Part shown: piece by piece, positions 1-32,000 of the stretch
How the letters are laid out: each line of letters begins with the position of its first letter
How positions within the stretch are numbered: position 1 is the stretch's first letter
From: Candidatus Electrothrix sp. GW3-4
GTDB taxonomy: Bacteria; Desulfobacterota; Desulfobulbia; Desulfobulbales; Desulfobulbaceae
Length of the DNA stretch: 32,000 bases
Assembly (NCBI RefSeq): GCF_037902255.1
Contig: NZ_CP147990.1
Location: forward strand, 180,001 to 212,000
Direction: 5' to 3'
The notes under the pieces: generated by a model
Seen by the model: only the letters and a program-made list of their open reading frames with translations
Databases searched by the model: none
Told to the model about the DNA's origin: nothing
Program-made: the position numbers and the translations under genes

Positions 1-1202
1 AAGAGAAAAGCGCCAGCCAGGCCAGTTATGATGATGATACCGAGCTCTGCCCCTGTATTCCAGTGGGGGCGGCGCAGGAAATTTTCAGTGAGGATATTGT
101 CGACAACATTGGCGTGAAATTCAACACCTGGGAAAACATAATCGCCCGGTATGTGGTGTAGATCGTTCAATCCAGTTGCTGATGGACCGATAAATACAAT
201 TTTGTTCGTAAATTTTTTTGCAGGGACATCGCCGTTGAGCAGATCGGCCGCTGAGGTATAATCAAATGGTCGCTTGGAGGAGCCAGCCAAACCTCTGAAG
301 TTAACAGCGAGATTTCCTCTTTCATCCAGAGGAATGAACCGGTTGTCCAGGATAAGGCCCGAGGGACCATATTGGGAGATTTTGAACAGTATCGTTTGAG
401 GCTGTAATGCTGCGATCAGGGTGGCGAGGGAGAGGTGGGGGTATATTTGGCCCTGATATTTCATGAGCAAAGGGGCTTTGCGTAAGATTCCGTCGGAGTC
501 GGGTTCCACATTGATAAAACCGTTCATGGTGATCGCATTGCCGAAGATAGGCAGGTTGCAGATAACATGCTTTGCTTGTCCAAGTTCTTCTTGATCTTCG
601 GAGATATTGCCAACGAATTGGGTGGCGATGTTTAACGGGTGAATAATGCAGTTATGCTCGGATGATTGTTCGTCAGGGGAAAAGGAGAGGCTGGTGACAA
701 CGTTTCCTCTTCTCAGGGCATTGGCCAACAGGGCATCATTATTCCAAAGATACTGAGGTAATTTTTGTTCTTCGGCAATGTTGATGTCGAAATGGGTTTC
801 AATGTTTTGATAAATTTCGTTTAAGGATGTTCTGTCGGGCTCGGGAAACATGATGTCCACGCCCACAGCAAGTGGCTTGTCCTGTTCGATTTTTTTCAGG
901 AGTGCGGCAATAAGAAACCTCGGCCAAGGCCATTGTCCGTATTCGTTGAGAGATTTTTCATCAATAGCAACAATCAATGGAGCGTCGTCACTTGCTGGCG
1001 AAGAACTTGATAAGAGGTAGTAGTCATAGAATTTCAGGTTAATTCCGCTGAGTATAGGGGGGGGCAAGAAACTGAGAACAGCAATGATTGAAGTCGTCAG
1101 TATGGCGACTATCAGCGGTAATAATACCTCGGCCCGTTTTTTAGCCCTGGCTGAGACCTGGGGGGGCGGTAGTTGATCGCCGAGGACTGGAGAGATGTTC
1201 AT
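1..1202 (-). CDS. CHASE2-domain membrane sensor, N-terminal part only (the gene continues past the left window edge; the output domain is not visible)
   Basis: Absent from the ORF track because it has no stop in the window. My hand translation of the minus strand from ATG (rc of 1200-1202) is open all the way to position 1. It reads MNISPVLGDQLPPPQVSARAKKRAEVLLPLIVAILTTSIIAVLSF..., giving an N-terminal TM. It continues PLIVAIDEKSLNEYGQWPWPRFLIAALLKKIEQDKPLAVGVDIMFPEPD ... GFINVEPDSDGILRKAPLL ... KIVFIGPSATGLNDLHHIP, which is a typical CHASE2 motif pattern. Confidence 0.8.
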   Translation of the reverse strand, partial: MNISPVLGDQLPPPQVSARAKKRAEVLLPLIVAILTTSIIAVLSFLPPPILSGINLKFYDYYLLSSSSPASDDAPLIVAIDEKSLNEYGQWPWPRFLIAALLKKIEQDKPLAVGVDIMFPEPDRTSLNEIYQNIETHFDINIAEEQKLPQYLWNNDALLANALRRGNVVTSLSFSPDEQSSEHNCIIHPLNIATQFVGNISEDQEELGQAKHVICNLPIFGNAITMNGFINVEPDSDGILRKAPLLMKYQGQIYPHLSLATLIAALQPQTILFKISQYGPSGLILDNRFIPLDERGNLAVNFRGLAGSSKRPFDYTSAADLLNGDVPAKKFTNKIVFIGPSATGLNDLHHIPGDYVFPGVEFHANVVDNILTENFLRRPHWNTGAELGIIIITGLAGAFL

Positions 1203-1265
1203 CCTATTGCTTGTTGCGTTGACGCGAGTTTTGAGAAAAGCGAGAAGGTTAAAGGCGGCACTCCC

Positions 1266-1907
1266 TTATCGGATCAAGATTTCCACTCTTCTGTTCTTGG
1301 GTTCTGCAACATCGTCTGCCGTTGGGATCATGGGGTCATTTTCGCCGTGGGAAGAAATCTCCAGGAGTTTGCGAGGTGCTCCAATGGCAAGAAGTTGATT
1401 TTTCACCTGGATGGCTCGCTGTAAGGCAAGCGCGAGATTGTATTCACTGGCTGCCTTTGTATCCGAATGGCCAATGATGGCGATTTCGCAGGGAAGGCGT
1501 TCTTTTATTTTTTTCAGGATGAGCGGAAGTTTTTTTTCGGACTCCTTGGTCAATTGTGTTGTCCCGGAAGAAAAAAAGAGAATAAATTGGTCTGAAGTGC
1601 CTGGGATCGCCTGCAGGGTGTCATGAAATTTCGCCTGGATGTCTTGTTCTGAAAGGATCTTGGTGCGCGTAGGTATATGGGTGCTCGTTATTTGAGCAGA
1701 CTCGTTTGCCCTGGAGAGGGTTGTTGAGCCTGCTCTGTTGGAGATGGTGATTTCGCCTACCTTTCCATCTTGGTCAGGAATGAGGACGAAGAGATCCCTT
1801 GGCTCAGATGGAGAGTACGTCGGTTCAATGGTTTTGTTTTGGTTTGCACAACCAAATAACAGGGTCGCACTCAAGACAGCGGGCAGGAGAAAAGAAAGTT
1901 TATGCAT
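1266..1907 (-). CDS. OmpA/MotB-like peptidoglycan-binding lipoprotein
   Basis: 213 aa ORF. Signal peptide with lipobox (LLFGC). The C-terminus IAIIGHSDTKAASEYNLALALQRAIQVKNQL...NRRVEILI matches the OmpA_C-like signature. An AAGGA sits about 9 nt upstream of the ATG. Confidence 0.8.
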   Translation of the reverse strand: MHKLSFLLPAVLSATLLFGCANQNKTIEPTYSPSEPRDLFVLIPDQDGKVGEITISNRAGSTTLSRANESAQITSTHIPTRTKILSEQDIQAKFHDTLQAIPGTSDQFILFFSSGTTQLTKESEKKLPLILKKIKERLPCEIAIIGHSDTKAASEYNLALALQRAIQVKNQLLAIGAPRKLLEISSHGENDPMIPTADDVAEPKNRRVEILIR

Positions 1908-1937
1908 CGAAAGATCCTTTTGAGTTCCTCTATGAAC

Positions 1938-2390
1938 CTATTTTTTTGGAGAGGCCTTGACCAAAAAGCTTGTGCCTCTGACACCGACAACTGCGGTCGG
2001 CGTCTTAAACTTCACGGATTTAGGCGAGAGTTTTCCGATGGAGCCAGAAATATAGGAGGCTGTCCCCTGAATCAGTTCAGTCAGAAAGGAAAAAGTTCCT
2101 TTGTCCGGTTGAAAAACATACTCGTTAATATTAATCTCACTCTTTGATCCGAGAGATATTCTGGTGTTATCTGTGAAGATAACGCCTAAAGAACCATTTG
2201 CTCCTGTGACGAGTTTATCGCCCATTTTGACCCGGATACCATCTTTTGCGATGATTTGTTGACCATCTCGGATAATGGTCCCTGATCCGCTTACCTTTCT
2301 TAGCCCTCCGACAAACTCCTGAGCAAAGGCTGACGGTGGTACGAACAGTAAAACGGCAAGAAGTGAGAGGGTAATTTTTTTTCTCAACAT
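1938..2390 (-). CDS. FecR-domain periplasmic protein
   Basis: The ORF track gives 1938..2477. I prefer the internal ATG at 2390 (MLRKKITLSLLAVLLFVPPSAFAQE, a signal peptide), which is preceded by TAAGGAG. The body GSGTIIRDGQQIIAKDGIRVKMGDKLVTGANGSLGVIFTDNTRISLG is FecR-like. It lies 30 nt upstream of the OmpA-like gene on the same strand. Confidence 0.75.
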   Translation of the reverse strand: MLRKKITLSLLAVLLFVPPSAFAQEFVGGLRKVSGSGTIIRDGQQIIAKDGIRVKMGDKLVTGANGSLGVIFTDNTRISLGSKSEININEYVFQPDKGTFSFLTELIQGTASYISGSIGKLSPKSVKFKTPTAVVGVRGTSFLVKASPKK

Positions 2391-2819
2391 GGTGCGCTCC
2401 TTATGGTGAGAGATATCAGGTGTACGATAACGGGGGACACTCTTATTGTGCTTGACGTTGTCGTCTGTCTTTGCCAAGCAGCTCCGTTGCAGGGGAAGTA
2501 ACTTGAAGCAGAGAATGAAGAAACTTTATAAAGGGTATAAAAAATATCACTCTGTTAAAATTTTTATATTTATATAATATATTTAATCAAAAAAAGACTA
2601 ATCTCTCAATATATATATTTTGGGGAAAGTTGAAAGGTAAAAATGAATAGAAGGGGAATAAAAGTGAAAACAGTGAGGTGGCTTTTTTTATTCTCTCGGA
2701 GGAGTTTAGAGGTGAGGTAACGTTTTTTTGGGAACGAAAGGATGGGGTAAGAAGATCGGGCAATTTTTTCTGGTATACGTTCTGGATAGATTTTTCGTAC
2801 GAGACGTGGGGTATTGCCT

Positions 2820-3380
2820 CTAGCGGCATGTTTTTTCGTCAGTGAGCCGTGCTTTTGCGGATGGTGAAAATCGCAGATTTGCATTGCCACAGAAACGCAG
2901 AATGTCTTCGCGATAGCGGGGCCAGTCCAAGCCCCAGGGATCGGTTTTGCGGCCCGGGGCAACATCACAATGCCCGTATATATATTGAAGGGGATGCCGG
3001 GAGAGGATCTCCTTGGTCAGGAGCGCTAAGGCCTGATACTGAGCCTCGGTGAAATCGGTATCTTCGCTGCTGATGAGTTCTATGCCGATGCTGAAATCAT
3101 TTACCCCTTCTCGTCCATCCTCAGGCATTGTGCTGATACCGGCATGCCAGGCCTTTTTCTCCTCAGAGACCAATTGCCAGACAGTACCGTTGAGGTCGAT
3201 CAGATAATGCGACGAAACACCATGTTTGTCCAGACATTCCTTGCAGGACAGGGCGAAAAAACGGTTTTTCGCTTCTGGGTTATGCATGGAGTGGATGATC
3301 AGGGTGTCGATTACTGTCCCTGCCGGTCGATCCTCAAATTGGTTGCTCGGTAGGAGGCGGATTGGTATCTTTGCTGACAT
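2820..3380 (-). CDS. ampD: N-acetylmuramoyl-L-alanine amidase, amidase_2 family (AmpD-like)
   Basis: 186 aa. Motifs: IDTLIIHSM..., SSHYLIDLNGTVWQLV...KAWHAGIS, SIGIELI...FTEAQYQALALL, GHCDVAPGRKTDPWGLDW. GAGGAA lies upstream of the ATG. Confidence 0.75.
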   Translation of the reverse strand: MSAKIPIRLLPSNQFEDRPAGTVIDTLIIHSMHNPEAKNRFFALSCKECLDKHGVSSHYLIDLNGTVWQLVSEEKKAWHAGISTMPEDGREGVNDFSIGIELISSEDTDFTEAQYQALALLTKEILSRHPLQYIYGHCDVAPGRKTDPWGLDWPRYREDILRFCGNANLRFSPSAKARLTDEKTCR

Positions 3381-3591
3381 CTATTTCCTCGTTCTGTCAG
3401 GAAGCTGATGGAGTTATATAAGATGCGATTGTTCTATGGCGCTGGTCCTGCAGGTTGAGCATCATGTGAGAATACCTTGATTGCAGGCAGAGGTAAAGGG
3501 GGAAGAAAAACAGGGTACTGGATGGCTCAGGGTCATGCCTTTGGAAAAATAATGGGAAGTTGTACTGAGATATTGGTATAGTGACAAATAT

Positions 3592-5091
3592 ATGGAACAT
3601 TCAAGTCAATATACCTTTACCGTTGCAGAGATAGCAACTTTGTTGCCGGACGATCTGCTGGAACAACTGGCTGCCGTACATCGGGAACTCGGCGGCGAGG
3701 TCTATTTGGTGGGTGGCTCGGTTCGGGATCTTCTCTTGGGCAGATCGCCCGGCGATCTTGACCTGACCGTAGCTCGCGATGCGGAGCAATGGGCGGAGCG
3801 CTTACGGACGCTCACTGGCGGCACCTATGTGGAGTTGGGCCGGGAGGAAGATGCGGCCCGGGTGGTGCTTCGGCAGGGCCTGGATGTGGATTTTTCCTCT
3901 TTTCGGGCCGGAGCCAAGTCTATAGCGGAAGATCTAGAGCAGCGGGATATCACCGTGAACGCCTTGGCTGTCCCGATGCATGATATGCTGGCAGGGCCTT
4001 GTCAGGAGCAGGATCAGCTCTCCATTATTGATTCGACTGGCGGCCTTCGCGATCTGGAGCAGCAGCGGATCAGCGTAGTGAGTAAAAAGAGTTTTTCTGA
4101 CGATCCCTTGCGGATGTTGCGGGTCTTTCGTTTTGCCGCCGTTCTTGGCTTTACAGTAGAGCCAGCGACCTTGGCGCAGATTCAGCAGCAGCAAGAAATT
4201 ATCGAACGGGTCGCCAAGGAACGGGTGGCCTATGAGCTGGACCTGATTATGGCCTCATCTAGGGCGTATCAGGCCTTTTCCGCGATGCGTGCCTGTGGCC
4301 TGCTCTGGCAGATCCTGCCGGAGCTGCGGGCAGGGCAAGGTATGGAGCAGCCTGCCAGTCATCACCTGGATGTCTTTGAACACTGCCTAGAGGCCCTGGG
4401 CCAGATGGAACAGGTGCTGGCAGGGCTTGCTCGTTATTTTCCTGATGTCTCCCCAGTCATGGAGGAGTATCTGCGGGTCAGGCGTCGCAGGGTGCAGATG
4501 AAGTGGGCTGCTCTGCTTCATGATGTGGGCAAGCCGTTCACCTACGGGATTAACGAGGATAAAGGCGGGCGTATCACCTTTTATAACCATGATCTGCGCG
4601 GGGCAGATATCCTGACTGAGATCGCTCGGCGACTGCGTTGGGCCAAAGAGGATACTGCGCTGATCGCCCGCCTGATTGCTGGCCATATGCGTCCTTTTTT
4701 TCTCGCCAATAATCAACGACAGGGAAAACTTACCCTCAAAGCCTGTCTGCGTTTGCTCAGAAAGATCGGAGAACACCTGCCAGGTCTGTTCCTGCTGGCC
4801 ATGTCCGATGCCCTGGCCGGAAAAGGGGAGGCCAGCCCAGAGGATATTGAGCAGGAGGTGGCTGGGCTCTTTGCCCGGCTGCTCCGGGTTGAAGAGGAAC
4901 ATGTGGCCCCGGTGCGCACGGCTCCGCCCCTGATCACGGGCCGGGATTTGATTGAAGAACTTCAGCTCACGCCCGGCCCCTTGTTCCGGACAATTCTGGA
5001 GCAGGTGGAAGAGGCCCATATGGAACACCAGATTAGTACCCGCGCCGAGGCCTTGGCCTTGGCAGCCTCAGTAGCGGAAAAAAGGATTTGA
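3592..5091 (+). CDS. cca: tRNA nucleotidyltransferase (CCA-adding)/poly(A) polymerase family protein with HD domain
   Basis: 499 aa. Nucleotidyltransferase head YLVGGSVRDLLLGRSPGDLDLTV, then RDITVNALA, DPLRMLRVFRFAA, and an HD region LLHDVGKP. Confidence 0.8.
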   Translation: MEHSSQYTFTVAEIATLLPDDLLEQLAAVHRELGGEVYLVGGSVRDLLLGRSPGDLDLTVARDAEQWAERLRTLTGGTYVELGREEDAARVVLRQGLDVDFSSFRAGAKSIAEDLEQRDITVNALAVPMHDMLAGPCQEQDQLSIIDSTGGLRDLEQQRISVVSKKSFSDDPLRMLRVFRFAAVLGFTVEPATLAQIQQQQEIIERVAKERVAYELDLIMASSRAYQAFSAMRACGLLWQILPELRAGQGMEQPASHHLDVFEHCLEALGQMEQVLAGLARYFPDVSPVMEEYLRVRRRRVQMKWAALLHDVGKPFTYGINEDKGGRITFYNHDLRGADILTEIARRLRWAKEDTALIARLIAGHMRPFFLANNQRQGKLTLKACLRLLRKIGEHLPGLFLLAMSDALAGKGEASPEDIEQEVAGLFARLLRVEEEHVAPVRTAPPLITGRDLIEELQLTPGPLFRTILEQVEEAHMEHQISTRAEALALAASVAEKRI

Positions 5092-5120
5092 TAATCTGAA
5101 CACACTCATCTTGAATCACT

Positions 5121-5717
5121 ATGCGAAAAGAACAGGATTTTTATTTTCATAAGGCGAAAAAAGACAATTATCCGGCCCGTTCGGTGTACAAGCTGGAAGA
5201 GGCACAGCAGAAGTATAAGTTTCTCAAGAAAAAACAACGGGTGCTGGACCTGGGCTGCCATCCGGGCAGCTGGAGTCTCTACGCCGCCAAGGTGGTCGGG
5301 GAAAAAGGGGCGGTTGTCGGGGTTGATCTCCAGCATACCGATATTCCCACCCCAAAAGATCATGCCGAAATTCACTGGCTCTGTTATGATGTCTACACCG
5401 ATGAACTGATCACTGAGCTGCGCAAGATCTGGCCTGGTTTTCATGTTCTGATCAGTGACATGGCTCCCCGGACCACAGGGAATCAGTTTTCCGATCATCA
5501 GCACTCCCTACGTCTCTGCCGTCGGGCCCTGGAGATTGCCGGGCTGATGCTGCATGAAAACGGCAGCTTTTACTGCAAGGTCTTTCAGGGGGCAGATTTT
5601 CCTGAATTTCAGCAGGAATGCAAACAGCGTTTTAATACGATCAAGGTGGTCAAACCGCAGAGTTCCCGCAATGAGAGCCGGGAGGTTTTTCTGCTGGGGC
5701 GGGGGTTTAAGCGGTAG
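5121..5717 (+). CDS. rlmE: 23S rRNA (uridine-2'-O)-methyltransferase RlmE/FtsJ
   Basis: 198 aa. YPARSVYKLEE..., SAM motif VLDLGCHPGSWS, VLISDMAP...G, and KVFQG are typical FtsJ motifs. Confidence 0.85.
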   Translation: MRKEQDFYFHKAKKDNYPARSVYKLEEAQQKYKFLKKKQRVLDLGCHPGSWSLYAAKVVGEKGAVVGVDLQHTDIPTPKDHAEIHWLCYDVYTDELITELRKIWPGFHVLISDMAPRTTGNQFSDHQHSLRLCRRALEIAGLMLHENGSFYCKVFQGADFPEFQQECKQRFNTIKVVKPQSSRNESREVFLLGRGFKR

Positions 5718-5737
5718 TTTTTTTAAGTAGGGTAACT

Positions 5738-5765
5738 ACCGGCAAAGGCCGGTTCGATTTTTATA
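5738..5765 (+). terminator. Candidate weak intrinsic terminator after rlmE
   Basis: ACCGGC (5738-5743) pairs with GCCGGT (5748-5753) around an AAAG loop, followed by TCGATTTTTA. The T-run is not directly adjacent to the stem. Confidence 0.35.
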
Positions 5766-5797
5766 CATGATTTAACCGTAACGAGGGAGAGGTAACC

Positions 5798-6547
5798 GTG
5801 TCAGGACATTCAAAGTGGAGCACCATTAAGAGGAAAAAAGGTGCCAATGATGCAAAACGAGGCAAGATTTTCACTAAGCTGATCAAGGAGATCACCGTGG
5901 CCGCCAAGATGGGCGGCGGCGACCCGGACGGCAATCCCAGGCTGCGCAGTGCCATTAACGCTGCCAAGGCCGAAAATATGCCCAAGGATAATATCGATCG
6001 GGCGATCAAGAAGGGGACCGGTGATCTGGATGGCGCGGTCTACGAAGAGATCCTCTACGAGGGCTATGGGCCTGCCGGGGTGGCGGTCCTGGTGGAGACC
6101 ATGACCGATAATAAAAATCGTACAGTCGCGGATATTCGTCATTATTTTGCTAAGAGCAACGGCAATCTGGGTGAGTCGGGTTGTGTGGCCTGGATGTTCG
6201 ATAAGCGTGGGGTCATCACGGTGGATGGCCAAGGCGTGGATGAAGAAGAGCTGATGGAGCTGGCCATTGAGGCCGGTGCCGAAGACGTGGTTGAGGAGGA
6301 AAGCAGTTTCCAGATCTATACTACGCCAGAGGATTTCAACGATGTGGTTGAGGCCCTGGAAAAGGCCGAGGTCAAGATGGAGGAGGCCTCTATCTCCATG
6401 GTGCCGCAGAATACCGTGGAAGTGGCTGAAGAAAAACCGGCCAAGAACCTGCTGACCCTGCTGGATAACCTGGAAGACCACGATGATGTCCAGAAGGTGC
6501 ATGCCAACTTTGATATCCCGGATGAGATCATCGAGGCCCTGTCATAG
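5798..6547 (+). CDS. yebC: YebC/PmpR family DNA-binding transcriptional regulator
   Basis: 249 aa with a GTG start preceded by GGGAGAGG. The N-terminus [48 protein letters not shown] is the hallmark YebC sequence. Confidence 0.9.
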
Positions 6548-6588
6548 ACAGGTTCCGGCCCCATTACCGGCAGGGCGAGCCGGTACGG

Positions 6589-7056
6589 ATCATTGGCATT
6601 GACCCTGGTTCCCGGATCACTGGTTACGGCATTATCGATAAGCAGGGGGCGGGGCTCGGCTTTGTCACCTGCGGGACCATCCGCACGGGTACGGAAAGGG
6701 ATTTTTCCCGGCGTCTGCTGATCATCTTTGATGGACTCTCCGAAGTCATGGAAGGGCATAAGCCGGAGGTCGCAGCGGTGGAAGACCTGTTTTCCGCCCA
6801 TAATGTGCGCTCGGCCCTTAAGCTGGGTCAGGCCAGAGGTGCGGCCGTGACTGCGGCCGTGAAACAGGGGCTGTCAGTGCATGATTACACGCCCCGGGTG
6901 GTCAAGCAGGCCGTGGCTGGCTACGGGCAGGCGGAGAAGGAGCAGGTGCAGCACATGGTGCGGACCCTGCTCGGTCTCAGCGGGGCACCGAGCAGCGATG
7001 CCGCTGATGCCCTGGCTGTGGCTATCTGTCATGCCAATCATATGGATCGATTATAG
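6589..7056 (+). CDS. ruvC: Crossover junction endodeoxyribonuclease RuvC (start codon unresolved)
   Basis: The frame is open from 6526. It encodes ..VRIIGIDPGSRITGYGIIDKQG...AAVEDLF...DAADALAVAICHANH. The ORF track starts only at ATG 6748, which would delete the catalytic GIDPGS Asp. No in-frame ATG/GTG/TTG lies between 6526 and 6747. 6589 is an ATC codon and is given only as a provisional start. Confidence 0.7.
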   Translation: MIGIDPGSRITGYGIIDKQGAGLGFVTCGTIRTGTERDFSRRLLIIFDGLSEVMEGHKPEVAAVEDLFSAHNVRSALKLGQARGAAVTAAVKQGLSVHDYTPRVVKQAVAGYGQAEKEQVQHMVRTLLGLSGAPSSDAADALAVAICHANHMDRL

Positions 7057-7080
7057 TTCTTCACTGGCAGGAGATGATTG

Positions 7081-7536
7081 ATGGAAAAAGTACGGCGCAA
7101 TCTAGCAATCTATCTCCCGCTGATTGCAATCATCATCGCGCTCGGCCTGCCAGCCCGCCTTATCCCGCAATACCTGCCGGGTTGGTATGTTACCTATGCC
7201 GGTGATTTTCTCTGGGCCATGCTGGTCTTTTTTCTCTACGCCCTCCTGTTTCGCCTCTCCACGAAATTTTGTTTCTGCATTGCGCTGATCACTGCGTACC
7301 TCATCGAGATCTCCCAACTCTTTCATCCGCTCTGGCTGGACCAGCTCCGTTCCATCCGCCTGCTCGGTTTTGTTCTCGGCTTCGGCTTCCGCTGGTCCGA
7401 CCTGATTGCCTATACCCTGGGAATTGCCCTGGCGGCATTACTTGACCGAATGCTCCTGGTGCGGACAGGGGAGGGGGCCTGGGGGCTTGATGATAAGGTG
7501 GAACCGCTTCCGAGAGAGGATGAAGGTGTCCGGTGA
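7081..7536 (+). CDS. DUF2809-like small integral membrane protein
   Basis: The track ORF starts at TTG 7078. ATG 7081 has AGGAG 8 nt upstream. It has 4 predicted TM segments. The pattern YAGDFLWAMLVF...EISQLFHPLWLD...LGFVLGFGFRWSDLIAYTLGIALAALLDR matches my memory of the DUF2809 family. Confidence 0.6.
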   Translation: MEKVRRNLAIYLPLIAIIIALGLPARLIPQYLPGWYVTYAGDFLWAMLVFFLYALLFRLSTKFCFCIALITAYLIEISQLFHPLWLDQLRSIRLLGFVLGFGFRWSDLIAYTLGIALAALLDRMLLVRTGEGAWGLDDKVEPLPREDEGVR

Positions 7537-7547
7537 GCGGTCGAAGC

Positions 7548-7654
7548 ATACTCGGGATAGCTTGAAACATACCGAAGGATACCTTGAACCATACCCGAAG
7601 ATACCCTGAACCCTACTTGGGATAGGTCGGAGCTATTCCGAGAGCGATTGAAGC
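7548..7654. repeat. About five degenerate tandem repeats of 21-22 nt (two ATAC-type half sites per unit)
   Basis: Units: ATACTCGGGATAGCTTGAAAC / ATACCGAAGGATACCTTGAACC / ATACCCGAAGATACCCTGAACC / CTACTTGGGATAGGTCGGAGC / TATTCCGAGAGCGATTGAAGC. ATAC/ATAG start at 7548, 7557, 7569, 7579, 7591, 7601, 7622, alternating about 10 and 12 nt apart. Unit lengths of 21 and 22 are not frame-preserving. Confidence 0.7.
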
Positions 7655-7720
7655 ATATTGATTTATCGATCGAACGATTGCGAAAAAGATGAGATTGAGT
7701 GTGGAGGAAGTCTCGAGGTG

Positions 7721-8425
7721 ATGACAGGAGCAGAGAGAAAAATGGGCAAAGTATTTTTAATGTCAGGCGCGATTGGCATAATTGTTGGCGCTGCTATTTC
7801 TATGTATGGGCGTTTTTCGGGTTATCCTGTCACTGTTACGAGTGGCTTTGCTAGTGGTGCCGGGATTGCGGCTGCTCTTCTTGTTTTTGACATGAAGTTA
7901 GGAGCTAATGAGGCGACTAGAAAAGTTGAGGACGCAGAGAGAAAGGCCTATGAGATTGACTCTGAAAGTTCGGATGATATTGCCATTGGCAGACTTTTTA
8001 ATCTTTATAGCAAGCAGATCGAGAAATATCAGCAGGAAACACGTAGTCGTGCGACTTGGTCATTCATTTTTGCTATTCTATCTATGTGTGCCGGTATGGC
8101 TTTTATGTTTTGGGGTGGTCAAGTTGTTCTTTCCGCAGGCGGCGCCAATCACGTTGCTGCAGGCGCAGCCATTTCCGCCATCGGCGGTGGTATCAGCGCA
8201 TATATCACCAAAACTTTCCTGGACGTTCATAAACTTTCGTTGACCCAGCTCAACCGTTACTTCACTCAGCCAGTGATCAACGATCATATTGTGATGGCGC
8301 AGCGCTTGGCCGAAGACGTGAAAGACGACGAGGTACGCAAGAAGTCCTATGAAAAGATCGTCTCCAGCGTTACATCTCTCATCGATTCGACCAATGCCGA
8401 GTTGAACAAAGGTCGTTTAAAATAA
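7721..8425 (+). CDS. Hypothetical 4-TM membrane protein with a Gly/Ala-rich 2-TM hairpin module and helical linker/tail
   Basis: The track ORF is 7658..8425, with alternative in-frame ATGs at 7721 and 7742, so the start is uncertain. TM1-2 are VFLMSGAIGIIVGAAISMYG and GFASGAGIAAALLVF. A charged helix follows, then IEKYQQETRSRATWSFIFAILSMCAGMAFMFWGG...AAGAAISAIGGGISAYITKTFL. It is visibly more AT/T3-rich than the flanking ruvC and recC. Confidence 0.6.
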   Translation: MTGAERKMGKVFLMSGAIGIIVGAAISMYGRFSGYPVTVTSGFASGAGIAAALLVFDMKLGANEATRKVEDAERKAYEIDSESSDDIAIGRLFNLYSKQIEKYQQETRSRATWSFIFAILSMCAGMAFMFWGGQVVLSAGGANHVAAGAAISAIGGGISAYITKTFLDVHKLSLTQLNRYFTQPVINDHIVMAQRLAEDVKDDEVRKKSYEKIVSSVTSLIDSTNAELNKGRLK

Positions 8426-8449
8426 TAGAGAGTTATCTAGGAGCCCCCT

Positions 8450-11400
8450 TTGCACCTCTTCCAATCCAACCGACTGGAACACCTTTTTGACGCCCTCTGT
8501 GCAACCCTTGTCGAGCCGCTCAGTAATCCCCTGGCTCCAGAGATCATTGTGGTCCAGAATCCGGGCATGGCCCGCTGGCTCTCCCAGCAGATCGCCCTGC
8601 GCACCGGGATATGCGCCAACCTTGCCTTTCCCCTGCCAGCCTCTTTTATCTGGCAGATCTTTGAGCAGACCCTGGGGCGCCTGCCTGACCTCGTCCTTTT
8701 TGATCGGCAGGTGCTCCTCTGGCGGGTGCAGGCGGAGCTGGATGCCCTGCTGGCCGAGCCAGGCATGGAGGAGATCAATGGCTATCTTGCTGAGGATGCT
8801 GACGGGAGAAAGGGCTTTCAGCTGGCAGAAAAGATCAGCGATCTCTTTGATCAGTATCAGGTCTACCGACCAGCGATGCTCCTCCATTGGGAGCAAGGCG
8901 GGGAAGGGCATTGGCAGGCCCGGCTCTGGCGGCGCCTGACCGCAGAGAACAGGCAACATCGGGCCGCTCTGTTGCAACGCTTTATCCAGGCCGCCGAATC
9001 AGGCGAATTGCGGAGCGATGGTCTGCCGCAACGGGTCTCGGTCTTTGGTATCAACTCCCTGGCCCCGGCCTATCTGGAGGTGATTGAGCGGATGAATGCC
9101 TTGGTGGATATCCGCATCTTTCACCTCAGTCCCTGCCAACAGGCCTGGGACGATATCCTGTCCGAGCGCCTGCTGGCCCTGAAGCGGCAGAGCTGGCGGG
9201 AGCAGGGGATTGATGATCTCTCTGCCTATTTCACGGCGGGCAATCCGCTGCTGGCCTCTATGGGCACGGTGGGTCAGGAGTTCTTTTCCCTGCTCATGAC
9301 CACGAACCCGCAGGAGGTTCCGCTCTATGAGGAACCGGCAGGCAGCTCACTCCTTGCTCAGATCCAGGGCGATATCCTTCATCTGCAGGATCGGGGCGGG
9401 CAGGGTAAAGAGATGTTGTCCCCGGATGACACCTCAATCCGTTTTCATCGTTGCCATAGCCCCCTGCGCGAGGTCCAGGTCCTCCATGACCGTCTGCTGG
9501 ACCTCTTCGTGGCTGATCCGGGCCTGAAACCGGCCGATATCCTGGTCATGGCCCCGGATATGACCGCCTATGCCCCGGCCGTGGCCGGGGTCTTTGGTTC
9601 TGCCCCGCCTGCCCGTTGTATCCCCTGGTCCATTGCCGATCAGGCCTCGCGCCTGGAGCAACCGATCATTGAGGGATTTCTCCAGCTCCTGGACCTGCAA
9701 ACAAGCCGTTTTACGGCCCCGGAGGTCATGGCCCTGCTGGAAAATCAGGCCATCCTCCACCGCTTCGGCCTGGCTGCCGAGGACCTTGTCTTTATGCGCT
9801 CGGCTCTCCTGGAGGCTGGTGTTCGCTGGGGCCTGGATCAGGAGCAGCGCTGCGAGCAGGGACTTGCTGCGGTACAGCAGCATAGCTGGGATTTTGGCCT
9901 GGAGCGCCTCCTGCTGGGCTATCTCACGGGTCCCCTTGCAGAGCCCTGGCAGGGCATTATGCCCTGTGCTGGTACGGTCAGCACCCTGGGGCCCTGGCTC
10001 GGTGGCCTGACTGGCTTTATTCGGGCCTTGCAGGAGCTGCGGCGCAAGATGAAGAGGAGGCATCTGCCGGAGCAGTGGGCGGAGCTGCTGCTCAGTATGC
10101 TTGATGATTTCCTTGCCAGAGACGGGGAAGAGCGTAATCAGGACGGCCTGCTCATCCTGCGGCGAACCATTGCCGATTTTGGCGAGCATTGCCGGTTGGC
10201 CGGATTTGAGCAGCAACTCAGCCTGGCGATCATCCGCCATTGGTTCGAGGCGCGACTCGCTGAACCGGCAGGGGGGCAGGCTTTTCTGGCCGGGCGGGTG
10301 ACCTTCTGCAATATGGTGCCCATGCGTTCGCTTCCCTTCAAGGTGATCTGGTTGCTGGGCATGAATGACCTGGATTATCCCCGTAACCAACGAAGCCCGG
10401 CCTTTGATCTGATGGCCCAGCGTCCCCGCCTGGGGGATCGGAGCCGCCGCGATGATGACAGGTATCTCTTTCTCGAGGCCCTGCTCTCGGCCCGAAGCCA
10501 GCTGGCCATCTCCTGGGTTGGCCGTGATCAGCAGGATAACTCCTCCTTACCGCCCTCGGTGGTGGTGGCGGAGCTGCGCGATTATATCAACCGGGGCTGG
10601 GCAGCCAGCAAGGAAGGGGAAGGCGAGCAAGCGGCTGCAAAGCTGCTCACCGTGGAGCATCCCCTCCAACCCTTTAGCAGGCATTGTTTTGCCGGGGACC
10701 CCAAGACGGCTTCCTATGCCTCAGAATGGCTGCCCCGGCCGCTCTCTTCTTCAGCCCGCGTCCTTACCTTTGTACAAACACCCTTAGCGCCGCCTGAGCC
10801 CTGTCAGCAGGTGGAGCTCAGTCGTCTGGTCCGTTTCTGGAACCATCCGGTCCGTTTCTTTCTCGAACAGCGCCTGGGGTTGCGCAGTCATTATGAAGCA
10901 GAGGTGCTGCCGGAAAGCGAGGCCTTTTTTCTCGATCATCTCCAGCGCTATCTGCTCAGTCGGGAGATTATGATCACTCAGCATCTTGAGGAAAGAAGGG
11001 GAGAAGAGAAGGGGGGGAATCAGCAGGCGGCTCCTCTCTATCGGATGCAGGCAGCAGGTCACCTGCCCGGTGGACGCTTTGGCCATATCCTCTATCGGGA
11101 GATGGAGCAGAACACGGCCATCCTTGTTGATACCCTGGAACCCCTGCTCCTGGAGCGGGCCGAACCAGAGGAGGTGCAGTTGATGGTGGGCGATATCCTC
11201 CTGACCGGCCAGCTCTCTTCCCTGTATCGCAGCGGCAGGGTCACCTTTCGCCCGGCCAACCTCAAGGCCGGAGATGTCCTGCAATTATGGATCCAGCACC
11301 TGGTCCTCCTGCTCCAGTCGCCGACAGCAGTACAACCGGTCTCCGTGCATGCGGGGCTGGACAGCATGGTCTCTTTCCGGGAGGTGGAGCGACCAGAGGA

Positions 11401-11680
11401 GGAACTGGCCCTGCTGGTCCGGTTTTTTCAGCAAGGGGAGGACGAGCCGCTTCATTTTTATCCTAAGACCAGCTATGCCTGGGCCAAGGCCCGCTCAGAG
11501 GCGGCTGCCTGGAATGCCGCCCGCAGGACCTGGTACTCGGGTTTTTATAGGGGGGAGGAGGCGGATCCTGCTTACGAGCTTGCCCTGCGGGCCCAAGAGC
11601 CCCTGGACCACCGTTTTGCCGCGCTGGCCGAGCTGTTTCGACCGGTGCTTGCCTGCCTGAAAAAGGGTCTTGGGGATTGA
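8450..11680 (+). CDS. recC: Exodeoxyribonuclease V gamma subunit RecC
   Basis: 1076 aa with a TTG start and AGGAG 6 nt upstream. The N-terminus MHLFQSNRLEHLFDAL...IIVVQNPGMARWLSQQIA...ANLAFPLPASFIWQIF parallels E. coli RecC (YHSNRLDVL...ILVQSTGMAQWL...FPLPASFIW). Confidence 0.9.
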   Translation: MHLFQSNRLEHLFDALCATLVEPLSNPLAPEIIVVQNPGMARWLSQQIALRTGICANLAFPLPASFIWQIFEQTLGRLPDLVLFDRQVLLWRVQAELDALLAEPGMEEINGYLAEDADGRKGFQLAEKISDLFDQYQVYRPAMLLHWEQGGEGHWQARLWRRLTAENRQHRAALLQRFIQAAESGELRSDGLPQRVSVFGINSLAPAYLEVIERMNALVDIRIFHLSPCQQAWDDILSERLLALKRQSWREQGIDDLSAYFTAGNPLLASMGTVGQEFFSLLMTTNPQEVPLYEEPAGSSLLAQIQGDILHLQDRGGQGKEMLSPDDTSIRFHRCHSPLREVQVLHDRLLDLFVADPGLKPADILVMAPDMTAYAPAVAGVFGSAPPARCIPWSIADQASRLEQPIIEGFLQLLDLQTSRFTAPEVMALLENQAILHRFGLAAEDLVFMRSALLEAGVRWGLDQEQRCEQGLAAVQQHSWDFGLERLLLGYLTGPLAEPWQGIMPCAGTVSTLGPWLGGLTGFIRALQELRRKMKRRHLPEQWAELLLSMLDDFLARDGEERNQDGLLILRRTIADFGEHCRLAGFEQQLSLAIIRHWFEARLAEPAGGQAFLAGRVTFCNMVPMRSLPFKVIWLLGMNDLDYPRNQRSPAFDLMAQRPRLGDRSRRDDDRYLFLEALLSARSQLAISWVGRDQQDNSSLPPSVVVAELRDYINRGWAASKEGEGEQAAAKLLTVEHPLQPFSRHCFAGDPKTASYASEWLPRPLSSSARVLTFVQTPLAPPEPCQQVELSRLVRFWNHPVRFFLEQRLGLRSHYEAEVLPESEAFFLDHLQRYLLSREIMITQHLEERRGEEKGGNQQAAPLYRMQAAGHLPGGRFGHILYREMEQNTAILVDTLEPLLLERAEPEEVQLMVGDILLTGQLSSLYRSGRVTFRPANLKAGDVLQLWIQHLVLLLQSPTAVQPVSVHAGLDSMVSFREVERPEEELALLVRFFQQGEDEPLHFYPKTSYAWAKARSEAAAWNAARRTWYSGFYRGEEADPAYELALRAQEPLDHRFAALAELFRPVLACLKKGLGD

Positions 11681-11833
11681 TTTGCTCACTGCCCAAGAAA
11701 TACCCCTTGCCTGCTCAGGAATGCATTTGATATCATAGCCTCTATTAACGACTTGAATCTTGCTTCCTGCCCCTCTCTACAAAGAGGGCTGGGGCTGTGT
11801 TTCCAGATTATATTTTTTCAGGAGTTCTGTTTT

Positions 11834-12859
11834 ATGCGTAGCCCAAATATCTCTGCTGTCATCCTTGCTGCCGGTAAAGGCACCCGTATGAAATCCGATC
11901 AGGCCAAGGTCCTGCATGAGCTTTTTTTTAAGCCCATGCTTCATCATGTGCTGGATGCGGTGACAGAAACGGATATAGGGGAGCTGGCAGTGATTGTCGG
12001 GCATCAACGGGAGCGGGTCCTGACCTCCTTGCAGGAGGCCCCGACTCCATACCCGTTCACGCCAGTGGTGCAGGAAGAGCAGTTAGGCACCGGGCATGCG
12101 GTGCTCTGTGCAGAAGCGGCCTGCGCTGCTGCTGATTTGGTGATGATCCTCTGTGGGGATACCCCGTTGATCCGCCCAGAGACCCTCCAGGCGATGATTG
12201 ATCGACATAAGGAAAGCAAAGCTGTGCTCACCCTGATGACCACGGTCCTGGATGAGCCTTTTGGTTATGGCCGAATCCTCACCGATGCAGAGGGTGGAGT
12301 TGTTGCCATTGTGGAGCAAAAAGATGCAAGTGCAGAGCAACGGGCTCTCCGGGAGGTGAATGCGGGCATCTATCTTGTTGATGCGAAGTTCCTTTTTTTT
12401 GCCTTGCAGCAGGTGGGCACGGAGAACAGTCAGGGTGAGGTCTATTTGACCGACATCGTCTCCATTGCAAGGCAGCAAGACCATCGGGTGGAGCGATTTA
12501 TCCATACCCCGGCCATTGATGTGCTGGGGGTGAATTCCCGGGTTGAGCTGGCCCAGGCCCATCACGAGCTGCAAATGCGCCACAACCGAGAGCTCATGCT
12601 CAGCGGGGTGACCCTGTACGGGCCGGAAACGATCCTTATTGCCCCGGATTGCCGGATCGGTCAGGATGCTGTTGTTCATGCTGGTGTGCAGATCACCGGT
12701 GCTGCACAAATCGGCAGAGGGGTACAGCTTGCTTCAGGAGTCGTCCTGCATAACTGTCAGGTCGGCGATAAGGCTGTGGTCGGTGCGAACAGTGTTTTGA
12801 AAAATTACACGGTGAAAGAGGGAGAGCAAATTCCCCCGTTGACCTCACGTCTTTCATAA
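11834..12859 (+). CDS. GlmU-like N-acetylglucosamine-1-phosphate uridylyltransferase with a truncated left-handed beta-helix (341 aa)
   Basis: The track ORF is 11753..12859. I prefer ATG 11834, which has AGGAG about 10 nt upstream. Motifs: AVILAAGKGTRMKSDQAKVLH, QLGTGHAV, ILCGDTPLI, NAGIYL. Only about 100 aa of hexapeptide repeats follow, and the gene ends before the GlmU acetyltransferase core. Confidence 0.75.
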   Translation: MRSPNISAVILAAGKGTRMKSDQAKVLHELFFKPMLHHVLDAVTETDIGELAVIVGHQRERVLTSLQEAPTPYPFTPVVQEEQLGTGHAVLCAEAACAAADLVMILCGDTPLIRPETLQAMIDRHKESKAVLTLMTTVLDEPFGYGRILTDAEGGVVAIVEQKDASAEQRALREVNAGIYLVDAKFLFFALQQVGTENSQGEVYLTDIVSIARQQDHRVERFIHTPAIDVLGVNSRVELAQAHHELQMRHNRELMLSGVTLYGPETILIAPDCRIGQDAVVHAGVQITGAAQIGRGVQLASGVVLHNCQVGDKAVVGANSVLKNYTVKEGEQIPPLTSRLS

Positions 12860-12946
12860 GAACTTCCATTCCGGCCCAGCGGGCCGGGACAACAAAACAT
12901 AAAAGGCGGGAAGCCTGGCGGGCTGCGCCTATCACTTTTATAAAAA
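12860..12946 (+). repeat. Copy A of a dispersed hairpin + ACAACAAA intergenic element
   Basis: It begins right after the TAA stop at 12857-12859. Sequence: TTCCGGCCC-AGC-GGGCCGGGA hairpin, then CAACAAAACAT, a second imperfect GC hairpin, then TTTTATAAAAAA. It aligns with copies at 23696, 23768-23872 (minus) and 28055. Confidence 0.7.
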
Positions 12947-13061
12947 ACAGAATGCCTCAAGGGAAGTTTTATAACCTGTCATTAAATGTTTACTTTGCTG
13001 GTGTAAGAGGTTATATCTTTCTCTTCTGAAAGATAAATTTTGTTATCCTGCCGATGAGCAA

Positions 13062-16034
13062 ATGAAAGCCGCCCCAGAAAGAGTGAGGAGTTATCTCACA
13101 CCGGCCTGCCTTGTTCCCCTTACAGTTCTTCTTGGGCTTTCTTGGGCCGATTTGTACAGTCACCTCCTGTTTCATGCCCTGGCAGAATTGGTCAGTATCA
13201 TCCTGATCAGCAGTATCTTTCTTTTTTCCTGGACAACCCGCCGCTTTCAAAAAAGTCATTATGTTCTCTTTCTCGGTATAGCCTATCTTTGTATTGGATC
13301 CATAGATTTTGTTCATACCCTGACCTCTAAGGGCGGGGCCGAGATCCTTGCAGGGGTCACGATGAACTCCTCTGTTCAGCTCTGGATAGCGGCTCGTTAT
13401 ATGGAGAGCATCTCTTTATTGTTTGCCTTTTTTTTTCTTCAGAAAAAGATCAACGAATACCTCCTGTTTTTTGTCTATGGACTCCTTCTTTTTTTGCTGT
13501 TTCAGGCTATTTTTTCGCAGACCTTTCCCGCATGTTATGTCAACGGAGAAGGACTCACTGCCTTTAAGAAGAACAGCGAGTATCTTATTTGTTTTTTCTT
13601 TCTCCTGTCATTTTTTATTTTTCAGAAACGGCAACGAGCATTTGAGAGCAGGGTCCTGTCTCTGTTGCAGGCCGCTGTCCTGTTGGCTCTCTTGACAGAA
13701 TTAACAACGGTTTTTTCTCCCGAGCTCATCATTACCCCTCTGAAGACGAACGCTGGGGTTCTGGGGAAAATTTTCTCCTTATACTGTCTTGCCAAAGCAG
13801 TGTTCGAAGAAAGTTTGATCAAGCCCTATAATATCCTGTCTAAGAAGGTGAGGGGGCATGAGGGGCAACTGGAAGATAAGGTGCGGGAGAGAACAGCAGC
13901 TCTTCAGCAAAGTACGGAGCAGCTCGAAAAAGAGATTGGAGAACGGGTTAAAGCGGAAAAAGAACTGTTATGGGAGCTGGCTGTGAACAAAGAATTAGCC
14001 AAGGTCTCTGACGCCTTAATCTCCCAGGCCTTTTCTATGCAGGAGATTGCAGATCTGGTGCTTCGTGCTGCCCAGAGGCTGACTGGTTGCCAGGATGGTT
14101 TTGTGAGCACGGTTGATCTGATGAGCGGGGCAGTGCTTGCTTATCCTGGAAAAGAATTTTTGGTACAGGAGGAAAAGCAGGAGTACCCCATGCTTTTGTT
14201 TTCTGCCAGGGAGAACGGGGAATATCCTGGTTTATGGGGGCAGGCCCTGAATACACAGCAGGGGGGCTCCACAGACTTTATCTCCCCTCATGAGGACGCT
14301 ACGCTCCCGTCAGGGCTTCATCCCCGGAGAAATGCTCTGAATGTCCCGGCCTTGATTGACAAGAAGGCCGTGGGGCAAATTGTCCTTGTCGATAAACCGG
14401 AAAGTTTCACCCGCCATGATCTCTTCGCTGTCGAGCGTCTTGCTGCCCTCTTTGCCCTGTCTATTCAACGAAAGGAGATGGAAGATGCCCTGAGCAGGAG
14501 TGAGTTTGAATACCGGAGCCTTTTTAATGATGCACTGGATATGATCCACATTGTGGATGAGCAAAAAAGGATCACCAGCGTCAACCCGGTGGAAGTCAAG
14601 ACATTGGGATACAGCGAAGATGAGCTGATCGGGATGCCCTTGATTAATCTTATTGATCCGATCTATAAAGGGAAAACAGCTGAGGCCCTAGAAGAGATAT
14701 TTACCACGGGGAAATGTATAAAAAATTATGAAACAGTCTTGCTCAGCAAAGACAAAAAGCAAATCGATGTTGAAGTGAGTGCGGTTCCGCAGCTTGACCA
14801 GGGCCAGGTTGTCTCTGCCCGGGCGATTATGCGTAATATCACGGATCGGAAGCGAGAGGAGCGTGAGAAGAAAAAACTGGAAAATCAGCTTCGTCATTCC
14901 CAGAAAATGGAAGCTGTTGGTACCCTTGCCGGGGGGATCGCTCATGATTTTAATAATATTCTTGGGCCGATTTTCGGCTATACAGAGCTGGCCCTGGATG
15001 TGTTGCCCGAAGACGATAGAGTTACTCTTTGGCTGAAAGAGGTGCTGCGGGCCAGTCACCGGGCCAGAGAGCTGGTTCGCCAGATCCTGACCATCAGCCG
15101 GAGGGCAGATCAGGATGTACAGCCGTTACGAATCCAGCTTCTGATCAAAGAGGCGCTAAAACTTCTGCGCTTTTCCGTTCCGAGCAATATTGAGATTCGC
15201 CAGGATCTTGGACCTGATTGCGAGGCGGTGCTGGCTGATCCGACCCGTATTCATCAGGTTATCATGAACCTGTGTACCAATGCCTATCATGCCATGCGGC
15301 AGACCGGTGGTGTGCTTGAGGTCTCTTTACAACAGGTCATCCTTGCCCAAGAGGATGTAGCCAATAAGATGCCTCTGCAACCGGGGTCGTGTTTGCAATT
15401 AACCGTGCAGGATACCGGTTCCGGAATCCCGAAAGAGCTTATGGAGAAGATCTTTGAGCCCTATTTCACGACCAAGGCACAGGGGGAAGGGACAGGGCTG
15501 GGGCTTGCTGTTGTTCAAAGCATTGTTATGGATTTTGGCGGGGCTATCACCGTGTCCAGTGAGCCCGGCAAGGGGACCACATTCCAGGTCTACCTGCCAG
15601 TTCTTCCGACAGGGGAAGAGAAGGTGCGGCCAGAGGAGAGTGCCCCGTTACCGAGAGGGACAGAGCGGATTCTTATTGTTGATGATGATCAGGAGTTGGT
15701 GCTCATGAATCAAAGGCTTCTGGAAACGCTTGGCTATCAGGCGATGGCCTATGCAGACAGTTTTGAAGCCCTTGCTGCTTTTCAGCAACAGCCCGATAGG
15801 GTTGACCTTGTTCTGACAGATATGACCATGCCCAAGATGACCGGTGATGAGCTGACCCAAAGGCTTCTTGCGCTTCGCCCTGATCTCCCTGTGATTATCT
15901 GTACCGGTTTTAGTGAGTTGATAGATGAAGACAAGGCACAGGAACTCGGGGCCCGTGCCTTGATGATGAAGCCGCTGACAAAGAAGGAGCTGGCCTGCGC
16001 GGTTCGGCAGGTGCTTGACCTGGGAGGACTTTAA
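13062..16034 (+). CDS. Hybrid sensor histidine kinase: MASE3-like membrane domain, coiled coil, GAF-like, PAS, HisKA, HATPase_c, receiver
   Basis: 990 aa. The N-terminal multi-TM region LFHALAELVSIILISSIFLFSWTTRRF...FLGIAYLCIGSIDFVHTLTSKG...QLWIAARYMESISLLF is MASE3-like. The PAS region is YRSLFNDALDMIHIVDEQKRITSVNP. The H-box is GGIAHDFNNIL and the G-boxes are DTGSGIP...GTGLGLAVV. The receiver is ILIVDDD...LVLTDMTMPKMTG...KP. Confidence 0.85.
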   Translation: MKAAPERVRSYLTPACLVPLTVLLGLSWADLYSHLLFHALAELVSIILISSIFLFSWTTRRFQKSHYVLFLGIAYLCIGSIDFVHTLTSKGGAEILAGVTMNSSVQLWIAARYMESISLLFAFFFLQKKINEYLLFFVYGLLLFLLFQAIFSQTFPACYVNGEGLTAFKKNSEYLICFFFLLSFFIFQKRQRAFESRVLSLLQAAVLLALLTELTTVFSPELIITPLKTNAGVLGKIFSLYCLAKAVFEESLIKPYNILSKKVRGHEGQLEDKVRERTAALQQSTEQLEKEIGERVKAEKELLWELAVNKELAKVSDALISQAFSMQEIADLVLRAAQRLTGCQDGFVSTVDLMSGAVLAYPGKEFLVQEEKQEYPMLLFSARENGEYPGLWGQALNTQQGGSTDFISPHEDATLPSGLHPRRNALNVPALIDKKAVGQIVLVDKPESFTRHDLFAVERLAALFALSIQRKEMEDALSRSEFEYRSLFNDALDMIHIVDEQKRITSVNPVEVKTLGYSEDELIGMPLINLIDPIYKGKTAEALEEIFTTGKCIKNYETVLLSKDKKQIDVEVSAVPQLDQGQVVSARAIMRNITDRKREEREKKKLENQLRHSQKMEAVGTLAGGIAHDFNNILGPIFGYTELALDVLPEDDRVTLWLKEVLRASHRARELVRQILTISRRADQDVQPLRIQLLIKEALKLLRFSVPSNIEIRQDLGPDCEAVLADPTRIHQVIMNLCTNAYHAMRQTGGVLEVSLQQVILAQEDVANKMPLQPGSCLQLTVQDTGSGIPKELMEKIFEPYFTTKAQGEGTGLGLAVVQSIVMDFGGAITVSSEPGKGTTFQVYLPVLPTGEEKVRPEESAPLPRGTERILIVDDDQELVLMNQRLLETLGYQAMAYADSFEALAAFQQQPDRVDLVLTDMTMPKMTGDELTQRLLALRPDLPVIICTGFSELIDEDKAQELGARALMMKPLTKKELACAVRQVLDLGGL

Positions 16035-16065
16035 ATGTTCTTCGCACCTCCTTGCTTATCCTGTT

Positions 16066-17268
16066 TTATTCCTGATCAGTTTGTGGGTGCGTTGTCAGGC
16101 GTAAGATCGTATAGCCGACCAGTCCTGAAACCAAGGAGCCAAGAATAATCCCAAGTCGCTCATCAAAGACCCGTTGCGTGCCGTTTTCGTGAAAGGCCAG
16201 GCCTCCGATAAAGAGGCTCATGGTAAATCCTATACCGCAGAGGATCGACACGCCATAGAAGATTTTCCAATTTATCCCGGTAGGAAGCTGGGCTATTTTT
16301 AATTTTATGGCAAGAAAGCAGAGGCCAAAGACACCGGCCTGTTTGCCAAAGAAGAGGCCAAGGGCAATGCCCAGCGGAACAGGGTGAAGGATTTGTTCTG
16401 CACCGATACCCTGCAGGTGCAGCCCGGAATTAGCAAAGGCAAAAAGAGGGAGGATGATATACGAAACCGTTGGATGTAGGTCATGTTCGAGCTTTTTCAG
16501 TGGGGAGATATCCGGTTTCTCATGGGAGTAGAGGGGAATGAACATGGCCAGAACAACACCCGCAACCACGGCATCCACCCCGGAATTCAAGGTGGCAAGC
16601 CAAAGAAAAAAACCGACCACTAAATACGGCAATTTTTTGGTTGCTCCGATATGGTTGAGACAGGCAAGTATTGCCGTGCAGCCAGCAGCTGCCGCCAAGG
16701 GCAGCACTGCTATATCTTTTGTATAGAAAAGGGCGATGATCAGGACCGCCCCCAGATCATCAAAGATTGCCAGAGAGGTCAGGAATATTTTTATGGAATA
16801 GGGTACCCTGGACCCGAGCAGGGTAAGAACGCCCAGGGCAAAGGCAATATCCGTGGCAGCCGGTATTGCCCAGCCATGTATTGCCAGAGGGTCTCCGTGG
16901 TTGAGGGAGACGTAGATAAGGGCCGGAAGCAGCATGCCGCCCAGCGCGCCGATAATAGGCAGCATGATATTACGCCTGTCTGATAACTCTCCCTCCATGA
17001 CCTCTCGTTTCAGTTCTAAGCCGACGAGGAAAAAGAAAATTGCCATCAACCCCTCATTGATCAAGTGGTGCAACGACAGGTTTATGCCGAGTTCATTCAC
17101 TCCGGGTATCCATGCCAGGGGATGGAGGTGAAGGAGCTTTTCGTAAAGATGCGCAACCCCTGAATTGGCGCAGATAACAGCTACTATCGCTGTCAGCATC
17201 AGCAAGATACCGCCGGAGGCCTCCAGATTAAAGAAGTTTGCAATGAATCTTGATGCCTTTTTTTTCAT
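16066..17268 (-). CDS. nhaA: Na+/H+ antiporter NhaA
   Basis: The track ORF is 16066..17424. I prefer ATG 17268 (MKKKASRFIANFFNLEASGGILLM), preceded by TAAGGAGAA. Conserved NhaA stretches: INEGLMAIFFFLVGLELKRE, WAIPAATDIAFALGVL, LAIFDDLGAVLIIALFY. Confidence 0.85.
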   Translation of the reverse strand: MKKKASRFIANFFNLEASGGILLMLTAIVAVICANSGVAHLYEKLLHLHPLAWIPGVNELGINLSLHHLINEGLMAIFFFLVGLELKREVMEGELSDRRNIMLPIIGALGGMLLPALIYVSLNHGDPLAIHGWAIPAATDIAFALGVLTLLGSRVPYSIKIFLTSLAIFDDLGAVLIIALFYTKDIAVLPLAAAAGCTAILACLNHIGATKKLPYLVVGFFLWLATLNSGVDAVVAGVVLAMFIPLYSHEKPDISPLKKLEHDLHPTVSYIILPLFAFANSGLHLQGIGAEQILHPVPLGIALGLFFGKQAGVFGLCFLAIKLKIAQLPTGINWKIFYGVSILCGIGFTMSLFIGGLAFHENGTQRVFDERLGIILGSLVSGLVGYTILRLTTHPQTDQE

Positions 17269-17433
17269 AATTCTCCTTAAAATATAGCCAGCTATGTCGG
17301 CAATGTTGTCTGAGTTTTTGGTATGTCTTGCGCTATATTTCTCCTGTTTTGGTTCCCTGTCAAGGAGAAACGAAAATAAATACATTTTTGTTAGGTTTTT
17401 CGAGAAGACCTGTACGTTCTGCACAAGAGAGAC

Positions 17434-18048
17434 ATGGGCTCCTGGGTTTCTTTACTCACCGAGAGAATACATACCTGCAACCCGGCTTTTGAAGCCGAAT
17501 TTCAGCACTGGCTGTGGCCGTCTGGCACCTGTTTTTTTGCTGAGCGGCTCTGGTGGGGCAAGCAAAAGCAACGGATTGCCCTGCATGAAGGTGTTGACCT
17601 GGCCTGCTTTATAGATCAGCAGGGGAAACAATGCACCGTTGCTCCGGGGCTGCTCATTCCAGTGATATTTCCGGGTCGGGTCGTGCAGTTGCACCGGGAT
17701 TTTCTCAATTGGTCAATCTTTATCCGCCATGATTCGTTCTGTCGGACCCGTGGGGAGAGGGCTGTCTTGCATACAGTGTATGGGCATGTGCAGCCCAAGG
17801 AGGGGCTTTTCATTGGTCAGCACGTCAGGGCAGGTACCCCGGTGTCCGTGCTGGAGGCCTATCCCCGCAGCACTGTGCCGCTCCATCTTCATTTTACCGT
17901 GGCCTGGATACCCAACGATTTTCCCCCGTCCCAGCTCAACTGGCAGACCTTGAACGAAAATAAACAGATTGTCCTGCTTGATCCCTTAGCAGACTGTGCG
18001 ATGGCAGGGGAGTACACCAGTACACCACCGTTCGGGTTTAGAAATTAA
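17434..18048 (+). CDS. M23/LytM-family peptidase-like protein with no evident signal peptide
   Basis: 204 aa. HxxxD motif (LHEGVDL) and HxH motif (LHLHFTVAW), with VYGHV between them. The N-terminus is not hydrophobic. The 3' end overlaps the convergent GGDEF gene by 11 nt. Confidence 0.65.
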   Translation: MGSWVSLLTERIHTCNPAFEAEFQHWLWPSGTCFFAERLWWGKQKQRIALHEGVDLACFIDQQGKQCTVAPGLLIPVIFPGRVVQLHRDFLNWSIFIRHDSFCRTRGERAVLHTVYGHVQPKEGLFIGQHVRAGTPVSVLEAYPRSTVPLHLHFTVAWIPNDFPPSQLNWQTLNENKQIVLLDPLADCAMAGEYTSTPPFGFRN

Positions 18049-19591
18049 TCTGAAACCCATCTTTCTTTTTTCCCAGATACATTTTTTGATCAGTCAGTTT
18101 AATAAGCTGCTCTGTCTCCATAGGCTCTGAGGAATGCACCTCGGTGATACCAATGCTCAGGGAAACCCCAGGTACTTCCTTACGGAAGAGGGTAATCAGT
18201 TGATCACAGATCTTTCTGGCGTTTGCGCTGTCACATCCCGGAAGAATGATGCAAAACTCGTCGCCGCCGTATCGGCAGGGGAAATCCGACTTCCGCATAC
18301 TGGCCCTGAGGGCATCGGCGACCTTACGGAGAATTTGATCGCCGATGACATGTCCCTGGCTGTCATTGATATGTTTAAAGTTATCCACATCAAAATAGAC
18401 AAAGGACAGAGTCTGGTTGTTCATGATAATATTGTTGAGTTCCTGATTGAGCAAGGAGAGCATTGCCCGCCGGTTGTACAGGCCGGTGAGCTGATCTGTC
18501 CTGGAGATCTCTTCCAGTTGGTTGGTATGCTGCTGGATGCTTTCTTCAAGCTCTCCGGCCAAGCGGATATCTCTACGGGCACGGAGGATGAGCAGGAAGG
18601 CTGTCGACGCTATGAGAAATGCGGCAAGGAGGAGGATGATATGACCCAGGCCCATGAGCCTGTTTGAGGATTGCTGGAGCATCTCTGTCCTGTTTTCCAC
18701 AATCAGGTTGAGTTCGCTGGTTACCTTGTTCTGGATCGGTTCAAGTGTATTGATATAGTTGTATATGGCCAGGTTCCATTGCGGGGAAGAACGCAGTTGT
18801 ATGGCCTTGTCTGTCTGATAGGTATACTGGAAAAAGAGTTTCACCAAGGTATTGGTCAGCTCGGTTTCTTCATAAGAAAGGCCTTGGGCGTTGGTGAGGC
18901 CTTGCAGGCTGTTCTTGGCGGTGGCAAGGTTTTTCCTGAAATCCTCTTCGTTCTCTTCTGAGCCGGTGAGGATAAACTGGAGGAGGCCGGTGCTGGAAAT
19001 AGAGAAGAAACCACGGATATCAGCTGCCTGTCTGAAGAGCGTTAGATGCACGTGGGATGGTCCATGCCCGGAAGAGAGCAAGTGCATGATCTGGGTGATG
19101 ACCGAGAATATTTTTCGTTCAATATCACGAATCGTCATCAGGTAGAGGTTAAGGGCCTGATCGTTTCCTTGGGTATGGGTCAAATCCTCGGTAATCCACT
19201 GTTCCGTCTGGAGATGTTGCAGGTCCAGCAGGAGAGAATTGTCCCTCCCTTCAGGACCTTTAAGTTGCATATGCAGCTGCCGGGCTGTGGGGTAGATAAC
19301 CGTAGCCCAGATTTTTTCCCGTTTTTGTTTATTTTGTTTATTTTTTTTTGGTCCGGTGAGCATCCACTCATCCAAAAGGAGCATGGAGTCATTGACTCCT
19401 TTGAGTAATTGGTTGCTGGTGGTAACAAGGGGGCCTATCTGGTTCAGATGTTCTCTGGACAGATAGCTTATGCCGACCAAGGCGGAAAGCCCGAGAAAAA
19501 TGGTAACAGTGAATTGGATGGAGATAAAGAGGTAGGTCCGCAGCAATTGCCTTTTAAAGGATTTTATGCTCGGTTTCTTTTTTGCACTCAT
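18038..19591 (-). CDS. Membrane-bound diguanylate cyclase (2 TM, large periplasmic region, C-terminal GGDEF)
   Basis: 517 aa. TM1 is YLFISIQFTVTIFLGLSALVGISYL and TM2 is GHIILLLAAFLIASTAFLLIL. The GGDEF domain is DQLTGLYNRR...FDVDNFKHINDSQGH..GD...CRYGGDEFCIIL. Its ATG overlaps the stop of the upstream gene (ATGA). Confidence 0.85.
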   Translation of the reverse strand: MSAKKKPSIKSFKRQLLRTYLFISIQFTVTIFLGLSALVGISYLSREHLNQIGPLVTTSNQLLKGVNDSMLLLDEWMLTGPKKNKQNKQKREKIWATVIYPTARQLHMQLKGPEGRDNSLLLDLQHLQTEQWITEDLTHTQGNDQALNLYLMTIRDIERKIFSVITQIMHLLSSGHGPSHVHLTLFRQAADIRGFFSISSTGLLQFILTGSEENEEDFRKNLATAKNSLQGLTNAQGLSYEETELTNTLVKLFFQYTYQTDKAIQLRSSPQWNLAIYNYINTLEPIQNKVTSELNLIVENRTEMLQQSSNRLMGLGHIILLLAAFLIASTAFLLILRARRDIRLAGELEESIQQHTNQLEEISRTDQLTGLYNRRAMLSLLNQELNNIIMNNQTLSFVYFDVDNFKHINDSQGHVIGDQILRKVADALRASMRKSDFPCRYGGDEFCIILPGCDSANARKICDQLITLFRKEVPGVSLSIGITEVHSSEPMETEQLIKLTDQKMYLGKKKDGFQINF

Positions 19592-20574
19592 GATTGTTGT
19601 TCGCTGAGCCAGTGGGGATTTTTTTGGACCTCTTTTAAGATGCTTCGGAGGTGATTGTGGAGATAGGTCAGGCGTTGGAGGACGTGAGAAGGGAATTTTA
19701 TCCCAGGATAGGTGGCATCGTGGCTGGGTTTTTCAGCAACTGCCTTGGAATGGAGGAATTTGAGCTCTGAAGTAATCAGGATCGCCAGGTCATAAATATC
19801 GCCAGGTTTGATGTCCGGAGTAGGGACGGTGGACAGATCCAGCATCTTGAGGCCAGAGGTCAGCATGATATCCCGGGTCGTCTGGTATGTTTCGATGAGC
19901 TCGGTAAAGACATCTTCAGCCGTTTTTCCGGGCTGGAGTGGCGGCTGGCTGTGCATCTGCATGCCGGGGAAGCGGTTATAGATATTTAATGCGCAGTAGA
20001 GAGCGGTAGAGATCTCCTGATAGACATCGCTGTAGGTGTAGGGTTGTTCCTGGAGCATCTGGTTGACCTGGCGGATGGTCAGCAGGAGGGATTGATAGAC
20101 ATCGGTAGGTACTCTTTTCTCTTCTATCTCTGGAAATTGGACATGAGTGGTGATATCATACTCCTCCTTGATTTCGTCGAGCTGGATAAGGACCACGGAA
20201 AGGACCGCCCAGACATCTGCCGGGCGAATATTCTGTTCCACTGGCGGAAGATTATGATCTAAGATGGATCGGGCCGTGAGGTTATGATGCAGCCTGCTGA
20301 TTTTGCCGTACAGATTGACGGCCTGAAAATAGACCTCTCTGGGTTCGGCGTTAGCCACCTGCAATAAGGTGTGGCTGACCTTTGTTACTCCCATGAGCTG
20401 GCGGATAGACTGCGTTTCTTTATTCACCAGCCGGGACAAAGCATAGACATGTTTGGGTTCAATATGTTTTGCTGCAGGCAGACAGAATGCATTCTCATGG
20501 TTGAGCCAGGAGGCAGCAGCTTCAAGGGGGAGGAGGGACAGGAGGACAAGGAGGAGAGCGGTATATCTGTTCAT
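19588..20574 (-). CDS. Secreted hypothetical protein built from about 8 helical repeats (P-x-D-V-Y-type motif)
   Basis: The track ORF is 19588..20613. I prefer ATG 20574 (MNRYTALLLVLLSLLPLEAAASW, a signal peptide). Repeats seen in the translation: PKHVYALSRL, PREVYFQAVNL, PADVWAVLSVV, PTDVYQSLLLT, YSDVYQEISTA, AEDVFTELIET, PGDIYDLAILI, PSHVLQRLTYL. I recognise no known family. Confidence 0.6.
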   Translation of the reverse strand: MNRYTALLLVLLSLLPLEAAASWLNHENAFCLPAAKHIEPKHVYALSRLVNKETQSIRQLMGVTKVSHTLLQVANAEPREVYFQAVNLYGKISRLHHNLTARSILDHNLPPVEQNIRPADVWAVLSVVLIQLDEIKEEYDITTHVQFPEIEEKRVPTDVYQSLLLTIRQVNQMLQEQPYTYSDVYQEISTALYCALNIYNRFPGMQMHSQPPLQPGKTAEDVFTELIETYQTTRDIMLTSGLKMLDLSTVPTPDIKPGDIYDLAILITSELKFLHSKAVAEKPSHDATYPGIKFPSHVLQRLTYLHNHLRSILKEVQKNPHWLSEQQS

Positions 20575-20712
20575 TATTTTTCCATGGGCCAGAATGAGCT
20601 GGATGAGTATCATTGTTTTTTAGCTGAATTTCCCCGGTTTGCAAATATTTTTTTTGGGAATATGGAGAACGAGTGGGGATAATAGCCCGCTGAATACTGA
20701 GGATATTGTTTC

Positions 20713-21609
20713 ATGCTGCGTGTCTTCAGACCTATTGAACAACAAGAGACAGACAGGAGACAGGACGTGAAAAACGAAATACGGGGAACCCAGGAGCAGA
20801 GTCTCTCAAGACGGCAAGTACTGAAGGGAACAAGTGCCTTGGCGGCTGGAGTGGCATTAACCTCTTTGGCTGGTTTGGTGAAACCGGCAGCTGCAACGGG
20901 CGGGAAAACAGAAAAATGGCCCTGGCCTTACCTCAAACTTGATCCGGCAGAGACCGCAGAGATTGCCTACAAAGAGTGGGATAGGGTTTTCTGTGGGGCA
21001 GCGGTCATCAATAGTGTGTTCAGTCAGCTTCGGGAAAAAATCGGCGAGCCCTATACTTCCTTTCCTTCTGATGCCTTTGTTTTTCTTGAGGGCGGTCAAG
21101 TTGGTTGGGGGACCATCTGCGGCTCTCTGGCCGGTGCGAGTATTGTCGCCAATGTGATTCTTGGTCCCCGTATCGACGATTCCATTCTTGGTCCCCGTAT
21201 CGACGATTCCATTGTTGGTCATCAGATTGCTGAAGATATTATGCAGTGGTACACAACAGCGGAGCTGCCTCTTTACCAACCCAAAGTCCCCAAGATAAAA
21301 ACGAAGCTTCCTGCCACGATCAGTCATTCTCCGCTCTGCCATCTCTCTGTTGGCAGATGGATGAAAACCGCGAACAAGTCACTTGGTAGCCCGGAGAGAA
21401 AAGATCGCTGTGCGCGGGTTGCTGCCAGTACCGCCTATAAACTGGTTGAGTTACTCAATCAGTGGAAGGCCGGAGAGTATGCGTCGGAAAGTGAATTCAG
21501 CTGTGGCAAGACATTCGGAATCCCTGGTCCGAAGAACTGTACCAATTGCCACAGGGAGAAGATTCCTGTTGCACCTAAGATGCCTACAAAAGCACAAGGT
21601 GGATTTTGA
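20713..21609 (+). CDS. Tat-signal C_GCAxxG_C_C-family redox protein with a C-terminal CxxCH motif (split-Soret cytochrome c-like)
   Basis: 298 aa. Twin-arginine signal SRRQVLKGTSALAAGVALTSLAG. Also CGAAVINSVF and WGTICGSLAGASIV (the C-GCAxxG-C-C pattern), and CTNCH near the C-terminus. Confidence 0.65.
   Translation: MLRVFRPIEQQETDRRQDVKNEIRGTQEQSLSRRQVLKGTSALAAGVALTSLAGLVKPAAATGGKTEKWPWPYLKLDPAETAEIAYKEWDRVFCGAAVINSVFSQLREKIGEPYTSFPSDAFVFLEGGQVGWGTICGSLAGASIVANVILGPRIDDSILGPRIDDSIVGHQIAEDIMQWYTTAELPLYQPKVPKIKTKLPATISHSPLCHLSVGRWMKTANKSLGSPERKDRCARVAASTAYKLVELLNQWKAGEYASESEFSCGKTFGIPGPKNCTNCHREKIPVAPKMPTKAQGGF
21157..21210 (+). repeat. Perfect 27-bp tandem duplication inside the C_GCAxxG gene
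   Basis: ATTCTTGGTCCCCGTATCGACGATTCC occurs at 21157-21183 and again, identical, at 21184-21210. A partial third copy ATTGTTGGTC follows. It is in frame: ILGPRIDDS ILGPRIDDS IVG. Confidence 0.95.
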
Positions 21610-21807
21610 GCGCTAGCAAAGAGATGAAGAAGAACAGCGAGTGAGATTTTATAAATTCTCAGAGGCTGCGTTAAAGGAAGGGTGCGCAAGGTCAGGATTT
21701 GGTACCCTCTCTGAAAAAATAATCTGATCGAACTCGTTGCGCCATCCTTTCTTCTATGGTATCAGGAGATAATCATGTGCAGCGATAAGGGCGATGAGGA
21801 TGATACG

Positions 21808-22059
21808 ACGTGCTTTTTAAAAGAGGAGGGTTGCTCCTTCAAAAAGGGGCGCTTGGTTTTCAAAGAGGACAGGTACTTTTTCAAAGAGGAGCTCTCCCTT
21901 TTCATAATGCAGAGCTCAGTTTTAAAAATGTAGTCCATCCTTTTTAAAAGGGAGAGGTGCATTCTCAAAAGGTGGTTGTCCATTTTCATAAGGCGCAGTC
22001 CCATTCTTTCATTGGAGCGCTACATAGGCAGAGAGGAGGGCATCATTCTGTCAGGGAAT
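21808..22059. repeat. About 12 degenerate tandem units of exactly 21 nt (T-run + CAAAGAGGA-type core)
   Basis: Units phase exactly every 21 nt from 21808, for example TGCTTTTTAAAAGAGGAGGGT, TGCTCCTTCAAAAAGGGGCGC, TTGGTTTTCAAAGAGGACAGG, TACTTTTTCAAAGAGGAGCTC. There are no indels across the array. The plus frame from ATG 21775 (AGGAG 6 nt upstream) gives heptads xxxFKEE, with one in-frame TAG at 21931-21933. Minus-strand ORF 21762..22004 gives heptads xxxxLLK. A hairpin AGACAGA/TCTGTCT at 22216-22234 follows. Confidence 0.8.
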
Positions 22060-22257
22060 GTATCCCACCTGTTCAAGGAGACGGGCCAGATCAAAGAGGC
22101 CCTGGAAAAGGTCGGACCAGGTGACCTGACTCATCAGCATAGCAACGACCTTGAAGTCTTGCCCGTGCTTCTTCCTCAGGCTCTGCTCTGAATAAAGTGC
22201 TCTTTCCCTTATTTCAGACAGAACACCTCTGTCTTGAGATCCTTACCCGGAGAAACC

Positions 22258-22857
22258 ATGCAACCTGGAAGCAAAACCATCCTCCTTGGCCTTATCCTTT
22301 TCATCCTCGGCGGCATCGCCTTCCCTGCGGCGATTCTCCTCCCCCTCTTGCTCGGTGATTCCATCGACAAACAGTTCAGCGTCCCCGGAACCCTCCAGGT
22401 TACCATCGAAGAACCGGGGCGGTATTACCTCTGGAACGAGTATCAAACGATCTTCAAGGGAAGGACCTATAATCGCCCCGAAGATCTTCCAGACGGCATG
22501 GAGATCTCCATCACTGATACGGCAACCGGTCGTCCCTTTGCCTTTATTACCTCCTCCTCCATGTCCATGCACGGCGGAAACGAGGAGAAGAGAAGCATCG
22601 GCTATATTAAGGTGAGCAAGCCGACAGAGATTCGGGTTGAGATCAGCGGGGACAACGAAGGGAGGATTTTCTCCTTTGCCCGGGCCACCTTCTTTGAGAC
22701 CCTCAAGCGGATTTTTGGCGGCATCGCCTTGGCCTTTTTTGCCGGTTCCTCAGGCATTGGTCTCGTCATCTGGGGCATTGTCCGGTCGGTGCGGGCCAAG
22801 GACAGGGAAGACCAGGATATTCCGCCTGCCCCGGACAGGCCGGATCAGGATCGCTGA
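22258..22857 (+). CDS. Hypothetical 2-TM membrane protein with an extracytoplasmic beta-rich middle domain
   Basis: The track ORF is 22234..22857. I prefer ATG 22258, with GGAGA 5 nt upstream. N-terminal TM is ILLGLILFILGGIAFPAAILLPLLL and C-terminal TM is IFGGIALAFFAGSSGIGLVIWGIV. It has an acidic Pro-rich tail. I recognise no family. Confidence 0.6.
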   Translation: MQPGSKTILLGLILFILGGIAFPAAILLPLLLGDSIDKQFSVPGTLQVTIEEPGRYYLWNEYQTIFKGRTYNRPEDLPDGMEISITDTATGRPFAFITSSSMSMHGGNEEKRSIGYIKVSKPTEIRVEISGDNEGRIFSFARATFFETLKRIFGGIALAFFAGSSGIGLVIWGIVRSVRAKDREDQDIPPAPDRPDQDR

Positions 22858-23095
22858 TGGTTTTCCCGTCAAGATGGACGAATCGGTGAGATATTTTTCA
22901 GGAGATGCGTCTCGAGCTCACCGTCGCTCCTTTAAATTTGCCAGCCGATAAAAAAAAAGGTATTACTTTAGATTTTCAGGGAGAATTCATCTTCTATTCA
23001 TTTTGTGTTGATAAAATAGAAGAAAAGAAGATGTGGCGATGGAAAGGTCGTCACTCGGTATCTTACTTCATTCTATTTTAAAGGAGGAATCCATT

Positions 23096-23695
23096 ATGAA
23101 CACTTGCACACAATCTTTCCGCCATTTTGCTTCAGAAAACCTGCTTGCAGGTACCTTGTTTGCTTTGACTGCTCTGCTCATCTCTCTGTTCTGTGCAGGC
23201 TCAGCTCTGGCCAGTGGTGATGAGAGGTATGAGCGCTCTAGAGAGGAAATTAAGATTTACGGCGTAATCGACAGTATGCCGAGCTCTGGTTTTACAGGAA
23301 AGTGGGTTGTTGGCGGTCGTGATGTTGAGGTTACGGACAGGACTCGGATTAAAGAAAAATACGGTCGGGCTGAAGTCGGAAGATCTGTAGAGGTAGAGGG
23401 CTATCGGGATGGTAACGTTCTTATTGCCTACGAGATTGAAGTGGAACGGAGCAGGGATGACCGTTCAGATCGACGGGGTGAGGAAAGCAAAATGTATGGT
23501 ACTGTTGAGTCCCTGCCTCAAAGTGGCCTTAATGGTGTCTGGCGGATCAATGGGCGAGATGTAACTGTTGATCGCAATACAAGGATTAAAGAGAAGCACG
23601 GCAGAGTCGCGGTTGGCGTTTATGTCGAGGTGGAAGGACGCTCCTCGGGCAACACGTTTATTGCCTCCGAGATTGAGACAAAAAATAACAGATAG
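23096..23695 (+). CDS. Secreted protein with two tandem DUF5666-like domains
   Basis: The track ORF is 23033..23695. I prefer ATG 23096, preceded by AAAGGAGGAA. Signal peptide LFALTALLISLFCAGSALASG. Internal duplication: IKIYGVIDSMPSSGFTGKWVVGGRDVEVTDRTRIKEKYGRAEVGRSVEVEGYRDGNVLIAYEIEV versus SKMYGTVESLPQSGLNGVWRINGRDVTVDRNTRIKEKHGRVAVGVYVEVEGRSSGNTFIASEIET. Confidence 0.7.
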   Translation: MNTCTQSFRHFASENLLAGTLFALTALLISLFCAGSALASGDERYERSREEIKIYGVIDSMPSSGFTGKWVVGGRDVEVTDRTRIKEKYGRAEVGRSVEVEGYRDGNVLIAYEIEVERSRDDRSDRRGEESKMYGTVESLPQSGLNGVWRINGRDVTVDRNTRIKEKHGRVAVGVYVEVEGRSSGNTFIASEIETKNNR

Positions 23696-23778
23696 CCTTT
23701 ATCCCGGTCCAGCGAGCCGGGATAACAAAAGATGGCGGATAGGAAAAATGGTCGGCTTTGCCGACCATTTTTATATAA
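23696..23778 (+). repeat. Copy B of the hairpin + AACAAAA element, ending in a bidirectional terminator
   Basis: It starts directly after the TAG stop at 23693-23695. TATCCCGGTCCAGCGAGCCGGGATAACAAAAGATGGCGG aligns with copy A: by my hand count, 16/19 identical 3' of the CCAGCG loop. Confidence 0.7.
23748..23772. terminator. Bidirectional Rho-independent terminator
   Basis: Perfect 9-bp stem ATGGTCGGC / GCCGACCAT with a TTT loop, flanked by AAAAA upstream and TTTTTAT downstream. It lies between the convergent DUF5666-like gene and, ignoring the IS, the histidine kinase gene. Confidence 0.8.
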
Positions 23779-23872
23779 CGTACCGGCCTTTTGATTCGTT
23801 GGATTCCTTGGAGTCGTCCGATCAACGTTCATGTTGTGTTGTCCCATCCCAGAGGGGGAGAATGGGAGTTTG
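23768..23872 (-). repeat. Copy D (minus orientation) of the ~100-nt repeat element
   Basis: The reverse complement reads AAACTCCCATTCTCCCCCTCTGGGATGGGACAACACAACATGAACGTTGATCGGACGACTCCAAGG...GGCCGGTACGTTATATAAAAA. It aligns along its length with copy C at 28055-28152 and over its first 35 nt with copy A (25/35 by hand count). Confidence 0.75.
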
Positions 23873-23902
23873 TACGAATGCAGGAAAGAGAATAACCCAT
23901 AC

Positions 23903-25664
23903 CTACAGCCCACATTCAGCATACCCTCTATCCATTTCCAGAATATAATTTTTCATATCTCCCACCCAACAGCTTCAGCAGACGCAAATGATGTTCATTT
24001 AAATTCAGGACCAGCTGTTGCATTCCGCCGACAAGCAGCAGGTGAATTCCTGAAAAAAACTGAAATACCCAACGAGCAGTAGGGTTAGGGGCAGGTTTTC
24101 CTTTCTGGTTGGGAAATGTTTCATTATTTATTTCGAGCGCTTGTCTGATGCGATATTCCAACGCGGCGTACACCAGGAGGCAAAGCGTCATAACCATCAT
24201 CAGGGCCATGATACGTTTTCGGGATTTTAAAAAAAGCGTTGAAGCCATAAACATAGGATCTTTGAGGAAACGAAAACCCCGTTCAACCTTTTGCTGATCT
24301 TTGTACACTTTCAAGAGTTCCTCGTCGGACAATTCTTCGCAGTCCAACTGATTCGTTGCAAGAATAAAACAGCTTTTTCGTTCCAACAATCGGGTTCTCT
24401 CCTGAAGCAGGGAGGCTGGGTTGCCTTCAATGCGGTAAACATAAAAGTCCGGTTTCTTGCCCTTGGCTGGCCGTCCTTTGCCCTTATGGCGAGGTAAAGC
24501 AACAACACGAGCGTCATGAATTGAGAGTATTTTCAGCTTTTTTTCAAAACGGGACAGTGCTTTCAATGCATCGGCCTCGCAGGCAAAATCCTGTTTGCAC
24601 AATTTATCGAATTGCTTGGATTCATTTGTGCTCAGCTTGAGGCATTTTTTGTTTACGGTCTTGCGTCCCCGTTGATATGCTTCAGGCGAATAGACAACCA
24701 ACCAGCGCTGCCTGACATCGCCATAAACTACCCCGAGACTGCGAGATGCTGCTTTTTCAGGATCCTGCATCAGATTTGAAGCTACTTCATGGATGATCTC
24801 CTGGGACAGATTCAATGTCTCCGGTACACGGGAAATCCACAATATCATGCTCAGTTCTTTTAATGTTTGCGCTGTATAGAGCGCACTATCCGCAACCAGA
24901 TATTCCAGGCTGAAATCGTTTTTCATCTGATCAATATGCGCTTGCACTGTTTCCCGAAAATCTGTTTTATCGCTACTGTTACCACTTAACGGCTTCATCA
25001 GAAGCGGGATGCCAGCCTGTCGTTCGCAAATGAGCTGCAACACGATCTGGTTCAGATCCGGACGATGATCACGGCTGTAGCCTTTTGTGATCCGAATAAC
25101 ACCTTCTTCCTCTTCTGATCCGTTGGCTGGATAGCGACCGTCGGTATGAAAACTCGTTGAATCCAAGTGACCAAAACGTGCCAGCAGCCCTAGACGACCA
25201 ATTGCCCTAGCTGCAAGCTGCGAATATAACTCTTCGGGATTATGCTCGTAAATCACTTCTAAGGCCCGGCCCAAAACAGTATCGTTCAGGTGCTGGGCCT
25301 CAATGCCTTCTCCGATGAGTCGATCTACCGGTTTATCCTGGAAAAAATGCGGGGTCAGATACAATGCCCGATTCGCAAAGCCCAACCCGTTAAGAACCAT
25401 TGCCTTAACTGCCTGACCAACTGAGACAACTCGCTTTTCTTTATCCTGATGAATCAGACTGTCAATCAGCTCCCCAAGTCCGAGTTCGTCATACATACCC
25501 GCGACTAGGCCCAAGTGATTGAGGAGTTTACTTGAGCATTCCTGTGGTAAAATCGTTGTGTTGTTTTCCATACCTGCTGCCTGGTTGATTTATTAAATGT
25601 CTTTTTGAGGCAGCAGGTTATAAAATATTTTTTTATGTGTCAACGTGCGGAATGTGGGCTACAG
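23903..25664 (-). mobile_element. IS1634-family (IS4-like) insertion sequence, about 1.76 kb
   Basis: Single transposase ORF. Imperfect terminal inverted repeats are CTACAGCCCACATTCAGCA (23903-23921) and the rc of 25646-25664, CTGTAGCCCACATTCCGCA (16/19 by hand count). I could find no convincing target-site duplication. Confidence 0.75.
23928..25571 (-). CDS. IS1634-family DDE transposase
   Basis: 547 aa. The N-terminus LNHLGLVAGMYDELGLGELIDSLI...VSVGQAVKAMVLNGLGF is a DUF4277-like module. HLDSTSFHTDGRY and LVADSALYT are DDE-type motifs, with YKDQQKVERGFRFLKD near the C-terminus. Confidence 0.85.
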   Translation of the reverse strand: MENNTTILPQECSSKLLNHLGLVAGMYDELGLGELIDSLIHQDKEKRVVSVGQAVKAMVLNGLGFANRALYLTPHFFQDKPVDRLIGEGIEAQHLNDTVLGRALEVIYEHNPEELYSQLAARAIGRLGLLARFGHLDSTSFHTDGRYPANGSEEEEGVIRITKGYSRDHRPDLNQIVLQLICERQAGIPLLMKPLSGNSSDKTDFRETVQAHIDQMKNDFSLEYLVADSALYTAQTLKELSMILWISRVPETLNLSQEIIHEVASNLMQDPEKAASRSLGVVYGDVRQRWLVVYSPEAYQRGRKTVNKKCLKLSTNESKQFDKLCKQDFACEADALKALSRFEKKLKILSIHDARVVALPRHKGKGRPAKGKKPDFYVYRIEGNPASLLQERTRLLERKSCFILATNQLDCEELSDEELLKVYKDQQKVERGFRFLKDPMFMASTLFLKSRKRIMALMMVMTLCLLVYAALEYRIRQALEINNETFPNQKGKPAPNPTARWVFQFFSGIHLLLVGGMQQLVLNLNEHHLRLLKLLGGRYEKLYSGNG

Positions 25665-25665
25665 C

Positions 25666-27162
25666 TTAACATTCCAGTATAATTGTTACTGCAAATCCCT
25701 TGGGCTCCCGGTTCCGGGCTGAAACCGTGCCCTTGCAGGCAGCAACACAGGTCTTGACAATGGCCATGCCCAGGCCAACTCCACCGGAATCCCGATCGCG
25801 GGAGGGCTCTGGCCGGAAGAAGGGATCAAAGAGGCGATCAAGGTATTCCTTCGCCACACCAGGCCCGGAATCCTTGACTATGAGAATGACCTGCCCGTCC
25901 TTTTCCTGGGCTGTCACCGTAATCGGTCCGGCCTCCCCAGCGTACTTAACCGCATTGCGCAGCAGATTAGCCAGAGCACGAGTGAGCAGGTCTGCCGAGG
26001 CAAGGGCGGAAATTCCTGGATCAGTCTGTACATCAATCTGCACCGTTGGAGTCGCCTCTCGACGCACCGCCGCCTCCACCACAGGCAGGAGGAGGATCTG
26101 CTCCAGCTCAATCGCGCCGGAGTTCATGTCTGCCCGGGAAAAGGCCAGCAGCTCCCGGATCAGTTTGGACATCTCTTCCACATCCTCCATCACATCCTGC
26201 ACCCGCTCTTGATTCCCGCCCTCCAGGCGCTGTTCCAGGACACCGAGCCCGAATTGAATGCGGGCTACCGGGGAACCCAGCTCGTGAGCCGCATCACCGA
26301 GGAAGCGTTTCTGTCCTTTGACAAACTCATCAAGCCGGGTAGCCATATGGTTGATGGTCGTTGCCAGTCGCCCGATCTCGTCGGCCCGGGGCTCATTGAT
26401 GGAGACGTTGAAATTGCCCTTGGCGATCTCCTCGGCTGCGCGGGTCATCCGGATGATCGGCTTGGTAATATGGCGGACCAGTGGAATCCAGAGCAGGACA
26501 GAAATCAACAGAACCGCAGCTGAAACAACCATCCAGGGCAGGGGGTCAAAGAAGAAACCATTGCCTGTGATGGAATCCGAGTAGGCCAACAGCAAGCCAA
26601 ACTCGGGAGGCTGCCGGGGATCGGAAAATAAGGGGAGTTTGGTGCCAAACCAGTAGCGGGTCGGTTCCTTGGTACGCATGAACAGGTGTGGTCTCTTACC
26701 GTGCCATTTACGAGGAAAATTATTGGGGCAGTTTTTTATCTCCTGGGAGCCGCATTTTTTGTTCAAATCCGCACTTTTTTGGGCAAAACGTTCCCGCCAC
26801 GAGCCAGGCCTTCTACGGCGTAACGCCTCTTCGGATCTGAGCATAATTTGTTTGGGGAGAGTCTTTAGGGTGGGGGAAAGGATAGTCCCGTTTCTCTGGA
26901 TAACGATAAAGTCCACCCCGTTAATTGAACTGTGACGGGCAAGGATATCAGGCCACTCTTCCGGCTGTGCTTGACTGAGGTCATGGGAGATCAGCATCCC
27001 TGCAACCCGTAATCGATCCGAGCCCTGCTGTCCGAAAAGTTCGTGCAGGCGAAACTGGGGTTGAAAGGCAAAAAAGAGCGTTAACACTGCAAGCACAAGC
27101 AGCATATTAAGGAAAAACCAAGACAGGATCTTGGTAAAGAGGGTGGAGGTTGGTTTGGTCAT
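25666..27162 (-). CDS. CpxA-like sensor histidine kinase (2 TM, periplasmic domain, HAMP, HisKA, HATPase_c)
   Basis: 498 aa. HAMP is ITKPIIRMTRAAEEIAKGNF, the H-box is FLGDAAHELGSPVA, the N-box is LLRNAVKYA, and the G-boxes are DSGPGV...GGVGLGMAIV. There is a 4-nt overlap (ATGA) with the upstream response regulator gene. Confidence 0.85.
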   Translation of the reverse strand: MTKPTSTLFTKILSWFFLNMLLVLAVLTLFFAFQPQFRLHELFGQQGSDRLRVAGMLISHDLSQAQPEEWPDILARHSSINGVDFIVIQRNGTILSPTLKTLPKQIMLRSEEALRRRRPGSWRERFAQKSADLNKKCGSQEIKNCPNNFPRKWHGKRPHLFMRTKEPTRYWFGTKLPLFSDPRQPPEFGLLLAYSDSITGNGFFFDPLPWMVVSAAVLLISVLLWIPLVRHITKPIIRMTRAAEEIAKGNFNVSINEPRADEIGRLATTINHMATRLDEFVKGQKRFLGDAAHELGSPVARIQFGLGVLEQRLEGGNQERVQDVMEDVEEMSKLIRELLAFSRADMNSGAIELEQILLLPVVEAAVRREATPTVQIDVQTDPGISALASADLLTRALANLLRNAVKYAGEAGPITVTAQEKDGQVILIVKDSGPGVAKEYLDRLFDPFFRPEPSRDRDSGGVGLGMAIVKTCVAACKGTVSARNREPKGFAVTIILEC

Positions 27163-27884
27163 TCTTTTGTATCCGGGAGTTGGAACATATATCCGGCTGA
27201 GCGAATCGTGCGTATAAAACGAGGAGTACGTGGGTTCTCCCCAAGTTTTTTTCGTAATGAGGAAATATGGACATCCACAGAGCGGTCAAAGACCTCGTAG
27301 TTTCTGCCAGCAACAGCATCAAGGAGCTGGTCACGGGTCAGAACCCGGCCAGCAGAGTTGGCCAGGGTGGTCAGAAGATCGTATTCCACCGGGGTCAGAG
27401 TCAACGTCTCCTCGCTGAGCCGAACGGTTCTGGAGCCCTGCTCAATTCGTAACTCCGCAAAGCAGAGTACATCTTTGTCTTTGGTCAGCTGAGAAGATGA
27501 CTTAGCCCTCTCTTCAACCCGTTGACAGCGGCGAGTTACAGCCCGCAGACGGGCAAGCAATTCCCGGGAGGAAAAGGTCTTGGGCAGATAATCATCCGCC
27601 CCCATCTCAAGTCCCACGATCCTGTCGGTCTCGTCGCCCCGGGCGCTGAGCATCAGCACCGGGATATCAGATTCTTGCCGGAGCTGCTTCAGTACCTCAA
27701 ACCCATCCATTTCCGGCATCATCACATCCAGGATAGCGGCATGATACTCCCCGGCCCTGCTCATCTCTAAGCCCTGGGCCCCGTTATGGGCTGCCTCGAC
27801 CTCATAGCCCATAGGCTCCAGGTAATCCGCAACCAGGCGGCAGAGTTTCCGGTCGTCATCAATCATAAGTATCTTCATGGTCAT
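27159..27884 (-). CDS. OmpR-family response regulator, CpxR-like
   Basis: 241 aa. KILMIDDD, AILDVMMPEMDG, LSARGDETDRIVGLEMGADDYLPKTFSSRELLARLRAV, and the winged helix FDRSVDVHISSLRKKL...IRTIRSAGYMF closely parallel E. coli CpxR motifs. Confidence 0.85.
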   Translation of the reverse strand: MTMKILMIDDDRKLCRLVADYLEPMGYEVEAAHNGAQGLEMSRAGEYHAAILDVMMPEMDGFEVLKQLRQESDIPVLMLSARGDETDRIVGLEMGADDYLPKTFSSRELLARLRAVTRRCQRVEERAKSSSQLTKDKDVLCFAELRIEQGSRTVRLSEETLTLTPVEYDLLTTLANSAGRVLTRDQLLDAVAGRNYEVFDRSVDVHISSLRKKLGENPRTPRFIRTIRSAGYMFQLPDTKE

Positions 27885-27942
27885 CTATCCTTGAGTCGTT
27901 CTCTTCTATTGTTGCTGTTCGCAGTGCTTCCGGGCAATCATT

Positions 27943-27988
27943 TTTACAAAAACTTTACAATTTACCTTCTGACGAAAAAAATCTTTAC
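27943..27988. promoter_or_regulatory. Cluster of four TTTAC (= GTAAA on the regulator's strand) direct repeats upstream of the response regulator gene
   Basis: TTTAC occurs at 27943, 27954, 27961 and 27984. On the minus strand this reads GTAAA-TT-GTAAA-N6-GTAAA. It sits 59-104 nt upstream of the RR start and resembles the E. coli CpxR box GTAAA-N5-GTAAA, with one extra spacer nt. Confidence 0.4.
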
Positions 27989-28054
27989 ATTCATTATCTG
28001 TTTTTCGCTCTTGTGTTGAGCTGGGGGCGAGTTTTTGCTATCTTGCTTCCAGAT

Positions 28055-28152
28055 AAACTCCCCTCCCGCCCCCCTGTGCCCCTGGGGCGGGACAACAAAG
28101 TATGAACGTTAATTGAATGACTCTAAGGGGTCACCCGGTACGTTCATATAAA
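28055..28152 (+). repeat. Copy C (plus orientation) of the ~100-nt repeat element, in the galE 5' region
   Basis: AAACTCCCC, then a perfect 9-bp hairpin TCCCGCCCC (28064-28072) / GGGGCGGGA (28084-28092), then CAACAAAGTATGAACGTTAATTGAATGACTCTAAGGGG...CCCGGTACGTTCATATAAA. TATGAACGT (28101-28109) can also pair with ACGTTCATA (28140-28148). Confidence 0.75.
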
Positions 28153-28172
28153 GTATTGTGAGATGAAGCCGT

Positions 28173-29171
28173 ATGATGCAGAAGAAAAAAGTCCTCGTCA
28201 CCGGCGGTGCCGGTTATATCGGCAGTCATACCTGTAAGCTCCTTGCCCGGCGAGGATACCTCCCCATTACCTACGATAATCTGGTCTACGGTCATACCTG
28301 GGCCGTGCAATGGGGTCCCTTTATTCAGGGAGATATTCGGGATACGGCGATGTTGGATAAGGTCTTTGCTGAGCATCAGCCAGAGGCCGTTATCCACTTT
28401 GCCGCCTTTGCCTATGTGGGCGAGTCTGTGCAGGAACCGGAAAAATATTACGGCAATAATGTTTCCGGAACCCTTGCCCTGCTTGAGGTGATGCGCCGAC
28501 ATGGCTGTAAGCAATTTATCTTTTCCAGCACCTGCGCAACCTATGGTAATCCCCAGGCCCTTCCCCTGACCGAGGACCATCCCCAGCAGCCTATCAATCC
28601 CTATGGCCGCAGCAAGTTGATGATTGAGCAGATCCTTGCCGATTACAGCACAGCCTATGGGCTCTCCTTTATTTCTCTGCGCTATTTTAATGCTGCTGGT
28701 GCGGATCTGGATGGCGAGATCGGCGAAGACCATGTGCCGGAAACCCATCTCATCCCCCTGACCATTCTAGCTGCCCTGGGAAAACGTTCTGCTCTCGAGG
28801 TCTTTGGCACAGATTACGAGACCCGGGACGGCACTGCGATCCGGGATTATATCCATGTTGCAGACCTGGCCGATGCCCATGTGCGGGCCCTGGAGTTGTT
28901 ACAGCGGGAAAAGGAATGTCAGGTTTTCAATCTTGGTACCGGGACCGGCACCTCGGTGCAGCGTATTATCCAGACGGTTGAGGAGCTTTCAGGGCACCAG
29001 GTACCAGTCAAGTACGGTCCGCGCCGCCCAGGCGATCCCCCAGCCCTGATTGCCTCGGCAGATAAGGCTACAGAAATCTTGGGCTGGCATCCTCAGTATT
29101 CTGATATTCAAACAATTATTCGCTCTGCCCTGGCCTGGCATGCTGCGCAGGAAGCAAAAAGGGGCTCCTGA
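28173..29171 (+). CDS. galE: UDP-glucose 4-epimerase GalE
   Basis: 332 aa. VLVTGGAGYIGSH, the catalytic YGRSK motif (PINPYGRSKLMIE), RYFNAAGA, and DGTAIRDYIHVADLADAH. Confidence 0.9.
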   Translation: MMQKKKVLVTGGAGYIGSHTCKLLARRGYLPITYDNLVYGHTWAVQWGPFIQGDIRDTAMLDKVFAEHQPEAVIHFAAFAYVGESVQEPEKYYGNNVSGTLALLEVMRRHGCKQFIFSSTCATYGNPQALPLTEDHPQQPINPYGRSKLMIEQILADYSTAYGLSFISLRYFNAAGADLDGEIGEDHVPETHLIPLTILAALGKRSALEVFGTDYETRDGTAIRDYIHVADLADAHVRALELLQREKECQVFNLGTGTGTSVQRIIQTVEELSGHQVPVKYGPRRPGDPPALIASADKATEILGWHPQYSDIQTIIRSALAWHAAQEAKRGS

Positions 29172-29182
29172 CGATAACCTCC

Positions 29183-29647
29183 TTACCGTTTTCCTGGATT
29201 GATGGCGAGAATAAGCTCCCGGACGGTGGCGTAGATCCGCTCATCGCTGCTGGCCCGGGGTCCAGCCACATTGAGGGTCTTGATGGCATTTCTCGCCAGC
29301 CATTGCTCAACAGCCTGGACAGCTTCGTCCAGAGAGAAATACTCCATATTGAGGTGGAGGCAGGGACGATCATAGCGGATGGCCAGGGCCTCGGTCAAGG
29401 CGGAACCGCCCGTGAGTGGTCCATAGGAGACAATCAGGGTGCCGTCGCTCTCCTGCACATTTTTTCGGGTGCGATCCCGATAGCGGTACGAGTCCAGTTC
29501 CTGGAGGCAGTATTCTTGTCCGAGAGGCCCGTCTTCGGTTGCCCGGCCCTTAGGGAGCCAGCCTCCGTGTGGGATGCCGCATTCTCTGGCCGCATCCAAG
29601 GCCCCCCGGTCCGCTCCTGTCTGTCCGCCTGAAATTATCTTTATCAT
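29183..29647 (-). CDS. MoCo-carrier-like / YpsA-type SLOG-superfamily protein
   Basis: The track ORF 29183..29683 starts at a TTG with no SD. I prefer ATG 29647 (MIKIISGGQTGADRGALDAARECGIPHGGWLPKGRATEDGPL...YRDRTRKNVQESDGTLIV), which is the typical N-terminus and motif set of the PF12694-type family as I remember it. Confidence 0.65.
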   Translation of the reverse strand: MIKIISGGQTGADRGALDAARECGIPHGGWLPKGRATEDGPLGQEYCLQELDSYRYRDRTRKNVQESDGTLIVSYGPLTGGSALTEALAIRYDRPCLHLNMEYFSLDEAVQAVEQWLARNAIKTLNVAGPRASSDERIYATVRELILAINPGKR

Positions 29648-29769
29648 TTTTTCTTGGAGATTCGGTCTATTCCGGGTTGGCAAAAAGGAAATAATCTTTT
29701 ATCTTCTGGTTATACGCAGTTCCCTCTTATCCTGCAACCGTTAATCCCCTTGACCAGGGAGGTCTGACC

Positions 29770-30792
29770 ATGAAAGAGGCCCGTCTGTATAGCCGAAAAG
29801 AGGATCGCGTCGTTGTCTGCGCCCTTTGCCATCATCGCTGCCGCATCAAGCCAGGCAGAAGAGGGCGTTGTGGGGTGCGGGAGAATCAGGAAGGCGTTCT
29901 CTATTCCCTTGTCTACGGCAGGCTGGTGGCTGAGAATATCGATCCGGTCGAGAAAAAACCTTTCTATCACTTTCTTCCCTCCTCTCGTTCCTATTCGATC
30001 TCCACGGTGGGTTGTAATTTCTTCTGCCAGCATTGCCAGAATTATCAGATTTCCCAGTACCCACACATGTACGCCGGGGCGATTGTTGGTAATCTGCGTA
30101 CCCCAGCACAGGTCGTCGCGGCAGCGGAACAGGGCCGTTGCCAGAGTGTCAGTTATACCTATGTGGAACCGACAATTTTTTACGAGTTTGCCCGAGACTG
30201 CATGGAACTGGCCCATGCCCAGGGCCTTGCCAATCTCTTTGTCAGTAACGGCTTTATGACAGCAGAGTGCAGCCGGGAGCTGGCGCCTCTGCTTGATGGG
30301 ATCAATATTGATATCAAGTCGTTTTCCGAAGAATTTTATCAAACGGTCTGCAAGGCCTCTCTCCAGCCGGTGCTGGATACTGTCCGCCTGCTGCGGGAAC
30401 TGGGGGTCTGGGTGGAGGTGACCACCCTGGTCATTCCCGGTCTGAATGATGCCGCTGAAGAACTTGCAGGGATAGCCTCTTTTCTCAAGGAGGTGGATCC
30501 TGCCATCCCCTGGCATGTAACGGGCTTCTACCCGACCTATAAGATGCTTGATCGAGTTCCGACTTCGGTTGCCTCCCTCCGTATGGCCCGGCAGATTGGT
30601 CTGGATGCGGGCCTCCGCTTTGTCTATCAGGGCAATGTTCACTCTGGAGAAGGAGAAAGCACCTTGTGCCCCTCCTGTCACACGGAGTTGCTTTCCCGAA
30701 CTGGTTTTCTGGTCCAGAATAATCGACTTTCAGATGGTAGGTGCCCAAAATGTCAGGAAGTCATCGAAGGTGTCTGGTGCGTTCCCCAATAA
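29770..30792 (+). CDS. AmmeMemoRadiSam-system-type radical SAM enzyme (AmrS-like; PFL-activase-like)
   Basis: 340 aa with GGGAGG 8 nt upstream. N-terminal Cys cluster CALCHHRCRIKPGRRGRCGVR, radical SAM CxxxCxxC as GCNFFCQHCQN, EKKPFYHF, and a C-terminal CPSCH...CPKC. Confidence 0.75.
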   Translation: MKEARLYSRKEDRVVVCALCHHRCRIKPGRRGRCGVRENQEGVLYSLVYGRLVAENIDPVEKKPFYHFLPSSRSYSISTVGCNFFCQHCQNYQISQYPHMYAGAIVGNLRTPAQVVAAAEQGRCQSVSYTYVEPTIFYEFARDCMELAHAQGLANLFVSNGFMTAECSRELAPLLDGINIDIKSFSEEFYQTVCKASLQPVLDTVRLLRELGVWVEVTTLVIPGLNDAAEELAGIASFLKEVDPAIPWHVTGFYPTYKMLDRVPTSVASLRMARQIGLDAGLRFVYQGNVHSGEGESTLCPSCHTELLSRTGFLVQNNRLSDGRCPKCQEVIEGVWCVPQ

Positions 30793-30810
30793 TGATGAAA
30801 GGAGGTTCGA

Positions 30811-31923
30811 ATGAGATACGCTGATGTGGTTCGTTTGAAATCTGTTCAGGCCGTTCTGCTGCTCATCGCCTTGGTCGGGGCCTTTCTGCTGGGGAGGTGT
30901 ACTGGACCGGAACCGAGCAAAGAGGCCGTTGTTGAGAAAGAACAACCAGCACCTGTACAGCCAGTGGAAGAGAAGGTCCCGGTAGTTGTGGAAAAAAGCG
31001 GGGCAGTTAAACCACAGGACATCTCGGTCGAGCCCGTTCCTCCCCCAGAGACTGGGGTGGCAGACGAGGAAGGATACGATTTTACGGAGCAATGCAGGGA
31101 TATTCTGCCGGATATCCGCTGTTGGTGCTCCTGCCTCCCTGAACCTCCCTCCTTGGTGCCCTCGCCTCCCAAAGAGGTGCCTGAGATTATCCCCGAAGAA
31201 ATTCCTGAAGCCCTGCCTGAAGTAAAGTCTGAAGTAAAGCCTGAAGTAAAGCCTGAAGTAGAAGAGACCGAGGAAGAGAAAATGCCTCCTCCTGATATCC
31301 CGGTCAAGGTCGGGGAAAGGCTTCCTGAGGTCTTTCTTGGCTATGATGATGCCGTCTGTGCAGGAGACCTGGTTCCGGCAGTGCGGGCCTCGGTGGCAGA
31401 CCTTGAGGCCCAAGCCATCCTGTACGGAGTAGGGCCACTCAGCGACTGCTCAGGTATCTTTCATCGGGTCTTGATGGGAGTAAAGAAGCGTTGTCCTGAT
31501 CATGCATATCCGCCCATTGACGTGTATCGGGATTCCAGAGATCTTGCCCGTTGGTATAATGAACAGGGCGAGTTGATCCTCATCGAAGACGCCTTGCAAC
31601 GTACCGATCTGATCAGGCCGGGCATGGTCCTGTTCTACGGGCGTGCAGGAAGGGTTTTTAAGAACTTTACCGTTGATGATCTGGTTGCGACCCGAGCCGG
31701 GATTGATCATGTGGGCGTGGTGGTGCGTGTGCAGCGGGATGAAGACGGTGAGGTGTCCAATTATAGGCTGTTCCACGGGCATGGTCGTAAAGGCAAGACA
31801 TTCGCCTCAGCAACCAACTGGCATAGGCGCGAGCCTACCAGGGCCAGTTACCCGCCCTTTGGTAATGGGCGCCAGCAGCTGGTGGCCGCAGCCCGGATTG
31901 TTCGGCCTGAAGAGCAGGAGTAG
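30811..31923 (+). CDS. Membrane-anchored NlpC/P60-like (papain-fold) hydrolase with a Pro/Glu-rich repeat linker
   Basis: 370 aa with AAAGGAGG upstream, 18 nt after the radical SAM gene. N-terminal TM is AVLLLIALVGAFLLG. The linker contains PEVKSEVKPEVKPEVEE. The C-terminal domain has DCSGIFHRV (candidate catalytic Cys) and IDHVGVVV (candidate His). Confidence 0.6.
   Translation: MRYADVVRLKSVQAVLLLIALVGAFLLGRCTGPEPSKEAVVEKEQPAPVQPVEEKVPVVVEKSGAVKPQDISVEPVPPPETGVADEEGYDFTEQCRDILPDIRCWCSCLPEPPSLVPSPPKEVPEIIPEEIPEALPEVKSEVKPEVKPEVEETEEEKMPPPDIPVKVGERLPEVFLGYDDAVCAGDLVPAVRASVADLEAQAILYGVGPLSDCSGIFHRVLMGVKKRCPDHAYPPIDVYRDSRDLARWYNEQGELILIEDALQRTDLIRPGMVLFYGRAGRVFKNFTVDDLVATRAGIDHVGVVVRVQRDEDGEVSNYRLFHGHGRKGKTFASATNWHRREPTRASYPPFGNGRQQLVAAARIVRPEEQE
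31204..31263 (+). repeat. Five tandem 12-nt units (CCTGAAGTAAAG-type) within the linker-coding region
   Basis: CCTGAAGCCCTG / CCTGAAGTAAAG / TCTGAAGTAAAG / CCTGAAGTAAAG / CCTGAAGTAGAA. The units are in frame and encode (P-E-x-x)n. Confidence 0.8.
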
Positions 31924-31957
31924 GCGGGTGTATTTCGGTTGTGCCGAATTCTGGAGG

Positions 31958-31975
31958 GGCGTTTCGCGAAACGCC
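31958..31975. other. Perfect 18-nt palindrome downstream of the NlpC/P60-like gene
   Basis: GGCGTTTCGCGAAACGCC is self-complementary. No T-run follows. It could be a terminator stem or a protein-binding site. Confidence 0.4.
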
Positions 31976-32000
31976 TGTACAGGTGGAATATGCTGAGGGG

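Follow-up and report, generated by a model that had tools for sequence, protein, structure and literature searches.

Candidatus Electrothrix sp. GW3-4 carries a tandem array of 21-nt repeats between a conserved leader and the remains of a small coiled-coil gene, which we call gene X. (Positions are those of the window, the whole 32,000-nt stretch of DNA that we analysed.) Downstream are genes for a 199-aa membrane protein (no Pfam hit) and a DUF5666 protein, as a first-pass annotation of this DNA had described. The features that concern us are:

21690..21807, plus strand: conserved, non-repeat leader that precedes the array; homology to the related locus L154 has its left limit at about 21690
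21705..21723, no strand assigned: isolated half-palindrome resembling a unit (CCCTCTCTGAAAAAAT...), before the array
21762..22004, minus strand: 80-codon open reading frame, most likely a by-product of the repeat
21775..21933, plus strand: 52-codon open reading frame, a by-product of the repeat and not a gene
21808..22038, no strand assigned: 21-nt repeat array of 11 units, each exactly 21 nt
22033..22039, plus strand: Shine-Dalgarno sequence of gene X, GAGGAGG, supplied by the right arm of the final unit
22045..22126, plus strand: remnant of gene X (the first 26–27 codons or so of a small coiled-coil protein); homology ends near 22126
22127..22241, plus strand: junction that joins the gene X remnant to the 199-aa gene, including an in-frame TGA (22189-22191) and a hairpin

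The array and its one homologue

The 21-base repeat array is real and is conserved in one other bacterium. Between 21787 and 22059, the sequence matches itself with an identity of 0.54 at a lag of 21, 0.54 at 42, and 0.51 at 63; neighbouring lags give 0.13–0.35 and the background is about 0.25. In a 126-nt sliding scan for this periodicity, the array forms a peak at 0.63, with the window-wide 99th percentile at 0.41. The period had been described as strict and free of indels; small indels are indeed absent both inside the array and in comparison with L154. The described extent needed trimming: the array proper covers 21808-22038, and the weakly periodic units past 22045 belong to what remains of the 5' coding part of a separate gene. 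Tandem Repeats Finder picks up just the best 2.3 copies (21857-21904) because the units are merely ~55% identical to one another (pairwise identities are about 50–55%).

A unit consists of a 19-bp palindrome in degenerate form, approximately CTCCTTTTT-C-AAAAAGGAG, and 2 further nt. Its conserved core comprises T4, C6, T8-T11, A13-A16, G18, and A20, and the dyad centre is at unit position 12. Within the 32 kb, the core motif is confined to the array: with up to two mismatches allowed, the array has 9 occurrences and the rest of the sequence has one (1.9 expected).

The sole homologous locus that we found, L154, is on a metagenome contig. There, the same leader is followed by a 15-unit array, which leads straight into a strong ribosome-binding site and the start (ATG) of gene X. 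The spacing is exactly 21 bp throughout the 11 units of the window and the 15 units of L154, the only gaps between the two arrays are two of 42 nt each, and the two loci are 66% identical. Over 117 aligned nt, which include a single 1-nt indel, the leader is 71% identical to the reverse complement of L154. The solitary half-palindrome (CTCCTCTTTGAAAAAC in L154) lies 103 nt before unit 1 in both loci, and in both the array ends 7 nt from the start codon. The upstream neighbours of L154 differ from those of the window.

We also searched more widely. A blastn search of plasmids with the segment from the leader through the gene X remnant (21690-22130) gave no match. Scans of viral and metagenome sequences with a degenerate array pattern found other 21-bp repeats. 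The viral scan gave 22 matches, which were mostly AT-rich and many of which were on giant-virus (GVMAG) contigs; the six that we looked at are short arrays whose units are nearly identical. From the metagenomes there were at least 120 matches, and no relative was among the matches listed. Those listed are unrelated minisatellites with a unit identity of at least ~0.7, except for a marginal six-unit array (L124). All that the metagenome scan showed is that 21-bp satellites are common there.

Gene X is broken in the window, as judged from its alignment to L154: the ATG is lost (it is ATT), and so is everything past codon ~26. Because of these two changes, we take the array of Ca. Electrothrix sp. 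GW3-4 for a probable relic that was orphaned recently. What is left of gene X resembles the L154 gene (MLTGSIPKLLKEAGQVKEALEKVGPG...), with 65% identity over 26 aa by tblastn, and the substitutions between them fall 9/2/12 by codon position. The GAGGAGG of the window aligns to AGGAGG-N6-ATG of L154. The opening codons of gene X look like further units and keep the phase of the array (W13-W14 and L17-L18; e.g. TCAAAGAGG). The protein from L154 belongs to no Pfam or NCBIfam family and has weak matches only to designed coiled coils. Searches of Pfam, NCBIfam, PDB sequences, and viral contigs, tblastn against plasmids, and an exact cluster look-up also failed to identify gene X, which is incomplete and of no recognised family in those searches.

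The association of the array with the downstream genes is accidental. The orthologues of the 199-aa gene (four counted; L002, L003, and L031-L033 are named) lack the array upstream and are instead preceded by toxin-antitoxin genes, a transposase, or an ATPase, so the array is not part of that gene's regulation. Their homology with the window begins ~17 nt before the ATG at 22259, and the junction (22127..22241) is similar neither to L154 nor to the upstream regions of these orthologues. Upstream of the array is a C_GCAxxG gene; five loci with its relatives (L004-L008) have neither synteny nor the array. The hairpin that had been noted at 22216-22234 is present, with a 7-bp stem (AGACAGA/TCTGTCT) and the loop ACACC. 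As an intrinsic terminator we rejected it: it has three G-C pairs, is followed by TGAGATCC without a T-run, and drew no terminator call. There are no signs of a prophage or plasmid within the window.

Heptad reading frames on both strands

The first-pass annotation read the array as heptad repeats on each strand. Its details check out: the plus-strand ATG at 21775 has AGGAG 6 nt upstream, the frame has a TAG at 21931-21933 and a TGA at 22189-22191, and the minus-strand ORF at 21762..22004 encodes 80 aa. Protein searches with both peptides also agree that neither belongs to a known family. As genes, the heptad ORFs are not borne out on either strand; the array is most likely non-coding DNA.

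The heptads appear on both strands because the unit is palindromic, with its centre on the third codon position. The TTT/CTC-type codons of one strand mirror the AAA/GAG-type codons of the other, and this placement of the centre makes stops rare in one frame per strand. The third codon positions of the two frames are the most conserved among the units, with a mean of 0.81 bits as compared to 0.51–0.56. Substitutions between the window and L154 arrays show no codon periodicity (0.377/0.338/0.312 by codon phase, lowest at the shared third position with 24/77), as opposed to the 9/2/12 of the adjacent gene X remnant. The observed stops (1 and 3 in the plus frame, 1 and 0 in the minus frame) match the counts from arrays simulated from the motif. 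We noticed the same effect in an unrelated array from a lake metagenome, L098, in which long heptad ORFs again occur on each strand (heptads GPRGPLK and DPGVLLK, one for each strand); two-strand heptads are thus generic to palindromic 21-bp repeats.

We considered that the plus-strand units might once have encoded heptads (x-C/S-L-F-K-E-E) at the N terminus of a longer gene X protein and survive as a pseudo-extension in both genomes. In both loci, the plus frame shares the reading frame of gene X, its FKEE-type heptads resemble the LLKEA and QVKEA of gene X, and in the window it is broken by a single stop. However, L154 lacks the ATG and has three stops at non-homologous places, and the AGGAG and ATG of the window (21763-21777) correspond to CTAGAG and ATT. 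The first-pass annotation had held that relatives with a sense codon in place of the TAG would make this a pseudogene. Formally this is so, with CAG in L154 (the stops of the two loci are hence independent), but it is cancelled by the missing start and by the other stops of L154. In L154, the strong ribosome-binding site and the ATG come after the array. Furthermore, the triplets TNC (positions 4-6) and RNG (16-18) keep bases 1 and 3 while base 2, and with it the amino acid, varies; and G18, a third position, is present in 25 of the 26 units across codons for E, K, M, R, G, and L. Stops are as frequent as the motif alone predicts, and the read-through peptide (138 aa, with X at the stop) had no match among 5.8 billion proteins. 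One gene caller did predict the 52-aa plus ORF, on a Logan contig. We think that a coding past for the plus strand of the array is very unlikely.

The frame of the minus-strand ORF is open across both arrays, a gene caller predicted the L154 version (P0215, 81 aa), the two proteins match with a BLASTP E-value of 4e-12, and they end at nearly the same place (..LHMIIS* in the window, ..LQMIL* in L154). This could be a real small heptad-repeat protein. Against this, the similarity simply reflects the homology of the DNA in that frame. The two start codons are at non-homologous positions, and we found no convincing ribosome-binding site. The motif alone would leave the frame free of stops with a probability of 0.26 in the 11-unit array and 0.155 in the 15-unit one (a chance of 16–26% by simulation of arrays drawn from the motif, with two sequences to compare), and, as noted, substitutions are fewest at third positions. 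An exhaustive HMMER search of 1.84 billion representative proteins returned P0215, which is the L154 array read in the same frame, as the sole homologue; the other three matches are spurious low-complexity TPR proteins. A genuine minus-strand protein seems to us highly improbable.

Symmetry and uneven decay of the units

The matrix of unit positions and its reverse complement are correlated at a single shift only (r = 0.79 for the window and 0.82 for L154), and the L154 consensus is a perfect 19-bp palindrome. The symmetry is a property of the consensus and not of pairing inside individual units. At the variable pairs 5-19 and 7-17, complementarity is no better than with shuffled partners, within or between units; the core pairs are also no better than shuffled, and hairpin covariation is absent. 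We discarded a comparison of the left and right arms as evidence: mirroring of their conservation profiles was not significant (r = 0.35, n = 9).

Depending on the position in the unit, between 8 and 25 of the 26 units (window and L154 together) match the consensus, and decay across units is position-specific (chi2 = 79.7, 20 df, p = 4e-9). The positions that decay slowly are those also conserved between species: window and L154 differ at 33 of 132 core positions (25%) and 46 of 99 others (46%; Fisher p = 0.0008), although this core conservation is inflated by the ambiguous unit-to-unit orthology of W2 and W8-W10, and with two known loci our evolutionary tests are of low power. The non-core positions differ about as often as the third codon positions of gene X (46% versus 44%). 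Across the 231 aligned nt of the arrays, there are zero small indels. As a rough expectation from bacterial intergenic indel rates, there should be several.

The first-pass annotation had suggested selection on either reading frame or unit length. The second suggestion fits: the loci are 66% identical, with indels only in multiples of 21 nt, which points to constraint on unit length or phase. The first does not. The annotation had also proposed that variation in unit number together with frame-breaking indels and a lack of transcription would indicate a neutral minisatellite. Unit number does vary (11 versus 15), while decay is non-uniform and small indels are absent.

A functionless relic is a rival explanation. 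On this account, tandem duplication of the 21-nt segment around the ribosome-binding site and the first heptad codons of gene X gave rise to an old minisatellite that is now decaying. The first codons of gene X are unit-like and in phase, the loci differ in unit number, and the units have drifted to about 50–55% identity. The element is rare, with one homologue in 1.84 billion representative proteins, and is absent from the four orthologous 199-aa loci and the five C_GCAxxG loci; it persists here although gene X is dead; and unrelated 21-bp minisatellites are plentiful in metagenomes. But a neutral relic should not decay unevenly over unit positions, with the slow positions conserved between species as well, nor should it reach 46% divergence outside the core without a single small indel. 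We consider purely neutral decay unlikely.

An RNA element is another explanation that we regard as unlikely. The array would be transcribed as a long 5' leader that tunes the translation of gene X, with an anti-Shine-Dalgarno-like arm (CUCCUUUUU) alternating with a Shine-Dalgarno-like arm (AAAAAGGAG) as serial hairpins, or as U-rich, A-rich, and GGAG sites for ribosomes or for a CsrA-, Hfq-, or S1-type protein. The actual ribosome-binding site of gene X lies in the last unit, as its right arm. It is plausible that transcription runs through the array, given that we found no promoter between the array and gene X. (The leader has no convincing sigma-70 or sigma-54 promoter either. A promoter-like TTCAAA-17-CATAAT inside the array, at 21880-21908, was set aside; on our reading of the units, it is not conserved in L154.) A perfect ancestral unit would fold with -6.7 kcal/mol, the region as a whole folds somewhat better than shuffled sequences (plus strand, z = -2.0; minus strand, z = -2.8), and G.T mismatches outnumber C.A mismatches by 28 to 15 (p = 0.066), a weak excess that is compatible with pairing in plus-strand RNA.

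However, the variable pairs do not covary, and pairing in the core is no better than with shuffled partners. The majority of present-day units are unfolded: predicted unit hairpins are weak (means between -1.1 and -1.9 kcal/mol, with 0 for many units), and GGA would sit in the stem. The RNA explanation also offers no obvious reason for the exact 21-nt spacing or for indels of whole units. The first-pass annotation had raised the possibility of a CsrA-titrating RNA, which the motif counts do not support. GGA (positions 18-20 where present) occurs in 12 of 26 units, whereas T8 and A13 are near-invariant, as is G18 (25 of 26). Rfam gave nothing at the gathering score, and CsrB, CsrC, and RsmX/Y/Z remained unmatched even at E ≤ 1. 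The sole terminator-like call, inside unit 2, is an artefact of the motif. We also set aside DNA curvature by phased A-tracts: the units are T5-N-A5, and this T-then-A arrangement is not intrinsically curved.

A proposed phased protein-binding array and its relation to known systems

We tentatively favour the explanation that a symmetric DNA-binding protein controls gene X from helically phased sites in the array, although we would put its chances at somewhat below even; the mechanism is inferred from the pattern of the sequence. The leader, the array, and gene X form one small module, in which the last unit provides the ribosome-binding site of gene X. The units would be putative sites for a two-fold-symmetric (dimeric) protein. 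As 21 bp is about two turns of B-DNA, the dimers could load cooperatively on one face of the helix, and the protein coat may reach up to and over the region where translation and transcription of gene X start, and so control gene X. A symmetric motif, no covariation, and two-turn spacing together suggest the pattern of operator, iteron, or centromere arrays for dimeric proteins; like those, the array has a constant spacing that is compatible with the helix and a dyad in each unit.

Several observations count against phased sites: the arm profiles are not significantly mirrored, G.T mismatches are in weak excess, the units are highly degenerate, and gene X is dead here. With no promoter located, the array could be either upstream of the gene X mRNA or part of it. 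Also, no gene for a cognate binding protein (Rep, ParB/ParR/ParG, or a repressor) adjoins the array in the window or in L154, and neither locus has a partition, replication, or obvious regulator gene linked to it.

A more specific version of the binding-site proposal, which is possible but on the unlikely side, is that the array represents an undescribed chromosomal device of cable bacteria and their relatives. It would consist of 11–15 palindromic 19-bp sites on which a dimer polymerises toward the start of gene X. The resulting segrosome- or operator-like nucleoprotein filament might serve gene control or DNA organisation outside of plasmids and phages, and selection would keep the core motif while all other positions drift freely.

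If the array is a phased binding platform, then it is a rare chromosomal case of plasmid centromere or iteron architecture, and in cable bacteria, of which, to our knowledge, none grows in pure culture. Strict conservation of phase together with free drift outside the core also makes a clean, testable prediction for footprinting. In GW3-4 itself, the biological importance of the element is limited, since it is probably an orphaned relic now that its associated gene is truncated. More generally, palindromic 21-nt tandem units are a trap for ORF-based reading: they give heptad "proteins" on both strands, which gene callers predict. Recognising the palindrome removed two spurious small-protein candidates.

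Among known systems, plasmid centromere and operator arrays have features in common with the array. PMC3177203 describes F sopC as 12 direct repeats, each with a 16-bp inverted repeat, that are bound by SopB. F sopC, TP228 parH, and ParR-type parC share with our array tandem direct repeats at a fixed spacing, and each repeat has an inverted repeat or a short degenerate box to which a dimeric protein binds. Unlike plasmid centromere or operator arrays, ours has no adjoining gene of the ParA, ParM, ParB, or ParR type in either locus, is chromosomal, and precedes a small coiled-coil protein with no family match. Its units, at about 50–55% identity, are also far more degenerate than those of characterised iteron or centromere arrays.

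CsrB/RsmZ-type sRNAs also pack many purine-rich A(R)GGA-like motifs into a few hundred nucleotides. But in our array fewer than half of the units have GGA, what is conserved is a symmetric T/A/C/G core, the motifs are not in hairpin loops, and there is no Rfam match. A strict 21-nt period is a feature of the array and not of these sRNAs.

The lake-metagenome CCGGGGTCCTTTAAAAGGACC arrays (L098, L136, and L055) have the same 21-bp period and a palindromic unit, in their case with a TTTAAAA centre. They differ in being of unrelated sequence, with unit identities of 0.8–0.94 and up to 40 or more units; their contigs are repeat-rich and probably eukaryotic, and their arrays have no link to a gene start.

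In unit design, the array resembles the iterons of phages and plasmids. The iterons of lambda-type replication origins are palindromic, ~19 bp long, and about 21–23 bp apart. Like iterons, our units are palindromic, with an A/T-rich centre, CTCC..GGAG-like arms, and a repeat of about two turns, and phage contigs from our pattern scan have a similar iteron-like look (AAGATCTCCCTAAAAGGGAGC four times in L020 and CGTAGGCTCCTCAAAGAGCCT four times in L017). Unlike iterons, the array has no replication initiator gene nearby. And where iteron arrays have 4–5 near-identical copies, the arrays in the window and L154 have 11–15 heavily diverged ones.

The repeat array and its palindromic unit

Candidatus Electrothrix sp. 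GW3-4 is a cable bacterium with a closed 4.64-Mb genome. The array lies in an intergenic gap of 650 nt, among ordinary chromosomal genes (RecC, a CCA-adding enzyme or poly(A) polymerase, YebC, sensor kinases, an NhaA antiporter, and a GGDEF protein). Each of the two flanking proteins matches an NCBI entry of GW3-4 with 100% identity. The features that matter here are:

20713-21609: C_GCAxxG_C_C protein, TAT-exported, upstream of the array
21808-22038: the array, 11 units of 21 nt (W1-W11)
22045-22191: remnant of gene X, a small coiled-coil gene directly after the array; starts with ATT (22045-22047), not ATG; similarity to its homolog ends at ~22126 and is followed by an unrelated 65 nt up to the TGA
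22258-22857: 199-aa membrane protein (WGN25_00905), downstream of the array; a DUF5666 protein and an IS element come next

The upstream protein carries a TAT signal and, at its C-terminus, a CTNCH motif of the haem-binding CxxCH type, and some sources call its relatives "iron centre cytochrome c protein." Its start codon is uncertain because the longest ORF has 298 amino acids while the identical NCBI protein is annotated with 280. The gene also contains a 27-nt tandem duplication in perfect frame (21157-21220; 2.4 copies, 97% match), which gives ILGPRIDDS ILGPRIDDS in the protein.

The 21-nt periodicity reported in the first-pass annotation is real: identity is 0.54, 0.54, and 0.51 at lags of 21, 42, and 63 nt, versus 0.13-0.35 at other lags. 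No other stretch of the 32 kb has strong 21-nt periodicity. (Other tandem repeats in the window have a 22-23-nt unit, x2.8 with 85% match at 7555-7616, and a 12-nt unit, x3.8 with 94% match at 31215-31260.) Tandem Repeats Finder detects just 2.3 copies in the array because the units are only ~55% identical to each other. The two ORFs (plus strand, 21775 to the TAG at 21933; minus strand, 21762-22004, 80 amino acids), the TGA, and the hairpin also lie where that annotation placed them.

What had been missed is the palindromic nature of every unit. When the position-frequency matrix of the 11 units is compared with its reverse complement, the two correlate at exactly one shift (r = 0.79; r ≤ 0.36 at other shifts), with the dyad centre at position 12, and blastn also aligns the array to itself in reverse-complement orientation. 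Conservation falls on T4, C6, T8-T11, A13-A16, G18, and A20. In L154, a metagenome contig with the sole homologous locus, the array consensus CGCTCCTTTTTCAAAAAGGAG is a perfect 19-bp palindrome, CTCCTTTTT-C-AAAAAGGAG, plus 2 nt. The palindrome explains why heptads are read on both strands: CTC/CTT/TTT (Leu/Phe-type codons) are complementary to GAG/AAG/AAA (Glu/Lys-type). The two frames are mirror images in which the dyad centre is a third codon position, so no stop can arise from the variable base there.

An unrelated palindromic 21-bp satellite from lake metagenomes shows the same artefact: its two strands read GPRGPLK and DPGVLLK. This fully palindromic satellite (CCGGGGTCCTTTAAAAGGACC) is present, among the matches listed, at 1-850 of L098 and also in L136, L055, L085, L047, and other Ga0194 contigs. 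It has up to 40+ units, on repeat-rich contigs of 55-60% GC with long heptad ORFs on both strands. These contigs are probably eukaryotic DNA. The satellite is a useful negative control for reading such arrays by ORF.

A homologous locus and gene X

Searched exhaustively with HMMER, the minus-strand ORF has a single true relative, P0215 (81 aa, E = 3e-5), which is the minus-frame protein from the array of L154. (Matches to three TPR proteins were spurious.) For the plus-strand read-through peptide, a protein search found no homologue. L154 is an ENA contig of 1,228 nt, and its reverse complement is homologous to the window from ~21690 to ~22126, with 71% identity in the leader (the conserved non-repeat stretch ahead of the array), 66% in the array, and 72% in the next 81 nt. 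The array alignment has no gaps other than two of exactly 42 nt each, so L154 has 15 units to the window's 11. Several units are individually recognisable across the loci (W1-L1, W3-L3, W5-L7, and W11-L15 at 0.67-0.71 identity; W6-L8 at 0.86), so the divergence between units is older than the split of the two organisms. A solitary half-palindrome that resembles one unit (window 21705-21723; L154 reverse complement 635-650, there CTCCTCTTTGAAAAAC) precedes unit 1 by exactly 103 nt at each of the two loci; an in-phase site would be at 105.

In L154, the last unit leads into AGGAGG-N6-ATG and an ORF, gene X, which starts with MLTGSIPKLLKEAGQVKEALEKVGPGLPDSITVAEMEARIAAVEAKV and is ended by the contig edge. 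We found no relative of gene X in Pfam, NCBIfam, or PDB; its only matches are weak ones to designed coiled coils. The window has the same 26 codons, with 65% amino-acid identity. Therefore, units 12-14 of the array as first described are codons of gene X. In GW3-4, gene X is a truncated remnant and dead.

The 5' neighbours of the two loci differ (the C_GCAxxG protein in the window versus, in L154, a polytopic membrane protein with no family match, whose C-terminus looks MBOAT-like). Thus, the leader, the array, and gene X travel together as a module. No described family matches this element, and it has only one known relative.

By comparison with other Electrothrix-type contigs, the 199-aa gene is an accidental neighbour. 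The array is absent upstream of all four orthologues compared, which have toxin-antitoxin genes, a transposase, or an ATPase there, and similarity to the window starts only ~17 nt ahead of the ATG. The stretch just 5' of this gene (window 22127-22258; L002, L031, L032, L033) is a variable spot whose cargo is, depending on the genome, Phd/ParE and HicB toxin-antitoxin genes, a DDE transposase, an ATPase, or the array. On the other side, other genomes have a convergent pair of histidine kinase and OmpR-type regulator directly after the 199-aa gene; in the window, the DUF5666 gene and the IS element are inserted between them. The IS transposase is intact (23928-25571, minus strand; 547 aa, DUF4277 + DDE_Tnp_1), and a contig of an independent Logan assembly of the same organism ends at about this gene, as expected for a multicopy element.

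Coding potential and constraint

Four independent tests argue against the coding readings of the array. Among units, the third codon positions shared by the two frames are the most conserved (mean 0.81 bits vs 0.51-0.56); G18, a third position, is present in 25 of 26 units, in codons for E, K, M, R, G, and L. Compared by codon phase, the two arrays have substitution rates of 0.377/0.338/0.312, lowest at the shared third position; the gene X remnant, over 27 codons, has 9/2/12 substitutions by codon position. In the plus frame, L154 lacks an ATG, has CTAGAG in place of AGGAG, and carries three stops, none of them at a position related to the TAG of the window (CAG in L154). We consider it quite improbable that the array is a decayed coding extension at the N-terminus of gene X. 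In arrays simulated from the motif alone, stops average 2.3-3.1 for the plus frame, where 1 and 3 are observed, and 1.3-1.8 for the minus frame, where the observed counts are 1 and 0. The minus frame is open in both loci, which might suggest a real small protein, but this is unremarkable because simulated arrays have no stop there with a probability of 0.26 (11 units) or 0.155 (15 units). Furthermore, the start codons of the minus-strand ORFs are not homologous, and we consider such a protein very improbable.

The motif core and the phase are nevertheless constrained. Consensus matches per unit position range from 8 to 25 of 26 (chi2 = 79.7, 20 df, p = 4e-9). Between the loci, 33/132 core positions differ versus 46/99 of the others (Fisher p = 0.0008), a contrast inflated by the ambiguous orthology of W2 and W8-W10. 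Non-core positions, at 46%, diverge about as much as the third codon positions of gene X (44%). Even with drift this close to neutral, 231 aligned nt contain 0 small indels, which supports the earlier suggestion of selection on unit length. We consider a neutral, decaying minisatellite, born from the start region of gene X, unlikely given the constraint on core and phase.

Proposed role of the array

The symmetry resides in the consensus and not in pairing inside individual units. Bases at the variable mirrored pairs (5-19 and 7-17) are just as complementary as shuffled partners, whether inside a unit or across neighbouring units. The hairpins of most present-day units are barely stable or not stable at all (mean -1.1 to -1.9 kcal/mol, versus -6.7 for a perfect unit), folding of the whole region only modestly beats shuffles (z = -2.0 and -2.8), and no Rfam family matches the array. 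A CsrA-titrating RNA, which had been suggested from the repeated GGA motifs, is not supported, as only 12 of the 26 units retain GGA. We also considered an RNA leader made of Shine-Dalgarno and anti-Shine-Dalgarno modules. In favour of an RNA role, the right arm of the last unit is the real Shine-Dalgarno sequence of gene X, G.T mismatches weakly exceed C.A mismatches (28 vs 15, p = 0.066), and promoter searches located no promoter. Still, we think this explanation is doubtful.

Instead, the array is a non-coding series of helically phased, degenerate palindromic sites in the upstream or leader region of gene X. By analogy, its most likely role would be that of a cooperative binding platform for a DNA-binding protein with two-fold symmetry. 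The predicted sites would lie two helical turns apart on one face of the DNA, and would extend into the start region of gene X. Neither the window nor the neighbourhood in L154 contains a recognisable binding protein or a linked partition or replication gene. Because gene X is dead, the array is probably an orphan in GW3-4, and probably of little biological importance there.

The proposed architecture is that of plasmid centromere arrays, operator arrays, and iterons. A pattern scan found phage contigs with short arrays whose units look very similar: L017 (3010-3093) and L020 (minus strand, ~8056-8139) have four identical 21-bp units that contain CTCC..GGAG-type palindromes (CGTAGGCTCCTCAAAGAGCCT; AAGATCTCCCTAAAAGGGAGC) and look like replication-origin iterons. 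Similarly, a passage in PMC3177203 describes sopC as 12 direct repeats with a 16-bp inverted repeat in each, and one in PMC3130281 describes parH as degenerate boxes with AT-rich spacers.

Follow-up and report, generated by a model that had tools for sequence, protein, structure and literature searches.

The two inverted sequences of about 100 nt (copies C and D) that flank the insertion sequence (IS), histidine kinase (HK) and response regulator (RR) of Candidatus Electrothrix sp. GW3-4 are probably two diverged copies of a dispersed repeat family and not the ends of a cassette. The window, a stretch of 32,000 nucleotides of contig NZ_CP147990.1, includes both copies, two further members of the family and the genes beside them (Table 1). 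An initial annotation had offered four readings of the arrangement; mobile cassette, invertible cassette and foldback duplication fell away, leaving the dispersed repeat family as the sole survivor. C and D are inverted because of the way their neighbouring genes run, and not as parts of a mobile or invertible unit: galE and RR-HK are divergently transcribed, each with what would be a sense copy, C in the galE 5' leader and D past the RR-HK operon.

Table 1 Repeat copies and neighbouring features in the window.
Feature	Positions	Strand	Remarks
Copy B	12856-12950	+	Subfamily 2; begins at stop codon of GlmU-like gene (11753-12859)
DUF5666 gene	23033-23695	+	Pfam PF18914; stop codon abuts copy E
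Copy E	23690-23783	+	Subfamily 2; begins directly past TAG stop of DUF5666 gene
Copy D	23766-23875	-	Subfamily 1; ~32 nt past HK stop codon once IS removed
IS1634-family insertion sequence	23903-25664	-	Transposase ORF 23928-25571
HAMP sensor histidine kinase (HK), CpxA-like	25666-27162	-	Pfam; intact, C-terminal length as in orthologues
OmpR-family response regulator (RR), CpxR/OmpR-like	27159-27884	-	Pfam Response_reg + Trans_reg_C; NCBIfam
Promoter-like block TTGAGC-N17-TATCTT	28016-28044	+	Upstream of galE; conserved in five Electrothrix species
Copy C	28051-28156	+	Subfamily 1; within galE 5' leader; galE ATG 20 nt past its end
galE, UDP-glucose 4-epimerase	28173-29171	+	TIGR01179, 461 bits; Pfam Epimerase; downstream of copy C

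Inspection of the sequence placed both elements where the initial annotation had put them and in the same outward-reading orientations, the D core being off by 1 nt (it starts at 23871, not 23872). By hand alignment, C and D are identical at 71/97 positions (73%), with a 13-nt indel, and BLASTN returned E = 1e-7 to 2.5e-7 for a database of ~150 kb; judged by these alignments, the similarity exceeds chance. All the shared blocks that had been listed are present, namely AAACTCCC (8/8), GGGACAACA..ATGAACGTT (19/22), GACTC.AAGG, CCGGTACGTT (10/10) and ATATAAA, together with a GC-rich hairpin whose stem sequence is unlike between the copies. The longest exact run common to the two is 10 bp, and no identical core of >=14 bp links them. 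A covariance model (CM R1) built from four seed sequences scored C at 100.1 bits (E 6e-20) and D at 85.6 bits (E 1e-16), D being one of the four seeds, so that its score is not independent; a scan of control DNA (426 kb) with this model had zero matches at E<=1.

Copy C has a predicted RNA fold of -41 kcal/mol (z -2.95), with P1 (UCCCGCCCC...GGGGCGGGA), a linker (CAACAAAG), P2 (UAUGAACGU/ACGUUCAUA) and P3 (GACUC-UAAG-GGGUC). Its left boundary is set by Electrothrix Rat3 (L063), with which it shares ...CTTCCAGATAA and from which it diverges thereafter; across species, C starts right past the common CCAGATAA in the galE leader. The promoter-like block, under the scanner's consensus threshold, is a putative promoter with a predicted transcription start ~4 nt before C, and the earlier assignment of C to the galE 5' leader is supported.

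The family comprises intergenic elements of ~95-110 nt, each with two hairpins, in Electrothrix cable bacteria. The 5' start is A/T-rich and ATATAA-like, often holds the stop codon of the upstream gene and leads into (A)AC.CCCAU. There follow a GC-rich hairpin, P1, closed by U...GGGA, the ACAACAAAAC linker, which is CA-rich (CAACAAAAC) and includes a single-stranded, strongly conserved stretch, GGGACAACAAAAC, and a P2 helix (AUGAA...UUCAU) that encloses a variable inner hairpin, with AUAUAAA thereafter. Subfamily 1 includes C, D and the copies L011 and L041a; subfamily 2 includes B, E, F, marina-b (E. marina, L057) and L041b, the last two at a glycosyltransferase locus, upstream of the operon. 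P2 pairs vary in sequence between copies (AUGAACGU/ACGUUCAU in C, AUGAAAAU/AUUUUCAU in L041b, AUAAAAG/CUUUUAU in B). On a model-fitted alignment, which favours structure, 90.4% of cells were paired versus <=56% with partners slid, double-sided changes occurred in five pairs, and 0/500 shuffles attained the covariation score; read from this alignment, the pairing is conserved with compensatory changes. Wobble pairs (7 G.U versus 5 C.A) tell neither the strand nor whether RNA or DNA carries the structure. The ends of the elements (ACTCCCAT... and ...GTTCATAT) have no inverted-repeat relation, and the ATATAA-like flanking repeat matched at 5.5 of 10 positions within a copy versus 5.3 between copies (permutation p = 0.34), by which measure the end motif is a family consensus and not a copy-specific duplication. 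The family is not in Rfam and was not found in literature searches: no gathering-level match to Rfam 15 occurred anywhere in the window, and permissive scans of C, D/E and F gave noise only (best sraA, 27 bits versus a 56-bit threshold, hairpin-driven).

Single copies are found at loci unrelated to one another, both in this genome and in others. Pattern scans recovered one relative upstream of prfB, in a Desulfobulbaceae/Electrothrix MAG (L011), and another upstream of cysK, on an Electrothrix metagenome contig (L041), to which nhmmer and CM R1 added B, E, F, two E. marina copies and a second L041 copy. Within the 53 kb of GW3-4 DNA scanned there are five copies, B, C, D and E in the window and F, of subfamily 2, outside it (L054), and any copy number for the whole genome is an extrapolation from these 5 copies in 53 kb. 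Copy B (CM R1 52.5 bits, E 2e-9; nhmmer E 4e-5) has P1 CCGGCCC-AGC-GGGCCGG and lies ~115 nt upstream of a hybrid kinase gene (13062-16034). Copy E, which CM R1 scored at only 17 bits (E 0.39), has P1 CCCGGUC-CAGCGA-GCCGGG followed by AUAACAAAAG and a fold of -39.7 kcal/mol (z -4.7); its second hairpin, AAAAAUGGUCGGC-UUU-GCCGACCAUUUUU (23744-23772), resembles an intrinsic terminator and, with its tail, is alike at ~28/32 positions (by eye) to an E. marina copy. Copies E and D are convergent, tail-to-tail, and E overlaps the 3' end of D.

Orthologous sites differ in their content. Upstream of cysK there is no element in GW3-4, P1 alone in E. marina and E. scaldis, and a full element in L041; the prfB leader has a full element in L011 and none in L059 and L061; and the site between RR and a glycosyltransferase gene has a single hairpin in E. 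scaldis and a full element in three genomes. At this last site, element and RR start codon directly adjoin each other on opposite strands, and the RR leader may include an antisense transcript of the element. Some Electrothrix lineages have the family in abundance; in others it is missing or relic. Copies lie directly past stop codons (0-2 nt for B, E and the cysK-site copies, ~32 nt for D, ~40 nt for L011) or just upstream of ribosome-binding sites, and their direction is that of the downstream gene.

The favoured role for these elements is, by analogy, that of REP/BIME- or BOX-like transcribed hairpin modules with a part in termination or in mRNA 3'-ends, processing or stability, a proposal that we find quite plausible, if short of probable; the family would have spread by duplication or by insertion into A/T-rich sites beside stop codons. 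REP/BIME elements of Enterobacteria and Pseudomonas stabilise upstream mRNA, or terminate or attenuate transcription. Like them, the Electrothrix repeats are dispersed imperfect palindromes in transcribed intergenic DNA, often a few nucleotides from stop codons, that are found one by one or as tail-to-tail pairs (E and D being such a pair), keep their pairing despite sequence change and vary in copy number among lineages. They differ in length (95-110 nt versus 20-40 nt), in having two hairpins and a conserved CA-rich linker, and in P1 stem sequences that vary widely between subfamilies. REP-type repeats carry a conserved GTAG-type motif at the 5' end and are associated with a RAYT (Y1 HUH) transposase; the 5' motif here is AC.CCCAU, with no GTAG-type tetranucleotide.

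The BOX elements of Streptococcus pneumoniae (boxA-boxB-boxC) and ERIC/IRU repeats offer a second likeness, as intergenic repeats of ~100 nt or more whose modules can be found in incomplete sets (here P1 by itself, or P1 together with P2/P3), with a predicted stable fold and co-transcription with neighbouring genes, although they share no sequence similarity with the present family, belong to another phylum and differ in how many modules they have and in what order. Presence that varies between strains and a position beside genes and inside leaders are also features of Correia (NEMIS) elements in Neisseria and of other MITEs, short non-coding repeats that can supply promoters, terminators or processing sites. 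A MITE is marked by terminal inverted repeats plus a target-site duplication, whereas the Electrothrix elements have neither terminal inverted repeats nor a copy-specific duplication. The second hairpin of subfamily 2 (E, F, marina-b, L041b) resembles intrinsic terminators, with a GC-rich stem (for example, GGUCGGC-UUU-GCCGACC), a flanking A-tract and a U-tract after the stem in E, marina-b and L041b, weaker in F (ACUUUCAU tail). In subfamily 1, by contrast, the inner hairpin is weak (GACUC-YAAR-GRGUC) and no U-tract adjoins it in C or D, where ACCCGGUAC.. or AUAUAAA follows, so that a terminator role is not evident for these two copies; P1 is likewise followed by its linker and not by U residues. 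To our knowledge, terminator sequence is not normally conserved across unrelated genes.

A more elaborate version, which we consider unlikely, would make the family a functional, undescribed intercistronic two-hairpin module spread by single-strand, HUH/RAYT-like transposition. In such a module the upstream message would have its 3' end capped by P1, the invariant linker stretch would serve as a cleavage or protein-binding site, and capping or insulation of the downstream message would fall to the second hairpin; a neighbouring gene would, at some loci, even draw its ribosome-binding site from the element, and transposition would target A/T-rich sequence at stop codons.

The conserved structure with its compensatory changes and the conserved single-stranded linker would also suit a cis-regulatory leader RNA, riboswitch-like or a site for a global RNA-binding protein, acting on the translation or stability of galE, prfB and cysK, with D a decayed or orphan copy. 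Three subfamily-1 copies do end 17-22 nt upstream of a start codon, right beside the ribosome-binding site. We rate this as distinctly improbable, because the downstream genes have no pathway in common, D and E lie past stop codons with no following gene, B is at least 115 nt from the next gene, the element is dispensable at the orthologous cysK and prfB sites, P1 is also found alone, and Rfam gave no match even at permissive thresholds.

Two further readings concern D itself, and both seem very unlikely. One would make D, with the hairpin and T-run just past it (23744-23772), a free-standing small RNA gene, a paralogue of the galE leader: the hairpin is strong, a U-run follows it on the strand of D, and neither an ORF nor any gene lies downstream on that strand. 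The apparent terminator is, however, not D's own but belongs to copy E, as its second hairpin, on the opposite strand; a promoter scan found no promoter-like site upstream of D, which lies past the HK stop codon in the manner of other copies at stop codons; and the P2 of D is weakened by a 13-nt insertion and a 1-nt deletion. The other would derive D from the galE leader, or the leader copy from D, by local foldback (inverted) duplication in a rearrangement possibly aided by the IS. C and D are indeed inverted, with just 4.2 kb between them, and the IS that adjoins D has no recognisable target-site duplication. Against this, C-D identity, at 73% (63-74% for copies across genomes), is not above that of C with L041a (74%) or D with L041a (71%), a copy in another genome beside unrelated genes, and the 5' extension of D, TTCTCTTTCCTG, is most like that of the copy before prfB in L011. 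Past HK the DNA forms a variable island, and the genes on both sides of it are collinear with E. scaldis, so that no inversion is visible.

The reading suggested by the inverted, outward-reading positions of C and D around HK, RR and IS, in which the pair are the imperfect terminal inverted repeats of a mobile or invertible 4.4-kb cassette that includes the two-component system (TCS), is extremely improbable and is contradicted by synteny. Four relatives (E. scaldis, E. aarhusensis, Rat3 and L062) keep the order galE-RR-HK, and RR and HK persist without galE in E. laxa; C and D are absent from all five, so that relatives carry the TCS without flanking copies, the kind of outcome that the initial annotation had set as refuting, and the block is not present or absent as a unit. 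C, moreover, is part of the galE leader, with a conserved promoter block upstream of it. Composite transposons and invertible segments of the Hin/Gin/Fim type likewise have two inverted homologous sequences around a gene block, but the near-identical, transposase-recognised ends, recombinase gene, target duplication and interspecies presence/absence of the block are all lacking here: nothing is alike between the sequence outside 23768 (..ccgaccattt) and that outside 28152 (agtattgtga..), the enclosed genes are only the IS1634-family DDE transposase, whose element has its own inverted repeats, HK and RR, with no invertase or integrase, and no identical crossover core of >=14 bp exists. Two short-read assemblies of the same strain have the same orientation, up to the IS.

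The Cpx-like TCS of this cable bacterium is core, syntenic DNA, which removes the lead of a mobile or phase-variable cassette. HK matches the E. sp. GW3-4 protein at 100% identity and its counterparts in other Electrothrix at 78-83%, with CpxA as its best NCBIfam match, under the curated cut-off; RR is 87-89% identical to its orthologues. Synteny comparison places the DUF5666 gene in a species-specific segment between the HK gene and the conserved genes beyond. Repeat families of this kind mark indel hot spots at housekeeping genes (galE, prfB, cysK), in their leaders and 3' UTRs, may set transcript boundaries in organisms where genetics is not yet possible, and break assemblies and confuse annotation of uncultured organisms; the covariance model is a direct means of mapping this one in complete genomes.

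The IS encodes a transposase of the IS1634 family (NCBIfam NF033559, 342 bits; Pfam DUF4277 and DDE_Tnp_1) and has terminal inverted repeats CTACAGCCCACATTC and CTGTAGCCCACATTC that agree at 13/15 positions. It lies 1-2 nt past the HK stop codon and 31 nt before D, and would have inserted later, between that stop codon and D, which in turn abuts copy E behind the convergent DUF5666 gene. Contigs of the same-strain assemblies break inside this element.

Copies C and D, the two inverted ~100-nt elements that flank the insertion sequence (IS) and the CpxAR-like two-component system, are members of a family of structured repeats restricted to certain lineages. Their homology, proposed in the initial annotation, was borne out: the similarity blocks listed there were found, and the copies align over their whole length (71/97 positions identical by hand; BLASTN E = 1e-7 to 2.5e-7). 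The pair had been read as the ends of a mobile or invertible cassette, as a foldback duplication or, failing these, as a coincidence within a dispersed repeat family, and it is this fallback that stands, with copies at unrelated loci of GW3-4 and of other Electrothrix genomes.

Genes, repeat copies and neighbouring features (window positions unless a locus is named)
Feature	Position	Strand	Evidence or remark
DUF5666 gene	23033-23695	+	
IS1634-family insertion sequence	23903-25664; transposase 23928-25571	-	NF033559, 342 bits
HAMP histidine kinase (HK)	25666-27162	-	
OmpR-family response regulator (RR)	27159-27884	-	
galE	28173-29171	+	TIGR01179, 461 bits
Copy C	28055-28153	+	Whole-length alignment with D
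Copy D	23871-23769	-	Whole-length alignment with C
T-run hairpin beyond D	23744-23772		Part of E
Copy E	23690-23783		R1 17 bits (weak)
Copy B	12856-12950		R1 52.5 bits
Copy F, same genome	L054 11649-11739		R1 44 bits
Orthologue of F, E. marina			R1 40 bits
Orthologue of F, L041			R1 37 bits
P1-only copy before E. marina cysK			R1 24 bits
Four TTTAC motifs	27943-27988		
Apparent LTXXQ deletion	27990-28015		
LTXXQ gene, E. scaldis	L003 8650-9096		
Species-specific island	20713-23695; L003 11541-17480; L006 11798-18951		
Genes past the island	16066-20613		
CCCAGCGTTAAAACGCTGGGCTATTGGCGGGGCTGTCCCTCCGGGACGC hairpin repeats	L006 11520-11790; L063 11510-11600		
RR|glycosyltransferase site	L054 11640-11660; L057 5962-5985; L041 862-840	minus in L041	
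~230-nt non-coding block	L054 11745-11990; L057 6070-6300; L041 750-520; L056 11680-11920	minus in L041	
Homopolymer hairpin, E. scaldis	L056 9930-9975		

A pattern scan of 185,579 species genomes with the 18-mer GGGACAACANNNNATGAACGTT had a single true relative among its hits, located 17 nt ahead of the prfB gene in a Desulfobulbaceae MAG (L011) whose RF2 is 87-91% identical to that of Electrothrix; a metagenome scan contributed another, on an Electrothrix contig (L041), 22 nt ahead of cysK. Further copies were found with an HMM of four sequences (C, D, L011 and L041) and then with a covariance model, R1. By eye, the second hairpin and tail of the weakly scoring copy E match the E. marina copy at ~28 of 32 positions. 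R1 gave zero matches at E<=1 in 426 kb of control DNA, which included 36 unrelated loci selected for the 18-mer and 116 kb from other Electrothrix and Desulfobulbaceae. Copy density was 5 per 53 kb in GW3-4, 2 per 15 kb in E. marina and 2 per 2.5 kb in L041; E. scaldis (42 kb) had no copies, and neither did the loci from E. laxa, E. aarhusensis, Electrothrix sp. Rat3 and an ENA contig (L062). Rfam yielded nothing credible, either for the window at gathering thresholds or for C, D/E and F under permissive settings, and the literature searched did not describe repeats of this sort from cable bacteria. Elements of this general kind are well known; the Electrothrix family itself appears to be undescribed.

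Read 5' to 3', the element comprises (A)AC.CCCAU, the GC-rich hairpin P1 (C-rich 5' arm, G-rich 3' arm ending GGGA), CAACAAAAC, a second helix P2 (AUGAA../..UUCAU) around an inner hairpin, and AUAUAAA; its linker carries ACAACAAAAC, and single modules are also found on their own. Subfamily 1 (C, D, L011 and L041a, the copy before cysK) has the inner hairpin GACUC-YAAR-GRGUC. In subfamily 2 (B, E, F and the glycosyltransferase-locus copies marina-b and L041b), P1 is near CCGGCCC-GGC-GGGCCGG and the inner hairpin, for example GGUCGGC-UUU-GCCGACC, is followed by a U-tract, the same shape as an intrinsic terminator. In a model-fitted alignment of eight copies, which leans towards structure, 90.4% of cells paired versus at most 56% with partners slid, double-sided changes occurred at five pairs, and the covariation score was reached by 0/500 shuffles. 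Wobble pairs (7 G.U versus 5 C.A) were uninformative on which strand folds. A MAFFT alignment of three seed sequences misaligned P1 and was left out.

Several other readings of the element were rejected. A small ORF from the conserved ATG (MNV...) stops after 4 codons in C and has inconsistent frames in other copies, with indels that are not multiples of three and substitutions not concentrated at third positions. A promoter using the 3' TATAAA as -10 has no -35 box at the proper distance, and its start site would remove the Shine-Dalgarno sequence in L041. A switch pairing of the 5' UUUCAU with the 5' arm of P2 is present in subfamily-2 copies and not conserved in C or L011, and the ATATAA-like motif at both element ends, considered as a target-site duplication, is family consensus and not copy-specific.

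Family copies adjoin stop codons and ribosome-binding sites, and all are oriented like the downstream gene. B, E and the cysK-site copies start 0-2 nt past a stop codon, the L011 copy ~40 nt past one, and D ~32 nt past that of HK, counted without the IS; C, L011 and L041a end 17-22 nt upstream of a start codon. D and E lie tail-to-tail, E coming after the convergent DUF5666 gene. Within the galE leader C is a sense copy, as is D after HK, and the pair is inverted and reads outward because galE (+) and RR-HK (-) are divergent units, each with its own copy. The site upstream of cysK is empty in GW3-4, carries P1 only in E. marina and E. scaldis, and holds the full element in L041. The prfB leader has an element in L011 and no family element in L059 or L061, and at the RR|glycosyltransferase site three genomes hold the full element and E. 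scaldis just one hairpin, a different one.

Synteny contradicts the cassette and inversion readings. The order Radical-SAM, cpYpsA, galE, RR, HK is kept in four of five orthologous Electrothrix loci (E. scaldis, L003; E. aarhusensis, L006; Rat3, L063; and L062), E. laxa (L005) having RR-HK only, and neither BLASTN nor the covariance model detected C or D in any of the five. The bracketed block is thus the conserved part, the reverse of the pattern expected for a cassette, and we reject C and D as ends of a mobile or invertible cassette. The DNA past HK is a variable, species-specific island, bounded by the HK gene and conserved GGDEF and Na+/H+ antiporter genes; it contains the IS, D/E, DUF5666, a TAT-signal C_GCAxxG protein and a 207-aa unknown protein in GW3-4, and ParE/Phd toxin-antitoxin pairs, STAND NTPases and an MFS transporter in other species. 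Genes past the island are collinear with E. scaldis, so no inversion is visible, and an IS-mediated inversion joining HK to D is rejected on the same ground. The 73% identity of C and D does not exceed that of copies at unrelated genes of different genomes (63-74%), which speaks against a foldback duplication at this locus, and this reading too is rejected.

The HK is 100% identical to the kinase of the cable bacterium Candidatus Electrothrix sp. GW3-4. The IS lies 1-2 nt past the HK stop codon, and its terminal inverted repeats agree at 13/15; inspection of the window sequence revealed no target-site duplication. The IS is evidently present in more than one genomic copy, since short-read assemblies from this strain are interrupted within it. 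Where GW3-4 has D after the HK stop codon, E. aarhusensis and Rat3 have two to three tandem units of another hairpin repeat family (CCCAGCGTTAAAACGCTGGGCTATTGGCGGGGCTGTCCCTCCGGGACGC...).

Assignment of copy C to the galE leader also held. It lies downstream of a TTGAGA-N17-TATCTT block kept in 5/5 species having galE there, a putative promoter that is below the consensus scanner's threshold. Rat3 matches GW3-4 through ...CTTCCAGATAA and then diverges at the left edge of C, and GTGAGAT to its right is common to GW3-4 and L062. Between these shared flanks GW3-4 has C, and other species have a different ~100-nt hairpin-containing leader that keeps only the CGTTCAT motif.

Four TTTAC motifs between the RR gene and galE are kept in E. 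scaldis, E. aarhusensis, L062 and Rat3, the first two lying 11 nt apart (GTAAA-N6-GTAAA on the RR strand). The motifs resemble the CpxR box, GTAAA-N5-GTAAA, and are a probable autoregulation site of the Cpx-like system. E. scaldis carries a CpxP/Spy-like LTXXQ gene between RR and galE that is missing in GW3-4, E. aarhusensis, L062 and Rat3. In GW3-4 the gene looks cleanly deleted, with the TTTAC boxes on one side and the promoter block of galE on the other, so the predicted Cpx-box promoter may now read through copy C towards galE.

As to specific function, we tentatively propose, at somewhat less than even confidence, that the elements work as transcribed hairpin modules of the REP/BIME or BOX type. 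They would protect and process mRNA ends, the upstream cistron having P1 at its 3' end and the downstream cistron the second hairpin at its 5' end; subfamily 2 elements may terminate transcription, and duplication into A/T-rich stretches where genes end may have dispersed the family. Rival explanations are that the elements are regulatory leader RNA and that D is a small RNA gene.

Other features adjoin individual copies. The start of F at the RR|glycosyltransferase locus is 10 nt away from the response-regulator start codon on the opposite strand, and the complement of F's 5' end (GGGAUGGGUG) occupies the expected Shine-Dalgarno position, where E. scaldis, without the full element, has a plain AGGAG. 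Downstream of F, a ~230-nt non-coding block of high conservation (for example ACTGTAAAGGAAGCGTATTGCGAAGTCAATAAGAAGAAAA) lies between the response-regulator/HisKA gene and the glycosyltransferase operon in four Electrothrix genomes; it has no Rfam match and could be a novel RNA or regulatory region. At L011 238-330, prfB, which follows the family copy, carries the classical +1 frameshift site (CTT TGA C), and a frame open from L011 position 31 through the element into prfB was judged coincidental. Upstream of cysK in E. scaldis, the P1 position is occupied by an extreme homopolymer hairpin of ~11 C, 8 T and 10 G, an odd variant that is likely a trouble spot for sequencing or slippage.
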